Source of the DNA: a virus
Lineage: Duplodnaviria; Caudoviricetes
Length of the DNA stretch: 64,000 nucleotides
Virus record (IMG/VR): IMGVR_UViG_3300014204_013734
Location: 224,001 to 288,000 of that record
Direction: 5' to 3' (one strand)
This document shows, in pieces, positions 1-64,000 of the stretch. The position numbers and the translations under genes were made by a program. Below the pieces are notes generated by a model. The model was not told the origin of the DNA. It saw only the letters and a list, made by a program, of their open reading frames with translations, and searched no databases. Position 1 is the first letter of the stretch. Every line of letters begins with the position of its first letter.

Positions 1-4
1 CATC

Positions 5-1096
5 ATGTCGTGTGAAATTAAGGGGGTGAACGTTTCGTCGGAAAGTGATCCTCGGTCGACAGGAATTTATGGAATTTCCCAGATGTCAGAAGGGGAATTA
101 TGGGATTTGGTTGGAAACCAGTACGCTGCTAGGTTGTGGGATCGGCAGATAGCCCCGAAAGGGTCCGATTGGCCAATAGCGTTGGCCGGGGTCGGGGGTT
201 TGGATGAAAACGGACGCAAGAACATTCTGACTACGTTTTATAACAGTCTCCTTGGATCATTGGGGATTGACACGATTCCCGTTTTCCGCAAACGGGAATC
301 TGTGAAAGTAAAAGCGAAGACGAAAGGCAGCAAAGGGGTACAACAGCCGACTGCTTACGCTCCGGTATTTCCGGTGTCAGACCTGCTCGGGTATGAAGTA
401 GTGGGGTCGTTTCGCTACGGTCGGGATGTGGACATTGACGTTGGAGGTGTTTGGTCAGACCTGATCAATCGGGATCCATTGGAAGCACTTGATAGCCGAA
501 CGGTTGACGACATTGTTAACAATGCGTATTTAAAAAGGAAGGGTTTGGCAGGGGAAAGGACCCGGCAATTGCTGCTTAACATTATCAAGCAATATCCTGG
601 AGCTACCTTCAGAGGAGAAGGTGCGACTGTCCTTGACGCTAAGGCCATTGAAACGACTAAAGATGCAAACCAACTTACGTGGGGTTTGAAAAACTGGTAT
701 CTTGATCGCAAAAGCGACAGTGTGACGAAAATCCAACTTGTAAATGCTGCTTACACGTTGGCTGATCTTGCCCCCTTTGGGCGGTCAACAGCTCCGTGTG
801 CTTGTAGGGCAGCGGAAGCAAATATTGTTTTGGAAGATGCACAGAATGCTAATTTCATTCCTGTCGTTGAAGGTTTGACAGTGGCGCCGGATGCTGATGC
901 AATAACCCAGTACGTTGCCAAAGCTACTGCCGCAGCGGGCATGGAATGGACGGTTCGTCAAGATGCTTTGCGTGGGACTGCTTTGGACAGGTCGTCTAGC
1001 GGAACCGTTGCTTTTTTCCAGAATCTTGATGAATTGTATGCGGAAGCCAATCGTCAGGTTAGCGTGTCCGTTAACCTGCTGGAAGAAGAGGTGTAA
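5..1096 (+). CDS. 5'-truncated virion protein, possibly baseplate hub or tail-associated
   Basis: The frame is open to the window edge (ATC ATG at 2-7). It lies directly upstream of the spike gene with a 3-nt gap. Function is inferred from position only. Confidence 0.5.
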   Translation: MSCEIKGVNVSSESDPRSTGIYGISQMSEGELWDLVGNQYAARLWDRQIAPKGSDWPIALAGVGGLDENGRKNILTTFYNSLLGSLGIDTIPVFRKRESVKVKAKTKGSKGVQQPTAYAPVFPVSDLLGYEVVGSFRYGRDVDIDVGGVWSDLINRDPLEALDSRTVDDIVNNAYLKRKGLAGERTRQLLLNIIKQYPGATFRGEGATVLDAKAIETTKDANQLTWGLKNWYLDRKSDSVTKIQLVNAAYTLADLAPFGRSTAPCACRAAEANIVLEDAQNANFIPVVEGLTVAPDADAITQYVAKATAAAGMEWTVRQDALRGTALDRSSSGTVAFFQNLDELYAEANRQVSVSVNLLEEEV

Positions 1097-1099
1097 CCT

Positions 1100-3556
1100 A
1101 TGGCCAAGGTCCCTGAAGGTATTCGGTTCCGGCAACCCGTCGGGGGTTATACGGGAATCCCGAGATCTGCTATTACGGGATCCCCTAAAGGAATGAGGAC
1201 CAAGGTTGAAAAAGGTGATCCTGACCGTAACTGGGGTTTGGGCGTAGCTACGGTTACGAACGTTGACTACGAAGAATTTTACGTCACCCTCAAAACAGTC
1301 ATAGGAACGTCACAGGAATTTGACCGGGTTCCTGTCCCTATGACTTTCCCAGGGGCCGGAGCTCGGCATTTTTTCGGGTCAATGCCGGAAATCGGTGACC
1401 GTTGTGTTGTTGGTTGGATGCCTCAGGAAAGTTCCGCATCCAATACGACCCGCACGCCAGTCATTCTGGCGTGGGTCATTCCTGGTGTTTGGCCAGGACG
1501 TGACTGGGTGACGACTGCTGAATTTGATCCTGAAGAATACGATATGGACAGCCCACAGGACGCTGAACTCATGCGGGGGGTCTACCAGCGCGTCCGGCAT
1601 AAGCTCAGGCACATGCAACCGGGGAACATCGTCGCATCTTCTTCACAGGGTTCTGATCTTGTTTTGGATGAAGGTGTTACGCTTTCCAATCGGCGGGGCA
1701 ACGAAATTCGGTTGCGGGATCAGGATCAGGCTATTGTTGTCCGATCTCTTCAGCAGTTTCATGCCATGGCGGGTGCTCGTGTCTACGCCGGAATGGTCCA
1801 GCGTGATGCCCGCCGGTTGCCGGCCATGGTTGTGTCCGACGGCAAGGAATGGGATGCCCTTGTTCAGGCTAATGACGGGGCGCCGATTCCCGACACGTTG
1901 CTTGGTCCAGACAGTACCGCGCCTGACGGATTCTACACCCCGGCCAAAATGTTCCAGAAGCGCAGGACTTCATCTGACGAAGGGTGGATTGCCCCCGGAT
2001 CGCCGTTTGACTTGGATTCCTGGGTTGACCCTTACATGTTCCTCCAGCTCGGGGGCATCTTGGACGGGGCGGGTTTTGTAGTGGATGGTCAGCAGGCTGT
2101 CAGTGACGCTGTTTACGGCGGCAAACCTATCTTTCGAGTAGCCCAACAAGACCCCAGAAATGCAACCAATTTCCCTGATGTTCCGACCCTGACGGAAATC
2201 CGGTTTGAATTGGCCCACACGTCAGACGGGAGATTGCCTGTCACTGAACAGACGGACTTGTTTGATGCTGAACGGCTGCCGGACACCCAGGCCGGGATTG
2301 AAGGGTCCTCTTCCACAAACCAACCGTTTGTGGAATGGGTTTTAGGGTCCGTAGTGGGAAACGACCCGTATTCAGTGCAGGGGCGACAAAAGTACGGGCT
2401 CCCTATTGTCCCAGTAGTCTTTGAACCGGGATCTGATACGCCTGCACCGCGACTGGAAGCAGCGAAAATCACGTCATCCGCCGATGGTCTGACTCCGACC
2501 CCGTTGACTGACCATGCTGCCCTATTGTTCCATCTTGTTCCGCCGACGGCGGAAGGCGGTACGGAAACGTTCTGGGCGGTCAACAAATCGGGCCAACTTC
2601 GGGCTTACATTGGTGGAGATACAAAGCAGGATTCAGCAGAGATTTTCTTGCAGGGGGGCTTGAAGTTCGGTGTCGGGGGTGCTTGTCGTTTTCTGACGTC
2701 AGGGTCCTTGGAATTCGGGTCTCTCAGCAAAGGAAGCCTGCATCTGAACGCTGAAGAAGGTGCTGTCACCATTTACGGTGGTGGACCGGTCAAGACGAAC
2801 GAAACTATGGCGGAACGGATTTCCGGGTCCAGTGGGGGTGAAGCGGATGTCCCCGCTGTTGACATAGGGGCAAAGACGAATCTTCGTCTTTCCGCTGAAC
2901 GTAAGATCGTCATGAAAGGCGGTGCCGTCAACATTAACGCTTCGGCTATTGATATCGTTGGTAACGACACGGTTTTCATCAACGGGACCAAGTCGGTAGA
3001 ACTGTCGTCCGAAAATTTCAAAACTTCCGTGTCCGGGCAGATGTCGCAATCGTTTTCCGGACCGAAATATCTGCTGCCGACGAACTTCCCGCTTCATGAA
3101 CGTTCTTACGTGAGTCCATACCCTGGATTCGCTGGGGAGAAGGTTTCCTATGTTATGTGCGACAGGGAAGAAACCTTCAAGATACTGGGCAATCACACAA
3201 CAACAATCCAGATCGGGAACATGATTTACCAGACGATCTTGGGCACCTGGAAGGCACAGGCGGCAGCCAATTATATGGAATTGACTCCCGGTTCGGCTTC
3301 CGTGCAGGCAACTGCCGGTCCTATCACATTGACGGCGGCCGCCGGAGCTATTACCGCCACGGCATCAGCCGCTGTAGTTTTGACGGCTACGGGAGGACCC
3401 GCTGTTTTGGGGGGTTTGGCAGGAGTGTTCCTTCGGGCGCCGATCACGGGTCCTGATGTCGGTCCGATCTTATGTGCCGGGTCCTTGGAACCTTTCACGA
3501 ATCTTCCCTTTGCTACTTGGGGTCTGGGCGCTAAATTGCACAATGTGACGGTTTAG
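1100..3556 (+). CDS. Baseplate central spike, gp5/VgrG/gpV-like (818 aa)
   Basis: N-terminal OB-fold-like pattern (VATVTNVDYEEFYVTL...SMPEIGDRCVVGW). C-terminal beta-strand repeats typical of spike beta-helices (NLRLSAERKIVMKGGAVNINASAIDIVG; SVQATAGPITLTAAAGAITATA). Confidence 0.7.
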   Translation: MAKVPEGIRFRQPVGGYTGIPRSAITGSPKGMRTKVEKGDPDRNWGLGVATVTNVDYEEFYVTLKTVIGTSQEFDRVPVPMTFPGAGARHFFGSMPEIGDRCVVGWMPQESSASNTTRTPVILAWVIPGVWPGRDWVTTAEFDPEEYDMDSPQDAELMRGVYQRVRHKLRHMQPGNIVASSSQGSDLVLDEGVTLSNRRGNEIRLRDQDQAIVVRSLQQFHAMAGARVYAGMVQRDARRLPAMVVSDGKEWDALVQANDGAPIPDTLLGPDSTAPDGFYTPAKMFQKRRTSSDEGWIAPGSPFDLDSWVDPYMFLQLGGILDGAGFVVDGQQAVSDAVYGGKPIFRVAQQDPRNATNFPDVPTLTEIRFELAHTSDGRLPVTEQTDLFDAERLPDTQAGIEGSSSTNQPFVEWVLGSVVGNDPYSVQGRQKYGLPIVPVVFEPGSDTPAPRLEAAKITSSADGLTPTPLTDHAALLFHLVPPTAEGGTETFWAVNKSGQLRAYIGGDTKQDSAEIFLQGGLKFGVGGACRFLTSGSLEFGSLSKGSLHLNAEEGAVTIYGGGPVKTNETMAERISGSSGGEADVPAVDIGAKTNLRLSAERKIVMKGGAVNINASAIDIVGNDTVFINGTKSVELSSENFKTSVSGQMSQSFSGPKYLLPTNFPLHERSYVSPYPGFAGEKVSYVMCDREETFKILGNHTTTIQIGNMIYQTILGTWKAQAAANYMELTPGSASVQATAGPITLTAAAGAITATASAAVVLTATGGPAVLGGLAGVFLRAPITGPDVGPILCAGSLEPFTNLPFATWGLGAKLHNVTV

Positions 3557-3558
3557 CT

Positions 3559-4161
3559 ATGTCCTTGAATCCTGGAATCATCTACGGAGCGTATACTACT
3601 TGCAAGGCGGCGGGCGGACTGGCTTTCAACGGGGCAGCTTTTGATTCAATGGCTCGTGGTGTTGCTAACGGGGTTTGCCAATGGGGAATCAACCAACCTG
3701 CGAATTTAGCTTTGGTTGGTATTGCTTCAGGTACTGTTGGTGTAGGCGTCATCAACCAGGCTACGACGAAACTGGTTGTCCCTCCGAACATCCAGGCTGT
3801 GTCCAGTGCCCTGACAGGCGCCGGGATGGTTGGTCCTTTAAGTACGAGCCTAGCCATCGTCACGGCTCTGGCAATTTCCCAGGCATTTTCGTCATCGGGA
3901 CAGTATCATGGAGTAGTAGCTGGTGTCGGGGTTGGGACGGATGTGTCTAAAATCATTGTAGTGAATGCTACAACCTTGATAGCGGCATTGATGTTGAATC
4001 TAGCAGCGACCGGGGGTTCCGGTCCGGCCTTGACAATGATGGCCATTGGTTTAGGTAACGGCATTGCCGCTGAATTGGCTTTGGGGGCGGGGGCGGGGGC
4101 CGTGACAGGTATTCCACTTCCGGGTCCAGGGACGGGACCTTCTACGTCCGTGGTAGTCTGA
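3559..4161 (+). CDS. Gly/Ala-rich hydrophobic protein, candidate spike-tip or spike-associated protein (200 aa)
   Basis: Starts 2 nt after the spike stop. Almost no charged residues. Repeated GxG/GVG strands alternate with Ala-rich helices. Confidence 0.5.
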   Translation: MSLNPGIIYGAYTTCKAAGGLAFNGAAFDSMARGVANGVCQWGINQPANLALVGIASGTVGVGVINQATTKLVVPPNIQAVSSALTGAGMVGPLSTSLAIVTALAISQAFSSSGQYHGVVAGVGVGTDVSKIIVVNATTLIAALMLNLAATGGSGPALTMMAIGLGNGIAAELALGAGAGAVTGIPLPGPGTGPSTSVVV

Positions 4162-4177
4162 CAGAAAAGAGTGCTCT

Positions 4178-7100
4178 ATGTTCAGATTTACAGGTCAAGT
4201 TCTTGAAGGTGTGAGGGTTTCGCCCGCCAACCAACCGACAACTGAAGAACCCAGTGACGGTGTGGTTCGCGATGTGCGTGAAGTTCCAGGCACCTATATC
4301 ACGAAACCGGGGGCACCTTCTTTCATTGATGCCCGTGCAGATCAATGGCGGGCGGCAGTCATTGACGCTCCGGGAACGACCCCCCAGGAATGGTTGGTTT
4401 GGGCTGAAAACACTTCCCAATTGGCCTTGGTTGATGATCCCGATTGGTGGACTTCTCAGGGTTTGGGGACGATTCCAGAAAACGGTGTCTTGGATGTACC
4501 GGATGTCAAAACCTTTGAGATTCATACCGATGGGAGCAGCAAATTTCTTGTTACGGATGACGGAAACCGAAGCATAGGGACTGTTCTTCTGTTTGTTGCT
4601 GCCCGGGGTGATGTTGATTATGATGACAACGGTTGGGAAGACCCCAACAACCCTTCTGCTGGGCGTAAAGGGGATAACCCTTATCCGTGGTGGTTTGTAG
4701 ATACGACAGATCAGAATCCCGTTTCAGGGGTAGTTACGCTTTCAGCGGCGCAACTGGTTGTTTTGGGGGGTGGTTTATCTCCGTCTCGCGGGGATTCTCT
4801 TGTTGAAGTTCGGTATACAATTGCTCCGTCCCGATTCTGGTGGACAAAAAACGACCGATACGAAACCCGATTCGGATGGAATGGCAAGACGCAACGTTGG
4901 GAACCTTGGAAAGGTTCCCCCGTCAAGAATCTTGGCCTTCTGCTTCTTGATCAAACAACATTCCACATGGATCCAAAAGTTCGGAATCTTCCTGTTGGAT
5001 CTTTCCTTCCTGGGGACTTGGTTGTTCCTGACAGTTGGTCCATGATCCGACTTGGGTCTGATCCCGGTGTAACAAGCATTCCTGTTGCACCTGATTCCAG
5101 CGGAGCTTCCGATTTTTCAGGGGTTTTGGTTCAGCCTGATTCCGAAATTGCTGACTTTGATTTTGGACTTGTTCCTGATGTGGCGGGGGTTATGGGTCAG
5201 TCTGGTGGGGAATTATCCTTTAATCCGGCATTTGTTCGCAAGCATGCCGGAAAGACGGTTTGGTATTCTTATCGGGGATTTTCTGAATCTGAAACGGGTG
5301 TAGTTGGCAAACTGCTGGATGCAAAAACCACTTCCTTGTTCCTTGCTCCTCTGCCTGGACCTACCGATTTCCCGATAATTCGTTTTGGAAATCGGACGCC
5401 TGTGGCAGTTCAGTTGTTTCTGACTGATGCTGACATGAACTTGGCCGTTAGTCCGTCGGCAGGGGTTGTTTACGTATCTTTGGCAACGGGGCGTTTGGTG
5501 ATTAGTCAAGCGGACCTTGCCAAGTCTGATCCTGATAACGTGACGGCATTTGATAAACAATGGTACGGGGCTGATGTGATTTATGATGGGGTAGCCCTGA
5601 ATCAGATCCCTCAACCGTCATCATATCCTGTTCCTTTGGTAGACATTTTCGGGAATCCTCAGCTTTGCGGACCGGATGTTGATTTCTATATCCCTGACGC
5701 TTCTATGCTGCCTGGTTTGGGGTTGTCTGGCATTCTTCAAGTGTCTGACCGGACCGGATCGGTTCCGATGGCGGGTGTTGTCGGTACGCGTCCTGGAGGT
5801 GATAATCCTGGTGATGCCAATACAGGATTGATCAGGAGTCTTTCTGACGGTGTGGGGGACACCATTCTGTTTTCCAAGACGCATGCGTTGACGAATATCA
5901 GGACTGTTACTTTACCTGCGGATCTTCCCGATCCTGGTAAAGTACGAACGGGTTGGGCTACGGTTTGTTTGAAGAATGCTAGTCTTCCGGGATTGCCGGG
6001 GTTGTCTCAGGTAATTCTTTCCAAAACGGACATCCAGGCGTTTGCGGATGATTACGTCTATTTCCTTCAGTCTTCATTCACTCCCGCTGTTTACACAACA
6101 ACCGCCAGGATATATTCCAGGAATAGAGACATCTTTCGTTTTGATGGTACGGAAGTTTTCCACTTCGCTTTCACGACCCCTTTGATTTGGAATTCCGCTT
6201 CCTTAATTTCAGCATTTCCGGAAAAGGACTTCTTCACTGCCGAAGAAGTTGCTGCGTCAATTGATGCAATTATCCCTCCTGGTGATGGCCGTTCGTGGGC
6301 CTTGAATGGCAGAATAATTCTGGAAGCGGATGATCCTGACACGGGGACCGTGGAAATTGGATGGGGAGTTGGCGGGGTGATGGATTTGTCCGGAGCTGCC
6401 GCTTTGGGATTTCTGCCCGGATGGAAAGCTTCGGGGGGTGTGGCGAACCGGCTTCCGGATTCCGGCGCCGCTGTTGGTCTATTTCGCAGCCCCCTCAATC
6501 TGGATCGTCGGTTGGCGATTCCCGACTTTGCCCACGTGGAACGATTGCGTGGGGCTATTGTCTATGACAGCATTCCGCCCAACCCTTTCACATTTTTGAC
6601 TAACCCCCCATTGGAAGATGTGGCCGGATATGATGAAGGTGTGTTCTTCAATCTTGTCAATACGGTTCAGGATGGCGACAATATCAGAATTGTCAGCAAA
6701 TATCTTGAAAACTGGTCCGATGTTGTCTACAGGTTTGGGCAAGGAAAATTTGACTGGGTTACTTGGGATGCAATTACCGAACCTGTCAACAGGGCCATAA
6801 CGACAATCAACCTCGGGCATTCAGGGGTTGTTCAGGAATCCATGCGTTTGGCTCCTGGTATTCCTGGTTACCTGTCAGCGAACGTGGACGGGGAAGGGGA
6901 TGTCTGGCAGGATCCCGACAACGATTACATAATGCCGCAGGGCGGTATTACTGGGACGGCCACATTCATCAGGCGTTTCGGAAAGCGGGTCCTTTCTGGG
7001 GCCCAGGGATCATTCAGTGCCGGGGCAGGTACTTTTTCAGATCCTTCGGTCAATTTTACTGATCCTCGTTGGGGAATACAGCCGGGTTTCCGTCTGAAAA

Positions 7101-10100
7101 TTACCAGTTCGGAAGGAGAAGGGTCCTACACGGTTTCAACCGTGTCTTCGCTTTCCTTGCAGGTAGCTCCGTTATTCTTGGTTGGAACGACCCGTCCGGC
7201 TACTTGGGAACTTTTTGAAGGATTCGTTGAAGATGTCTACGACCCCATGTTGGTCGCTGATGTTCTTTACCAGAATCTTTCTCCTCTTCCCGACGAACCT
7301 TTCAAGGTTCGGGTTCTGTCTCCGTTGGGGGTTGTTCCTGAAACGGCTTCCGATTTGGCTACAAATCGTCCGAAGGCGGAAGTTGAAGGGGCGTTGTCCA
7401 GCGGTCGTCCGGTGTCTGTTAGATATGGGGCTGTTGCACCGTCCGTCATAAATGTTGCGTCCCTGACGTGGTTGACCAAGACGGATTTGGGAATCATTTC
7501 CAATACCGGCATCATCGTCCCAATCGGGGAACGTTTTGATGCGTTGGCTTTTTCCATTCAGGTAGGTACGGCGAATTTCAGTTTTGCCGCTGGAAGTTTG
7601 TTTGCTGTTACGGCTTTCAGTCCTGATCCTGGGGATGCCATTGAATGTCTTACTGTTTCTTCAGGTGTCTTTCCGAAAGGACAGTTGAAATTCGGCAGCC
7701 TTGTTTTATCCAAATTCCCACAAGCCCGTGTCCTGGCGGTTGATGAATTCATGCCTCCTGCGCTTCTTCTTCCGCTTCAGGCGGAATGTGATCCGGTGAC
7801 GGGGGAGATCAACTATTCCCAGTCGGACATGGATGATTTCCATGGTATTCGTGCCTATTTTGTTGAACAGATGATCACGGACAATGACCAGGATGTTTCA
7901 ATCCAACCCATGACAGGGACATGTGCATTTTTCCGTCCTCTGCCCAAGGGTGTCCTGGTTGAAATGGCTTATTGGGCTTCTGATTTGGAAGGACGAAAGG
8001 TCGGAAACGAAATCGTGGAATTTCTGCCGGTGTTCATCCGGAATGAAGTTGCCAAAAGGGACCGTCCCAATGTCTTTACGTACAATGCTTCCGGGGACAC
8101 CATCAACAGGGTCATAGAACCTATTGTATTCGTCCGAGGTGCGCAGCAAAATTATGGGGAAGTCAATTACGTCGTAGATTATACGGATATTGGGAGGGGA
8201 CGCCTGACGTTCGTTACTTACGACATTACGGATGATTGCGATGTTAAAGTCACCTATGCGGTAGCAGAAGCTCAGGGGGGGGAACGCGTTTACGAAACCA
8301 GCACGAAACCTGTCTACAGACCCCCATTCTTCATCAAAACGGCGCAGAACCGATTTGGGCTTCATGGGGATCGTCGATCGGAATTCAAGGCAGGACAACT
8401 GCTTCGTATTGGTGGGGAATGTTTTTACGTCAAGGGGGTCCGTTATTTCCCTCCGGTCATTATTCCTCCGGTAGTCCCATCGGAATTGCCTGCTTACAAG
8501 CAGCCAATTTCTGTTTCCCCGCCGCCTTCGTCCGGTGATATTACAGCAGTGTATATTTATCCGCCTACGATTCAGGAAGTTGGTTCCAGAGCTCCTGGGA
8601 GAGATGTCTTTCTGGGAATCACCCCGATGGCGGTCACTCCTGTGGTTGATCCTTTTGGGGATTCTCCTGGACCTTACGGTAGTCCTGCTCCCGTACCAAC
8701 GGACGCAGCTTTGGGGATAATGTTTGATCTTGATTTGACGGACTTTCCGTTTGAGCCTGTCAACCGAGGCCAAACTACCATTGTTTTTAAAGGGGATCTG
8801 ACGCGTTTTTCAGTACCGGGACACATTCTTGAAATCGGGGGTGTTCCTTACACAATTTCCGGGGCGGATTTGACCGTAGATGGATCAAGGACAAACGTAT
8901 CTTTGACTTCGGGAATCCGAAAGAGCTTCACTGTTGATATGGCCCCGCCAGTCCGGTTGACTTGGAGGCCGATCTATCCCCCCAACTGCAGGACATTCCT
9001 TGGTGTCGGGCCGTTCGTTCAAGAAGAGGGATGGGAACTTGTCCTGTGGGGTGAATCAGGTCCGAATGGGGAAAACCCTGGTCGCACTTTGGTTCCCAAT
9101 TCTGAATACGTGATTGACCAGAACAGTGGGGCTATAACTCTACTGGAACCTTTTCAGAATGCTATGAATGCCCCGCAAAGGTTGTCTCTGTCATACACTT
9201 TGTTGCGGGGGTTGCAGCCGTGGGTGAAAGACGGTGTTGTAGGAAAACCTTCGTGGACCGCTTTGTATTTGCATAGTGAAAGTCCGAGTGAAGAAAACGG
9301 TATTTTGGGCGGAACCCTGGCAGCAACATACACGTTCCGTAACCCTGATACTTTTTACGTTCGGTCTGCCCCCTTGGAACAACTTATTGTTGATGTGACA
9401 GCGGAAGTCGTCCAAGAAATCAACAGCAAGCAACCGGCAAGCAGCGCCCCCAAACCTGTCGGCAAGCCTAGCAACTGGAATCAGGGGCGGGTTGGTTTGA
9501 GGACGGAACGGAAGCACTTGACCGACAAGGATAGGGTAGCCAGGACATTTCTTGATTTCTACAACACTGCTATCAATGCTTTTGAACAGATTGAAGAAAC
9601 TATTTCGGGTGACATCATTGGAGATAGTGATGGGAAGTTCCGTCATTGGGTTGGCCGTGGTAAGGAATGGTTCACTCCTGGATACGAAGATCCCATCACA
9701 GGGGTGTTGACACGACGGGATATCTGGACGGAAGTGTTTTCTGAATGGCTTCTTCCAGGGACTTGTGTCTATTTTCAACCGACCGACCCAATAGTTGATC
9801 CGTGGTCGTTTACGTTAACGGACGGGGTTATTGACGGAGAAACCCCTGACTTGGATTTCGTTCAAAGCCTTATGGATACGCAGAAGTCACGGGTGAGAAA
9901 TGAAGTTGACGATTACGTCCTTTCTGGTACCTATTCCAGGCGGTCACGTCGGGATGGGTACCCTTACTTCAAACATATTCTCCGGGGACGGTTTTCCCCG
10001 ATGTTCATGCGGCATAAGTATTCCCGTCTGTTCCCTACATGGACCAAGACGTTTCTTCGGACAAACCCCGGTCTGGATTCCAATCCTGCTGCCGGTGATC

Positions 10101-13100
10101 CCGGATTCTTTACAGCGGGTCGTTACTTTTACGATTCCAAACGGGGTGAAAAAATTGTTCGCAAGACCACTGGAGACGATATTGGGCAGGTACAGAACCC
10201 GGTCCTTGGCGACATTACGTCTGTCAACGCCATCACACTTTTCAAACGTCGGGCAAGTGCTCGCGTCTGGGGTTATTTCCCGGACGGTATAGCCGCCGGA
10301 GCTTTTGGGACAGTAGGGGGGATTCCTGTCCCGGCTGTTCCCGTTTTGGGACCGTGTTTTGTGGCGACCCCGCTTTCCCTGAAGGACTTTCCTATCAATC
10401 CGTCGACGGGTTGGCCTGATGTTTCTCAATTGGCTAGCGTGACGGCGACTGGGGTTGCTGATCTGATGTCCGGGGATCCTGACATGGCCATTCCTGGTTT
10501 CCTTGGCGGGTTGCCAACTACCCTTCCTGGTGGCCTCACCATTTCCACGAAAGGTGATCAGATTGCCCTTGGGAAACCAGACGGGACAGTTTGGAGGCTT
10601 TGTGACGCCGACGGTGGAAGTGCTACCAGTGCAGGTATTTTTTCCTTGCGGGGCATCTTCGTCAATGCGATTCTTTACGGTTGCATCATGACCTTGCAGG
10701 ACGGGGACGGAAATGTAATCCTGGATCCCGCCCGGGTACTTCTGGCTAAAGATGACTCAACTGGGGCGCCTGCGGACACTGGGGTTAACGCAGCTACACG
10801 TGGGGACACTTTGATGTCCATTTCCAAGGATGGGGCTGCGGCGCCTGATAACCCCCCGACTTCCGAAGAACTGGAAGAAATCGCGGAAAGTTCTGATAGT
10901 TTCAGGATTGGTTTTGACGTGTCTGTTTTCCGGGATGGGCGGATCGTCGACATGACTTTTCCGTCGGTTCTGGATCCAAGATATTTTGGCATCAAAGAAG
11001 TTCTTGGTCAGAATCCTCCTGAACCTTTGTCCTGCATCGGAGGATCCGTCAACTTCACCTACGAAGGGCAGAATCCGGTTGAAGTGCCAGCTTTGAACGG
11101 GGAGGCTTTGGACGATTCGGGTGATCGGGCAGTCCCTTACCTGAAAGTTTCCAATACGGAACTGGACCGGTTTGAGGACGGGGGTTCCATATTGGCGGAT
11201 GTGCTGAAGGTAGATACTTTGGCGGTTCGTCCTTTGTCTGTTGGTGGACCTTGGGGCGTTTGGCCGGACGAATTTGTCGGTAACGACGGGACTGCCATGA
11301 CAGAACCCCCGTTGCCCGGCGTTACGCCGGATGATCAGCCGGGTTCTCTTATGACCATGGAAGACCTTGGTCCAAGGAAAGCTTCACCGCCCGCTCCGGC
11401 CGCTCCGTGGGGTAACGGGACGGCAAATGTCCGTCCTCACGATATTTTGTTCGTTCAAGTTCAGGACATTGCAGATCCGACTGATGGACCGTTTTCGGCA
11501 GCAGGTCTTCCTATCAAGGGGCCTCAAGGTATCCAGTCTGTCGGTCGGGTTCGTCTTCTTGAGACCGACTGGAATCTTGACCCATCCGGGGTTATTGATC
11601 CGCGGCACGGTATTGGGTCTTTGATTGAAACGCCGAGATTTGTGACCAGGACGAGTCCTCCTGCCGCCCCTCCTTTGCCGGATACTGCATCTCCGGTCCG
11701 GCATGCTATTGAGAATGCCTTGGTTCACGTGTCTGATCCACAACCCCCCGACCCGCCGCCTGTTACCGTTGATGGGGTTAAGATTTATGCGTACAAGGCT
11801 CGGCAACTGTTGATCTTTGATTTGACCGGAACGAATTTTACTTTGCATGATGGCCAGACCGAAGGTGTTGGAGGGTTGAATAACCTGTGGTCCGGGGTAG
11901 GCGCAAAAGCAAACAACAAGATCGTCATCCAGCCCATTTCCAGGAAGGATTCTAATATTCAGTGGGGACCCGGTGGGGCTGACGTGTCTGTCCTGAAACT
12001 TGGCGGTGTCGTTGTCATGACGTTCACTATTCAGGGGACCAACATCACGACCAGGGATTATTGGACGCACCCGCCTGGAACTACCACATTTACTAACGCA
12101 CATTTCGGGGAAAGTATTGTGTCCGTTCTGGGTGGGACACTTCCCGGTATCGTATCCGACCAAACGGATCCCCGATACATTATCCTTGAAAACGTTGTGG
12201 ATACGGACCTTCTGAAACTGTGGCAGACGCCTTCTGGGGCGCCGCCACATCCGACTAGCACCTGGTTCATTCCCTACACTGAAACGGCGGATCCGGGATT
12301 CCCTGGAACTTGGTTCCAAACCATGAATTATGGCGAGGATGTGTCCATTGGGGTTGACACGACGGCAACTGGCGAATCTACAACGGCCTGGATTGATGAA
12401 GACCGTCTGACATTCCACGAAGCGTTTGATTTGCGTTGGATGAAGGAACGGGGTTTCACCCACCCGCTTAATGCAACAACCATCTTGGAATCCCGTTTTG
12501 CTGTTAAAGCCGTGACCGTTGGTCAAACAACGGTGACCAGTTTTTGGTCCGACATTGACACATACTGTAACGGGGCGGACAGTGGTGGGAATCCTCTTCC
12601 CTACACGTTCCTTGCCCGGGCGGGGGTTATAGGGACGTGGGTTCCCAGGACGGCGACGGTATCGGAAGATGGTTCCGTGGCGGTCATGGGATTTGAAGGT
12701 TGGCAAGGAACAACTGGCAATATTCCGGTGCTGTCCACTTTGGCCACGTTTTCCGCCGCTCCATCCAACGAATTCTGTTGGATTGTCAATCCGGCCGGTT
12801 TGGAACAATGTGTCCCAATCTGTTCTGGAACGGGTGTTACGGAAAGCCGATTCAGCATCATTGTCGGTTCAGATCAGCTTGATGACCGAATCACGAGCAT
12901 TGGAGTCACTCTTGGTGACATGGCTAGGATTGAACCGGGGGATGTTGCCGTCGTGTCCAAATCGGTAAATGCGACACATCTGGCTACAACCAAGGCGGGC
13001 ACTTACCTTGTCAGGCATGCCATTGCTGAAAATATTCCTGTTATTGCAGCCGATCAACGTGTTACGGCGCCTTCCATCATGCTTGGGGTGTCTGATGTGG

Positions 13101-15889
13101 GTTGGTGCCCCTTGCAATTCCCAACGGTTGTGTCCTGGAATACGACAACATTTGTTTTGGAATTGTCGGATATGGCTCTTCTCCCGACGCCTGTTCCCAC
13201 TACTTGGGGCGTGCGGGATGTTGGATTCCCTCCGGCTCCTGGCTATGTTTATATCCTTCTGAATCCCGAAGACTTGAAGACGGTAGATCCTCTCGGGACG
13301 CCGGAAGAGTATGCCATTGCATGGGCAAAATTCCAGAAGGCAGTTTTGCGGCTCAGATACACATCCCTGATTCCAGCCAGCAATGAAATGGTCATTGATG
13401 CGACAGCTTGCGTTTTTGCCGACGGTGCTGCCATCTCTTTAGCAGACCTTAATAGTTTGATGTCTGGTGCAACCTGTCAGGTTTCCGGCATGCAGGTGTG
13501 GCCCATCAACGTGTCGGGGGCCGAATATGGGCTTCCTGACGATAACGTAGTCGGCTACGATAATGGCGGTGCAATCCAGATGGGTTTTGAAATGGTGACA
13601 TTGACTCGGGGGGCTGGCACTACTCCCATTGTGTTGACATTCCCAGGCAATTTCGTCCCCCGTCTCGGGACCCCGATCCCCCCCAACGTCTTTGATGCTT
13701 ACGAGCACGCTCCGGTTTATGATAGGGTAGTTTGCGGCGCCACGGTTGACGGCATTTTGGCGGCGGATTGGAAGGACTTGAATGTTCCTGCGACGGCCAT
13801 CAAGTATGCTACCGCAATTGTCAATTGCATCCTGCCCGGCACGACTGCCGCCATTGCTGACTTGACTGTTTCCCCACCGGATCCAAAACATCACGCTGTG
13901 GCCGGCATCTATTTCCAACCGGCTTTTCCGCGTCAAGCGTTGGATTTGATTGCTGATCATCCCAGGGTCGTAGATGCGCAATGGTCATTGCCGTTGCCGG
14001 ATCCGTTACCAGACCCGAACCGTGAACTTGGGATGCGGGATTCTGTGTCCTATTCAATGGGTGTCGCTCCCGTAGTTCCTTCGGAAATTGAATTTACGAT
14101 TCGCCGAATTCGGCGTTTCCATTCCATAGAGGGCATTGACCTTAAGCTTGAACCTTTACGGCATGTTTGGGAAATTAGGAGGGGCAGAATCACCGCTTAC
14201 ACATCTGACAAGCAGCGTGGGGTTGTGACTGCTCGCCAGTTCACAATGGACTTTGACATCGGACGTGTCCCAGGGGACCCCAAGACGCCTGATGTCTGGA
14301 ATGACGGGAAGACATATAGCGGGACAAATTTGGGTTTGTTCACGGATACAGATACCAATATCCACGCTGGGGATATGTTCCGGCTTCTGGCTTCTGATGG
14401 TACGTTGCTGGAAGAAACCCGCATTGAAACGATCCTGAATGGTTGGACCCTTCGCCTTGCATCCCCGGGATTGGTGTCCGTTGCCCCTGGCAGCCTCGTA
14501 GGGATGCGTTTTGAAGTGTGGTTGCATCAAATGCCGGTTCCTCAGGAACAATCGTGTGAACAGATTCTTGATCTGATTACGGACAGTGAAGTGTGCCGGA
14601 CCGATGCTACGTGGGGGGGCGTTGATGAACAGGGAGGTTACGTCCCTGAATACGATTCTTTGATTCCTTGGACAGACCAAACGAATCTGCTGTTTGATGA
14701 CTTGAATGCTGACGGTACAACCCCCAGTAAGACATTTGGTGGGTTGGGTGTTCAGGTTGGTGACATTGTTATCGTTGACCCCTTGGGTACGATTCCCATG
14801 AAGGGGGGGTTGCCGGTTATTCAGGAAAAGGGCGTCCGACCCATCGGGGACGAAGGGGTTCCAGGTCGCAAGGGTTGGATGGGTGGCGTAGATGGTGTGG
14901 ATACTTTCCGGGCGGGTTTTCCGTCAGCTTTGGACGACAACCGGGGATTCTGGAGGGTTGTTAAAGTTGCGGATTCTGAAAGCGGTGCGGCTCCCCACTT
15001 GATTCTTGATCCTCTGAACACCTTTTCCGGGGATTTGGATGCAAATGTCGTGTTTGATCCAACGGATGTCCGACGTGCTTACGCTGTCGTTCCTACCGTA
15101 TCGGCGTCTATGCTGAATCGTGCTGATCCCGATCCTGACACTTGGTTAGAACGACAGATGGATCTTCGTCCCACGAAAGCCAGGAACGCCGTTACCGGAC
15201 GGTTTTCTACGACGCCTCCTACATGGCATTCCATCAGACCTTTTTCCTACAGGATCATCCGTCCATCTTCCTTGTTTTCTACAGAATCCCTTGATCTGGC
15301 GTTGCATACCAGGGAGAGGATGCTGTCTTTGATTGAATTGGTTGGGCGTGGGTTTGATGACAAGAACGGGAATTGGTGGGATTTCCAAAACTTCCTGCAT
15401 GTTCACGACCTGGGGTTTACTTGGAATCCTGAATCCGGGCTCGGGGTGTTGCGGAACGTTCAAGTCATGGCGGTTCTTGGGAGGACGGATGTGACTCCAT
15501 TCATGAACAATGAAGGATGTCTGTCTTTCTTGGACCGACGTTTCTGGATTTTGGACAAAAGGTTGGATAATCTTGTTCCGTCTGAACTGGCAGACCATAG
15601 GCCTTACGGCATGAAGATTGCCGACCATGCGGCGCCGCCGGAATCGTATACGGCGTGGGATGATATTTCAGGTTCCAAGGTTCGTCCCGTACTGCCTGAA
15701 CGCATTGACGAAGTGTTGGATCAGCGAGACCGATTCAGACCCATCAGGTATGTGTGGCTTGCTTACCGGACACACGAGATATTAGGTACGTTGGCGGCGA
15801 TCACACGTTTTGATGTGGAACTGCCAGAACGGCGTGTCCAGCAGTTGGAAGCTCTTCTCAAACTCCTGACTCTGGAGAATGCAACATGA
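4178..15889 (+). CDS. Giant virion structural protein (3903 aa)
   Basis: Uninterrupted 11.7-kb ORF rich in Pro/Gly/Asp/Val/Thr. It contains small modules shared with the wedge proteins (FSDPSVNF...GSYTV; AEEVAASID...AAALGF). Confidence 0.75.
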   Translation: MFRFTGQVLEGVRVSPANQPTTEEPSDGVVRDVREVPGTYITKPGAPSFIDARADQWRAAVIDAPGTTPQEWLVWAENTSQLALVDDPDWWTSQGLGTIPENGVLDVPDVKTFEIHTDGSSKFLVTDDGNRSIGTVLLFVAARGDVDYDDNGWEDPNNPSAGRKGDNPYPWWFVDTTDQNPVSGVVTLSAAQLVVLGGGLSPSRGDSLVEVRYTIAPSRFWWTKNDRYETRFGWNGKTQRWEPWKGSPVKNLGLLLLDQTTFHMDPKVRNLPVGSFLPGDLVVPDSWSMIRLGSDPGVTSIPVAPDSSGASDFSGVLVQPDSEIADFDFGLVPDVAGVMGQSGGELSFNPAFVRKHAGKTVWYSYRGFSESETGVVGKLLDAKTTSLFLAPLPGPTDFPIIRFGNRTPVAVQLFLTDADMNLAVSPSAGVVYVSLATGRLVISQADLAKSDPDNVTAFDKQWYGADVIYDGVALNQIPQPSSYPVPLVDIFGNPQLCGPDVDFYIPDASMLPGLGLSGILQVSDRTGSVPMAGVVGTRPGGDNPGDANTGLIRSLSDGVGDTILFSKTHALTNIRTVTLPADLPDPGKVRTGWATVCLKNASLPGLPGLSQVILSKTDIQAFADDYVYFLQSSFTPAVYTTTARIYSRNRDIFRFDGTEVFHFAFTTPLIWNSASLISAFPEKDFFTAEEVAASIDAIIPPGDGRSWALNGRIILEADDPDTGTVEIGWGVGGVMDLSGAAALGFLPGWKASGGVANRLPDSGAAVGLFRSPLNLDRRLAIPDFAHVERLRGAIVYDSIPPNPFTFLTNPPLEDVAGYDEGVFFNLVNTVQDGDNIRIVSKYLENWSDVVYRFGQGKFDWVTWDAITEPVNRAITTINLGHSGVVQESMRLAPGIPGYLSANVDGEGDVWQDPDNDYIMPQGGITGTATFIRRFGKRVLSGAQGSFSAGAGTFSDPSVNFTDPRWGIQPGFRLKITSSEGEGSYTVSTVSSLSLQVAPLFLVGTTRPATWELFEGFVEDVYDPMLVADVLYQNLSPLPDEPFKVRVLSPLGVVPETASDLATNRPKAEVEGALSSGRPVSVRYGAVAPSVINVASLTWLTKTDLGIISNTGIIVPIGERFDALAFSIQVGTANFSFAAGSLFAVTAFSPDPGDAIECLTVSSGVFPKGQLKFGSLVLSKFPQARVLAVDEFMPPALLLPLQAECDPVTGEINYSQSDMDDFHGIRAYFVEQMITDNDQDVSIQPMTGTCAFFRPLPKGVLVEMAYWASDLEGRKVGNEIVEFLPVFIRNEVAKRDRPNVFTYNASGDTINRVIEPIVFVRGAQQNYGEVNYVVDYTDIGRGRLTFVTYDITDDCDVKVTYAVAEAQGGERVYETSTKPVYRPPFFIKTAQNRFGLHGDRRSEFKAGQLLRIGGECFYVKGVRYFPPVIIPPVVPSELPAYKQPISVSPPPSSGDITAVYIYPPTIQEVGSRAPGRDVFLGITPMAVTPVVDPFGDSPGPYGSPAPVPTDAALGIMFDLDLTDFPFEPVNRGQTTIVFKGDLTRFSVPGHILEIGGVPYTISGADLTVDGSRTNVSLTSGIRKSFTVDMAPPVRLTWRPIYPPNCRTFLGVGPFVQEEGWELVLWGESGPNGENPGRTLVPNSEYVIDQNSGAITLLEPFQNAMNAPQRLSLSYTLLRGLQPWVKDGVVGKPSWTALYLHSESPSEENGILGGTLAATYTFRNPDTFYVRSAPLEQLIVDVTAEVVQEINSKQPASSAPKPVGKPSNWNQGRVGLRTERKHLTDKDRVARTFLDFYNTAINAFEQIEETISGDIIGDSDGKFRHWVGRGKEWFTPGYEDPITGVLTRRDIWTEVFSEWLLPGTCVYFQPTDPIVDPWSFTLTDGVIDGETPDLDFVQSLMDTQKSRVRNEVDDYVLSGTYSRRSRRDGYPYFKHILRGRFSPMFMRHKYSRLFPTWTKTFLRTNPGLDSNPAAGDPGFFTAGRYFYDSKRGEKIVRKTTGDDIGQVQNPVLGDITSVNAITLFKRRASARVWGYFPDGIAAGAFGTVGGIPVPAVPVLGPCFVATPLSLKDFPINPSTGWPDVSQLASVTATGVADLMSGDPDMAIPGFLGGLPTTLPGGLTISTKGDQIALGKPDGTVWRLCDADGGSATSAGIFSLRGIFVNAILYGCIMTLQDGDGNVILDPARVLLAKDDSTGAPADTGVNAATRGDTLMSISKDGAAAPDNPPTSEELEEIAESSDSFRIGFDVSVFRDGRIVDMTFPSVLDPRYFGIKEVLGQNPPEPLSCIGGSVNFTYEGQNPVEVPALNGEALDDSGDRAVPYLKVSNTELDRFEDGGSILADVLKVDTLAVRPLSVGGPWGVWPDEFVGNDGTAMTEPPLPGVTPDDQPGSLMTMEDLGPRKASPPAPAAPWGNGTANVRPHDILFVQVQDIADPTDGPFSAAGLPIKGPQGIQSVGRVRLLETDWNLDPSGVIDPRHGIGSLIETPRFVTRTSPPAAPPLPDTASPVRHAIENALVHVSDPQPPDPPPVTVDGVKIYAYKARQLLIFDLTGTNFTLHDGQTEGVGGLNNLWSGVGAKANNKIVIQPISRKDSNIQWGPGGADVSVLKLGGVVVMTFTIQGTNITTRDYWTHPPGTTTFTNAHFGESIVSVLGGTLPGIVSDQTDPRYIILENVVDTDLLKLWQTPSGAPPHPTSTWFIPYTETADPGFPGTWFQTMNYGEDVSIGVDTTATGESTTAWIDEDRLTFHEAFDLRWMKERGFTHPLNATTILESRFAVKAVTVGQTTVTSFWSDIDTYCNGADSGGNPLPYTFLARAGVIGTWVPRTATVSEDGSVAVMGFEGWQGTTGNIPVLSTLATFSAAPSNEFCWIVNPAGLEQCVPICSGTGVTESRFSIIVGSDQLDDRITSIGVTLGDMARIEPGDVAVVSKSVNATHLATTKAGTYLVRHAIAENIPVIAADQRVTAPSIMLGVSDVGWCPLQFPTVVSWNTTTFVLELSDMALLPTPVPTTWGVRDVGFPPAPGYVYILLNPEDLKTVDPLGTPEEYAIAWAKFQKAVLRLRYTSLIPASNEMVIDATACVFADGAAISLADLNSLMSGATCQVSGMQVWPINVSGAEYGLPDDNVVGYDNGGAIQMGFEMVTLTRGAGTTPIVLTFPGNFVPRLGTPIPPNVFDAYEHAPVYDRVVCGATVDGILAADWKDLNVPATAIKYATAIVNCILPGTTAAIADLTVSPPDPKHHAVAGIYFQPAFPRQALDLIADHPRVVDAQWSLPLPDPLPDPNRELGMRDSVSYSMGVAPVVPSEIEFTIRRIRRFHSIEGIDLKLEPLRHVWEIRRGRITAYTSDKQRGVVTARQFTMDFDIGRVPGDPKTPDVWNDGKTYSGTNLGLFTDTDTNIHAGDMFRLLASDGTLLEETRIETILNGWTLRLASPGLVSVAPGSLVGMRFEVWLHQMPVPQEQSCEQILDLITDSEVCRTDATWGGVDEQGGYVPEYDSLIPWTDQTNLLFDDLNADGTTPSKTFGGLGVQVGDIVIVDPLGTIPMKGGLPVIQEKGVRPIGDEGVPGRKGWMGGVDGVDTFRAGFPSALDDNRGFWRVVKVADSESGAAPHLILDPLNTFSGDLDANVVFDPTDVRRAYAVVPTVSASMLNRADPDPDTWLERQMDLRPTKARNAVTGRFSTTPPTWHSIRPFSYRIIRPSSLFSTESLDLALHTRERMLSLIELVGRGFDDKNGNWWDFQNFLHVHDLGFTWNPESGLGVLRNVQVMAVLGRTDVTPFMNNEGCLSFLDRRFWILDKRLDNLVPSELADHRPYGMKIADHAAPPESYTAWDDISGSKVRPVLPERIDEVLDQRDRFRPIRYVWLAYRTHEILGTLAAITRFDVELPERRVQQLEALLKLLTLENAT

Positions 15890-16110
15890 CTCCCGAAGAA
15901 ACGGCTGAAAAGTTGAAAGCCCTTGGGATTGATTTCGGGAATTGGGGAACTATGGGAGAACGTATGGTTTCCCCTGTTTCTGTGGGGAAACAGCGTGAAC
16001 TGTTGCTTCAATTTAGAGACATGCTGCAAACATTCGTTGACAAAGATCAGGATCAGGTAGCGAAGCTCAAGGAAAAGATAGCCAGGCTTCAACATGGCGG
16101 AGGAATGTAA
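15886..16110 (+). CDS. Small coiled-coil hypothetical protein (74 aa)
   Basis: ATGA overlap with the upstream stop, a GGAG SD, and TAATG coupling to the next gene. Confidence 0.7.
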   Translation: MTPEETAEKLKALGIDFGNWGTMGERMVSPVSVGKQRELLLQFRDMLQTFVDKDQDQVAKLKEKIARLQHGGGM

Positions 16111-19013
16111 TGTCAGATCAGGCCCAATGGGGAACCCTGACAATCAAGGTTCCTGATTTTCTGGAAAACGCCAAGGATGCTGTCAACAGTGTCGCGGAAT
16201 TCCTTGTCAATATTCTGGACATTGTTATGGCTGCCTTGGATTTGGTCAAGGCATTTCTGTCGGCCTACATCGACCCGATATTGTCCCTCATCCAGAAAAT
16301 CATTGATGAATTGAATTCGTTGATAAGAGACATCCGGCAAATGGGGATATACATTACCGGAGACTGGAAATTGTTCAAATATCCTTTTGATGATTTGCGT
16401 GGAGGTTATTCCGCGTTTGAACGTCGAATGCTTGTTCGTATGACCGATAGGACGGACCCGACCAGACCGGACGTGTCCGGTAATATGAAGGTTCTCGGGT
16501 CTTTCTTTTACTTGTCTGTGGATCTTTCCGAAATGCAGCGGCTTGTTGCATTTATCATGCGCCTGATCGCTTTTTTCAAACAAGATTGGTCCAATACCTC
16601 ACTTCCGACTTGCACGATCACAGAAGTTCGTTACGGAACTGGTACTGTTGATATCCTTCATCCAATGTCCCTCGGGGATGCTTTTCAATTGGACAGCACA
16701 CCGCCGCAGATGGCACAGGTACGATGGAAGATTCGGACGGATGTAGGACAGCAGAATCCGTTCAATCCATTTCCTCCTACTATGTTTGGTCCTGATGGGT
16801 TTCTCGTTACGGTGTCTACCTTCCCGGACGGAATCAAGGTGTGCTATGACAAACCTCAAACGGATACAGACACTCAACCGAGTAATTCTGATCCTTCTGT
16901 GAAGATTCAGCCCAGATCTTACGGTTTGGTAAGAAAGCAAGACGGGCGGCCTCTTGTGTTGCATGGTGGGACGCAATTGCTTACTGTCCCTTCATCCATG
17001 GGATGGAATGAGGCCACAACCGATATAGGTACTTCTCCGGGGAAAGTGCGGGTTTATGGCCAAGGTCCGGCCGCCATGAACGCCCCAATTCCATTGGACG
17101 AAATGGAGGACTTTTTTCAAAGGTCCTTCTGGGTTGACACTACATCAACCGTGTTCCAGTCATTTACGGGGGAGTATTCCATCAATTTTGGTTTGAAAGA
17201 CATGCCGCGGGAAGGGGCTGTGGTCATTGGGTCGGGAAATCAGGTTAGCATTGAACCTGTAACCGGTCCTGATGGGGATAGACGGGCGGGGACGGTTCAT
17301 GTCCGGGTTGCAGCATGCAACAAAGCAGCCTTGGAAAAGACTGTGTGGGATCTATCAAACCCCATGGCTTCCAAACTGGGACCTATGCCTGGAATTCTGG
17401 TTGCCCCGACTGCAGAAGGTGTCAACATTACGGATATCGGGGAATTTTCTTCCCCGCAAAGAGTCACCTTTCCGAACGCTTATACGGCGCAATACTTACA
17501 ATCTGTTCAAGCGGCGTTGGTCGTCCTTTTCCTTAGTCGTCCTGATTTGATTCCTGTCGACCAACTCAAGCAGGTTCTTTCCCCCGATCAGATTGCCCAA
17601 ATGACATCGTCTCCCCCCAGTCTTCTCGTGGCGGGCACCGTTCAATCGGTTTGTGGTTTGGAATCCCTGAAGCAGCTTTTACGGGTTTTGTTTGACGGGG
17701 CTCTGGGTCCGCAGTGGCAGTACAAGCAGCGAGGCGGGCAGCCCCCGTCATTCCGGTTGGCACTGTGGCGCCGGATTATGAAATTCACGCAGGATTTGTA
17801 TGCGCGGACCGGTTCCATGCCTGATGTGGAACGATTCGTTGCAACAAATACTACCTATCTTCGCAATGTTACCTGGGGGGACATCTTGCGTCCTGCATAT
17901 CCTGATCTGGCGGACCAGGTAGCGGATGCCTTCTTGCAGACAAAACTTCTGGATTCCTTGAACGCATCCGGGGAATCGGGGAATGACGGGTCTGTAGTCG
18001 GGAACCTGCAAGGTTCTGGTGTAGCGGTCAATCCCTGGTGTATTGGCATTTCGGACGTTGTGGTAGACGATTTATTTTATGATCCGGAAGCCATTTTGGG
18101 TCGAACCGAGGCGGGGATGTATGAAGCGAAGACGGTAGATCCGGGGATCACCCTTCAGCGGATGGTGCTTGCTGTTGATGCACAAGCGTACATTGCGGAA
18201 CTTCCTTCCGGGCTTCGGGAACGCTACAAGAAGTACATCCAGGAAGATGGTTCTATTCTGGTTCCCGACGAAGACTTCAACGCTTTGGAAGAACAGGTTA
18301 CGACAGGCAAGACGGAAGGTTCTGCCGATTGTTCCCCCGTTGTCTACAACGAAAATGGGGCTAATTCTACCATGGTTTTCTGCCGGGGTTTGCTTGTCAA
18401 CCATGAAGGTCCGACCGGGGTTGGCCAGCTCATCACTGAAACGCAGATTGCTCTCGGTTTAGCAGGGTCTTTGTGGAAACGAACTGATGACGGGGCATGG
18501 ATAGCCATCCGATTCTTTGATATTTTCCCTGGTGTTGACGACTTCTTGGAAACGCTCCGCAACTGGATGGAAGCCATCAAAAAGATGGTTCAGTCCATCG
18601 TTGACACCATCATCAAATATATTGAATGGTTAGAAGCCCGCATCATGGATCTTCAGCAGTTGATTCGAAGGATTAACGCCCTTATCCAATCGCTTCTCGG
18701 ATTCATGTTCCAGATTCCCGCCTGTTCATACATGGCGTGCGTATCAGACGGAACCGGAGGATTGCTGTCGGATTTCATGGGCGCCCGCAACAAACCGGGG
18801 GACAGTCCTTTGGCTTACGGGGCTGGGATTGCTTTGGTTGTACCCTTTTGTCCTTCTTTCCTTTACGATTTGTTTTCGGCGTTCTTTGCCCCGGAACCAG
18901 GGCAGGAACCTTCTGGGGTCTTAGCTGCTCCGGCTCCTCCCGATATGATTCCGCTTAACGGTTTGGCACCCCCGGCGGGGGAAAGTCAGGATGATCCTCC
19001 TGACATTTTGTGA
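16110..19013 (+). CDS. Virion protein with N- and C-terminal amphipathic helical regions (967 aa)
   Basis: GGAGG SD and TAATG overlap. Heptad-like amphipathic helices at both ends. Confidence 0.7.
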   Translation: MSDQAQWGTLTIKVPDFLENAKDAVNSVAEFLVNILDIVMAALDLVKAFLSAYIDPILSLIQKIIDELNSLIRDIRQMGIYITGDWKLFKYPFDDLRGGYSAFERRMLVRMTDRTDPTRPDVSGNMKVLGSFFYLSVDLSEMQRLVAFIMRLIAFFKQDWSNTSLPTCTITEVRYGTGTVDILHPMSLGDAFQLDSTPPQMAQVRWKIRTDVGQQNPFNPFPPTMFGPDGFLVTVSTFPDGIKVCYDKPQTDTDTQPSNSDPSVKIQPRSYGLVRKQDGRPLVLHGGTQLLTVPSSMGWNEATTDIGTSPGKVRVYGQGPAAMNAPIPLDEMEDFFQRSFWVDTTSTVFQSFTGEYSINFGLKDMPREGAVVIGSGNQVSIEPVTGPDGDRRAGTVHVRVAACNKAALEKTVWDLSNPMASKLGPMPGILVAPTAEGVNITDIGEFSSPQRVTFPNAYTAQYLQSVQAALVVLFLSRPDLIPVDQLKQVLSPDQIAQMTSSPPSLLVAGTVQSVCGLESLKQLLRVLFDGALGPQWQYKQRGGQPPSFRLALWRRIMKFTQDLYARTGSMPDVERFVATNTTYLRNVTWGDILRPAYPDLADQVADAFLQTKLLDSLNASGESGNDGSVVGNLQGSGVAVNPWCIGISDVVVDDLFYDPEAILGRTEAGMYEAKTVDPGITLQRMVLAVDAQAYIAELPSGLRERYKKYIQEDGSILVPDEDFNALEEQVTTGKTEGSADCSPVVYNENGANSTMVFCRGLLVNHEGPTGVGQLITETQIALGLAGSLWKRTDDGAWIAIRFFDIFPGVDDFLETLRNWMEAIKKMVQSIVDTIIKYIEWLEARIMDLQQLIRRINALIQSLLGFMFQIPACSYMACVSDGTGGLLSDFMGARNKPGDSPLAYGAGIALVVPFCPSFLYDLFSAFFAPEPGQEPSGVLAAPAPPDMIPLNGLAPPAGESQDDPPDIL

Positions 19014-19025
19014 AAGGGAAAATCC

Positions 19026-19934
19026 ATGTCTTCGTTCAGTAAGATGGGGATCTGGCCGGTCGGATATTGCCGGGCTATTACCAGTTGGCTTCTTCGAAAT
19101 CGAAAGGAAGTTGCCGCTCGTATTGACACGATCACCGCTGAAATAGCTCGGATTGGGTTCGTCAAGGTCAAATACCAAACGAAGACTGATCCGGTCACTG
19201 GCGCACAGGAACCTACCGAAGTCCGGATTGCTGTTTCGGTTACTCCGGGATCGTCCTTGGGGATGCTCATGCGGGCATACATAGCTAACGGGGGGAATCC
19301 ATTAGACATTTCGCCATTTTCTCATCCCGATGGGACAACCGTTTCTGTTGGTCCCGGCGATGAAGCCGTATCGTCTTTTGCCTATCCTCACGGGGGTGTT
19401 GTTGCCCCATTGTCTGCGGAACCCATGGAAAACGTAGAAGTTATGGTTGATGGCCCGGACGGAAATCCGGTAGACTCCGGGTTCGGGCAGGACCGGGGAG
19501 GCTGGCTGAATACCGACCGGTATTATCCTGCCAGACAGGGAGGTCGGGCGGATAGAGGTTCCTGGGATTCGGATAGCATCGTCAAGGCAATTCACCATAC
19601 TCGTCAATGGGCCAACCAGGAAATCAAAGAACGGCTTCAAGACCTTGAATGGCGGATCATCAAGTTGTGTGATTTACGGGAACAACTGATCCGGGAAAGG
19701 GATGAAATTCTGGTTCAGGCGTTCGGCGGGGTGCTTCGGGGGGTAAAATCCTTTGACCAGGGTCGGTTTAATCCTGATTTGTTGGTCCAGAACGTGGTGA
19801 ATCTGCTTTATTATCAGATTTACGAAACGGATGGGAAAGGGCTCGTTTCGACCAAAGCAAGCAAGAAAATTGGATTGTTGCCCTTTACCTTTGAAGACCT
19901 TCCGTCAGAGTTGCGAGATCCGATGGGTTGCTGA
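19026..19934 (+). CDS. Hypothetical protein with coiled-coil segments (302 aa)
   Basis: AAGGG SD. C-terminal coiled coil (EIKERLQDLEWRIIKLCDLREQL). Confidence 0.7.
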   Translation: MSSFSKMGIWPVGYCRAITSWLLRNRKEVAARIDTITAEIARIGFVKVKYQTKTDPVTGAQEPTEVRIAVSVTPGSSLGMLMRAYIANGGNPLDISPFSHPDGTTVSVGPGDEAVSSFAYPHGGVVAPLSAEPMENVEVMVDGPDGNPVDSGFGQDRGGWLNTDRYYPARQGGRADRGSWDSDSIVKAIHHTRQWANQEIKERLQDLEWRIIKLCDLREQLIRERDEILVQAFGGVLRGVKSFDQGRFNPDLLVQNVVNLLYYQIYETDGKGLVSTKASKKIGLLPFTFEDLPSELRDPMGC

Positions 19935-19941
19935 TTCCCGG

Positions 19942-19964
19942 TCAGGAGGTTATGGAAAACCCTT
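19942..19964 (+). promoter_or_regulatory. Recurring intergenic motif copy 1, putative late promoter
   Basis: TCA-GGAGGT-TATGG-AAAA-CCCTT, with the same spacing as the copies at 26087 and 35758. Confidence 0.45.
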
Positions 19965-19995
19965 ATTTGAAGTTTCTTGTCAAAGGGGTTTTTTG

Positions 19996-21174
19996 ATGTC
20001 ATCAGATGTACGACTTGCGTGGGTTTGCCCCCACCGGACTTTAGAAGAAGTGGTCGCCTTGCAGGCGGATCGCCGATCCTTGCCGACTCGACAACCAATA
20101 GCTGGAGCCGGGTCTGTTCGTATCACGGCAAATGACGAAGTGCTTATTCCCCAAGGGGGTTTGTTCGTGTCGGCGCAGTTGTCCGGGACCGTGTCAGGAC
20201 CTTTTGACCTTGTGGCCGGAGATGATCGGGTTACGGTGACTACCCCAGCGGGTTCGGAAACGGTTTCTTTGGGTGTGTTGGGAACTACCCGTTTGTCTAC
20301 GGACCAAGTTATTAAAAAATTCCAACAGGCTAATTTCCAAGTCGCTTTGTTGGAAAACATCAACGGGCATTTGGTTTTTTCAGATATTTCTACGGTTGGA
20401 CCTGATTCTTTTGTTCGCATGGACGGTCCGGCGGCGTATGCCCTTGGGTTTGGTTCTATTTCCTGTGGGCCTGGCGACCGGCAACGGATTGCTCGGGGGC
20501 GTCAGGCGTATCCAGGTTGGGGCCTTCAGGTCAGGCAAGACACGATCACGAATCGTTATCCGGTGTTCAATTTCCCCGTGACGGCAAACCCGGTCTTTAA
20601 GGTGTCTTACACGGCGCCTAAAAACCGTTGCTTGCGATGTGGAGGAATGGGCACTGAAAACGATTGGCGCTTCGGGGAAGATGGGCAGATAATCCGAGTA
20701 GAAAATGAAAACCTGCTTTATCAAGCATGCCTGAAAATTCTACTGACTAATCGGGGTAGCAACCCTTATCATACGTGGTACGGTACGACTTTACAAAGTC
20801 GTATTGGGGCCAAGGCGGTCAGTGGCATGTCTTCGCTGATAAGTGAGGATGTCAGAACAGCCTTGGTTAAATTTCAGAATCTTCAGGAACAACAAGCCAA
20901 ATATCAGGTTGTTACATTCAAGGAACGCTTGTATGCCGTCACGTCAGTGCAAGCTACGCCACACACGCAGGATCCAACCACATGGTTGGTAGATGTGTCG
21001 GTTCAGAACGCGTCCGGCGAACCAATTACGTTGAATATTGTTTATACGGTGCCTGGTGTTGTTGCTTTGATGGGTTCAAACGGTCTTTTTATGAATAGTG
21101 ATTCCGCAAGTTTGGATACGGGACTTGTGTCTGTTCCTGGGCAATTGGTCGTTGATGGGATTCTTGTGAGGTGA
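19996..21174 (+). CDS. gp25-like baseplate wedge protein with a long N-terminal extension
   Basis: C-terminal gp25/GPW-like pattern (LYQACLKILLTNRGSNPYHTWYGTTLQSRIG...LVDVSVQN). Start reassigned from 19831 to ATG 19996, which has an AAGGGG SD and avoids the 100-nt overlap. Confidence 0.7.
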   Translation: MSSDVRLAWVCPHRTLEEVVALQADRRSLPTRQPIAGAGSVRITANDEVLIPQGGLFVSAQLSGTVSGPFDLVAGDDRVTVTTPAGSETVSLGVLGTTRLSTDQVIKKFQQANFQVALLENINGHLVFSDISTVGPDSFVRMDGPAAYALGFGSISCGPGDRQRIARGRQAYPGWGLQVRQDTITNRYPVFNFPVTANPVFKVSYTAPKNRCLRCGGMGTENDWRFGEDGQIIRVENENLLYQACLKILLTNRGSNPYHTWYGTTLQSRIGAKAVSGMSSLISEDVRTALVKFQNLQEQQAKYQVVTFKERLYAVTSVQATPHTQDPTTWLVDVSVQNASGEPITLNIVYTVPGVVALMGSNGLFMNSDSASLDTGLVSVPGQLVVDGILVR

Positions 21175-21176
21175 CC

Positions 21177-24100
21177 ATGGCTGATAACTTGAAGACACCC
21201 AGATTTTACGGTCCCGATAATGTGCTTCGGGACACGTTTATCTTCACGACCGATCTGCCTTTTCGGTTTTTTAATGGTGTCATTGACGCTGATACCGTTG
21301 ATATGCAGGTGTCAATTAGGGGCGGTGCCTTCACCAGCGATCCTGATTGGATTGCTTTTGAAGGTACGGAATTCAGCATCCCAAATCCAACGGCATGGCC
21401 TGATGGTCTTCAATTGCTTCCGGGGGACAATTTAATCGAAGCCCGAGCTATCCTTTCCAATGGCGATGTGTCTCCTGTAGGGTCCGTTCTTGCCAAGTTG
21501 TCTCTTGAACGGGATGTCAAGGCTAGTGTCATTGCCCCTTCGGAGATTTTCGTGGAACGCCTGGACGGGGTCGTGAATATTTGGGTCAACGGTTTAGATG
21601 ACCCGAACGTGACCGGATACCTCTTTTACGCGTCCGTTTCCCCTGGGGGGGGAACTGCCGGATACTTGCAGCTTACCCCACAACCGGTTATTTCCGGGCA
21701 AGCCACAGAAGATGTGCAGGGAATGTCCGAAATGACCGTGGATGCCACGGTAGCCACAAATTCAGAAGGGTTGCATGCAGCGGAACCGCTGTTCCTTCGT
21801 GTCCTGCAGGAACAAACTGATAGACAGGGGACTGTCATTCAGACGGATTGTAACCAAGCCACGACGATCCCAGACACGGTTTCGCAGATTCGAACTACCG
21901 TGTCTATCAGTTCAGTTCGAACGACTACCCGATATATGTTTTCTCATAGCCGGCTCGCGAACAATACAATCACATCGTCAAATCCGACGATCCCCCATGC
22001 GGAATTCAACGCGATTCCAGACACGGAACCGTTGTATTACGTAGTCACTGCCCTTTATTTGATTGATGGTGTTGAATACGAATCATCTTTTTCTCCGGAA
22101 GTTGCGGCCGAACCTTTGACCGTTCGTCCTATGGTGTCCGCCCTTCCTGTCGTGACTAGAGAACAGATTGTTAGGTCTACGGTTTTGTCCATTTACCGGA
22201 CACATCCTGAAGTGGATGTTAAAGAAGGTTCCGTTTATCGGGACACGGTGATTGATCCGTTTTCCAGTGAAGCGGAACGTATACGATTCGTCATAGGATT
22301 CATCCAGGCGGCTCAAAGTTTCACTACATTGTTGGCCATTGATGATCCTGGGGATTCGGGAACGTCGGTTGCCGTATCCCTTTCTCCGTACAAACAAGCT
22401 TTGAAGCAGGCGTTCTACTTGTCGACCGACAAGGATGTCCAGAACCTTATTGACAACGCCTTCGATCACATAGCTGCCCGCAGGGGCGTCAAACGTAAGT
22501 ATGGTTCCAGGGCAAACGGTGAATTGGTTTTCTACCTCCTTGCCCGTCCTGCCGTGTCACAGTTCATTCAAATCGGTCAAATCGCGACTTCTGGGGGGAC
22601 CCAATTCCGTACGACATCCGCCGGTTGGATCACCCCTTACGGGTCGGGTTCCGCTTATAGTGCAAAGACAGGCCGATGGGCTGTCCGTCTGTTTATTCAG
22701 GCATCAAATCCTGGGGCGGCTGGCAATGTGGCGGTAGGGCAAATCAGGTCCTTGGTTGGGGGGCCTCCTGGTGTCCTGTGTTACAACGATGCTACGACCT
22801 TCGGCGGGACGGACACGGAAACCAACAAACAACTCGCTACTAGGGCAGATGGGGTCCTTTCTTCGGTTGATACAGGGACATACCGAGGGTACGTTCAGAG
22901 TGGTAATGACATCCCTGGGGTTCTTGAAGCCAAAGTCGTGGATGCAGGTAATTCGCTCATGCTTCGGGACATTGATCCTTCCACGGGCAAGCATACCGGG
23001 GGGAAGGTAGATGTCTGGATGCGTGGTGAAAGTCTGGCGACGATAAGAGACAGTTTTGCCTTTTCCTTTGAAATCGTGGAAAACGGTCAATTTGAACCGG
23101 TAGGGGCATTGTCTGATTTGAAATTCAGAGCGGTAAATTCCAGCATCAGTGCTGACAACCCGATCATTGAAATGCTGGACATACCTGATTGGGGTTATGA
23201 ATTCGTTGATACCCGCACCGGCAAGGTGTTTGATCTTACGGGTGTGACCATCATTCCACCTGACATGATTCAACTTGCCACTTCTTTGAACGATCCCCTT
23301 GACATTGCTATCACTGATTTGTTCACAGGGTCTTATCGTTGGAGGACCAGTAACAGGCATGTATTTGGGCGGCAACCGGTTCGGGAAGTGACGGAATTGG
23401 TAGGTGAAGTGACGGGAACTGTGAACCCCGATTACTACAAGCTCTTCGCCGGGAGTCAACCGCTTGATCTTGGACGTTCCGTTGAAGCGGGGGATTACCT
23501 TCAGGTTATCCAACCACTTGGACAGACTCCCTTGCAAATCCCATCCGGGCAACCGGTCACTGTTACCGGTGAACGTCATGTTATGCTTGACGGAACGGAA
23601 TGGCTTTGGAGTCTTGGCATCAACCCTCTCACGGTCAAGGTTTGGAATCTTGGCCGAACGGTACAATATTGGAGTCCTTACCAACCGGGTGTTGAACCCG
23701 ATTTCACCTTTGTCCCTGAATCCGGCGAAGACCCCCTTGGCATCAAACCTACCGCTCTTTCCAGGATCACGGATGGTGAGGAAGTTCTGGTTGATTACGA
23801 ACACGATGAAAACTTCGTCGTCACCTATTCCGTGAATGCTATTGTGTCGTCGGGACAAGCTGTTTTGGACAACGAAAGGCATGCAACTGCCGATGTTCTG
23901 GCGAAGGAAACACCACAGACTGGCGTTGACATTACAGCAACAATCGTTCTCAAAAAGAACACCAACACGTCAGCGTCCGACAGTTCTGTCAGGACCGCCC
24001 TCGGGCGCCTGTTTGGGACATTCAAGATGGGGACTCCAATCCGGCAGTCCGATGTTGATGCAACCATCAGGCTGGTTTCCAACGTTGCTTATGTAGTATT

Positions 24101-24698
24101 GCCGTTGACGAAATTGGCTAAATCCGACGAGTCCGAAGTTATTTTGGAAGAGGTTACGGTTTCAGCCAAGACGGACTGGTTCAAAATCACGGATTGGTCA
24201 ACCAGTGAAGTTGACATGATCCTTCTGACGGAACCTTTGGAATCAGGAACCTTGGATGGAGGCGGTAATTTCTGGGAACCAAGGGCGGTTTACTTTAACG
24301 AGGAACTTTTAACAACTTGGGACACCCCTCCAGATGCTGACGGGGTTCCTATGAATCGGACGCAATGGGGGGCATTCATTATCGGGAATGGGGGTCTGAA
24401 TATCCCGAAATACAGTGACGATGCTACGTTGAAGGTTAAGTATCCTTTCGCTTCCGATGCGGAAATCATGCAATGGAGGATCACCTTGACGGCTCGTCGC
24501 ATCATTGTAGCCCTCCCTTCTGGAACGGACCCTACGACAGGGACGTGGAAGGCGGATTACATTGTCCATGGCGACACGGGAGTGAAGAATATTGTCCCAG
24601 GACCTATTGAAGTTTTGACACTCGGGAATCTTGAGTTCACATATGACGAGGAACCTGATTTCTCGTCCCAGGTTAGCGGTGGAACACGGAGTTCTTGA
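21177..24698 (+). CDS. Baseplate J-like (T4 gp6 / P2 gpJ) wedge protein (~1173 aa)
   Basis: Baseplate-J motifs: GSVYRDTVIDP, AFDHIAARRGVKR...ANGELVF, GAAGNVAVGQI, TFGGTDTETNKQLATR, GGKVDVW. Confidence 0.8.
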   Translation: MADNLKTPRFYGPDNVLRDTFIFTTDLPFRFFNGVIDADTVDMQVSIRGGAFTSDPDWIAFEGTEFSIPNPTAWPDGLQLLPGDNLIEARAILSNGDVSPVGSVLAKLSLERDVKASVIAPSEIFVERLDGVVNIWVNGLDDPNVTGYLFYASVSPGGGTAGYLQLTPQPVISGQATEDVQGMSEMTVDATVATNSEGLHAAEPLFLRVLQEQTDRQGTVIQTDCNQATTIPDTVSQIRTTVSISSVRTTTRYMFSHSRLANNTITSSNPTIPHAEFNAIPDTEPLYYVVTALYLIDGVEYESSFSPEVAAEPLTVRPMVSALPVVTREQIVRSTVLSIYRTHPEVDVKEGSVYRDTVIDPFSSEAERIRFVIGFIQAAQSFTTLLAIDDPGDSGTSVAVSLSPYKQALKQAFYLSTDKDVQNLIDNAFDHIAARRGVKRKYGSRANGELVFYLLARPAVSQFIQIGQIATSGGTQFRTTSAGWITPYGSGSAYSAKTGRWAVRLFIQASNPGAAGNVAVGQIRSLVGGPPGVLCYNDATTFGGTDTETNKQLATRADGVLSSVDTGTYRGYVQSGNDIPGVLEAKVVDAGNSLMLRDIDPSTGKHTGGKVDVWMRGESLATIRDSFAFSFEIVENGQFEPVGALSDLKFRAVNSSISADNPIIEMLDIPDWGYEFVDTRTGKVFDLTGVTIIPPDMIQLATSLNDPLDIAITDLFTGSYRWRTSNRHVFGRQPVREVTELVGEVTGTVNPDYYKLFAGSQPLDLGRSVEAGDYLQVIQPLGQTPLQIPSGQPVTVTGERHVMLDGTEWLWSLGINPLTVKVWNLGRTVQYWSPYQPGVEPDFTFVPESGEDPLGIKPTALSRITDGEEVLVDYEHDENFVVTYSVNAIVSSGQAVLDNERHATADVLAKETPQTGVDITATIVLKKNTNTSASDSSVRTALGRLFGTFKMGTPIRQSDVDATIRLVSNVAYVVLPLTKLAKSDESEVILEEVTVSAKTDWFKITDWSTSEVDMILLTEPLESGTLDGGGNFWEPRAVYFNEELLTTWDTPPDADGVPMNRTQWGAFIIGNGGLNIPKYSDDATLKVKYPFASDAEIMQWRITLTARRIIVALPSGTDPTTGTWKADYIVHGDTGVKNIVPGPIEVLTLGNLEFTYDEEPDFSSQVSGGTRSS

Positions 24699-26089
24699 TG
24701 CCAGACCAACCAGACAACACGACATTTCTGCCGGATTTAGTTCCGCAGAATCCTGCTCCTATCGGGGACAGTCAGGGGCGTAAAGATGTGGTCCGAGACC
24801 AGGTTGACCACATCATGGCGGTTTTCAGCAAGGTGTTGCCTAGCAACTACATTGATCAGGTTTCCGGATCATTCCATTCCCTTCAATTTCAAGCCATGGC
24901 GGAACGGATTGCCGATTTTCAGGTTACGGCCCAAGAAGTATTTGTAGATTCTTTCCACGAATATACGCGACCTGAATTTTTGTGGCAAATCATCGGGGCT
25001 TTGGTTTTCCCTGATGCTAAGACGGATGGTTGGCCTAAAATTGAAGGCGATCTCAGCTACAGGGAATTCGTTCGTCGGATGGTAGAACTCCTGCTCCAGG
25101 GGTCAAAAAAAGAAACCTTGCAAGAAGGTATGGCCCTTCTAACGGATGCTACGGTAGAAATCATTGAATGTGGCATTGAAGCAAGAAAACTAAAGGGAAA
25201 ATCCGCCTGGGGTCCTGATGAGCAATTCACTTTTGAAATAAACATCAGTCAGGAAAACGGGACCGTGGACGTTGATGGCGTTCAAGTTCCTTTGTGGAAG
25301 TTTCCTGACGATCCTTTCACTTTGTTTCGGAATGCACAAATCGTCCTCCGGGCATTGAAACCTGGGCACACCCTCTATGATTGGCGGTATTTGTTCCGGG
25401 AAACCTTTGGGGCACTGTTCACCGATACTTGGTCTTTCACCTGGGAAGATTATCACTACCAGGATTTCAGGCGTTGGTGGCTCGGTGCCGCCAGGATGAC
25501 GGGTTCTTCAGGAACGACCCTTTCGGATCGGACGTTGTTCAGTGATACGACACGGGATTTCACAGCTATAAAACCCGGTGCGACACTTCGTATTCTGGAT
25601 GGTGTAAATTCTGTCAATGACGGCAAGTTGGGGGCTACAAATTCCCTGACGGAGGAAGAATTCCCTGGTTATTTCAGGGTTGTGGAAATCAGGACCTTTC
25701 CGGTCGGGGATGATCCAACCCCTCGGGCTTATACTACTACTCCTTCAGGTTTGTCAGGGACCGCAACTGTGGAGGATGGAAACATCGTCGATCTTTTCCA
25801 GAATTGGGCTTTGGTTGTAGAAGGGGAAATCTTGACCTTTTCGGCAGGCCCAAATGCCGGAAACTACCGACTAAAAACCTTGATTGGGTTGCACGGGGGG
25901 CCAATTGGGGTTCCTACGGCAACTGGACCTTCAACGAAGGTACGTCCGGCCCCCAGTCTCCTTCGTGTTCGGCGTAGAATGAAGATGGCTGTTTCGGGGC
26001 AGAGCTGGGAAGTTGTTGTTGACAGATTGGGTATGCAGACGCCCCGAAGGGTGTCTGGGGAAGACGCTACGCCTTGGTTTGTGAGGTGA
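24698..26089 (+). CDS. Baseplate wedge protein, gpI/gp7-like (~463 aa)
   Basis: Follows the J-like gene with TGATG coupling. YREFVRRMVELLLQGSKKE and LRALKPGHT resemble gpI-type signatures. Confidence 0.6.
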   Translation: MPDQPDNTTFLPDLVPQNPAPIGDSQGRKDVVRDQVDHIMAVFSKVLPSNYIDQVSGSFHSLQFQAMAERIADFQVTAQEVFVDSFHEYTRPEFLWQIIGALVFPDAKTDGWPKIEGDLSYREFVRRMVELLLQGSKKETLQEGMALLTDATVEIIECGIEARKLKGKSAWGPDEQFTFEINISQENGTVDVDGVQVPLWKFPDDPFTLFRNAQIVLRALKPGHTLYDWRYLFRETFGALFTDTWSFTWEDYHYQDFRRWWLGAARMTGSSGTTLSDRTLFSDTTRDFTAIKPGATLRILDGVNSVNDGKLGATNSLTEEEFPGYFRVVEIRTFPVGDDPTPRAYTTTPSGLSGTATVEDGNIVDLFQNWALVVEGEILTFSAGPNAGNYRLKTLIGLHGGPIGVPTATGPSTKVRPAPSLLRVRRRMKMAVSGQSWEVVVDRLGMQTPRRVSGEDATPWFVR

Positions 26090-26109
26090 TTCGTCTATGG
26101 GAACCCCTT
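26087..26109 (+). promoter_or_regulatory. Recurring intergenic motif copy 2
   Basis: TGA-TTCGTC-TATGG-GAAC-CCCTT. Confidence 0.45.
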
Positions 26110-26154
26110 CCGTAGGTTCCTTGGGTTTGAAATTAGAGGTTTGGAGAAAGACAC

Positions 26155-29100
26155 ATGCCGGCCAACATTCAGGTTGAAGTTTGGAGAGGCGGGGTTCGGG
26201 TTATCGGTCCGGTTACCAACACCAGCGTTGAAAACCTGTGGAAATCCGATGAAGTCCGTCTGTACTGTCCTGACGACAACCAGACTTCTTACAGATGGGA
26301 CCTTTCCTACACTCCGCTGGGAGCGCATGGTGATCCGGTAACCGATGTGTCCAGTGCGGTTCTTGATACCCCGGACGCCCAGTCTTGTAAATTTACGGTT
26401 GACTGGGATGGTCCATACATTGTCCGGTTGGTCATCAACCGCGGCGATCCCTTAACTGAAGATACCAAATTCATTCGTGCCCGAATCGGTACTTTGTTCG
26501 GTGGGGTCAAACTTGTGGGTGCCGGAGAACGGCGAACGACCGCGCCTTACGTTCCTGTTGACGCGTCTACCGTTGGGTGGACGAATGATATGAATACCAA
26601 CATGGCAAAGATACTGGCAGGGGTCCGTCGTCTGTCCGTATCGGGTCGTATCTTGTACGTGGACGCAAATCGTCCTCTTGGGTACAAAAATGACCAAACG
26701 ACCAACCCTCCGAATGACCCTACGAAAACCGTACGGTTTCCTGGCACTGATTCAACGAGTGTCAGTACGATGCAGAAGACGGGCGTGGAAATGCCGACCG
26801 TCGGGTTTGGGGATTTTGGGACCATTCAGGATGCTATTGATTGGGCGTATGGAGCCGGACGGGCGGCGCCGGTCAAGTGGGCACGGCCAACGGAAGAGAT
26901 TGCGTCGGCCTTGAATCCTTTCTGGATTGTCATTCAGCCGGGGCTTTACGAAGAAAATCTTACCTTGCGGGAACACATTCACCTTTCCGCTGGAGGTTCC
27001 CCACAGAAATCTGCGGTTATTCCGTTTATGGCGTTCGGATCCGCGAGCCTGATTTTGCGTTCTACTTCCGTTATCATCCGGCCAAAAGTTAACGTGTCCC
27101 ACCACGGGGGGCATGTATTCAACGCTCCCAGAATGCCGGAATTCAACCCCTTGGCCCCAATGCCCGCTCCTGTTGTTACGTTCTTGGAAAACTGTCCTGT
27201 CATTCAGATTTCCGGCATCACGATGGAAGTCCGCGATTATTGTCTTGACCCGATGATCACCGTCACGGGGACCGCATTCCTGTCATTCAGCGATTGCAGT
27301 GTACTTTCTACGTCCACTGAATTGCTGCAAGGTCCTCTCTTCAAGTTCCTTAATCCGGTGCAAGGGACAGCTACTTCACCCAATATCCAAATTGACTTGT
27401 TGGGTTGGGTCAGCAAAGACACTTTTTACGGATATTCAGCAGTGACCGGAGGGTCACATGCTGATAGGTGCGCCGTTTTGTTAGATAGTCGGGTAGCCGT
27501 GTTTCATGAAGGTGGTTCTGGCATGGCTGATGCAGTGGAAGGGGGTTTTATCCGGGCGGCATCGGATATGTACACTGCAGGTCCGACCAATATCGGATGC
27601 AAGGCGGCGTTTAGTTCCTTGCAGTTTTTCAACTCCATTTTCGGCGGGACCCTGCTGTTTGAAGGGTTGGTAGAAAGCATCTATTTTGACAATTGCGACA
27701 CCGGCGGCGGTGTCGGACCTGTCTTCATCAATTCGGATGTTGTTCTTCCGGCTCCTCTGGAATTTAGCCCCAGCATTGAATTTAATGGAGGTTCCCTTTG
27801 GAATAAGGTGCAGGTCAACGGGGATTCTTTGATGGCGGGATATCAGTGGACTATTTCTCCGAGGCTTGTTTACGGTGCCCGTGAAGTTTTTGTGTTTCGG
27901 GGGGATTTGAGCCGGATATATTGCGGATGCGACAGGCTTTCAACATCAACCATGGGGTACATAGCGGATTATGCGCGGCCGGAAAACGGTCACGAGGGGA
28001 GTTCTTCCCATCCGGTTTTGCCGGTAGGCCAACCTTGGCCCGTCCTGCCTGGAGGAGAAATTTCTGCTCTCCGGATGCAAGATGTCATGGATACTGTTGT
28101 ACGCCTGACAACCCCGGAAGATGCAAGTGCAAGTCCGGCTACGCCTCCGGATAACAGCGGTGTCACTGCGAGTTGGACACCCACTCTGAATGCAAATTAT
28201 GCCGGTATTTGGGGGTTTGACACTACCGACAAGCAGCGTGGTTTGAATCCGGTCCAGGGGCGGGGTGTCGGTCGGAAGATCAACGTCGTGCGGGATGGCG
28301 GTATCACAGGTACGGACCTTCCCGTTCAATTGCGTCCTCATCCCAACATTGCGGATCCTTTGAATGTGCATCTGTTCCGTGTTGGGGCTGATGCAACATC
28401 AAGTCACGTAGATCTTGGTTTCGTAATGAACGGCATGAACCCAGCCCTCAAAGTTTGGGGTGATGTCGTAGCTGACAATATTTCTGGGGGTGGTTCTCCT
28501 GGTGGTGTCAAGATCGTTGCAAAGTCCGGGGCTCCTTACACAACGATCCCTGCGGCGCAGGCAGCTTGTGTAGCAGGTGATGTCATTGTCGTGTATCCAG
28601 GTACCTATACGGAAACGGTCACGAATTTGATCAATTCCGTCGTCGGGATAGGCATGCCTGTTGTAGGACCTATTTCAATGGGTCAAACAGGGATGGGCAT
28701 GCGCTATCTGGTGTTGGATGGAATCACCATCGCCAGCATGGACACCGTAGCATTGACCGTGACAAGCAATTTATTCGGGGAATTGACAGTACACAATTGC
28801 CGTATCAACGCCAGCCTCAACAACGCGGTTCCCTTACCAGCAGTGGGGGTAGCCCCGGCTATGTACATCGGGTTGATTACGAGTGCGAAGATCACGATTG
28901 TCGATACAGTGTTCAACATCATTTCTTCCAATGTCGGTAAGTCGTCCGGACTTGTTTGTGTTCCAAACCTTGAAAACTACCTTACCTTGTCAGGGGTGAC
29001 CATGAACCTCCAGCAAGGGCCCGTGACACAAGACGTATCGTGCATTGAATGCTGGACGAACATGTGGGCTACCGTGCGTGATTGTAATTTCCAAATTACG

Positions 29101-29364
29101 ACGAACCCCTTGAATCTTGGGGCTGTGTGCTGCATCCATCATGATGGACTCAGATACATGCGGGTAATAAACGTTCACGTTCAGGTGTGGACGGGTTCCC
29201 CTCATGTTTTGGGCGGAACCTGTTGGGTTCTTGACGAAAACACTTCCGTTATTCTGGAAAAGAATGTGACGTATAACCTGGACAACGGTAATTTCAGTTT
29301 GCCGGTGTTTCACACCGGCACGGGTCAGATACGCATCATCCCGAGTGAAGGTTCCTTGGTGTGA
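26155..29364 (+). CDS. Tailspike-like protein: N-terminal PKD/Ig-like domain plus two pectin-lyase-like beta-helices (1069 aa)
   Basis: SYRWDL...CKFTVDWDGPYIVRLVIN is PKD-like. Two beta-helix cap motifs: GDFGTIQDAID...IQPGLYEENL and APYTTIPAAQAACVAGDVIVVYPGTYTE. Confidence 0.65.
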   Translation: MPANIQVEVWRGGVRVIGPVTNTSVENLWKSDEVRLYCPDDNQTSYRWDLSYTPLGAHGDPVTDVSSAVLDTPDAQSCKFTVDWDGPYIVRLVINRGDPLTEDTKFIRARIGTLFGGVKLVGAGERRTTAPYVPVDASTVGWTNDMNTNMAKILAGVRRLSVSGRILYVDANRPLGYKNDQTTNPPNDPTKTVRFPGTDSTSVSTMQKTGVEMPTVGFGDFGTIQDAIDWAYGAGRAAPVKWARPTEEIASALNPFWIVIQPGLYEENLTLREHIHLSAGGSPQKSAVIPFMAFGSASLILRSTSVIIRPKVNVSHHGGHVFNAPRMPEFNPLAPMPAPVVTFLENCPVIQISGITMEVRDYCLDPMITVTGTAFLSFSDCSVLSTSTELLQGPLFKFLNPVQGTATSPNIQIDLLGWVSKDTFYGYSAVTGGSHADRCAVLLDSRVAVFHEGGSGMADAVEGGFIRAASDMYTAGPTNIGCKAAFSSLQFFNSIFGGTLLFEGLVESIYFDNCDTGGGVGPVFINSDVVLPAPLEFSPSIEFNGGSLWNKVQVNGDSLMAGYQWTISPRLVYGAREVFVFRGDLSRIYCGCDRLSTSTMGYIADYARPENGHEGSSSHPVLPVGQPWPVLPGGEISALRMQDVMDTVVRLTTPEDASASPATPPDNSGVTASWTPTLNANYAGIWGFDTTDKQRGLNPVQGRGVGRKINVVRDGGITGTDLPVQLRPHPNIADPLNVHLFRVGADATSSHVDLGFVMNGMNPALKVWGDVVADNISGGGSPGGVKIVAKSGAPYTTIPAAQAACVAGDVIVVYPGTYTETVTNLINSVVGIGMPVVGPISMGQTGMGMRYLVLDGITIASMDTVALTVTSNLFGELTVHNCRINASLNNAVPLPAVGVAPAMYIGLITSAKITIVDTVFNIISSNVGKSSGLVCVPNLENYLTLSGVTMNLQQGPVTQDVSCIECWTNMWATVRDCNFQITTNPLNLGAVCCIHHDGLRYMRVINVHVQVWTGSPHVLGGTCWVLDENTSVILEKNVTYNLDNGNFSLPVFHTGTGQIRIIPSEGSLV

Positions 29365-32300
29365 TTGGAAGACTGCCACAAGTCACCCTTCCAAGGGACT
29401 GTTTTGCAACAGGACCGTTTGGGGCAGGCCCGTTCCCGCCTCCGGGTTGGGAAAACCTCCTTGGATGTCCCGCGAACCCGGACAATGCCGGGTTCGGAGG
29501 CGTTGCGTGGACGACCTATCCAATTCCGGAAGACCTTCCGGGCGGGGGGTTGTTCGGGCTTTCCCCGTTTGGTAGTGTCGTGACCCCGGCCCCGCCTATT
29601 CCGGTTGACAGGATGGTTCCGGTCCGTATGGGAGCCCCAACCAGGGACGGGGGGGATCTTGGTGGTGATTCCGGATGGGGCGGTATGGATTGGGGCGGTG
29701 ATCCGTGGGGTCTTGGCGGTAGTGCGGCGGCAGGCCTTTTGGAAGGTGCTGTCAGTCTCAACGGATATGAAATTGAAGTCTTTTTTTCTGAAGGTTCCGG
29801 ACCAACTTCGGCGTCTGCTTACGGTCTTGCTCCCATTATGGGAGCGCCTTCAACGGTTGTTGATGCCCGGCAAACGAGCGTATCCATCATCATCACGCAT
29901 ACTGGAACTACCCTCGGGGGTTTCTATACGCTGAGTGTGTCCTTGGATACGGGAATAGAATCGGTTACGCTTTACACGAAAGGGGATATGCCTCCCTTTG
30001 TCATCCAACCAACAGATTCAGGTGAAGATATCGTTTTCACCTTTGCTGAACGGATGCTTACGGCGGCGCAGGGATCGGACATTGATGATCCAGCTTCATA
30101 TGGGTTCACTTCGGTTCCAGACTATCCTATCTTCTTAACCCCAACCAGGATAGATCATCCTTGGACCGGGAACGCCGCCAAAGTTCATATGACCGTCAAG
30201 GGAATGACTTCGCTGCGTTACGGTTGCAAGATCAGTCCGGCGTTGGCATGGAATTGGACAGGTGCAGTTCTGCCGTCAGAAGATCCGACTTTGGATGGCA
30301 GGGAAGTGAATCCCGGTCAAGGGACTTCAACCATCGCTGAAAACACTATGTGGTTGTCCAGACCGATTTTCAACGTTTACGGTTGGGAATTCTTGGACTT
30401 GTCTGGACGGTTGACGACGACAGCAACGTTCAGGGCGGACTTTGAGTTCAATGCGGAATCCATGATATGCCACCCTCCAATTTTGGCGTTTGATAACCCG
30501 AAGGTCGGGGACCTCATTGTAGAAGACGGACCTGGCGGAACCCGTATCAACATTCAACTTCGGCAATCTCAAAACGAAGATTGGCTCCGAATTTGGAGTG
30601 GGACTTTCAATACGTTTATTCGACAGCCGTGGAGTATCGGGACGAACGTTATTACGGTCATCCGGAACACGAAGGCAGGCATTTGGGCATTCCTTTTTAA
30701 CGGAACCCCCTTCTTATCCGTTCTTCTTGCCGACCTTGACGGACCTGCGGAAGGGGATGCCCCTGGTGTGATCTGGAAGTTTGTCGGGGACGAATGGTTC
30801 AGTCTGGAAGCATTCAATCTCCGGAATGTGAAGGTCACGGCCAGTTCTACCGTGTGGTCCGGTAGTTGGAATTTCCTGCACGAATCCATGTCGAATTTCA
30901 CGGGTAGTGCCATCCTGGCTCGCGACCACGTTATGACTCGGCGCGGGCCCCTTGTCAAAGATTGGGGTGACGCTACTCCGGCTACGAAAGCGGATGTCAG
31001 TGTTTTGGTGTGCGGTGTTCCAGTAGGTGTGGCGGACGTGAACCCCTTCATCGGAAAAATCATTCCCGACATTCCTATCCCTATGATGCCTTTGGGGGAT
31101 CCATTAGGGGATGTGAAGTTGGATTACTACTGGCAGGCCAGTCCTGTTATGGGAATGGTTTTGAACATGCCCGGTCTTGTTATGGGTCAGTGGGACAGGA
31201 AGGACATAGGTCCGCACTATCCGGTAGAACACGGGCAACCTTATACCGCTTGGGTAGAAAATGGAGTATTAGAAGGGTTTATCATTCCCGAACCCGCGCA
31301 TGATTTCCCCAAATGCCGTGTCTGTGGGTCTGATTTGGTTGACCTGGGCCCTCCGTTTTGGTGGTGTGTCAATCCAACTTGTGCGAATTTCCATGTGAAG
31401 CTGATTCCGTCGTGGGAAGACCTCAATCCGGTACGCTTCCCGATGGGGACGGTATTAGGTCCGGTGTCCCGACCTGATCCTTTGCATATTGGTCATCGGT
31501 ACATTGGATTTCAGCGTGAATATTCCGCCCTCCTCGGTAGCCCGACTACCTTGTTGTTGGGTGTGAATCCAATGGCGTCTTCTGTTGACAATTTCAAACG
31601 TGACGTGCAGGGGATTTCTTTTGTATATGACGGGACTGCCGCCCCGAATTTATCCGATCCGGTCTGGTCCTTGACGGGAACCGATTCCGGTCATTTGGAT
31701 GTCGGGGAAGGTACCTGGACATTGGTAGACGCCGACCCTGGCCCTTGGACTCCTGTTGATCCGGCGGTAGCTTTGTGGGGCAAGGAAATTGATCTGACGT
31801 TTCCCGCCGCCATCACGGTAGTCACCCGTTTTCAGATTGAAGATGCTGACAATCTGTTCGGTACGGATGCAAACATTCTTCAGCCGGACGGTGTATTTAC
31901 CGGTGTCGGATTTGGTGTTCACGACAATCACAGGCTTTGGCTTGCTGGAACGTTGCTGGTTAACGGTTTGCAACATGTCGGGATGTTGCTGGATGCCCGA
32001 CGCATTCACTTCCTTGACGGATGGTATGTCGGACCATTAGCGGTAACAACTTTTGATGATCGGAACACCTTCCGTTGGACAACTGCTGACGCGCCTTCTG
32101 ATTTCCAGGCGGGACGCCGGTTCCAGATACTTTCCGGTCCTCAGATGGGAGTCTGGACTGCATCTACGGTCCTTCGTCATTGTGACGGCACGATGACCGT
32201 AACAGTTGACACGCCTTTACCTGCCGACCCGACCCGTTGGGGGTGTGGATCAGCAACCGTTGTGTTTGAAACCCCATGGAGCGGAAAACCTTCCACTTAT

Positions 32301-35300
32301 CGTCTTGTGGTTGATTCTGATCAAGATGTAGCTACGCTGTCCTTATCAGGAGCAACCACGGCAATTATTGCGACACTTGATGGGCAGACCGCTACTGTCC
32401 CCATTCCTGCCGAAACTTCCTTGATCCTTGATTTGACAGGAAAAGGTCAGGTTTTTTGGGGGTCTTTGAGCACTCTTGCAACCAACCGGTCCAAGTGGTC
32501 CTTCGTGCAGACCGGAGTTGCTCCTGATTTTTCAACCCTTTCGGCGGGGTCCGTCCGAGTCGCCACAGAAATGAGCGACCTGCCGGAAGATGATCCCAAC
32601 AATCCGTGGTTTGTAACACAGGGTTTTGGGGATGACCATGTCATTTCTGCTGGAAATCTTGCTATGAAATCCATCGTGTCCAGTGAAACCTTGGACACGA
32701 CTTTCGGATGGACCAGAATAGAGCCCTTTCTGGCAGGTGATGCCAGGGTTGATGCTAGGGCAATGTTCCGTGTTGATTCTGGTACGGCTTCCTCTGGAGA
32801 TGCACAGATTGTCATCAACAACGGCAGCAAGGAAGTCAGGTTGGCGACCTTAGTCTATGCTGAAGGTTTCACGGGAACGGAATACCGGCAATTGGTCAGC
32901 ATGCCTTCTGTTTCCGCGTCCGGCATTATGGATCCGGCCGTCCAGGGATGGACTATCGTTCCAGGTTCCGCCGGGACTTCTTCCAGTGATGAATGGGATT
33001 TGACGGTTACCGCGGGTTCCGGGGTTTCTCGTCGGTGGTTCGCCAATTTGGATGCAACCAGCCTTGGGGCCTTGGATTCAGGTTGGCGCATTTTTGAAAT
33101 GCAGGTCGCCGTTGATTCTTTCACCCCGGATGGTTCCGGGAATGTCGGTATTGGATTGGATGCGGATATTGATACAACCCACGCCCTGGGAATCCGATTG
33201 AAGTCCCCTGGGAAAGTGCAGTTGGTTGACGATACCGGAACGTCCGTTCAGGAATGGACATTTGATTGGGAAGACGGGGATTTCCATTCTTTCCGGGCTT
33301 CCGCCATTTCTGGTGTTGTGTCATTGGCCATTGATGATGTCATTCAGACTCCGACTTTAACTACGGCTTCTTTCTTGGGGGGGTCTGGGGGAAACCTGTG
33401 TGTGTTCGGGGTTTCGTCTCCTTCCGGGGCTTCCAGCGTAACACGGTGGCGGGCAACTGCATTTTCCTGTGTACCTGGGGCTTCCTGCCATAGAACATTC
33501 GGCATCTGGAAGGGGGGGGATGTTGGGTACTTAAATTCCTGGGAAATCCCCAGGACGGATGATACGACGGCCCCGAATTCAGCCGAATTCGGACCTGTTG
33601 TTCAGGATATGGATTGGCAGGCGGGTCCGGTTGAAACACGTCTTCTTTTCGCTCCCGATTGGGGTGTCACATTTTATCGTCCCGACCTTCCATTGCCGCC
33701 CTATTATCAGCCTGAATCCGGAACCCCAGGTACGGGATTCGCTAACCAGATGAATGAACCGTCGGCAGGATGGATCAACGTGGAATGGCCTGATATTCCT
33801 TTGGTTCCATCAACCTTCGGATTTGTGTCGTTTGGAGCTTTGGAAAATGAATCTTCTACGCGTCAGCGTTGGAACTGGGTCCGTTATCGTATCTTCAAGG
33901 CCCTTTTGGAAGATCACATAGCCCCGCAGCATATGGTCATTGGTCAGGCGGGTGTGACGACCAGCGGCGAAATCACAAAAGACGTGGAACAAGAAGTTGT
34001 CATCGTCCAAACCTTGACGGCACAAAGCTTGACCCTTCTTCCTACCAACCTGAACGCCGCTTCCATTTGGAAGGTAATAGACGGCGCCCGTATCCTGACA
34101 CAGGAATCGTGGACCTTTGACATTGGATTGCAGATACTTACGTTGAATGACGGTATTCTATTTTCATCGGAACATGCTGCCGTTACCGTAGTGTTTATTC
34201 CGGGGTTGCCGAATACAAAAACGTATCTTCAGGTTCAGCCCCTTTTGGATAGCATCACGCTGCTGAACGAAGGAACTCCTCCAGTTCCCCAAAGCCAGAC
34301 AATGGCGTCGGAAAAAGAAATTGTTTACGGGTCATTGTTAGGGGATCCAAATGCCCCCTTGGGTGGAATCCTTCTTCTGAATGATCCTTATCGGGTGTTG
34401 AAGTTGAAAAATGATCCTTCATCCCTGTACGAAAACCTGGAATTTATTCAGGTTACTAATGGGGGCTTTTCCGGCGGTATTGCCATTGCCGGGGAAGGAA
34501 TGATCGGCCAAGGATTTTCCGGTTGGTCTAATGCCAAGGAAGACATTCCAAGCGGGCTTTCGGCTGAAGGTGACGATGTCATTTACGAACCATCAGGGGC
34601 GGGTAGTGTCGGCAGTATAGGGTGTGAAGGAGAAATCCCCGGATTCAAGGGCAGTACGCCTTTGTGTCCGACTGATGAAGTAGTTGGCAGGGCGGTAGGA
34701 GCCCATGTCATGGATTTCCGCGGAACCATGTTCTGGCAGGAAAATAAGACTCCGGCGCGCGAAGATTTTGAACAAGGCGCCGGGATGCCGGGTTGCTTCC
34801 TTTACGCTTCAGGCGGTTCCTACATGGGTCCGGTGGTAGACAGCCAAGGCCAAATCATTGGTTCTGCTCCGCTTGGGGGCCATATCGGTCCAGGTTGCGC
34901 CGTTCTCATGCCCAACTTCCCGTCCAACAATGTTGTGGCGGGTCGTGATGGGGGTAAGGTTCACAGACGAACGGAATGGGTCATGCAGTTGCGTTCCGTT
35001 TCCCGCATTGTGGCAAATTCTGTAGGCGGGTATACGGTAGTGGATATTCCGTTGCGGGAGACTGTTCAATGGCCAGGGGCGGATAATGTTCCGCCAAGCA
35101 GACCGTCTTCCTGGAGGGACAACCCAAGCGGTTTGCCCAACCCCAACGGACGGGGTGCCGTTCTTATGGTTATGACCGGGGCTGGGGATTATTCCCACGT
35201 CGGTCCTTGGGGAGGTTTAGGTTCTTTGACACCGACACCTGATTCAGGATTCTTTGAATTTGACCCTGCCGCCCTTCAAGACGGGGATCAGGTAGCTGTT

Positions 35301-35756
35301 GAAAAGGAACCTGGAGGTATTTCCATCCTCTTTACCGCTAGGACGGTTCCGACGGCCCCTCGGGAGTTCGCCATAGCACCTTCGCCGCATGTGAACTTGG
35401 CGAATGTCATCAACACGGATCCGGTAGCCGGGGCGTTGGTAACGGCAACAGCGGGATTGACATGGACGGGGGTTCCTTCCGTTCTGGTAGAGTCGGTCCT
35501 GCCGGTAACAGCAACTAACATGGTGACAATTTGGAGTGGAAATGTCGCTGCCATTTGGCTGGTTGGGGTCATCAACGAACCGGCCGGAAGGGGCTTGTTG
35601 ACGGGAGGGGCGAAGATAACTCAAAGTTCCTTGATAGCAGGAGGTTATTCTACTGTTCCCGGTGGATTCCATGACCCGAAACTTGGTTTTGTCTGTCTCG
35701 GAGGAACGGTGCTTCCTGTAGGGCTGGAAACCGTCAGGATCGTTTATTCTCCGTAA
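29361..35756 (+). CDS. Large virion structural protein (2131 aa), very Trp-rich
   Basis: GTGA overlap with the upstream gene. Gly-aromatic N-terminal repeats, beta-sandwich-like segments and an internal Cys4 ribbon. Confidence 0.7.
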   Translation: MIGRLPQVTLPRDCFATGPFGAGPFPPPGWENLLGCPANPDNAGFGGVAWTTYPIPEDLPGGGLFGLSPFGSVVTPAPPIPVDRMVPVRMGAPTRDGGDLGGDSGWGGMDWGGDPWGLGGSAAAGLLEGAVSLNGYEIEVFFSEGSGPTSASAYGLAPIMGAPSTVVDARQTSVSIIITHTGTTLGGFYTLSVSLDTGIESVTLYTKGDMPPFVIQPTDSGEDIVFTFAERMLTAAQGSDIDDPASYGFTSVPDYPIFLTPTRIDHPWTGNAAKVHMTVKGMTSLRYGCKISPALAWNWTGAVLPSEDPTLDGREVNPGQGTSTIAENTMWLSRPIFNVYGWEFLDLSGRLTTTATFRADFEFNAESMICHPPILAFDNPKVGDLIVEDGPGGTRINIQLRQSQNEDWLRIWSGTFNTFIRQPWSIGTNVITVIRNTKAGIWAFLFNGTPFLSVLLADLDGPAEGDAPGVIWKFVGDEWFSLEAFNLRNVKVTASSTVWSGSWNFLHESMSNFTGSAILARDHVMTRRGPLVKDWGDATPATKADVSVLVCGVPVGVADVNPFIGKIIPDIPIPMMPLGDPLGDVKLDYYWQASPVMGMVLNMPGLVMGQWDRKDIGPHYPVEHGQPYTAWVENGVLEGFIIPEPAHDFPKCRVCGSDLVDLGPPFWWCVNPTCANFHVKLIPSWEDLNPVRFPMGTVLGPVSRPDPLHIGHRYIGFQREYSALLGSPTTLLLGVNPMASSVDNFKRDVQGISFVYDGTAAPNLSDPVWSLTGTDSGHLDVGEGTWTLVDADPGPWTPVDPAVALWGKEIDLTFPAAITVVTRFQIEDADNLFGTDANILQPDGVFTGVGFGVHDNHRLWLAGTLLVNGLQHVGMLLDARRIHFLDGWYVGPLAVTTFDDRNTFRWTTADAPSDFQAGRRFQILSGPQMGVWTASTVLRHCDGTMTVTVDTPLPADPTRWGCGSATVVFETPWSGKPSTYRLVVDSDQDVATLSLSGATTAIIATLDGQTATVPIPAETSLILDLTGKGQVFWGSLSTLATNRSKWSFVQTGVAPDFSTLSAGSVRVATEMSDLPEDDPNNPWFVTQGFGDDHVISAGNLAMKSIVSSETLDTTFGWTRIEPFLAGDARVDARAMFRVDSGTASSGDAQIVINNGSKEVRLATLVYAEGFTGTEYRQLVSMPSVSASGIMDPAVQGWTIVPGSAGTSSSDEWDLTVTAGSGVSRRWFANLDATSLGALDSGWRIFEMQVAVDSFTPDGSGNVGIGLDADIDTTHALGIRLKSPGKVQLVDDTGTSVQEWTFDWEDGDFHSFRASAISGVVSLAIDDVIQTPTLTTASFLGGSGGNLCVFGVSSPSGASSVTRWRATAFSCVPGASCHRTFGIWKGGDVGYLNSWEIPRTDDTTAPNSAEFGPVVQDMDWQAGPVETRLLFAPDWGVTFYRPDLPLPPYYQPESGTPGTGFANQMNEPSAGWINVEWPDIPLVPSTFGFVSFGALENESSTRQRWNWVRYRIFKALLEDHIAPQHMVIGQAGVTTSGEITKDVEQEVVIVQTLTAQSLTLLPTNLNAASIWKVIDGARILTQESWTFDIGLQILTLNDGILFSSEHAAVTVVFIPGLPNTKTYLQVQPLLDSITLLNEGTPPVPQSQTMASEKEIVYGSLLGDPNAPLGGILLLNDPYRVLKLKNDPSSLYENLEFIQVTNGGFSGGIAIAGEGMIGQGFSGWSNAKEDIPSGLSAEGDDVIYEPSGAGSVGSIGCEGEIPGFKGSTPLCPTDEVVGRAVGAHVMDFRGTMFWQENKTPAREDFEQGAGMPGCFLYASGGSYMGPVVDSQGQIIGSAPLGGHIGPGCAVLMPNFPSNNVVAGRDGGKVHRRTEWVMQLRSVSRIVANSVGGYTVVDIPLRETVQWPGADNVPPSRPSSWRDNPSGLPNPNGRGAVLMVMTGAGDYSHVGPWGGLGSLTPTPDSGFFEFDPAALQDGDQVAVEKEPGGISILFTARTVPTAPREFAIAPSPHVNLANVINTDPVAGALVTATAGLTWTGVPSVLVESVLPVTATNMVTIWSGNVAAIWLVGVINEPAGRGLLTGGAKITQSSLIAGGYSTVPGGFHDPKLGFVCLGGTVLPVGLETVRIVYSP

Positions 35757-35757
35757 A

Positions 35758-35780
35758 TTAACCGCCTATGGTTTGCCCTT
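35758..35780 (+). promoter_or_regulatory. Recurring intergenic motif copy 3
   Basis: TTA-ACCGCC-TATGG-TTTG-CCCTT. Confidence 0.45.
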
Positions 35781-35844
35781 TGGCGGGGATGGGAACCAGC
35801 CCCCCCGTTTTAATGGGGCGCGGCAACATACAAGGATAGATAAA

Positions 35845-36507
35845 ATGAGATTCAAAGAACACATGAATCCTATCAAACAGCAGGGTTGGAACATGGGTCT
35901 GGGGATGCGTTTTGAAGAACCCGAACGATTCATGTCCAGGGGTACCGGCGTGTTCTTCATGAAGATGTGGGATGCCAGGACTGGTGAAATCCTGCTTGAT
36001 CGTGAGGTAAAAAATATACTTGTGTATGATTCAGGAATCATCGGCGCCCGACTTTTTAAGAATTCGGCCGAACCGAGACCCGGTTACAACAACGGGCTTC
36101 ACATGTTGGCGGTTGGGACTGGGGCCACTGGTAATGCTACATCTCCTGATGCCCCGCAGCCGACGCAGCGTAGGTTGAACAACGAAATCTGTCGGAAGTT
36201 GTTTTCGGCTACACAATTCCGAAACACAAACGGCGTTGCGGTGTCTTTTCCGACAAACATTGTGGATTTCACGACTACTTACGGGGAAGGGGAAGCGGTT
36301 GGTACATTGAACGAGATGGCCCTTTTCCATACCTATTCCCCGAATCCTGACCAGAAGAATCTGATTCCGGCGGACAAGAGTGGGGCACATTACGACCCGT
36401 CTTTTGATGTTACAAATTACGACATCATGGTGAATTACATTACATTTTCAATTATCAGCAAACCGAGTACCGCAGTGCTTTCAATTACTTGGAGGCTGAC
36501 TTTCTAG
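35845..36507 (+). CDS. Tail-fibre anchor / tail-collar-type protein (DUF3751-like N-terminal fibre fold)
   Basis: LAVGTGA...PTQRRLNNEICRK...VDFTTTYGEGEAVGTLNEMALF...SKPSTAVLSITWRLTF. Likely start is ATG 35845, after an AAGGA SD. Confidence 0.65.
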   Translation: MRFKEHMNPIKQQGWNMGLGMRFEEPERFMSRGTGVFFMKMWDARTGEILLDREVKNILVYDSGIIGARLFKNSAEPRPGYNNGLHMLAVGTGATGNATSPDAPQPTQRRLNNEICRKLFSATQFRNTNGVAVSFPTNIVDFTTTYGEGEAVGTLNEMALFHTYSPNPDQKNLIPADKSGAHYDPSFDVTNYDIMVNYITFSIISKPSTAVLSITWRLTF

Positions 36508-37457
36508 TGGAAACCGTCACCTGCCAAATCTGCGGTATGCAACGGAAACAGCTTCGGATGCACCTTCAGGCTGTTCACGGTCTGACTTGCGACCAATATT
36601 TGGAAACCTATCCAGGGAACAGGGTTGAAATCACCCGGCAAAAAAGATCCCTAGAATGTCGAGCCAAACAGGCGGAAGCTGCCCGCAAACGGTGGGCCAA
36701 CCCCGGTAACAGGAAAAAACAATCAGAAACCTTGAAGAGAAAGGCTCCGTGGAAAGGAAAACATCTGAGCGAATCCCACAAACAGGCTATATCGGAAGGA
36801 GGCCGCGGAACGATTCATCGGCTTACTGATTCCCATCGTCAATTTTTGGCTGATCGTGGTAGGAAATTCCTGGAATCCCTCAATGGTGACCCCAAGATTC
36901 GGAGAAAAAGGTCTGCTGTTGCTAAACGCCGTTTTGCTTCTGGGGAACTTTTCGGTTTTCGGAAACCTGGTGTGTTTGATAAAATAATGGCTTCCAAAGT
37001 GGCTAATGGAACCGTTGTTCCAAACGGGTCCGGGCGGGGCATATGCGGGTTCAGGAAAGATATTTCCCATTACTGCCGAAGCACGTTGGAAGCAAATTTC
37101 GCCCGCATTCTGCTTCATGAAGGGGTTCTTTACGAATACGAACCGAAAGTGTTTGATCTGAAGGGTAAGAAAGTCGTTCCTGACTTTTATCTGCATTCTT
37201 CATTGGGGGATGTTCCGGCCGGTTGGGTTGAATTGAAAGGGTGGAGGAAAGCGGATGGCTCATTCCCCCGAATGGAACCTTTTATCTTGGAAGCCCTGAA
37301 GAATCAGGGAGTGAAAGTCTTTATTCTTTGTCAACATGATGATTTGTGGAAACATCTTGAAGCAGTCTATTCAAGTAAAATTCTTTGGGAAAACGCACAG
37401 AACAATTTACGGGCGAACCCGGAAATGTTCGGTACGTCCGTTTCACTTGGAGGTTAA
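36507..37457 (+). mobile_element. Free-standing homing-type endonuclease: C2H2 finger, NUMOD3-like helices and PD-(D/E)XK nuclease
   Basis: CQICG...HLQAVH; WKGKHLSESHKQAISEG; RSTLEANFARIL...YEYEP...PDFYL...VELKG. Basic and more A-rich than its neighbours. Likely start is GTG 36507 (TAGTG overlap, GGAGG SD). Confidence 0.7.
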
Positions 37458-37464
37458 CGTTCTG

Positions 37465-38238
37465 ATGGCAAAGACACTTTTGGAACACTGGGGACCGACA
37501 CTTCAAGAAAAGCGGACTGCGGCAAGGTTGGACTTTCGGGTGTTTCCCAAAGCCGGGACTTATAGGGCAGTTTGGTTGATTCCGTCAGAGGCATGGTCGG
37601 AAAAAGCACAAAAAGGTTATGCCCTGGATGAAGAAATCAAGGAAGCAGAAGAGGCATTTCACAAATATCTGAATACTGAACGGGATATGATCGCCCAAAT
37701 GCGGTCAAAACGCGAAAAAGCAAAATGGTGGGAATGGTGGCTTGATTTATACAAGACTACAGAAAAGGTGCTTGCACGTCTTGATGAATGGGAAGCACAG
37801 CTTGAAGCTTTGGAAAGGGCGAACACCCCTACCGAAATGAAAGAAACGCATGTGCCAACAACTTCTCCGGGAACGTGGAACGATAAAAAGTTGATTTTCG
37901 GGAAAAACGGTTGGCCTATCGTTAAAAGGGGGCATCTTGTACAAGACCTTGAAAAGGCTGGTCCTAATGCCATCTTGAAGTTGACAAACATGGGTGTCGT
38001 TTTGGACGACAAACCCGGTTGGGCCGAATCAGCCAAACAGACCAAAAATGCGTTGGCATTTCTTGAAAGTCGGGAAAAGTCCTTGTTCAATGCTATGTCC
38101 GCCGAAGCTGAAAAGATACGAAACAATGCGAAAGCGGTTGCAGACAAGGCTTTGCTGGACGCCAAGGTAAAATATCCCCTGGTAGATCCTGAATTGTTTC
38201 GTATGACAATTCCGCAGATCCTCGTAGCTCGGAAATGA
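37465..38238 (+). CDS. Hypothetical charged, helical protein (~257 aa)
   Basis: GGAGG SD before ATG 37465. Lys/Glu-rich composition unlike the flanking structural genes. Confidence 0.65.
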   Translation: MAKTLLEHWGPTLQEKRTAARLDFRVFPKAGTYRAVWLIPSEAWSEKAQKGYALDEEIKEAEEAFHKYLNTERDMIAQMRSKREKAKWWEWWLDLYKTTEKVLARLDEWEAQLEALERANTPTEMKETHVPTTSPGTWNDKKLIFGKNGWPIVKRGHLVQDLEKAGPNAILKLTNMGVVLDDKPGWAESAKQTKNALAFLESREKSLFNAMSAEAEKIRNNAKAVADKALLDAKVKYPLVDPELFRMTIPQILVARK

Positions 38239-38249
38239 CGGAGATTTGA

Positions 38250-41200
38250 ATGTCTGTTAAAGACCGCACCCGGCGATATGACGGGATCCGGGACATTACC
38301 GGAGCCGTTCCGGTTCCAAACGCCGTCTCCCGAGACATGCAGTTCGGCGACCGTGCGTTCACCGGAACCATCTGGCAATCTGGGAAACCTGTTCTGGATT
38401 CCGAATTGGCCATGCACCAGGATTCCGCTTGGTGGGAAAACTACCTTCTCCGTCGATGGCAAGTGCCTTCAGGCTGGCTTCGTGGCCAGTCTCGGCAAGA
38501 TGCCCGGACGGATTGGGTACTCGGTATCATCCCCGATGGGGATCCTGTCCCGAACGACTGCACGCCCACGACATCTGTCGGCGGCGGGCATATTCACTAT
38601 CCTCAAACCATTGGGGAACCTGCCGTATTGATGGATGCTTTGGCTCTGAAACGGGTTGAAGCTATCGTAGCCGGATTGCCTATTGTCGTTGAATACGCTT
38701 GGACAGATACGGAAGGGTTTAACTTGATCGTTCTGGAACCACCTCCGTCTGACCAGCAGCACGGGGCTATTCCCAGGACGGATTTTGTATTTTTGGAAGT
38801 TTGGCTTGCCTTGGTAGCTCCGAGCCCGAAGGCTACAGGTCAAGTCCAGGTAGACGCGATCCTTATGTTGGACGGGGACACTTTGTCCGTTGGGGGAACG
38901 GCCCTTGTCGGGCGTACAAGTGTCGTACCCGGCACCTTCTACATTGACACGACCAGCAGCACGGTGACGGCAACCAATATTGCCAACGCTCTTAATACCA
39001 TTGCCCCGTTCAGTACGTTGGTTGCGGCGAAGTCCGCTATTGACGTAGTAACGATTGAAGCGTTGGAACCCGGGGCAACAGGAAATTCCATCACCTTAGC
39101 CAAGTCTTCGGCGGGCCTTCAGGTTTCTGGTCCAACCCTTGTAAACGGGGCAGACCGGCCTAACAAACCTGCTACGGAACAAGCAAAACTGTATCGTCAC
39201 GGTTGTACCCAATCCCCATCAGCAACTTGGTTAGATGATGAAATCGTTGATCCGGTTGTTGATTCTGAAACGACACAGCGCATTCAGGTGCAGTGGCGCA
39301 TCCGTACAGCAACGGATGATGCAATCAACTACAAAATCCATCCTGACGGATTTTCCAACGGCGACAGTGGTTCCATAGGCGGTTCCATCGGGACCCCGAT
39401 GATCACAGCACAGGGTGCTACGGTAGCCCCGGTTGTCGGATACCCCTTCGTGCCGGCAGATAAGACATCCATTTGGTTGAATTCTTCTGCTCCAGCCTGG
39501 GGTGTTGACGACAGCGGTTTGTGGGTTGCCGGGGACGGTTCCAACGAAGCCGTGAAGGATTTAGGGACTTTGGACGGATTCGTTTACGCGATCCCTATGG
39601 CTTTTGTATTCAGGCACAATGATGTTTCTACGGATGCCAGTGGGTGGACGGCAGCGCATAACGCCAATGGTGGCCCATTGTTCCTGCATTTGGGTTACAC
39701 GACTGGAGGCAATGGGCTTGGAACGATTCCGGCCGGTCTTTCTGATCGTCCTGATGGGGGCTTTTCGGATGTTGTTGATGGGGAATATTTGTTGGATCTT
39801 CGCAGGAATGTGTTGTTCCAGGGGGTTGATACGGCTTCCGAATTGGATTATCAAATCCAGTCTCTTTTGGACGGCAACAACCGGACCTGGGCAATTGATT
39901 CCGCTACCAAATACGGTTCGCAATCCCTTCAAGCCGATGTTGGAACTCGGTTCCTTATCTGCAATGTGATTGGTCGTGACCCGTCCGACCCCTTCACTGC
40001 CGATGTAGGTGAATACATCCGGAACTTTGACCATGTTTGCCGTCGGTTTGCTGGACAACCGGTCGTTGAACGGGTCGTGTTCGCCTTCTGGCCTGGGGAC
40101 AGGGATTCCGGAGTGCCAGTCGCTCCCGGTCTTGTCAACCCAGGCAAATATGTGACCAAGACGGGTTCCACTTCCACTTGGGTCAAAGGGGATGTTCTTC
40201 ATCTTGATCTGTCCAAATGGAATGTATCTACCAACGGCAGCATCTTCCATGGCGGGGATGGTGGTGGGGCGTCCGAGTCCGGTTTGAATTGGACAGATGT
40301 CATTCCTGACGGTACGGCTATTACGGACGTATTGTCCATTTGGCATGATGACGGTTTTTGGTCTTTGAACCCTCTGGATGCTATTGACCAGCGGTGTCAT
40401 CCTGATATTGTCAAGGGACTCGGAACTCCGCATCTTGAAATCCATTTGGATGAAAACACGTCGGTCGCTAATGGCGGTTTGAATGGGGGAACCCCCCGTT
40501 CCCTTGTTGCTCTTTCTCCTGCAACCGGATCTCCACGCAGGATATTTGTTGAAGTTGAAATCACCTATCCGATGGGTATTGGCACCACGGACACTCCTAT
40601 GTGGCCCGTTACCCCCGATTCTACCGTTTGGAATGGGACTGATACAGGTCACGCAACCACTCAGTTAAGGCCCGGTCCTGGCCCTCAACTTGTGGCTGAT
40701 GTCACGTGCATTCCGGTAGACCAGTCTACACGTCTTGCCCCGAGATTCCGGCAGGGTTTTCGTGAAATCCAACTTGATTACGCGGCCAACGGGAAGGATC
40801 ATACGCCCCAAGCGGCAACGCAAGTTTCAGAAAATCCGGCTGTTGAGCCTTTGATGGGGATCGTCAGCCGGACAGATTTGACCCTATATCCTCCGCGGCG
40901 ATTTTGGGATGATGGCGTAGTAGGGCACGGGTTGATCGTCAAGGACGTGTCAAGCGGCGGCCCGGTCACGATGACGGTTTTAGTTGATACCACGGACTAC
41001 GGAAGCAGTTCCCGATTGGTGACTTTGACGCATCCATTGTCATCGCCGCAAGCTTTGTGCCGGTTTGATTATTATGCCCAAGACCCGATCCCGAACTACG
41101 GGACGGATGTTGGTTATACCGTGGCTGTCTACTATCGGGCGTCAGCCCCGCAGACGGCAGGTATCATTGAAGGGGACATGACTACCGGTGGTGGTCAGGG

Positions 41201-41885
41201 GGGGACGGTTCCGACTACACTCCTCATTGAACCGCTTCGGGTGAACCCCAGAACGTTTACAGCGCAGGTCGGTATGGGTTCCGTTGATGCAGCTTTCCCT
41301 TACGCCTCCCCCATGGACCAGATTCCGGCCATGGAAGGTGAAGCGACCTTGATGGGGACGCCTAACCCGCAGGCCTGGGAATGGTTCTTCTGCGCTTCGG
41401 CGGACGTGACTGTCGGGGACTTTGACGCTTCAACCGGCATGCTGGCTTTGCATTCCATGGTAGAAGCGGATACTCAGGAAAACTGGCAGCTTGGCGGGAC
41501 GAATAACTTCCAATATCCCCGGAAGGACATTGAATTCAGGGCGTTGTATCCTTGGGTTGAAGGAATTTCCGGTTATCGGCCGACAATCATGGCGCAGCCG
41601 ATATTTGGTTCAACCCGGCACAAAGTATTTGTGCCCATGTTGGCCCGTATCGTTGAAACGGTTCCGGGCGCCTATGGGGGCATCTTATTCAGAAAGAACG
41701 AAGTTGTTTTGGTCGTCTTGACCCGGTTTGCCGAACTAGATGATGAAAACACGGTACGTTTCATCGGGGGACTGGATGTTCCAGGAACCCCTGAATATGC
41801 GAGTGAACGTGCAAACGCATTTGCAAACAAGACCTGTGCAGCCGTCTACCGGACACGCAACATGCTTTTGGTTGTTGGAAAATAG
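38250..41885 (+). CDS. DUF6519-like tail/baseplate-associated protein, paralogue A (1211 aa)
   Basis: RAFTGTIWQSGKPVLDSEL, RTDFVFLEVW and DPVVDSETTQRIQVQWRIR resemble the DUF6519 N-terminal pattern. Collinear with 53323-59859. Confidence 0.6.
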   Translation: MSVKDRTRRYDGIRDITGAVPVPNAVSRDMQFGDRAFTGTIWQSGKPVLDSELAMHQDSAWWENYLLRRWQVPSGWLRGQSRQDARTDWVLGIIPDGDPVPNDCTPTTSVGGGHIHYPQTIGEPAVLMDALALKRVEAIVAGLPIVVEYAWTDTEGFNLIVLEPPPSDQQHGAIPRTDFVFLEVWLALVAPSPKATGQVQVDAILMLDGDTLSVGGTALVGRTSVVPGTFYIDTTSSTVTATNIANALNTIAPFSTLVAAKSAIDVVTIEALEPGATGNSITLAKSSAGLQVSGPTLVNGADRPNKPATEQAKLYRHGCTQSPSATWLDDEIVDPVVDSETTQRIQVQWRIRTATDDAINYKIHPDGFSNGDSGSIGGSIGTPMITAQGATVAPVVGYPFVPADKTSIWLNSSAPAWGVDDSGLWVAGDGSNEAVKDLGTLDGFVYAIPMAFVFRHNDVSTDASGWTAAHNANGGPLFLHLGYTTGGNGLGTIPAGLSDRPDGGFSDVVDGEYLLDLRRNVLFQGVDTASELDYQIQSLLDGNNRTWAIDSATKYGSQSLQADVGTRFLICNVIGRDPSDPFTADVGEYIRNFDHVCRRFAGQPVVERVVFAFWPGDRDSGVPVAPGLVNPGKYVTKTGSTSTWVKGDVLHLDLSKWNVSTNGSIFHGGDGGGASESGLNWTDVIPDGTAITDVLSIWHDDGFWSLNPLDAIDQRCHPDIVKGLGTPHLEIHLDENTSVANGGLNGGTPRSLVALSPATGSPRRIFVEVEITYPMGIGTTDTPMWPVTPDSTVWNGTDTGHATTQLRPGPGPQLVADVTCIPVDQSTRLAPRFRQGFREIQLDYAANGKDHTPQAATQVSENPAVEPLMGIVSRTDLTLYPPRRFWDDGVVGHGLIVKDVSSGGPVTMTVLVDTTDYGSSSRLVTLTHPLSSPQALCRFDYYAQDPIPNYGTDVGYTVAVYYRASAPQTAGIIEGDMTTGGGQGGTVPTTLLIEPLRVNPRTFTAQVGMGSVDAAFPYASPMDQIPAMEGEATLMGTPNPQAWEWFFCASADVTVGDFDASTGMLALHSMVEADTQENWQLGGTNNFQYPRKDIEFRALYPWVEGISGYRPTIMAQPIFGSTRHKVFVPMLARIVETVPGAYGGILFRKNEVVLVVLTRFAELDDENTVRFIGGLDVPGTPEYASERANAFANKTCAAVYRTRNMLLVVGK

Positions 41886-41894
41886 GAGCCCAGG

Positions 41895-44800
41895 ATGCCG
41901 CGAGACACGAACCCAAAGAACCTTAGGACCGGTCCTGGCCGGACGGTTCCTGATCAGGCTACTACCCCTTGGTTGCGGAATTTAGTCTTCCAAGGCGGTA
42001 AACCTGTTGATATGGGGGGCGGTGGGGCTGGCCTCGTGATGGAAGCCTTACGAGCCCACATTACGGATCCGAAAGGCGCCCACGAAGCGACTGCCATTGA
42101 ATACGTCACAGTCCCCCCGCTTTCTGCCCAGAACATGGGGGCGGCGTTCAGTGAGTTGGGGGGAGGATTCCCTCCGGAACCGGCAAAGACTGGTTTGGCC
42201 GTAAACAGATTGTCTTTCCACTGCGTACCCGACTGGGGTGTCGCTAAGATGTCCGAATCGTCTATCCACCTTCGGGACACGGCGTTTGACAATTTGTCCC
42301 GAGTTTCGTCCGATTACACCATCTATCCCTATCACAACCAGCCGAGACGGTGGACTTGGGATTGGGGTCACCTTTACACTCCAGGTTGGTTCCCCGATTA
42401 TCCTCAGTTGTTCCCTGCGGAAGATCCTGACAACCTTGCTACGCAGAAGTGGGCGATGCTTCCGTTTGACACGTTGTCCCCCTACAATTCGGACATACTG
42501 GCAGACCGGATGTGGAATAGCCACAATCTGACTATCGCAGGATTGCCTTTCAAAACTGCTGGCAACGGGCTTTGCCATGCCGGTGCATTCACTCTTTCTG
42601 ATGGCACCGTCCAGCGGACTTCCAGGCTCATGACATGGGAAAACACCCTTGGATTGTGGCCTCCCGTTGTCACCTTGTCCGGGGCCGTGCATCCTGCTGA
42701 CAGGGGTGTCCTGGCTTTGATCCACATCCCGCAGATTGATCCTGCAGGGACGGATTGGACAACGTTGTTCTTGGCCCAAAGCATTCTTGAACGCTGCCCG
42801 GCGGCCCTTCTGTTGGGGACGGGCATAGTAGAAGGAGACGCCTGCGTCAGTGCGGGCGGTGTTCCTTGTGACGGTGAGCCTGGGGGTATTTTTGAAGTTG
42901 GTACCGATACTGACGGTAACGAAGATCCTTTTGCTTTCCCCGGCAAAGCCACTGGCCAGTACGATTTGAAGGAACTTCACACCGGCATATCCGTGATTGA
43001 CGGAATCACCCATATCAAGACCACGCCGAAAATCAGGGCGCATTGGGCCAGCGGCGGGGCTCCGGCGCCCGGAGCCGGTCAGGTGCGTCTCGGGACTGAT
43101 CCTGATGCCGGTGGCGGCATTTTGGCATGGGGCATTCCTATCCTCGGGGCTGGTGCTGACGCGTATGACACGGCGGGCGGGGCTTTCCCGTTGCCGACGA
43201 TCTACACGGCAGTTCCCTATGTTGGAAAAAGCCTTGCGGTGCCTTCTAATTTCTTCCGTTACCGTTTGCCGGTTTTGGATGACTATTCTTCCTGGTCAGG
43301 TCTGAAGTGGACCCCCCGGGGTACGAACCCTGCGACGACTTTTGAAGCAGGACGTTATTTCACTCCTGCTACCGGGGAAAACCCTTACACGCCGCTTGAA
43401 CATCCGGCTTTGTGGACTACAGGACCGTCAGGTTTTGATACGGCCGGCAACTACCCACCTTTCTCCCAGGACAATTTCACGTGGCAGATCGCTAGGTTCC
43501 GTCACACCTTCATCATGGATGGCGGATTGTCGGCCCTGGCCGGCGACCCCCCGGTTGCTGCCCTTGGGACTTGGGTATTGATCCATTTCAAAACGGAACG
43601 GGATTTTGAAGCGATGGTGGTGAACGCTACCGTTCCTGATTCCGTTCACGGAGCCCATTTCCTGTCGGATCATTCCGGAGTCGTCAATGATTGGGACGGA
43701 ATTACCCCCCCGACACCGTTTGACGAACCCCCACATGGTCCGTCACCGAGATACGGGTTCGCGTCAGCTTTCCATCACGCCATTACGGAATCGGTATTCC
43801 TTGGCGGGGAAGTTGCGGATCACATCGTAGTTCCGGCCGACGTGACGGCAGCGTCATGTGACTATGTTGGTGTTGGTGGCGGCGTTGATCAAATGTGGGT
43901 TTCCGGCATTCGGTATCAGACCGCTAGGATCATGACGGGCGGTACTGCCGGCAATCCTGGGTTCTGGTTCATTGATGTTGATGCAACCGTTGATCGTGCA
44001 TGGCGTGGTTGTTGGAGGACGGACCTTCAGATGCCGCCGGTTGTTTCCGACGGTTGTCCCGCTTTCCTTGGCGTAGCTCCGTTCTGTAACGACATATACA
44101 GTGCATTGGTTCCCCCTTCGGGTTCTGGGTGGTTGTCCGCTGAACGACGCTTTGAAATAGATTTCCAGCATCTCGGCACGCATGGGGGTGCCCCATTCAG
44201 TGACGCCAACGGACCGACCGCGTCCGATACTCTTGTCTTGGCAACCCCGGCCAATGTCTACCCTCCGGGGGATGACGAATGGCCCGCCTTTTCTTCAGAT
44301 GCCCGCCTTCGACTGCATTTGCGGCGTCCGTTGGCGCATGTTGGGAATGTGGATGGGGGAACCCTTAACCAGGTCACGCAACCTTACAATTCCGCAGCGG
44401 ACGGGGTAGGGATCAAGCTTCTCAGGGCCGTGACTGACGTAAACCTCCTGTTCCATTCAACCGGAATTCATATGAATGGCGGCGGAACGGATGTAGATGG
44501 CGGGATATTCGGCAACATGGTCAACCCGGTTTCCGTCTTGTACCCTCCGGCGGGCGCCATTGTCCATCATTATCCTGCATGGCCTTCTTTGTTCACTCCC
44601 GGTAAAGATGTTCAGGAACGGTTCTTGGACGAAGTCTACCGTTACAGGGTTCAGGCTGATTTGTCCACCGCCCCCGCTTTCATTCAGTCGGTCTGGGGCG
44701 CCTTGACGGGTCCCGGTCTTGGCGGTTGGATTGGTGGCATCATTCCCCTGCCTGTGAGGGCTGGTCTTTACCATCATGCCACGGATTTTCCGGCGCCTTG

Positions 44801-45731
44801 GGACAATTTGCCAATCGTGTCCGGTCTCACGGATTACGTTGAATACTTTAACCACTTGAGTTTCACGCAGTTGCAGAAGCAGTTGCAATCATTGGCAAAT
44901 TCCACGGTCAACGCAGAATTGCAGGTAGCTGGTCTTCCTGACAGGAATCCTCCGATTGCTGATTGGGTTTCCTGGCAGATGCCGTCGGCGGGGTTGCTGA
45001 AGTATCCGAACGTGGACTACGCGACCGGATACTTCCCGGATGTCTATGGCGTTCCCCAGAACGACTATTCCGCCTTGACCGGTATTCGGTCCTGGTCCAG
45101 GTGCTTTGACGCCGGATTCAGCCGGTCTGACCCCACTGGCAGCACTCCGCCGGTTGATGTAGTTGGTCAATCTGTCGTGACTTTCAGAATTGATGGGTTG
45201 TCCTTGGACGACTTTGCTTGGCGGGCGCCTGGTCCCGGTCAATTGCTGAATGGGTCCAAGATCGCCATTTTGGTTAAGATCCCCGGTCTGACGACCTGGA
45301 TGGACCTTGGCCGTCTGGACGGTTCCGGGCCTTCCAAACAGGACAATAGCCGTGACGGAGCAGGATGCCAGATTTCCGGGATTCATACTCTTGACGGTGT
45401 TGATCCCGACACCGGCATTACCTGGTGTCAGGTGCAAGCCAACGTTGGACCGACGGCAGCTCTGTTGCGGGGTATTTCATCTGGGGTAGGGCTTTGGGAA
45501 GTTCCTGTTATGGTCAAGGTCATGATGGACGAAATGACGGTCGGGGAATATGACCTTCAGGCCAACTATGACAACCTTCCCCTTGGCCTTGGACCGGGTT
45601 GGCCATCCGCGACCATCCGAGGAATTGTTGGCATCCAGATCGTCCATCCGACACAGATTGAACCCTTGACGGTAGTTGCTCCTTCGGGACGGCATGTTGG
45701 ATTGGAGACTTTAGGCGGAAGCTATCCGTAA
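41895..45731 (+). CDS. Tail-appendage-type structural protein (1278 aa)
   Basis: AGGAG SD. N-terminal LRAHITDPKGAHEATAI His motif of the kind seen in trimeric fibre stalks. Confidence 0.65.
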   Translation: MPRDTNPKNLRTGPGRTVPDQATTPWLRNLVFQGGKPVDMGGGGAGLVMEALRAHITDPKGAHEATAIEYVTVPPLSAQNMGAAFSELGGGFPPEPAKTGLAVNRLSFHCVPDWGVAKMSESSIHLRDTAFDNLSRVSSDYTIYPYHNQPRRWTWDWGHLYTPGWFPDYPQLFPAEDPDNLATQKWAMLPFDTLSPYNSDILADRMWNSHNLTIAGLPFKTAGNGLCHAGAFTLSDGTVQRTSRLMTWENTLGLWPPVVTLSGAVHPADRGVLALIHIPQIDPAGTDWTTLFLAQSILERCPAALLLGTGIVEGDACVSAGGVPCDGEPGGIFEVGTDTDGNEDPFAFPGKATGQYDLKELHTGISVIDGITHIKTTPKIRAHWASGGAPAPGAGQVRLGTDPDAGGGILAWGIPILGAGADAYDTAGGAFPLPTIYTAVPYVGKSLAVPSNFFRYRLPVLDDYSSWSGLKWTPRGTNPATTFEAGRYFTPATGENPYTPLEHPALWTTGPSGFDTAGNYPPFSQDNFTWQIARFRHTFIMDGGLSALAGDPPVAALGTWVLIHFKTERDFEAMVVNATVPDSVHGAHFLSDHSGVVNDWDGITPPTPFDEPPHGPSPRYGFASAFHHAITESVFLGGEVADHIVVPADVTAASCDYVGVGGGVDQMWVSGIRYQTARIMTGGTAGNPGFWFIDVDATVDRAWRGCWRTDLQMPPVVSDGCPAFLGVAPFCNDIYSALVPPSGSGWLSAERRFEIDFQHLGTHGGAPFSDANGPTASDTLVLATPANVYPPGDDEWPAFSSDARLRLHLRRPLAHVGNVDGGTLNQVTQPYNSAADGVGIKLLRAVTDVNLLFHSTGIHMNGGGTDVDGGIFGNMVNPVSVLYPPAGAIVHHYPAWPSLFTPGKDVQERFLDEVYRYRVQADLSTAPAFIQSVWGALTGPGLGGWIGGIIPLPVRAGLYHHATDFPAPWDNLPIVSGLTDYVEYFNHLSFTQLQKQLQSLANSTVNAELQVAGLPDRNPPIADWVSWQMPSAGLLKYPNVDYATGYFPDVYGVPQNDYSALTGIRSWSRCFDAGFSRSDPTGSTPPVDVVGQSVVTFRIDGLSLDDFAWRAPGPGQLLNGSKIAILVKIPGLTTWMDLGRLDGSGPSKQDNSRDGAGCQISGIHTLDGVDPDTGITWCQVQANVGPTAALLRGISSGVGLWEVPVMVKVMMDEMTVGEYDLQANYDNLPLGLGPGWPSATIRGIVGIQIVHPTQIEPLTVVAPSGRHVGLETLGGSYP

Positions 45732-45736
45732 TCCGT

Positions 45737-45760
45737 TGAACAGATTATAGCCTTCGCCTT
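45737..45760 (+). promoter_or_regulatory. Degenerate copy 4 of the intergenic motif, overlapping an SD-sequestering hairpin
   Basis: TGA-ACAGAT-TATAG-CCTTC-GCCTT. CCTTCGCC can pair with GGC(A)GGAGG at 45762-45770. Confidence 0.35.
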
Positions 45761-45774
45761 TGGCAGGAGGAACA

Positions 45775-48700
45775 ATGACGGCATTCAATCCCGATAAAGA
45801 CACTCTCGGCGCCGACCTGTTGCGGTCTCCGACGAGTCCTTCAAAAACAGCATGGCAGGAATTCTTCGGAAAATTTTCCACGGTTCCAGCATCCAAGGTC
45901 GTGCAGGCTGCGGATGTCATCCGAGGACTTTCCGGGTCCTGGGCTTCCCAATGGTGGATGGGTTCGTCCCTGCAGCAGGGGTCCTTGGCGCCTGACCCGC
46001 AGATTCCGCCGGACCAGATGTTCCAGACATCACATCTTGGGCGTCCCGGCATGCCCGAGATCAATTTCCCGCCTTATTCGTTCAACACGAACCGCTTTGC
46101 CCATAAGGGCGGAGCCCTTCTCGGCCATCCGATTTCCTTTTCGGTAGTCGGGCCAACCTTGAAGCAGGGGAAGTACGTCAACTGGCAGTGGAAAGTTGAA
46201 GTCGGGGCTTCCAATGACATCCTCCGTTTGGACACCGTCGTCCAGGATGATGACGGAACTTCAACGGTTTGGGCTACCAATCCTTGGGGTCAGCTTACGG
46301 CCAGTGTTGCCGCCCTGTACGGCATTGACAATGCGGATCTCGACACGACTGATCCCAATCGCCGTTTCCATGGCGGTCTCTATGTCGTAGTGGTTCATCC
46401 CGGAGCCCCTGGGGACCTTACGGGCGCCGTCGTTGGCGGACTCGGTTGGGGAACGGTTATTCCGGGATCAGGCACGGCGGCCGAACCCGTTTCCAGTGAT
46501 GCTCTTTGGGAAATTTTCCGAGTAGTTGGCATTGACATTGACACGGGATTGATTCTGGACGGTGGGAAGCGCTTGTCGGCCTATTATGGCACCCCCAACG
46601 GCAAGATCATCCGTTCCATCATGCTGTTTGAACCTGCAGCGACTCGCTTGGTTGCCGTTCCAGGTTCTGGCCCGTTGGTTGGTAGAGAACAGGTGTTTGC
46701 CGTTGTTCCGCCTGAACGCGCCCTGAATGCGGACGGGCAGATGCCTTATTTCATGTGGAAATCTGCAACGGAATGTGAACAGCCTTGGGATCCTGCCACA
46801 TTCGCGTCTGACGGGTCCTTGGATCCGTTGATTGCTGGTGGGGTAGGGACGCCTACGCCATGGGTTGGCTTTGAATATGCAAACATGCCCCGTCTTCCTA
46901 TCCCACGTCCAAAGACGAAGATGGACGGGACCTTGCAACACACGGTAGTAGCCCCCCCTTGGGATGATGTCGGTCCTGGACGTATGGTTATTTCCGTGGC
47001 TGGCCCGACAGCTAAAGCCCCGTTGGTTGGGGATATCCTCCATGTCGTCAACATCAAGGTTGTCGGTGCGGCGGCTCTGAACCGGCAGGCATCACCTGAC
47101 CGCGGAGCCAGTTTGGATTCATTGTTAGGCTGGTTTGAAGTTGTAGAACGTTGTCTCCCCGGTGGCAGTGTCACCTTGCTTGTCCTGCGGCGCATTGAAG
47201 AAGTTGACCCTGCCGTTGGGGTTCCTTTCTGGGGCGATGAAGGATTCTTCGTTGCAACGGGTTCTCCTGATGACATCGTCCTGTCATTCACGGTCCATGA
47301 TCCCGTCAAGAAACTGTGGGATTCCCCGTCCTTTGATTTTGATCGGGTGGATTCAGCCCGGTTGACGAACGTTATTGATCCCCGTTGGATTGAACGCAAG
47401 ACGGATAGGGAAGATGGGGCAACTGGCCTTGACAACCAGTGGAATGCTTCTACCGATGGAATTGGGGCACACCCGCAACGGGCTGACAGGGCCGTGTTCG
47501 GCACCGGTGAATCTCCCGCTTTGATAGGGAATTTGGCACAAGACCCCGGCAGCATGTTTGATCTGGGATTCAGGGTCGTGTTGTTTCCCGCCAAGGTCAA
47601 GACGGTTACGGTCCCGAATATTCCGCCGGCATCAAGTATCGTGTATCCTCCGGCCGTCGTGGACATCAATTACACCACGATGGACATCCTTGTTCCTGAT
47701 TGGTCAAGGCCAATTGAATCGGATGAAGTCCTGATTGATCCGGCGGTTACGGGTGAACGCCAGTATGTGGAAATCGATTATGCCAACGGTTTCGTCAGGT
47801 TGTCCCATGCCCCTTCCGTTTTGGGCGGTGCTTTCGTCCCTGACGGGGATGTTTACAGCGCGGATGACAACCCCCGCAAAGAAATGGTCATTTTCGCGTG
47901 CTTGGTCCCTTATTCCATGGAAAAGGGGCAGCTTGGCACTGGTGTCCGTGTAGCTTCCATCCCGGCAACCTTGAGCAGCACTTCGGGCGGATGCAGTGGC
48001 GGTGGTTCCCATCTCCAGACGACGACCGACCAGACCGATGTCTGGGGTTGGCGCGAATGGTTCACCCTTCAAGTTGGACAGACGGTTGGGGATGCTTCAG
48101 CGACCATTATTCTGGAAGGGTTGGTTGCTGACCGTATCCCGCCCGCCGGATTTGTGGAAATTCTTGAAGGCACCGGACCTGATGGAATTCCCCCGACCAA
48201 TTTTGAGTCGTCCCCCGATTGGAGAGCTTGTACGTTCGGTTACCATATGGTGATGGAAGACAATTCCATCCCTGCCGCTCCGGTTACAAAATTGATCGGG
48301 TGTTGGGGTTGGCCAACAGGGGCTACCTTCACGCCAAGTGCGTTGCATCCAGGCGTAGCTATTTTGCGCCGGGAAGTCATGCTCCCGAATACCTTGGATG
48401 GTAACGCGGGTGTCCCTTACGCTTACGATACGACTTTCGGGGCATCAAAGCGGGCGACTACTTTGCGATTTGTGAATTCGGAACTTCAGGTCAACGCTGA
48501 TGGTTCCGTGACGGTGTTTCCGTTGTCTGATTCCGCGTCTCTTGACACCGAAGCCAATCTCGGAGATTTGTTTTCATCCTGGACACTTCGGCCAGGCTCG
48601 ATTTCCGACAATGGGGCCGGGACTGTTACTTGGGGCGCATTGACGGTGATTTGGCAAGGTTTGCGACGCACGATTGCCGCAGGGTCCTCAACCATTGATT

Positions 48701-51700
48701 GGGCAACCTGGAGCACGAGACCGGCATGGTTGTACGTGGACGGGTCTGATTGTTCTGTCAAAGTTTCAACCAGCTTCCCTCTTTCGGATCCTGAATACAT
48801 TCTTATTGCCATGGCAAGATGGACCGGTCCTGGTGTGTTCACGTCAACTGACATGCAGGCTGCTCTTGTTGACATCGATAAGCGGGTGGACCTCTATGTA
48901 GGTCGGACCTTGTATTCCGGTTCTTGGGCGACCTATCACCCTTGTTTTGACACGCTCCAAGCTGCGGTTGAATATGCCAGCGTGATCAGGAACCCTCCTG
49001 CTACGACCCTTCCCGCTACCAGTGTTCCTGGACCAAAGGTGTACATTCATGTTGTCGGCAGGACGTTGGAAACGGGACAGACTATTTTCGGAGCCGACGG
49101 CATTACGATAGAAGGGTGCCCGGAATTGTTTGATGATCCGGTAGCGTCCGTTAACCAAAAAGCAATCGTTTGGGCTCACGTAGGAGACCCGTTGATTGAC
49201 TTTAATGGACATGATGACATCGTTTTTGACGGTGTTCCTTTCCGATATGATGGTCTTGCGGTTGATTCCCCAACCCCTTCTTCCATGCTGTTTGGAAACA
49301 CGGGTTCCGGGTCTTCCCGATGTGTCATTCGGAATTGTCGGTTGTATGGCCAGACGCAGGGATTCCTGTATTCTGCTGGGACGACCTGGACGGATTGTCG
49401 GTTTGAAGACAACTGGGTTGAAAAGGTAGAGGATTTCGGAATCCTGATGGAATCCGGGGTGATGACCCCTTACCTCATGGGTTATCCAGACCACGTGTCC
49501 CCTGATGATGTCGTTGGAATCACGGTCACTGGGGCTCCACTTGTTGTTACGGATCCTTCTGGGTTTTCCTACAGTGTGGTCGCGGGAACCCCAGGCAAGA
49601 TCGTGGTGATCAATTCAGCCAGTCCCCCATGTCTTGAATTTTTTGAAGATGCTGCCGGACCTGTTTCCTTTTACATACTTGAGCATCAATCCGCCAAGTT
49701 CACAAGCGGCGGCGTGACTGTATTCCAACGGGCTCCTGGTGATTCCATGACCGTCCAAGCAGGGGAATATGGTGTAATTTTCGGAATGGGAGATGTTGGA
49801 ACGTACCGGGGTTGGGTTGTTGCATCCAGTGAAACAACTAAAGACACGGTTATTGAAGGCAACACCTTCATTCGTGACGCATCCCCCCTGCAGGGGATGA
49901 CTCCAGTGACGGGGTCCATTTCCCAAGGCGAAACGGCTACTTTGTCGTGGGAACTTTACGCTGATGTCGGCAACGTTACCATTGCCGGACACGTGCTTCC
50001 CCAAGGCGCCATGGCGACAGTGCATTATCTTGTCGGGCCTCCCATCATCCGTGTGGCTTACGCCGCGGGTCCGTGGACGCATGACATTACTTTGGGTGAC
50101 GTGTATGCTTACGTCACTAATGACGATCCGAACGGGGCCGGGGTGTTCCGGTTCGTCGGGGTTGGGGCTCCTACCCCGCCCGCAAGTTTCACCGTAACCG
50201 GCAGTCACGCCGCTATGCTTCTTCACCGCACTGACGGTGTCACGACTTGGGCTGTCGCTACGGGACCTGTTTCTGGGGTCACGGGCTGCGGTATCGGGAT
50301 CTTCAGTGACTTCATGCTTCCGATGTCCACGAGTTGGGCAGACTACATTGCCGCGGCAATGTTCAACTTCAACAACCGGATCGTCGACAACCGGATTGAA
50401 GGTTTCCATGTCGGCATTTGGGCGAACAACATCTGCTATTCAACCGTTGACCGGAACTACGTCGACGAAACCTGGAATACGGGTGTTGTTGTGGGTCCTT
50501 GGGCGGTCGGGACAACCGTCAATGAAAACGCTTTGAATGACGTATTCAAGGAAACGCCGTTGCACGGGGGACCTTTCCTTTATCCGGGCAACAACCTTTG
50601 GGACACCGGCACCGATGTTGGTATCAAGCAGGGTATCCTTTGCGCCGGCCTTGATGGGTCGGTAGACAACAATAATGTCACCATTGGTACGGGACTTCCT
50701 CCGCACGGTGCCGTTGTGACTACCGGGACAAGCGGTTGGACGTGGCAAGACCGTGACATTTGGGTCGTGTACGGCATCAACTTCAAAGTCCGGGGAAACA
50801 CCACTTCATCCCGGATCGCCGGTTCTGGTATATATCTGAACCTGTCGGAGAACTGGACTCCTAACCTGCTGTTGCCTGCAGCTTATTATTCTACGCTGGA
50901 AGCCAATATCGTAACGGATTTGGAAGTTACGGGCGGCGCCGGTTTGAAGATCCTTGGGAACCAGCTTTCAACGGGATCCGTGTACGGGGGCATTTGTACC
51001 ATAGAAGGCAACCACTGGCAGTCTATGACGCTTACCGGCAGTTTCTACGATGTTGTTGGCAATGTAGGGGGCTTTACTTCTACGACGGAACCCGACAAGT
51101 CTGATCCGGCATTGCCTGTTTTGAGTGTGACTACCGGAGACAGATCAACGATAGTCGGGAATAGCTTCTGGATGACCCGAACGGTGCATGGAAGCGGGGC
51201 TTCTCCCAGCCCTGACCTTGGGGAATCGGTCACCCTCATCCTCCTGACGAACTGCACCAATTCCAGTGTGCAGAGCAACACCTTGCAACTGGATATCCTT
51301 GGAACCACGACGGGCGGGACCATTGTTTTGGGGTCTCTTGGAACGGAAAATCCCCAGATAGGAATACAGATTGTCGGTGGGGCCTCCAGTATTGCTCCGA
51401 TTGTATCCAACAATCACGTTTCCGTTCAGGTGGAATTGCTGGCAGGAGCACACGGGGCATACACGCCTGTTCAAAGTCGGTTGGATTTTTACGGGGACTT
51501 GCTCGGGATTGATGTTGCCGCTACGAACGCCGTGGTAGAAGGAAACAACGTCATCTTTGACTTGGCCGAAGAAATTTATTCATCCTTCGGCGCCGCCAAC
51601 ACGGTGACCTATTACGGGGATGCCGTTGGTATTCGTGTGGTCGGAAGCAAAAGTATCGCGTCCGGGAACCGCGTTTCTGGGACGATTCATCTCGGGACTG

Positions 51701-52389
51701 TCATGTCCGGGGGTGGTCCTGCTGGTTCTGGGGCTCTGGAATTGGGTGGCGTCGGTAACGATTTTGACATAGCCGGTCTCCTTTGCGAAGGGGGCTACAT
51801 GACCGTTGATGGCAACAACCTGGAATTACTCGCCAACTTTGGGGATGTTAGCAAGGCACTTGATCCGTACACGGGAACGATTTTCACGGGCGCACACATT
51901 TTTGACCGTGAAGCCGGCCTGATGAAGCGGCCCGATCCCGGTGCGTTGGCGGCATCAGACTTGAACAAGATGAACAGCAATCACGTCTTGGTCATGACTG
52001 GTTATGCAAACTTGAACCCGATGACAGCCCCGAACACGTTTGATGTGGTTAATTGTTGGGTTGGGGTTTTCACGGACGAAAGTCAAGGCTACAACCTTAT
52101 GAACGGCAACTATGCCTTCGGGTATTCCACTTGGGACATGGGCGCCGTTCCTGATCCGTCCAGTGTCAATCACTGGGGGATCGTTGTCAGAACCGAAGGA
52201 CATCCACATATCGTCGGCAACTGGTCGACGACGCTTTCTCAGTTCGGGGGCGGGGGCCCGCCGCCAGCGGCTTCTATCGTGGCGAACAAGTTGAGTAACT
52301 TGGCGGGCCCTGGCGGTGTAGGGTGGTTTGGGGGGGCATTGGCCGCTTGGGCAGCTCCGACTTATCTGAATTTGAACTTCCTCACATGA
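45775..52389 (+). CDS. Giant tailspike-like protein with a long C-terminal right-handed beta-helix (~2204 aa)
   Basis: AGGAGG SD. FDTLQAAVEYA cap followed by many parallel beta-helix turns (VIRNC, FEDNW, IEGNT, IVDNRI, VRGNT, IVGNS, VEGNNV, VDGNN). Confidence 0.7.
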   Translation: MTAFNPDKDTLGADLLRSPTSPSKTAWQEFFGKFSTVPASKVVQAADVIRGLSGSWASQWWMGSSLQQGSLAPDPQIPPDQMFQTSHLGRPGMPEINFPPYSFNTNRFAHKGGALLGHPISFSVVGPTLKQGKYVNWQWKVEVGASNDILRLDTVVQDDDGTSTVWATNPWGQLTASVAALYGIDNADLDTTDPNRRFHGGLYVVVVHPGAPGDLTGAVVGGLGWGTVIPGSGTAAEPVSSDALWEIFRVVGIDIDTGLILDGGKRLSAYYGTPNGKIIRSIMLFEPAATRLVAVPGSGPLVGREQVFAVVPPERALNADGQMPYFMWKSATECEQPWDPATFASDGSLDPLIAGGVGTPTPWVGFEYANMPRLPIPRPKTKMDGTLQHTVVAPPWDDVGPGRMVISVAGPTAKAPLVGDILHVVNIKVVGAAALNRQASPDRGASLDSLLGWFEVVERCLPGGSVTLLVLRRIEEVDPAVGVPFWGDEGFFVATGSPDDIVLSFTVHDPVKKLWDSPSFDFDRVDSARLTNVIDPRWIERKTDREDGATGLDNQWNASTDGIGAHPQRADRAVFGTGESPALIGNLAQDPGSMFDLGFRVVLFPAKVKTVTVPNIPPASSIVYPPAVVDINYTTMDILVPDWSRPIESDEVLIDPAVTGERQYVEIDYANGFVRLSHAPSVLGGAFVPDGDVYSADDNPRKEMVIFACLVPYSMEKGQLGTGVRVASIPATLSSTSGGCSGGGSHLQTTTDQTDVWGWREWFTLQVGQTVGDASATIILEGLVADRIPPAGFVEILEGTGPDGIPPTNFESSPDWRACTFGYHMVMEDNSIPAAPVTKLIGCWGWPTGATFTPSALHPGVAILRREVMLPNTLDGNAGVPYAYDTTFGASKRATTLRFVNSELQVNADGSVTVFPLSDSASLDTEANLGDLFSSWTLRPGSISDNGAGTVTWGALTVIWQGLRRTIAAGSSTIDWATWSTRPAWLYVDGSDCSVKVSTSFPLSDPEYILIAMARWTGPGVFTSTDMQAALVDIDKRVDLYVGRTLYSGSWATYHPCFDTLQAAVEYASVIRNPPATTLPATSVPGPKVYIHVVGRTLETGQTIFGADGITIEGCPELFDDPVASVNQKAIVWAHVGDPLIDFNGHDDIVFDGVPFRYDGLAVDSPTPSSMLFGNTGSGSSRCVIRNCRLYGQTQGFLYSAGTTWTDCRFEDNWVEKVEDFGILMESGVMTPYLMGYPDHVSPDDVVGITVTGAPLVVTDPSGFSYSVVAGTPGKIVVINSASPPCLEFFEDAAGPVSFYILEHQSAKFTSGGVTVFQRAPGDSMTVQAGEYGVIFGMGDVGTYRGWVVASSETTKDTVIEGNTFIRDASPLQGMTPVTGSISQGETATLSWELYADVGNVTIAGHVLPQGAMATVHYLVGPPIIRVAYAAGPWTHDITLGDVYAYVTNDDPNGAGVFRFVGVGAPTPPASFTVTGSHAAMLLHRTDGVTTWAVATGPVSGVTGCGIGIFSDFMLPMSTSWADYIAAAMFNFNNRIVDNRIEGFHVGIWANNICYSTVDRNYVDETWNTGVVVGPWAVGTTVNENALNDVFKETPLHGGPFLYPGNNLWDTGTDVGIKQGILCAGLDGSVDNNNVTIGTGLPPHGAVVTTGTSGWTWQDRDIWVVYGINFKVRGNTTSSRIAGSGIYLNLSENWTPNLLLPAAYYSTLEANIVTDLEVTGGAGLKILGNQLSTGSVYGGICTIEGNHWQSMTLTGSFYDVVGNVGGFTSTTEPDKSDPALPVLSVTTGDRSTIVGNSFWMTRTVHGSGASPSPDLGESVTLILLTNCTNSSVQSNTLQLDILGTTTGGTIVLGSLGTENPQIGIQIVGGASSIAPIVSNNHVSVQVELLAGAHGAYTPVQSRLDFYGDLLGIDVAATNAVVEGNNVIFDLAEEIYSSFGAANTVTYYGDAVGIRVVGSKSIASGNRVSGTIHLGTVMSGGGPAGSGALELGGVGNDFDIAGLLCEGGYMTVDGNNLELLANFGDVSKALDPYTGTIFTGAHIFDREAGLMKRPDPGALAASDLNKMNSNHVLVMTGYANLNPMTAPNTFDVVNCWVGVFTDESQGYNLMNGNYAFGYSTWDMGAVPDPSSVNHWGIVVRTEGHPHIVGNWSTTLSQFGGGGPPPAASIVANKLSNLAGPGGVGWFGGALAAWAAPTYLNLNFLT

Positions 52390-52398
52390 GGTGATCCC

Positions 52399-53265
52399 AT
52401 GCGGGTGATAGTTGACGCAAAAGAATTTCTCGCCAGTACCGGGTTGCCGGATCCTGACAAGATCCAGATAACCCAGGTAGACCGGACCCCCGGTTTGTCT
52501 GATGGGACCGGGGGAACTGCCATCAACGGCAGGTTCGTCATTCCCATCATGGAAGGGATTGATTTCCCTATTACGTCGGATTCCAAAGTATGGCCGATCA
52601 GCAACACGGACCCTTTAGCGGATCCTGACGTTAATTCGCAATCGTTCGCTTACCTTTTGGCATCCTTCCCCATGTACGGTCATTTGTTCTTCAATCCCTT
52701 CTTGGTTGAAGATGATATTTCCGGGGTAGGGGGCATCGATTTTGCCAAAACCTTCAGGGACAACAGCATAACCCCACCGGTTTACTATCCTTCCAGATTG
52801 CAGACGGGCCGTGAAGCTAGCCCTCCCGATTTGCCGGGACTGATGCCGACGCATACAGCTTTGTTGGCCTGCAATTGGCATGTTTCCGATGCGGGGCCTA
52901 ATGGTTTTCACCCAGGCATGCTCATCACCAAAGAAATTGATGTTTCGGCTTATACGGGTCCGGCCGGGACGGATGAATTTATGCTGTATTGGCACTTGCT
53001 TGATTTCACGATTTCTGAAGACATTGCATCGGATATCGGGGCAACCACCGGGTTGAATGAACCAGCTATCCGATACGTAAAGGAACCTGATCAGGAACCG
53101 GTAGGTTTTTCCGCTTGGATTTCTCCCGACAACGGAACCCATTGGTGTGAAGTTTCCAGATTTGAACCCGTCAGCTTCGCATCCAAGACGACCAAGATTC
53201 GAATTGCGTTTAGGAATGATGGGGACACAAAGATTTTCATCGCCAACTGGGCTGTTTTGTTCTAA
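52399..53265 (+). CDS. Hypothetical structural protein (288 aa)
   Basis: GAGGTG SD. C-terminal WISPDNGTHW...KIRIAF beta-sandwich-like pattern. Confidence 0.65.
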   Translation: MRVIVDAKEFLASTGLPDPDKIQITQVDRTPGLSDGTGGTAINGRFVIPIMEGIDFPITSDSKVWPISNTDPLADPDVNSQSFAYLLASFPMYGHLFFNPFLVEDDISGVGGIDFAKTFRDNSITPPVYYPSRLQTGREASPPDLPGLMPTHTALLACNWHVSDAGPNGFHPGMLITKEIDVSAYTGPAGTDEFMLYWHLLDFTISEDIASDIGATTGLNEPAIRYVKEPDQEPVGFSAWISPDNGTHWCEVSRFEPVSFASKTTKIRIAFRNDGDTKIFIANWAVLF

Positions 53266-53322
53266 GGAAAGCTGGACGGAAAGTAACCATAACCCCCGCA
53301 AACGTAGCGTGAGGACAGACAA

Positions 53323-56300
53323 ATGGCTAACTTCGGAACGGATGTATCGCGGACACTTGATGCTGTTTTTCGTCAGTTCAATCAGATTGTATGGCGAAAC
53401 GGAAAGCCCCCCATTGATTCAGAAATGAACCTTACGGGTCAGGTAGATTGGGAAAATCTCCGCGAAGAGATCAAATCTTTGATGCCTTCGGGATTCATTT
53501 CCGATCCAACCAGGCCCATGGACGATTTCCAGTTCAATGAAAACTGGTCCAACATGTTCGTTCTGGGTAATCCGGCCATTCGTATTGTCGGGGGCCAACT
53601 GGTTTACATTGAAAAGAACCCGGTAGTTTGGGCCAACGTCAATGGTTGGCTTGTTCCAGTTGCCGGAACTGATCTGGATCCCCTGACTTGGGGCGGAGGA
53701 GAGCCTGCCAACATCATCAGGTTGAACCCGCCTCCCGGCACGGATGCTCGGGTTGATTTCGTGTTCCTGGAAGTCTGGCAGGCGAGGGTTGACGCTAACC
53801 CTGCTACTGCAAACAAACCGTCCAAGGACAAGATTTGGAAGTACGGCAATACCAAATTCGGCCTGACCAATCTTCCGGATGACCTGGAAGATCCAACCAT
53901 AGGTTACGACACGACAGCCCGAATTCAAATCCAATACCGGATTCGCGTTTACGGCAGCGGTGTCGGGCAAGGTTCCGGGGCTGATCTGGTGAACTATCCT
54001 GACGGTCTCGGAAATCCTCTTATTGTCGGACAAGGGGCTGCTACGGCTCCTGTCCAGGGCTACGCGTTCATCAACATGCGGGAAGAACTGGGAGACACCT
54101 CTTTGTGGCGTGCGGGTGACGGTTCCTCGGGAGCTATGCAGAGCCTTGGTACGATTGACGGCTATTCTTGGGCCATTCCGATTTGTGCCGTGTTCCGGCG
54201 GGATTCGGCGTCTTATGTTGCCGTGTCGGAATCAGGTTCCCCCAACCATTCGGGGGGTTTCTGTCGGACCCCTGGAACCGTACGTCTTCCTGATCCGTTG
54301 ACGGGCGCCAGGGTTCTGACGATTCCAACCCTGAAGGATGGGTTTGATGCACAGGACGGATTTGATCCAGGGTCTGCCTATCCCGCAGGTCCCGTTCAAG
54401 TCGGTTTCCCTTACGGTCGTCCCGTTGCGTTTTCCTTCTATGTCGACAACCTGCGGGGTTCCGGTATTGACGACACGTCCCACAATTGGGACGGAGCTTT
54501 TCTCGTGATTGACGGGGAAATCCTTTCGGTTTCCGCCGTGGATGTCACCAACCAGAAAATTACTGTTCCGGCTGGCGGGCGTGCCCGGTTCGGAACCGAT
54601 GTTTCCGCCCACGCAGCGGGGGCGGTGATCAGTTTCTTCAACACACGTCCTGATGGTCTGTATTCCGATCAGATTGCTTCTTCCGACATCCTTGACCTTA
54701 GACGGTTTGTCAATGCTCAGGATTGGGACTTTGGCCGCATCCTGGAACACAACGTCGGATCCCTGCTGGCAGGTAAGTTGCATACAGCTTGGAAGAAGGG
54801 CGGGGCCAGCGTGTCCCAAGGTGTTTCGGTTCACGAAGTCGACCAGCTTTGGGCGGGGGGTGCAACGCATCCGGTCCAGACCGAACCCGTGGACGGTCCC
54901 GATGGTGTCAGGACTATTTGGTCGGATGCTGCTGCAATCCAGCCTGACATTACTTCTCTCCTGGACAATGAAGCCCCGACCGTAACACCCGGACCGATCA
55001 CCATTGATACCTTTGACGCTACCGTTCAGTGGGATGTGTCCCCTGGATTCAATCCACGTGGATTCCTCAACACTGCCGGTCTGGCGACGGCGACTTCATT
55101 TTCCAACGGTTCTGTTCTGCTCTTCCACATCGGTGGGGCGGACGGCACGGAAGGTGCCAGAGGGACGTTCAGGGACGGTTCCACCAGAGCCGTCAGGTTC
55201 CTGATGCCTAAGGAAGCCTGGAAATCCGGTTATCCGGTCGTGGATGCCCGTAATGGAAACCAACACCCGATCAGTATCCGGTTTAATGGGGAGCGGGCGT
55301 TTGAACATGTTCCTGAGGGTCTCGGAACGGCACGGACGGCAAGACATGTAGGACCCATGTACCCCTGGAAGGATCTGTCCTTTGAGTATCCTTTCATTGC
55401 TCTTGGAGGTATCTTGACCCCTGGCCCGATTGGGTCTTTGGGGGCGCCGATGCGCTATTCCAGACCCGTCACCAACTTCCAGGCGCATACGGCAACTTCT
55501 GATCCTGCCATCTTCAACAAACTTGTTGAATTCAATGTTGGCATTGATTTCGACACCGTTGGTCAGTGGTACAGCCTTGACGATTCGGGGGATATGGCCA
55601 ATGATCCGTCCGCCGTTGCAGAACCGGTGCTGCGTAGTTTACGGACGCTTTACGGTTTGCTGACCGACAATGGCCGTGACCGTACGGGTCTTTCTTCGGA
55701 ACTTTACGTGGTGCTTTACGGAGACACGGTTTTCCGTCATAACAACGGCGCCTTCCAGGTTGTCGGGGCGGGAACAGCCGGGTACACGATCAATTCCGGG
55801 GCGGCGTCGGGCAATCTTGTCCTAAGACCTTTGTCGGCCGATTTTGATACGTTTAATGCGGCGACGGGTGCAACCGTTGCCATTGAATTCCGTACCCCGG
55901 AACACAATTCTGAAGACAGGTCGGACGCCGGGGCTGATTTTGCCGACCTTGCCATTGTCTTTACCGACATTGGCGGGCAGTTGGCCATGGATACGCCTAC
56001 CCCTTGGAATCCTCCCGTTGTCGTTTCGGGGATGCAGATTGTTTCTCCCGATCACCCGTGGCTGCGGGACAAGTTAGGGGCAGGGACCAATTATGACTTG
56101 TCCATTCAGGACACGGTTGGAGACGGCACCGGCACCGCCTTTGTGGACAACAAGGCAATTGTCAGCTTGTCTCTTCTTTACCATCCTGGCCGAGGCGCCG
56201 AAACCCGTATTCCCGACAACTTCTGCCGGTTTGCCTTGAAGGGGAGTAACACATCTCCCGGGGCGTATCTCCGTCAGAATCCAGCGTCCATTGACACGAC

Positions 56301-59300
56301 GTTTGCCGCCACTTCCGGCATGCCTTCCAATGAAACCTTCTGGGATGCGGTGCATGTCCAGCTTTGGAATCGGCTTTCTTCCTTGGGTTGGAACGCCGGT
56401 GGGGATCCTTCGGGCGGTACCGGAACCAGTCAGCCGAACTGGGGCGGCAATTTGGTCGGTTGGACTGAAATCGACCGGGAAAGCGAACTGTTCTTCGACC
56501 GCGGTTCCAAGACCGTCGTGTTCCGTCCCTTTAGGGATCGGGAAATGACCTTGAAGACCATGCCGCTGATGACAAACACCGTTCCGAGACCTTGGCCCCC
56601 CGTTTATATCGCGTCTGCATTCGCTGCAAACCATTGTTTGATGGGTCCATACACGTATCCGACGGCGACCGCCGGAACAGCTAAGGATTCCTTGGAACTT
56701 TACACCTTCATGGCAGGCGGGGGTTCCACGGCAGCGACCAACGGTAAGGTAACTGCCTACGTTGTCCCGACGGAATACATGCCCCGATTCGGACGGCAGG
56801 ATATCCCGTTCTACGTCGACCTTAGTCAAGGTGCAGGGCCTTTTCTGCCCGGCATCAACCATCTGTTCCTCGATACAACCAACGTGAACGCCGATGTTTT
56901 CAACATCATCGGCGGGGAAACTTCCAACAGTGAAATCAAGACCCTGTTGGTTGTAGCTTCGTCCGGAACCAGTACGCATGGGCCGGCCAACTACGGGAAA
57001 GATTCCACCATCACGAAAGAAGAAAACGAACTTCCCTGTTATGTTGGACGCAAAACGACTGACATTGACCCTGCCCGGACTTACGCACCAGAAGTCATTG
57101 CCAACTTGGCAGCCGTCAATTCTTCGGATTTCGGCAAGGGTTTGAAAGGTATTCAGCTTCCGCCGTACCTTGGCCCCGCCCGTATCCTGGGCGTGTTTGA
57201 CCGGTCCGACTTCACAACCCGCGCCGGACGCACATTTGAAGCGAACCGTTGGCAGATGGTAGACGATTGTTGCCCGAACCTTCTCCGGGTTGATGGGGAC
57301 AAGCAGACGCTGTACATCCTTCAGGACGGCGCAAAGGACCTTACTCAGGAATCGGATGATCACACCTACATCATCCCGGAATCCGCCATTGACATCAGCA
57401 AGGCCCTTAGTTGGACTGGCACGGGTGACACCTTTGAAGCGCACAACTATGTTGTCGAACTGGAAGCCTTCGGTTTCGCCAAAGGCTTCATTAACCAGAA
57501 CAACTTCGTTTTGATCCGCCATTACAACGGGCATGGTGGGGAAAATTTCGACGGTCAGTCGGTTGAACTTCCCAACATTCACATGATCCTTCCTGCTCCC
57601 GCCAAGGCAAATGACGCCTTTTACGTGGCGGCAAATCGGACACCTTATCAAGGCGATCCTTACTTCACGCGGCAGGACGGAACGCATACGGCGGTTTGGT
57701 CGGATTGGGCCGCCCGTTATGGTCAGATCACGACCCATGACGAAAGCGTCTTGATGACGCCGATCCAGCAATACGATCCATATGGGGTATTCGTGCCGGA
57801 AATCACGAACCCCCGAGTTTTTGAAGTCCTTGCTTCCATGGATTTCTATACTACGATGGGGACCGGCAAGATTGGCGGTGCCCTGTCACCAGGGACGCCT
57901 TTGGACGTTGGATTCAGGGGTTTGGACGAGGGGGTTCAGCCCCCGTGGCCTTGGAAGTATCCGAAGTCGGATCCTTGGCCTGAATGCCGTTTTGTACCAA
58001 GGGCTTTCACGGAAGGACAGAAGGACAACCCGTCCAGGGCTGGCATGGAAGTGTTTGCCAGGGATAACACCCGGTGGAACCCTGACGACAAGACCTTCAT
58101 TCGTATCCGGTTCGGATTGTTGGACGACACTTGGGTCAACCTTTACGGGTCTACCGATGCGAATCGGGCTGATCTTTTCACTTGGTTGACCGACCCAACT
58201 GGTGGGGGCCTCACGGCTACCGAAGCTGCACAAGCAATATTCCGGGTTGACAGCACTTCGGCCACGGTCTTCTATGATCGGGGCAGCACCCATTCAACCG
58301 TCAGTGTCCCGTATGGCGGGACTGTTGATATGACGGTCAGTGTTCCGGGCGCCGTGGTTGGGGATGCTGCGATCATCAATAACCGCATTGTTCCGTCTAA
58401 TCCCTCTGTGTTTTGTACCGGTTGGGTTTCGGCTGCGGATACAGTCACCGTCCGGTGGATTCATGTTCTGGATTCTCCGTTCACGTGGCCTTTGGCTTCC
58501 GGGAACAACAATCTGTTGCGGGACTTGGCTATCGCAGATACACATGTGTTGGCCAACAATTCCGCCGCCGTAACCCCGACCTTGACTTTCACTGGGGCGG
58601 CTACCGGGGATACCGTGTTGATTGAAGACCTGACGGGAACGAACCACAACATCATCTTCACGGGTCGTGTTACGGCTGCGGATACGGTGACTGTGTGGGC
58701 ACACAACATTTCAACCGGAGCTTTGGATACGGGCACCCGTACCCTTCGTATCGGTGTGTTCCGTAACCAGACGTTCACCGCTGTTACCGTCAATGATCCT
58801 GATATCAAGGTAGCTCATCGGACCGGCAGCATGACGCACACTATTGCGAATCTGGTAACCAAGATCAACAACCATGCTGACCTTTACAAGTCAGTCAAGG
58901 CATTTACCCCTGGTGACGACAGTTTTTCCGTTGTGTCGGTTCCTGTCGGTTCGGAAGGGGATGGCATCCAGTTGGCAGTAGACATGTTCTACTTGACTGG
59001 GGCTACCGCACCAGACCAGTCAGCCCAACAGTTGGTTTATATGCGGTCAGCTATTCCGTCCAACGACCATCCGATGCCATTTGTTTCAACGGCCCGGTCA
59101 GAGTTGGTTGGTGGAATCGACGTGATGGTGAATGCTGGTAACGGCACTAGCCAAATTGGTTTGACCGGCATGACGGAACGGCTGCCTCTTGGGGCGATCC
59201 TTCAGGACTTTGAGTTCTTGTGCGAAAATCCCTTGGGGGATGACGCGTCGGCGGTCAAGACAGGTCCGGCGGGTCCAAGGCCCGTACAGACAGTTATGCC

Positions 59301-59859
59301 GATGGCGGCCGCCGGTGAAGAATTTGACAGGTTCACTGGAGAACCGGGATTGACCGTTGCCTTGTCGGACGGGTACACCTGCATTACGGACTTCACGCCT
59401 TACAATGCAGATACGGCCCCTGACGGTATTCGCCAGTTCCGTATTTTCCGAGGCGGCGGGGCGACCTACATGGTTGGAGGTCCGAACCCCGGCGGTCCTT
59501 TGGATTGGGTTGCGGACACCTTCCCGGCAGCGAGTCACCCGGTCCTGAAGGGTTCCGTCTTGGCTTGCCGAGCAATGCTTGTCCGAAACTTCCCTGAACA
59601 GGTAGAAGAAGGGGACAACATTCGTACGGTGTCTGAAGGCGATGAAATTCAGATGGTTATCCTGACTTACGGTATCCGCGGGTCCGCTGTTTCGTACCAG
59701 GGATTTTCCTTGGATGGAATCATAGGTCCTTCCGGGTATGGTGAAGCATGGGCGGCCGCTGATCGTTACCGAGTGGATGGCCATCCGATGTTCCGCGGTT
59801 TCGGCCGTCAAGCACCTGATCCTTGGGTGCAGTTGGCGGTGTATCCTGACAACAACTGA
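53323..59859 (+). CDS. DUF6519-like tail-associated protein, paralogue B (2178 aa)
   Basis: VSRTLD...RQFNQIVWRNGKPPIDSEMN, RVDFVFLEVW, DPTIGYDTTARIQIQYRIR, LWRAGDGS and RPDGLYSD...ILDLRR are shared with paralogue A. Confidence 0.65.
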   Translation: MANFGTDVSRTLDAVFRQFNQIVWRNGKPPIDSEMNLTGQVDWENLREEIKSLMPSGFISDPTRPMDDFQFNENWSNMFVLGNPAIRIVGGQLVYIEKNPVVWANVNGWLVPVAGTDLDPLTWGGGEPANIIRLNPPPGTDARVDFVFLEVWQARVDANPATANKPSKDKIWKYGNTKFGLTNLPDDLEDPTIGYDTTARIQIQYRIRVYGSGVGQGSGADLVNYPDGLGNPLIVGQGAATAPVQGYAFINMREELGDTSLWRAGDGSSGAMQSLGTIDGYSWAIPICAVFRRDSASYVAVSESGSPNHSGGFCRTPGTVRLPDPLTGARVLTIPTLKDGFDAQDGFDPGSAYPAGPVQVGFPYGRPVAFSFYVDNLRGSGIDDTSHNWDGAFLVIDGEILSVSAVDVTNQKITVPAGGRARFGTDVSAHAAGAVISFFNTRPDGLYSDQIASSDILDLRRFVNAQDWDFGRILEHNVGSLLAGKLHTAWKKGGASVSQGVSVHEVDQLWAGGATHPVQTEPVDGPDGVRTIWSDAAAIQPDITSLLDNEAPTVTPGPITIDTFDATVQWDVSPGFNPRGFLNTAGLATATSFSNGSVLLFHIGGADGTEGARGTFRDGSTRAVRFLMPKEAWKSGYPVVDARNGNQHPISIRFNGERAFEHVPEGLGTARTARHVGPMYPWKDLSFEYPFIALGGILTPGPIGSLGAPMRYSRPVTNFQAHTATSDPAIFNKLVEFNVGIDFDTVGQWYSLDDSGDMANDPSAVAEPVLRSLRTLYGLLTDNGRDRTGLSSELYVVLYGDTVFRHNNGAFQVVGAGTAGYTINSGAASGNLVLRPLSADFDTFNAATGATVAIEFRTPEHNSEDRSDAGADFADLAIVFTDIGGQLAMDTPTPWNPPVVVSGMQIVSPDHPWLRDKLGAGTNYDLSIQDTVGDGTGTAFVDNKAIVSLSLLYHPGRGAETRIPDNFCRFALKGSNTSPGAYLRQNPASIDTTFAATSGMPSNETFWDAVHVQLWNRLSSLGWNAGGDPSGGTGTSQPNWGGNLVGWTEIDRESELFFDRGSKTVVFRPFRDREMTLKTMPLMTNTVPRPWPPVYIASAFAANHCLMGPYTYPTATAGTAKDSLELYTFMAGGGSTAATNGKVTAYVVPTEYMPRFGRQDIPFYVDLSQGAGPFLPGINHLFLDTTNVNADVFNIIGGETSNSEIKTLLVVASSGTSTHGPANYGKDSTITKEENELPCYVGRKTTDIDPARTYAPEVIANLAAVNSSDFGKGLKGIQLPPYLGPARILGVFDRSDFTTRAGRTFEANRWQMVDDCCPNLLRVDGDKQTLYILQDGAKDLTQESDDHTYIIPESAIDISKALSWTGTGDTFEAHNYVVELEAFGFAKGFINQNNFVLIRHYNGHGGENFDGQSVELPNIHMILPAPAKANDAFYVAANRTPYQGDPYFTRQDGTHTAVWSDWAARYGQITTHDESVLMTPIQQYDPYGVFVPEITNPRVFEVLASMDFYTTMGTGKIGGALSPGTPLDVGFRGLDEGVQPPWPWKYPKSDPWPECRFVPRAFTEGQKDNPSRAGMEVFARDNTRWNPDDKTFIRIRFGLLDDTWVNLYGSTDANRADLFTWLTDPTGGGLTATEAAQAIFRVDSTSATVFYDRGSTHSTVSVPYGGTVDMTVSVPGAVVGDAAIINNRIVPSNPSVFCTGWVSAADTVTVRWIHVLDSPFTWPLASGNNNLLRDLAIADTHVLANNSAAVTPTLTFTGAATGDTVLIEDLTGTNHNIIFTGRVTAADTVTVWAHNISTGALDTGTRTLRIGVFRNQTFTAVTVNDPDIKVAHRTGSMTHTIANLVTKINNHADLYKSVKAFTPGDDSFSVVSVPVGSEGDGIQLAVDMFYLTGATAPDQSAQQLVYMRSAIPSNDHPMPFVSTARSELVGGIDVMVNAGNGTSQIGLTGMTERLPLGAILQDFEFLCENPLGDDASAVKTGPAGPRPVQTVMPMAAAGEEFDRFTGEPGLTVALSDGYTCITDFTPYNADTAPDGIRQFRIFRGGGATYMVGGPNPGGPLDWVADTFPAASHPVLKGSVLACRAMLVRNFPEQVEEGDNIRTVSEGDEIQMVILTYGIRGSAVSYQGFSLDGIIGPSGYGEAWAAADRYRVDGHPMFRGFGRQAPDPWVQLAVYPDNN

Positions 59860-59874
59860 TTGGAGGATGAACAG

Positions 59875-60282
59875 ATGAAGCTATTTTCGGCAATCGTTCT
59901 TGTGGTCGTGATGCTTCTTACCGGATGTGCTACGGTGGATTACTTCACGAACCCTGGTAACCAGAAGGTCCTGACGGAAATGGGCCTGACGTGCTTCCAA
60001 AGCGGTGATGTGAAAGCCGGGGCTGCCTACATCATCAAGAAGGCAGGGACTTCCGTTGAACCGACCACGACCGGTGAATTCCTGATCGGATGTGATGGCA
60101 AGTGGTTTACCGTGGTTTGCGATTTCACCAAGAAACCGTCGGAAAATCCTTGCACGGGGCTCAAGGAATACGACCTGAAGACGGTTTCCACGACGGGATT
60201 CACGTATGTTCCGGTCACTGCTCCAGTTCCGTTAAACCCGACGCCCGTTCTTGCTCCGATGCCGCAAGCTGGAGGTAAGTGA
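59875..60282 (+). CDS. Lipoprotein (135 aa)
   Basis: MKLFSAIVLVVVMLLTG|C lipobox, GGAGG SD, four further Cys and a Pro-rich tail. Confidence 0.75.
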   Translation: MKLFSAIVLVVVMLLTGCATVDYFTNPGNQKVLTEMGLTCFQSGDVKAGAAYIIKKAGTSVEPTTTGEFLIGCDGKWFTVVCDFTKKPSENPCTGLKEYDLKTVSTTGFTYVPVTAPVPLNPTPVLAPMPQAGGK

Positions 60283-60602
60283 ACATGGTCAATGGGTTGA
60301 AGAAGATGATTTCCGTTGAGGAAGTGCTGGCATTTCTCAATGAGGCACTTTTGTTGGATCAGGATGCCGTTTCAAATCTGGTTGAAACACGTTTCCCGTG
60401 CAACGCTGCTATGGCGAATCACCCAACCATTCAGGTGTCGGGGGAACCAGACGGGAAAAGTCCAAAGGTGGGATTCTTAGGCGTCCTGAATGGGATGTTT
60501 GGGGCAGACGAAGGCGGTTATGGCCCCTTTACAATGGATGTCACTGATGACGGAACAGTTCTGAGGTTCTACAAGACGCCGAGTCCGTTAGAACGCCAAT
60601 AG
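60279..60602 (+). CDS. Phage hypothetical protein (~107 aa)
   Basis: GGAGG SD and GTGA overlap. The exact start is uncertain. Confidence 0.65.
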   Translation: MNMVNGLKKMISVEEVLAFLNEALLLDQDAVSNLVETRFPCNAAMANHPTIQVSGEPDGKSPKVGFLGVLNGMFGADEGGYGPFTMDVTDDGTVLRFYKTPSPLERQ

Positions 60603-60613
60603 GGAGACGTGTA

Positions 60614-60838
60614 ATGCCGTTTTTGAAGCGACAGGACATTGACTTGGCCCTTCGGGCGAAGCACGACAAGGAATGGAAGACGAAGCTTAAGCAAGCATTG
60701 ATCAATCCGGCCTTGACCGCCGAGGAACGACGGCATATCCAGGAGCAACTGGACATGGTCGGGAAACCCAAGGTGTACAGGGCGGACACCCCGCCTAAAC
60801 TTGGGGCTATTTCTTTTACTGAGGAGAAAGAGGAATGA
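60614..60838 (+). CDS. Hypothetical protein (74 aa)
   Basis: GGGAG SD and ATGA coupling to the next gene. Confidence 0.6.
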   Translation: MPFLKRQDIDLALRAKHDKEWKTKLKQALINPALTAEERRHIQEQLDMVGKPKVYRADTPPKLGAISFTEEKEE

Positions 60839-61254
60839 AGAAGCTGGCTATGACGGTCCTGGTGGCACTGGTCTTGTTCACATCCGCTTTGGTGGTGAAT
60901 GCGGAACAGACGGCGCCAGTTCCTGCAACGGTGGCTGCCCCCGCTGCAACAACCAATGCCCCTGCGACTGATGTCGCCCCGGCAGCGGTTCCTGCTGCGG
61001 ATACTCCGGCAACCCAGGATGCTGCGGTTGCTACCCCGGCAGTTCCGGCTACCGATGCTGTGACGGCACCGGCACCTGCCGCAACGGCGGACGCTACCCC
61101 TATTAAGGTTCCTGACAATGTTGAACAGGTTGTGAAGGTTGCGGAAGCGGAAGGTGCGGGTTACGGTACTTATGGCACCATCATTGTGTTGCTTCTGGCC
61201 CTTAGCACGATTCTGTACCGGACGTTTGGCAAGAAAAAGACCCCGAAAGTGTGA
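60835..61254 (+). CDS. Exported Ala/Pro/Thr-rich protein with a C-terminal membrane anchor (139 aa)
   Basis: Signal peptide MKKLAMTVLVALVLFTSALVVNA, low-complexity linker, TM helix TIIVLLLALSTILY and basic tail GKKKTPKV. Confidence 0.75.
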   Translation: MKKLAMTVLVALVLFTSALVVNAEQTAPVPATVAAPAATTNAPATDVAPAAVPAADTPATQDAAVATPAVPATDAVTAPAPAATADATPIKVPDNVEQVVKVAEAEGAGYGTYGTIIVLLLALSTILYRTFGKKKTPKV

Positions 61255-61272
61255 TTGATCCCGCTTTGACAG

Positions 61273-61308
61273 AAGGCCCCTGCCAGTTTCCCGGCAGGGG
61301 CCTTTTTT
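61273..61308 (+). terminator. Rho-independent terminator closing the structural operon
   Basis: Perfect 12-bp stem AAGGCCCCTGCC/GGCAGGGGCCTT with an 8-nt loop and a T-run, between convergent genes. Confidence 0.85.
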
Positions 61309-61314
61309 CGTCGT

Positions 61315-61899
61315 TTATTCGTTCCTTTCCGTGATGACCACGCTTGGGCTGGCATCTTCCGCCTTCACGACACGGTTCTTTTCGTAGTCCACCTTGACGG
61401 GGTAGGGGTAAGCCGTAACCTTCCCCTCTACGTACACTGGCACAATCTTGGCCATCCCCTGATCAAGGACGACACACATGACCCACGTTGCCGAAGTCGT
61501 CTTGGACGAATACAGGCCATTTGGTTCAGGCTGCTCAACAATCCCATTTGCGTAACCTCCCGCAATGTACTGCTGGGCAATCTTGAGGGGGTTGGAAAGC
61601 TGGACATCATACGGGATGGGAAATCCAATGGACGGGCAGTCCCCTTCAATGACGCTCATGTCACCTCGCCACACGGAATGGGTAGCCACGGCTCGGTTGC
61701 GGGCTTGATAAATTTGAACGTACACCTGCCGTTCCCGGCTGTAATCAAAGAACGGAATAGGTTGCGTTTTGGCATACTGTTGCTGTTGTTTGTCCACATT
61801 CTCTGCGTCCAGCATTTCCTGCTTGGATGTTCTGTTATCCCAACAACCAGACAACAACAGAACGAACAGGATTCCAAGAATTGTCGGTACGGTTTTCAT
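61315..61899 (-). CDS. Phage lipoprotein (194 aa)
   Basis: Start reassigned to ATG 61899 (AAGGA SD). MKTVPTILGILFVLLLSG|C lipobox; PIPYDVQLSNP and EPNGLY motifs. Confidence 0.75.
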   Translation of the reverse strand: MKTVPTILGILFVLLLSGCWDNRTSKQEMLDAENVDKQQQQYAKTQPIPFFDYSRERQVYVQIYQARNRAVATHSVWRGDMSVIEGDCPSIGFPIPYDVQLSNPLKIAQQYIAGGYANGIVEQPEPNGLYSSKTTSATWVMCVVLDQGMAKIVPVYVEGKVTAYPYPVKVDYEKNRVVKAEDASPSVVITERNE

Positions 61900-61912
61900 A
61901 GGTTTCTTCCTT

Positions 61913-62275
61913 TCATCGTCCACAGACGAAACGTACGGGTTCGGGAACGGCATCGCTGGTAGTGGCAATTTGTGCCATGTTGCACATCTGGATCTTGATG
62001 GCCTGCCTTTGCAGGGTCAGGCTGTTAATCAGATTCGGATCGGTTGAACCTGCGATCCTAGATCCGAGTCCGGTCCAGTCCGAATACAAGGTGAGCATTT
62101 CCTGTGCCTTGCCTTCCGTGTACTGGAAGGAAGTCTTGGTGATGATTCGGTCCCCCCACAGGAATGCCGGTTTCGTGACCAGCAACACTGCGGACAGGAT
62201 GACGATAACCAGGATGGCCAGAAAGCCCAACCAGATGGCTTTTCCGGTGTACCACAGATCGTTTCCAATTGACAT
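61913..62275 (-). CDS. Single-pass membrane protein with a helical extracytoplasmic domain (120 aa)
   Basis: ATG 62275 after AAGGG. TM segment AIWLGFLAILVIVILSAVLLV. Confidence 0.7.
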   Translation of the reverse strand: MSIGNDLWYTGKAIWLGFLAILVIVILSAVLLVTKPAFLWGDRIITKTSFQYTEGKAQEMLTLYSDWTGLGSRIAGSTDPNLINSLTLQRQAIKIQMCNMAQIATTSDAVPEPVRFVCGR

Positions 62276-62318
62276 GTTTCTTTCCCTTTCTTTGGGTTGG
62301 TGCGTAATGGGGTGCCGG

Positions 62319-63413
62319 TTATTCTTCCGACATCCCCGAATCAAAGTTTTTCAGGCGTTCAGTGACCATCTCCGGTGTTATCATAACGGTCTTTGTTTCC
62401 ATTTCGGGGGCGTCAAACATCGTGTCTTGAAGCACCTCTTCCAGGAGGGCACGTAGACCCCTGGCGCCGACCTTTCGCTTGCCGGCAAATTCAGCTACTT
62501 CCAAGATTGCTTCTTGGGTGAAGTCAAGGGATACTCCTTGGATTTCCAGAATTTTCTTGTATTCCTTAACCAGGGAATCCGGCGGTTCTACGAGGATTCG
62601 GGCCAAGTCTTCGGGAGAAAGATGGTCCAGTTGGACCACTACAGGGAGACGGCCAAGGAGCTCGGCGATCATACCAGCTTCCACCAACTTGTCGTGGGTG
62701 ATCCGGCGAGCCGGTTTTCGGTTTTCCGTCACGTCAGCCCCGAATCCAAGACCCGACGCTGGGGTTTCTTCCCGGGCGTCCGTGAACGTACCAGCACATA
62801 TGAACAGGATGTTTGAGGTGTCTATTTCCACGAAGTCATGCTTGTTCCAGTGTTGTGTGACATTTACGGGCACAAAGATTTTCCGACCTTCAAGGAGCTT
62901 CAGGATGGATTGCTGAACCCCTTCCCCTCCGATGTCCCGGTTGCCTGCACCCGTGCGGGCGCCGCCCGTATTCAGTTCCAAGTACCACCGAAGGACCGCC
63001 GCGCGGTTCGGCAGGTCGTTTACATGAAACACAAACCCGATGTCCCAGGAAAGCTTCCCTTCCCATTCGGAAAGCTTCCGCCCGAAAGCGGGGATTTCGT
63101 TGTGGAGGAACCGAAGGACGGCAGTGATCCTCTGAAGTCCATCCACGAGGACGAATTCCCCTTCAAAGGACTTCATCCAACCAGTATGGTTGAACAGGAT
63201 GTCCTTGCCCGACTTCCCTCCTCGGAGGGCAAATTCAACATAGGCAACCTGTTGCGCCTCAGTCCAGACATGACCCCTTTGGAAATCAGGGTTCATCTGA
63301 AGGCCGTATGTTGAAATGTAGTCCTCAATATTGTGTTCTAAAGACCTCCAGTCAACATTGTGACTGTATGCCGCAGTCTGGGTGAACTGGGGGATTTCTG
63401 AAAATTTCTTCAT
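62319..63413 (-). CDS. Chimeric protein: DUF262 (ParB/GmrS-like) domain fused to the C-terminal half of a ClpX-like AAA+ ATPase (364 aa)
   Basis: N-part: PDFQRGHVW...LVDGLQRITA...ELNTGG. C-part: RDIGGEGVQQSILKLLEG, DTSNILFICAGTF, LGF, ELLGRLP, GARGLR. No Walker A or B. Likely start is ATG 63413 (AAGGA SD). Confidence 0.8.
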   Translation of the reverse strand: MKKFSEIPQFTQTAAYSHNVDWRSLEHNIEDYISTYGLQMNPDFQRGHVWTEAQQVAYVEFALRGGKSGKDILFNHTGWMKSFEGEFVLVDGLQRITAVLRFLHNEIPAFGRKLSEWEGKLSWDIGFVFHVNDLPNRAAVLRWYLELNTGGARTGAGNRDIGGEGVQQSILKLLEGRKIFVPVNVTQHWNKHDFVEIDTSNILFICAGTFTDAREETPASGLGFGADVTENRKPARRITHDKLVEAGMIAELLGRLPVVVQLDHLSPEDLARILVEPPDSLVKEYKKILEIQGVSLDFTQEAILEVAEFAGKRKVGARGLRALLEEVLQDTMFDAPEMETKTVMITPEMVTERLKNFDSGMSEE

Positions 63414-63522
63414 GGTGTTCCTTTCCTTCTTGTATAGACTACCGGAACGGAACTTTTTCCAAGCCGTCAATGGAAAGGTTTTGGAAAAAACCTTTAGGGG
63501 GCTTAAAGGTTTGGAGGAATCC

Positions 63523-64000
63523 ATGAATAAAAGTGAATTTTTGTATTTGATCAAGAATCCAGAGGGGTTAGGTTTTGATGTAGCCGTACTTCATGGGGAT
63601 CCCTCTCTTTTGCGGCATGCAAAGAACATTCGCCACTGGAATGACGAACACAGTGCAAAAAAATTCTTTGCTGGGTTGGTTGATCGTGTCAAAGCCATTC
63701 CTAAGTGGGTGATAAGACAGGGAGAAAGATTCGTTGAAACCGACGAAGATTGGAAGCCTCTCGGGGCACATTCCGCAGCAACAAAAATGTTCAAGATCAT
63801 CCTTACTCGGGAAAGAAAAGAACCTGAAATCAGTGAAGAAAATTTTCCAAAAGTAGAGGCAATTAGGGTAGCCAAAGACACGTTGGAAGCGTACCGGTTT
63901 CCAATGTCGGTCCAAGCCGACATCATTGACGAAGAAGGGGTACTGGTTGAACGTTTTTCCGGCGGTTGGCCAGACGGGAAGGTTCGTCGCATAGCCATTC
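63523..64000 (+). CDS. 3'-truncated hypothetical protein, absent from the supplied ORF track
   Basis: GGAGG SD, then ATG 63523 (MNKSEFLYLIKNPEGLGFDVAVLHG...), open for 159 codons to the window end. Confidence 0.7.
   Translation, partial: MNKSEFLYLIKNPEGLGFDVAVLHGDPSLLRHAKNIRHWNDEHSAKKFFAGLVDRVKAIPKWVIRQGERFVETDEDWKPLGAHSAATKMFKIILTRERKEPEISEENFPKVEAIRVAKDTLEAYRFPMSVQADIIDEEGVLVERFSGGWPDGKVRRIAI

Follow-up and report, generated by a model that had tools for sequence, protein, structure and literature searches.

A one-way tyrosine-to-tryptophan sweep in the baseplate and fibre genes of a phage clade, a possible scar of past amber reading

The 64,000-nucleotide window analyzed here (positions 224,001 to 288,000 of the tailed-phage record IMGVR_UViG_3300014204_013734) raises a simple question: why do some of its virion proteins contain more Trp than Tyr? 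A first-pass annotation had counted 12 Trp and 10 Tyr in a gpI-like protein (24695-26089) and about 65 and 36 in a 2131-aa protein (29361-35756); both counts were exact on recount, and the lipoprotein gene used as a control (61315-61968, minus strand) has an ordinary composition with 3 Trp and 13 Tyr, the latter having been put at about 12. The 2131-aa protein has a Trp/Tyr ratio of 1.8, where 99 homologues have a median of 0.45 and a maximum of 0.75; the gpI-like protein has 1.2, where the median of 117 homologues is 0.26. A ratio above 0.5 is seen in just three of 120 gpI-like proteins, one each from this phage and the two phages most closely related to it. The 2131-aa protein, with 65 Trp among 101 Trp plus Tyr, departs both from its family ratio (p=5e-12) and from the ratio of its own genome (p=3e-4), which at 0.88 reflects a weaker, genome-wide part of the effect; the gpI-like protein (12 of 22) differs from its family (p=5e-4) but not from its genome (p=0.30). 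An independent 444,386-bp assembly (ERZ27247350) encodes an identical 2131-aa protein; hence, the composition is not an assembly error. All eight motifs quoted in the first-pass annotation were found, and at every Trp variant four or five of five relatives (or four of four) have Tyr. The inversion is therefore real and stronger than first claimed.

The affected genes and three of the changed codons are the following:

4178-15889, plus strand: 3903-aa protein of the same module; Trp at 18 of 107 conserved Tyr
16110-19013, plus strand: 967-aa protein; Trp at 2 of 19 conserved Tyr
20050-21174, plus strand: sheath-initiator/baseplate wedge protein (PF10934, weak; phrog_120); Trp at 1 of 14 conserved Tyr
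21171-24698, plus strand: baseplate J-like protein (PF04865, phrog_6); Trp at 7 of 41 conserved Tyr
24698-26089, plus strand: gpI-like baseplate wedge protein, 463 aa
26006-26008, plus strand: TGG for Trp437 of the gpI-like protein, common to all three clade members; Tyr in 115 of 117 homologues, Trp in none
26155-29364, plus strand: variable 1069-aa protein between the gpI-like and 2131-aa proteins, with 19 Trp and 28 Tyr; Trp at 2 of 11 conserved Tyr
29361-35756, plus strand: 2131-aa baseplate/fibre-module protein; Trp at 11 of 30 columns with at least 70% Tyr in 99 homologues, the strongest signal
32154-32156, plus strand: TGG in GPQMGVWTA; Tyr in 96 of 99 homologues, Trp in none
32709-32711, plus strand: TGG in DTTFGWTRI; Tyr in 93 of 99 homologues
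38250-41885, plus strand: 1211-aa protein bearing RIQVQWRIR; Trp at 8 of 34 conserved Tyr
41895-45731, plus strand: 1278-aa protein; Trp at 5 of 30 conserved Tyr
45760-52389, plus strand: 2209-aa protein, spike/fibre-like by a weak beta-helix match; Trp at 5 of 32 conserved Tyr
53323-59859, plus strand: 2178-aa paralogue of the 1211-aa protein, bearing GYSWAIP; Trp at 6 of 61 conserved Tyr

The effect had been placed at 24698-35756, where it is indeed present, but its range is really kb 4 to 60 of the window plus the weaker genome-wide part. The J-like protein, earlier thought close to normal, is clearly affected, with 19 Trp where orthologues outside the clade have 4 to 7; at several of its sites clade members differ, one having Tyr and another Trp, and several Trp of the 1069-aa protein are likewise lineage-specific within the clade. 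No other homologue of the 2131-aa protein has more than 2 Trp at its 30 Tyr columns. That protein matches no Pfam or PHROG family, all its matches in an atlas search fall under 0.9, and its baseplate or fibre function is assigned solely from its position in the baseplate operon. The N-terminal part of the gpI-like protein, as modeled by AlphaFold (pLDDT 74.6), appears to resemble baseplate triplex subunits, with weak Foldseek matches to the phiCD508, Mu, diffocin, and Bas63 baseplates (E 0.002-0.06).

The replacement is strongly directional. By site-pattern counts on extant sequences, Tyr-to-Trp is the top lineage-specific polarized change (24 of 444), exceeding Val-to-Ile (16), and the Trp:Phe outcomes are 24:10 on this lineage versus 30:158 in relatives (p=4e-10). 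Against the sister phage there are 93 Tyr-to-Trp changes and 8 in reverse, whereas control pairs give 12/12, 14/16, and 10/12. About one in six conserved tail-module Tyr is now Trp (71/443, 16%), compared with 18/336 in nonstructural genes and 16/363 in head and other late genes; a second count gave 41/270 for the baseplate/fibre block and 9/277 for the head block, versus 2/197 and 2/250 in the sister lineage. In the clade ancestor, Tyr codons of the low-copy baseplate and fibre genes became TGG about 15 times faster than in sister lineages. The systematic, one-way replacement proposed in the first-pass annotation is borne out: the homologues outside the clade share neither Trp at these sites nor a similar ratio, and the exchange is neither symmetric nor at background rate. 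The genes that were spared include the sheath (2/51; its identity is a PHROG match, the structure model having a pLDDT of 33), portal (0/17), and terminase (0/23), which, with the replication genes, stand at about 5%.

TAY and TGG are two steps apart, and the sole bridge other than Cys is TAG; Phe is one step from the Tyr codons. Near-invariant Tyr columns changed as often as variable ones (7/24 versus 34/86, p=0.47), which fits a codon-level process, and in 18 of these 24 Trp is absent from every relative. The one-step neighbours of TGG barely yield Trp (Arg 0.18%, Gly 0.16%, Ser 0.18%, Leu 0.9%, and Cys 1/49), Cys occupies just 3 of the 443 conserved Tyr sites, and Gln is notable neither as a source of Trp (1/305) nor as a fate of Tyr. 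Local context has no effect, the rate being 15 to 18% within the block and about 5% outside it in strand-like and helix-like context alike; a Tyrosine-corner or beta-strand cause found no support from crude sequence proxies, and sites with Gly at -2 changed in 11 of 50 cases in the block and in 0 of 53 outside it.

The trait is limited to three related phages of about 440 kb, the other two coming from samples ERZ27247363 and 3300025117, and most of the changes arose on the stem that the three have in common. Tyr/Trp exchange is still raised within the clade (8 Tyr/Trp to 11 Tyr/Phe with the clade member L366 versus 64:707 in control pairs, p=1e-4); derived Trp is kept at 30 of 40 sites with L366, and ancestral Trp at 98 of 102. 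Searches with single Trp-rich queries returned no matches, and no description of the pattern was found in a literature search covering few subscription journals. Alongside it, non-Trp Tyr loss is roughly doubled genome-wide (44 versus 22, 57 versus 26, and 25 versus 14 against the near-complete relative G001). In the chaperonin, four of five conserved Tyr are gone (replaced by His, Phe, Phe, and Cys); despite its 7 Trp and 1 Tyr it is not a Tyr-to-Trp case, Trp being normal in that family. The sheath kept 43 of 51 conserved Tyr, and its Tyr-for-Phe exchanges exceed the relative's (2 versus 11).

Several processes could leave such a pattern. Were TGG now partly read as Tyr, as the first-pass annotation had entertained, many changes would be silent, and the changed sites do include columns that are 93 to 98% Tyr. 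But Trp is not being lost: TGG fills 42 of 44 consensus-Trp columns (95%) as well as 15 of 71 consensus-Tyr columns, and stands opposite W 42, Y 15, and F 9 times. The invariant Trp and Tyr of GlnA, a protein whose matches are scattered across phyla, are encoded by TGG and TAY, respectively. The CCA tRNA has a short variable arm, the Trp identity elements G73 and G1-U72 (PMC8629427), and an anticodon arm common in phage tRNA-Trp, and no class-Ib synthetase (PF00579) was found in 381 kb of genome. The idea that this tRNA derives from tRNA-Tyr was set aside: the arm resembles that of the phage's tRNA-Tyr, yet 56 other viral records have that arm too, and a relative lacking the trait shares the short D-arm. 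TGG is still read as Trp and these genes use the standard code today; the TAG step would be required in any case. This reading is the least probable of all. Scarcely better is a by-product of DNA-level bias, namely TA and GAG/CTC depletion with GG excess. TA (rho 0.49) and GAG (rho 0.38) are depleted in all frames and between genes, and both Tyr codons contain TA; however, relatives with equal or lower TA (0.36) have normal Trp/Tyr ratios (0.15 to 0.4), the one clade member with 63% GC shows the trait but no GAG depletion, it is in the affected block that TA is least depleted (0.54 versus 0.47), and the one-step neighbours of TGG remain unconverted.

We also consider it improbable that Tyr codons were avoided, under an unchanged code, on account of host destruction of tRNA-Tyr. 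A phage tRNA-Tyr is the known countermeasure, rescuing from retron-Eco7 PtuAB (PMC11555353); this phage, too, encodes one (GUA, genome 82940-83027), and Tyr is the affected residue in both. Such a defense could explain the milder genome-wide Tyr loss, including that of the chaperonin. Alone, it fails as the driver, as it predicts Tyr-to-Phe and the strongest loss in high-copy proteins, whereas Trp is the main outcome here and the sheath is spared; further, relatives without the trait carry tRNA-Tyr, and that report deals with tRNA supply, its relevant passages describing no Tyr-to-Trp change. More serious, if still unlikely, is selection on the proteins. Exposed baseplate and fibre Tyr might have become a liability owing to proteolysis, a changed receptor, or chemistry acting on Tyr in the host or environment. 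Trp rather than Phe would then have kept the polar aromatic role, and the two steps to it would have been taken either via Cys or, given a large population, through double hits. Confinement to one functional module, the retention of ancestral and of most derived Trp, and the absence of any recoding trace today are in its favor. Yet relatives at the same columns prefer Phe, one step away, about eightfold over Trp (6.4% versus 0.8%), the rate is independent of local context, sites with Gly at -2 included, the sheath, likewise exposed, is spared, and one-step routes to Trp went unused.

Taking these findings together, we tentatively favor an amber bridge, i.e., a past or leaky phase of amber reading in late genes that carried TAY through TAG to TGG; it is the best explanation, though unproven and somewhat short of an even chance. 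It would account for Trp being gained from Tyr, two steps away, rather than from one-step neighbours, with Cys rare at the sites; for a module-specific signal, as recoded phages place recoded stops in late genes; and for the Tyr/Trp exchange still raised within the clade. TAG may have been readable for a time late in infection via an amber tRNA like those of relatives, the simplest being a tRNA-Tyr with CUA. The single step from TAY to TAG would then have been cheap in late, low-copy genes and too costly for early genes and high-copy shell genes. With suppression weaker, gone, or of another identity, every TAG would have been forced out, and a single TAG-to-TGG transition would bring back an aromatic residue and be retained, so that Tyr turned into Trp with neither Cys nor a dead stop on the way. 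Where TAG persisted until the three lineages split, it could have been resolved differently in each, giving the Tyr/Trp differences within the clade. The separate genome-wide loss of Tyr to Phe, His, and Cys, roughly twofold, accompanies this.

The traces of such a phase are indirect. In both near-complete relatives, G001 and G003, a CUA tRNA lies at the same syntenic position; 16 of the 22 matches of the G001 one are to tRNA-Tyr, and it has C1-G72, A73, and a long arm resembling the tRNA-Tyr of that phage. The present genome encodes the CCA tRNA and an RF1-like (PxT motif), not RF2-like, factor, but ARAGORN, Rfam, and stem scans over 381 of its 444 kb gave no CUA tRNA, and the syntenic site holds no amber tRNA remnant. 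Conserved ORFs genome-wide contain just two internal TAG codons, both outside the block. One, in an otherwise intact gene (genome 60951-60953, minus strand), lies opposite a relative's Trp and recurs in a second study's contig, a third having TGG at depth 2; among pseudogene lesions, however, a lone TAG facing Trp is likewise the most frequent (PMC8629427). Against the amber bridge, no in-frame TAG occurs in the tail-module genes or in relatives' orthologues, the block ORFs all being open under table 11. TAG still stops 26 of 301 genes, three within the block; the base 3' of changed codons shows no purine bias, other TAG exits such as Gln no clear excess, and 222 related loci include no recoded relative, the low-coverage flags in that survey being unspecific to TAG and read as probable opposite-strand genes.

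Parallels with known systems are partial. In phage late-gene recoding, crAss-like and Lak phages read TAG as Gln (code 15), while code 4 phages read TGA as Trp; the stops concerned lie in lysis and late structural genes, above all those of the tail (10.1101/2021.08.26.457843). As in code 15 phages, the signal here lies in late structural genes, the tail most, with replication genes nearly untouched, and the family has amber tRNAs. Unlike in those phages, no in-frame stop occurs in the tail genes, the residue implied is Tyr or Trp rather than the documented Gln, and the factor is RF1-type where recoders encoding one have RF2-type; no amber tRNA was found in the 381 kb scanned. The code would be an abandoned or leaky one, visible only as an amino acid scar. 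Unlike in code 4 phages, most genes (192 of 301) end in TGA, and no internal TGA occurs at conserved sites. Codetta revealed its sense-codon reassignments (CGG/CGA to Trp, AGG to Met; PMC8629427) likewise through a codon opposite an unexpected residue, but here TGG stays the sole Trp codon, the tRNA identity is Trp, and the effect is module-specific. The Tyr-like CUA tRNA of G001 is, by its predicted charging, the molecule that the amber bridge needs. The classical amber suppressor supF is a tRNA-Tyr with CUA; unlike supF, the tRNA of G001 lies in a phage that ends 35% of its genes with TAG and lacks the trait.

Whether stop-codon recoding in phages is reversible, and whether TAG has had meanings beyond Gln, are questions that present-day genomes do not answer directly. 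The one scar predicted from a lost phase of TAG as Tyr or Trp is an excess of Tyr-to-Trp over the reverse in late genes, which is what this clade shows. It is possible, though we would not yet lean toward it, that TAG meant tyrosine (or tryptophan) in the late tail genes of the clade ancestor and that the code was then abandoned, the sweep being its fossil. If true, this would be a phage code not yet described, and genomes with an apparently standard code could be screened computationally for codes now extinct. Even under protein-level selection, a two-step change across a stop has outpaced Val-Ile, at near-invariant sites and in one module, leaving the sweep as an unexplained exception to the substitution models on which homology searches and phage phylogenies rely. 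We propose, short of proof, that this normally rare two-step change is best explained as the scar of a time when amber was read.

The Tyr-to-Trp pattern of this phage is solid and surprising. The Trp and Tyr counts and the motifs quoted in the first-pass annotation proved exact on recount, and homologues do not share the skew: the Trp:Tyr ratio of the 2131-aa protein is 1.8, against a median of 0.45 and a maximum of 0.75 in 99 homologues, and of 30 columns that are Tyr in at least 70% of those homologues, 11 have Trp here and at most two have it in any one homologue. An identical protein is encoded by an independent 444,386-bp assembly, and landfill and groundwater runs contain near-identical DNA. 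Over the whole genome (record of 381,280 bp, 50.6% GC, the window being bases 224,001-288,000) the ratio is 0.88. Three syntenic relatives with 60-62% GC stand at 0.62, 0.68, and 0.58; two incomplete sister genomes, covered mainly for their structural genes, stand at 0.36-0.40.

The change is directional. Among 444 changes polarised by sister and outgroup majorities, Tyr-to-Trp is the commonest, no Trp was lost in this phage, and Tyr was the source of 24 of 28 new Trp. Of its 133 conserved Tyr, 86 are retained, 24 have become Trp, 10 Phe, and 5 His, and the other 8 are different residues; the Trp:Phe outcome is thus 24:10, versus 30:158 in relatives (p=4e-10). Across the baseplate/fibre block, Tyr-to-Trp and its reverse stand at 93 versus 8 against the sister, rather than being symmetric as in the control pairs (12/12, 14/16, and 10/12), and the same asymmetry is found with 79 of 79 further relatives.

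The replacements concentrate in the block, an operon of J-like, sheath-initiator-like, and gpI-like proteins and several giant family-less ones, downstream of the terminase, portal, major head protein, and sheath. The predicted model of the gpI-like protein weakly matches baseplate triplex subunits. Two-relative polarisation gives 31/236 in the block versus 19/497 outside it (p=1e-5); when the sister serves as reference, the block has 41/270 and the head region 9/277, the sister's own rates being 2/197 and 2/250. Overall divergence is alike between regions (0.20-0.26). The J-like protein, earlier regarded as near-normal, is affected too.

Conserved Tyr now Trp, by protein
2131-aa protein: 14/52
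1211-aa protein: 8/34
J-like protein: 7/41
3903-aa protein: 18/107
Sheath: 2/51
Portal: 0/17
Terminase: 0/23

Outside the block the rate is about 5%, still about threefold that of control lineages, and a second, milder component doubles Tyr loss to Phe, His, or Cys in most regions. A ROS/MUCR-domain endonuclease-like gene is inserted in the baseplate operon (window 36489-37457), with a second ROS/MUCR gene at genome position 205210.

Three lineages have the trait: the studied phage, L021 (about 80% identical to it, 50% GC), and L150/L366 (70-80% identical, 63% GC). They branch together as one clade, its stem 0.27 substitutions per site long, and the derived Trp are mostly common to its members. 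Exchange continued within the clade: by small counts, the phage and L366 differ at 8 Tyr/Trp to 11 Tyr/Phe sites, versus 64:707 in close control pairs; the ratio against L021 (2:11) is not significant.

The derived residues are most likely real Trp, judging from codons and tRNAs. Consensus-Trp columns have TGG in 42/44 cases and consensus-Tyr columns TAY in 87/134, and in the glutamine synthetase the invariant Trp is TGG and the invariant Tyr TAY. The tRNA(CCA), of a common phage type, has G73 and G1-U72, both named as Trp elements (PMC8629427), and neither a class-Ib synthetase nor a CUA (amber-reading) tRNA was found in the 381,280-bp record. The non-standard decoding of TGG suggested earlier, or its misreading, is therefore very unlikely. 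The same record yielded no tRNA-Asp. Two further decoding genes of the phage are:

Genome 58222-58888 (L065:1200-1866): class-1 release factor, short and without the N-terminal domain, carrying GGQ and an RF1-type PxT motif
Genome 86128-86214, minus strand: tRNA-Leu with an AAG anticodon, unusual in bacteria and requiring A34 or inosine

The release factor gene lies inside a tRNA cluster and is split by a prfB-like CTT TGA +1 frameshift site; no difference is listed at this locus in two runs, and no release-factor domain was found in the relatives G001, G003, and G007.

TAY and TGG are connected solely via TAG or TGY, and Cys occupies only 3/443 conserved Tyr sites of the block. We infer, tentatively and at somewhat short of even probability, that a past or leaky phase of readable TAG in late genes bridged the two. 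If TAG could be read in the late phase of infection, a Tyr codon could have mutated to TAG and a transition could then have turned it into TGG, leaving Trp at the former Tyr site. Such a bridge would explain why the new residue is Trp and the change one-way, why conserved sites were not spared, why the replacements cluster in late genes of low copy number, and why some sites disagree among clade members. Known recoded phages restrict their recoded stops to structural and lysis genes (10.1101/2021.08.26.457843). Against it, TAG remains a stop in this phage, which encodes the RF1-like factor; no tail gene has an in-frame TAG; no recoded relative was found among 222 related loci; and phage TAG read as Tyr or Trp is without precedent. 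Selection on the block proteins themselves is a distinctly less probable cause. That the affected sites are simply tolerant is opposed by near-invariant Tyr having changed as often as variable Tyr, and by Phe being eightfold commoner than Trp at such columns in relatives. Local structural context, assessed by crude proxies, had no effect.

Avoidance of Tyr codons through a tRNA-Tyr nuclease, proposed in the first-pass annotation, is improbable as sole driver, since it would yield Phe and strike the sheath hardest, whereas Trp predominates and the sheath has few changes. A DNA-level bias is more doubtful still: both TA and GAG are underrepresented in every frame, but relatives equally poor in TA keep ordinary ratios, L366 has the trait without GAG depletion, and the block shows the weakest TA depletion. 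A general pull toward Trp or TGG was also rejected: Tyr converted at 16%, whereas among residues one step from TGG the figure was 0.9% for Leu and <0.2% for Arg, Gly, and Ser. The remaining small probability we leave to causes not thought of.

As separate observations, GAG/CTC is strongly depleted in the phage, L021, and L147 (both strands, all frames, intergenic; rho 0.38, GAA:GAG 8:1), with CTCGAG and CAGCTG absent and ATGCAT, CGATCG, and CCTAGG rare. This pattern hints at a host system that targets DNA at a three-base motif; the 63%-GC clade member lacks the GAG/CTC depletion. In a 64%-GC relative (L248, ERZ27247363) the chaperonin region has extreme TA depletion (rho 0.20) and 0.8% Tyr. 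Outside the window the phage encodes a chaperonin, type I glutamine synthetase, CoaD, RtcB, a macro domain, SAM decarboxylase, ThyX, several DNA methylases, and a histidine kinase with response regulators.

Parts that a TAG bridge would need exist in the family, and the genome itself has an internal TAG opposite Trp:

G001 241943-242033 (L318), minus strand: CUA tRNA, Tyr-like, long arm
G003 158402-158477 (L353), minus strand: CUA tRNA resembling Lys/Arg/Trp tRNAs, short arm
Studied phage 60480-61109 (L004:483-1109), minus strand: LemA-like/virion membrane protein gene, otherwise intact, with one internal TAG

In both near-complete relatives, G001 and G003, the gene for the CUA tRNA neighbours the same response-regulator gene, at a syntenic site following a histidine kinase/response regulator pair; the two tRNAs look unrelated, and both genomes use TAG as an ordinary stop. 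The TAG of the LemA-like gene aligns with a Trp of the G001 orthologue; it recurs in a second study's contig and is TGG in a third study's single depth-2 contig, which may be an error. We give this TAG little weight, since no other nonsense change is as common. A second internal TAG lies in a DNA methylase gene (genome position 307352), where it follows DPPY; there is a 9-base insertion compared with the relative G004.

A literature search found no paper describing such a Tyr-to-Trp sweep. Unlike the code-15 (TAG as Gln) or code-4 (TGA as Trp) phages, this phage lacks their defining in-frame stops and so falls outside both groups; its sweep nevertheless behaves as late-gene recoding would when viewed after the fact.

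Follow-up and report, generated by a model that had tools for sequence, protein, structure and literature searches.

Chimeric genes produced by in-frame deletion between adjacent genes are a general phenomenon. The chimera considered here joins parts of two such neighbours, a DUF262 gene and a clpX gene, and for each of these related systems have been described. In ClpX, the small domain packs as a rigid body on the large domain of its neighbour (PMC12383707), and docking onto ClpP is accomplished by six loops that project from the ring (PMC12383707, PMC7112951). Myxococcus xanthus possesses a form, termed ClpX3, that has neither an N-terminal domain nor an RKH motif and that is dispensable except under heat (PMC11423568), while jumbo phages are known that carry an accessory clpX of their own (Iyer et al. 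2021, PMC7824862; Lak phages; PHROG 4339). The DUF262 domain (GmrSD_N; PF03235), which has a ParB/Srx fold, is represented by GmrS, where it is characterized by QR, DG-x-QR and aromatic-x-x-x-N motifs (Machnicka et al. 2015, PMC4619093).

The stretch of phage DNA that was analysed (termed here the window) is 64,000 nucleotides long and corresponds to bases 224001-288000 of a record of 381,280 bases that is rated 72% complete; an ENA contig of 444,386 bases matches this record at 100% across the 21 kb compared. Near the end of the window, beyond several small genes and a block of giant ones (2209, 288 and 2178 aa), and on the opposite strand from these, lies an ORF with zero internal stops (Table 1) whose translation switches from DUF262 to ClpX sequence. 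This switch, first claimed in a sequence-only reading of the window, is corroborated by Pfam, by PDB matches and by the open frame itself. Pfam finds GmrSD_N/DUF262 at aa 33-106 (E 1e-7; 32.2 bits, just below the cut-off of 33.2), AAA_2 at aa 166-259 and ClpB_D2-small at aa 266-336 (all of which positions carry a +1 numbering); and 25 PDB sequences match the fusion, the top one being E. coli ClpX across aa 158-350 at ~40% identity. Against the NCBIfam ClpX models (PRK05342 / TIGR00382), the fusion scores 197 bits versus a curated cut-off of 359, whereas the intact copies of two relatives score 363 and 377; its match to one of these copies (P0004) begins at residue 151.

Table 1. The chimeric gene and its signals, with positions in the window
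Feature	Position	Strand	Remark
Promoter-like motif, two boxes, 15-base spacer	63438-63466	-	32 exact copies in genome, 0 in control
Purine-rich putative ribosome-binding site, ahead of ATG at 63413	63417-63430	-	From sequence
Chimeric ORF: DUF262 (aa 1-151) + ClpX C-terminal half (aa 152-364)	62319-63413	-	364 aa; same protein on 4 contigs
Short stand-alone-type DUF262 (GmrSD_N, ParB/Srx fold)	62961-63413	-	QR + DGLQR + Y-x-x-x-N; without C-terminal His/Glu helix
FQR motif	63264-63284	-	
DGLQR motif	63129-63143	-	
Junction Gly-Gly codons	62961-62966	-	In both parent genes at breakpoint; inferred microhomology
Orphaned second half of ClpX large AAA+ domain	62628-62960	-	Pore-2, sensor-1 strand, LGF, box VII Arg; low model confidence
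Pore-2 loop	62919-62939	-	
Sensor-1 strand	62790-62810	-	
LGF loop	62742-62750	-	
Box VII	62649-62663	-	
Complete ClpX small AAA+ domain + sensor-2	62349-62627	-	Confident model fold
Sensor-2	62451-62468	-	

The motifs named in the sequence-only reading (FQR, DGLQR, pore-2, LGF, box VII and sensor-2) are all found where it had placed them, and the Walker A and Walker B motifs, which it had reported lost, are missing, along with pore-1, not only from the ORF but from the remainder of the 381 kb as well. Two further losses that it had listed call for another description. The N-terminal C4 zinc domain is indeed absent, but not on account of the fusion: it occurs in 0 of the 119 nearest ClpX homologues, the relatives' intact copies included. 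Likewise, a pore-1 loop is absent, but in this family that loop reads GYYG rather than GYVG.

The unfused state of the locus is known from a relative (L017), in which the best homologue of the DUF262 half--a protein of 191 aa (P0122; 69% identity; on 4 contigs)--is encoded by a gene that overlaps the start of an intact 365-aa clpX by 4 bases (stop/start; L017:513-2182), an arrangement that suggests translational coupling. After this clpX come, on the other strand, orthologues of the window's 74-aa, 105-aa and 2178-aa genes, which places both arrangements at the same locus; the fallback explanation of the sequence-only reading, which saw in the ORF two separate genes brought together by a recent deletion, is thus borne out directly. 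In a second relative (L013) this locus likewise holds an intact clpX, of 367 aa (P0004), but the gene ahead of it is an unrelated one of 113 aa, so that the DUF262-clpX pairing is not conserved. Both intact genes (L013:381-1484 and L017:1085-2182) encode zinc-less phage ClpX with a GYYG pore loop. In L017 coordinates--from which, as this nearest unfused relative is 68-75% identical to the phage at the DNA level, the size and ends of the deletion have to be read--the fusion lacks 569 bases, which comprise 37 DUF262 codons and 153 ClpX codons.

The DUF262 side of the junction ends in Asn-x-Gly-Gly, and the ClpX side corresponds to Lys-Asn-Gly-Gly, right after Walker B. Because Gly-Gly occurs in both parents at these sites, the join lands on codons common to both; from the 68-75% identical relative, rather than from the true parent allele, we infer a short microhomology there. 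A join at Gly-Gly is automatically in frame, and one in three random deletions would be as well; the frame is therefore weak evidence of selection. The direct repeat ACGGG, which had been noted as flanking the junction, does exist in two copies (62965-62969 and 62950-62954), but it is not a recombination scar: the copies are Thr-Gly codons at positions inherited one from each parent; a repeated 5-mer occurs in 22% of this ORF's 30-nt windows; and a deletion between direct repeats would keep one copy, whereas both are present. No long repeat was found at the junction, and the deleted DUF262 and clpX pieces occur nowhere else in the 381-kb record. Searches for a near-identical intact copy of either gene found none (the best being 74% and 72%). 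Metagenome contigs scanned with exact 30-mers likewise gave no intact allele of near-identical sequence, though the very closest records may be missing from that set; viral-contig scans yielded no close relatives, and the neighbouring 74-aa gene, when used to scan metagenomes, recovered only L013 and L017.

Several other features of the locus were observed. Downstream of the fusion on the same strand are genes for a lipoprotein-like protein of 194 aa (61315-61902; PHROG 24725) and for a protein of 120 aa with a hydrophobic segment (61913-62275); as both are missing here in 2 of 2 relatives, the locus also gains and loses genes. On the plus strand, 60835-61254 encodes an Ala/Pro/Thr-rich protein of 139 aa that has a signal-like segment at its N terminus and a membrane anchor at its C terminus; both relatives have a shorter counterpart. 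Outside the window, ~2-3 kb upstream of the fusion, there is a pair of 114-base repeats that are 83% identical (G000:C1:289396-289509 and 290211-290324).

An identical fusion protein is called on 4 contigs (from ENA, JGI and Logan), which are at least 99.97% identical to each other, with 0-4 base differences over 4.7-21 kb and 0 in the ORF. The JGI copy has 4 base differences in 12.4 kb, all outside of the ORF, and thus represents a separate assembly; the other copies are identical. Two Logan contigs, one of 173 kb at depth 29 from a 2018 landfill run and one of 4.7 kb at depth 6 from a 2022 groundwater run of a different study, run straight through the junction, showing neither a sequence difference nor a joint. 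(This support consists of assembled contigs rather than of raw reads, and the landfill or the groundwater run may itself be the source of the DNA.) In a low-depth groundwater run (X3), a contig stops exactly at the junction and the next 2.8 kb are uncovered (L015:6969-9793); this gap could be due to chance or to a second allele and, the depth being low and patchy, with no joint or loose end, is given no weight.

Within the DUF262 half, whose family (PF03235) is present in 120 of its 120 nearest homologues, the three GmrS motifs are all kept (PMC4619093). It differs from GmrSD in belonging to a short (~170 aa), stand-alone subfamily without the GmrD nuclease--no Pfam match to a GmrD or HNH nuclease partner, fused or adjacent, was found among the neighbours--and in having lost that subfamily's C-terminal helix. 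In intact members, Asn-x-Gly-Gly is followed by a tail that conserves a His in 114 of 114 homologues, a Glu in 113 and a Val in 111, and that is modelled in the intact protein as a helix of 21 residues; in the fusion this tail is replaced by ClpX sequence, a loss that had gone unmentioned in the sequence-only reading. The model of the intact relative's DUF262 weakly resembles ParB-family NTPase domains (best E 3e-3). Elsewhere, the short subfamily occurs in tandem duplication or fused to HNH or PF01693 (P0279, P0246, P0266), which indicates that it fuses readily.

An AlphaFold2 model of the fusion, based on an alignment of 50 + 5 rows, is confident for DUF262 (pLDDT mostly above 90) and for the small domain (~90), but the values fall below 50 at aa 151-237 and at aa 254-262; such low values are no proof of disorder, inasmuch as only five ClpX rows lie behind that half, though these same five rows suffice for a confident small domain. 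The model fits ClpX structures poorly (TM ~0.25; rmsd 13-22 A), and the LGF loop is located in a low-confidence segment. The strand order of the AAA+ sheet is 5-1-4-3-2; hence the deletion has removed strand 1 from between the retained strands 4 and 5, which agrees with the low confidence of the orphaned half. Prediction of a complex between the ClpX half and intact phage ClpX gave no answer (score 0.07) and carries no weight either way.

Regarding expression, 22 of the 32 genomic copies of the promoter-like motif lie in the first 90 kb, often as divergent pairs (G000); the window has this single copy, and the structural-type block has none. Because the same motif also precedes the intact DUF262 gene in L017, it appears to be inherited, and transcription is no evidence of a new role; judging from these signals, the original promoter probably still drives transcription of the fusion.

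In a phylogenetic tree, the ClpX proteins of the three phages group together as a single clade (100/99) within a zinc-less group, apart from canonical ClpX. Since two members of this clade are intact, by parsimony an intact clpX is ancestral and the fusion derived. The closest cellular ClpX proteins are mostly from Myxococcota (genome matches to the relative's intact ClpX being 59-61%), a hint that the host of this jumbo-phage group may belong to the Myxococcota or be a related deltaproteobacterium. ClpX3 of M. xanthus DK1622 (MXAN_2743; PMC11423568) and its Myxococcota paralogues likewise have no zinc domain and no RKH loop and are not beside clpP (in this phage, no clpP and no second clpX was found in 381 kb of the 444-kb genome), a likeness that concerns features rather than an alignment with MXAN_2743; unlike the fusion, which is without Walker A, pore-1 and Walker B, those proteins are full ATPases. 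The phage also resembles other jumbo phages in having had an accessory clpX, but the one jumbo-phage copy examined (L028) is full length, has the zinc domain and groups with canonical ClpX, whereas here the parent is zinc-less and the product truncated; Lak phage ClpX matches the fusion at only 35% identity.

As to its distribution, the fusion is neither a ClpX nor an established fusion family; it is unique in the databases searched, and an ordinary mechanism accounts for it. Among the best 120 of 8000 candidates scored in a full-length search, only the protein itself spans both halves; of 422 proteins examined, a set that takes in the top 150 out of 1.84 billion representatives, none but the query combines the two halves; 38 matches to longer proteins with this DUF262 include no other AAA fusion; no GenBank phage covers 80% of the fusion; scans of viral contigs likewise gave no second fusion; and no other Walker-less ClpX match has a DUF262. 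(One Walker-less ClpX, P0023, was considered as a parallel and set aside: its contig is cellular, and a frameshift appears to have distorted the call.) Its protein cluster has one member sequence, and in the relatives DUF262 and clpX are intact and separate--most of what the sequence-only reading had itself held would weigh against a functional fusion. The chimera shares with deletion chimeras generally the co-oriented, adjacent parents, the short shared sequence at the join, the retained promoter and the restriction to one lineage; it differs in that the searches found the DUF262-ClpX pairing nowhere else.

Selection and age need to be considered together. The dN/dS comparison envisaged in that reading for the ClpX half yields, for both halves versus the relatives, dN of 0.21-0.26 and dS of 1.7-2.9, like those of neighbouring genes, and these values mostly reflect pre-fusion history; with synonymous sites near saturation and the branch mostly preceding the fusion, pairwise dN/dS was discarded as a test of selection on the chimera. 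The intact clpX genes of the two relatives are under purifying selection (dN 0.21-0.27, dS >2), and the fusion branch shows no rate increase (14 vs 14 changes), although that branch's dN/dS is dominated by pre-fusion history and the carriers show no polymorphism in the ORF. Private changes in the fusion number 0 at the 60 conserved sites of the orphaned half and 0 at the 38 of DUF262. In simulations of neutral drift, all of these sites and the open frame are kept with P 0.93 at 0.0003 substitutions/site (the spread among carriers), with P 0.08 at 0.01 and with P 0.009 at 0.02. Together these results imply that the fusion either is younger than ~0.015-0.02 substitutions/site or has been selected; a lack of private changes would be expected of a neutral gene up to ~0.01-0.02 substitutions/site, which amounts to 1-2% of the distance to the relative. 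An event as young as this would leave too little time for selection to show. Between these possibilities, the pattern of conservation favours youth: residues 152-213 are identical to the relative's full ClpX at 58 of 62 positions, versus 60 of 93 for the small domain, so that the best-kept part is one that serves a working ring, and the small domain, on which a poison would plausibly rely, is less conserved. Such a pattern is what an intact ATPase would show.

The explanation that best accounts for these observations, and to which we assign a good probability, is that the gene arose by a recent, tolerated in-frame deletion and encodes a DUF262 without its tail, followed by a middle part that folds poorly and a small domain that does fold, the whole being devoid of unfoldase activity. 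The starting point would have been a zinc-less clpX of the Myxococcota type beside the structural-gene block, with a short DUF262 gene directly upstream, as in the relative. A single deletion of ~570 bp, perhaps aided by a few bases of microhomology, would recently, in one near-clonal lineage, have taken the end of DUF262 along with the first ~150 codons of clpX--and with these Walker A, pore-1 and Walker B--and joined the rest in frame at Gly-Gly; we propose that the accessory nature of both genes made it tolerable. The product would be incapable both of ATP hydrolysis through its ClpX part and of forming a working ring, and would most likely be cleared or inert, in effect a clpX knockout that stays in frame. 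At the contig level, only the fused allele is seen across samples of different studies and years, which suggests that it is at least not strongly harmful; it could have swept. Against an accidental origin it can be said that the reading frame runs on across the join, that the promoter motif and ribosome-binding site have been preserved, and that a lack of decay would be seen under selection no less than in a young gene.

The presence of only the fused allele in separate samples, and the fact that one step removed all ATP-binding motifs, would also be expected if loss of the phage ClpX ATPase were beneficial in the current host (because the unfoldase is costly there or triggers defence), so that the deletion spread while the hybrid tail stayed idle; yet near-clonal carriers are equally well explained by one persistent phage population and two relatives keep an intact clpX under purifying selection, and we consider such a benefit unlikely. 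The sequence-only reading had instead envisaged a protein that poisons host ClpX hexamers or binds and redirects ClpP. In such a host-takeover protein, selected as such, the small domain would cap the large domain of host ClpX subunits and block ring closure, or else LGF would dock ClpP; the whole of that small domain is retained and the model folds it with confidence, it packs on a neighbour's large domain in ClpX (PMC12383707), LGF, box VII and sensor-2 are kept, the promoter motif and ribosome site are intact, and the Myxococcota affinity of the closest cellular ClpX proteins implies that a matching host paralogue probably exists. The position of the breakpoint determines which motifs remain, however, and the kept motifs, which merely lie downstream of it, are thus a by-product; LGF is in a low-confidence part, whereas ClpX docks by six ring loops (PMC12383707, PMC7112951); the small domain is the less conserved part; M. 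xanthus needs the likely host partner, a ClpX3-like paralogue, only under heat (PMC11423568); no clpP was found in 381 kb of the phage genome; and the fusion is a singleton in all searches. Positive support for poisoning or redirection did not emerge, and this function is improbable; that DUF262 would act in it as a solubility, dimer or targeting module is similarly doubtful. Nor is it probable that a gene has been caught at birth, with an expressed, ATPase-dead ClpX fragment that, by its folded small domain or its LGF loop, jams or redirects the host Clp protease being fixed in the phage population by its advantage. Finally, that an assembler joined two real genes in error, the other fallback of the sequence-only reading, is very improbable: although only contigs cover the junction and both complete carrier samples may be where this DNA came from, the same junction recurs in separate assemblies from different samples, contigs from two studies span it cleanly, no long repeat lies at it, and no copy of the deleted pieces exists elsewhere in the record.

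Interpreted as a recent, tolerated deletion, the locus provides a clean, datable case in which an in-frame deletion has disrupted an accessory phage gene and the unfused parent arrangement is known. It also serves as a warning that a striking domain fusion with seemingly 'kept' functional motifs can be a scar. Were the poisoning function true after all, the protein would be a natural ring-poisoning ClpX fragment, of which no description was found in the literature searched. A more lasting by-product of the analysis is a group of jumbo phages with a zinc-less ClpX of the Myxococcota type, which may hint at the phylum of their host.
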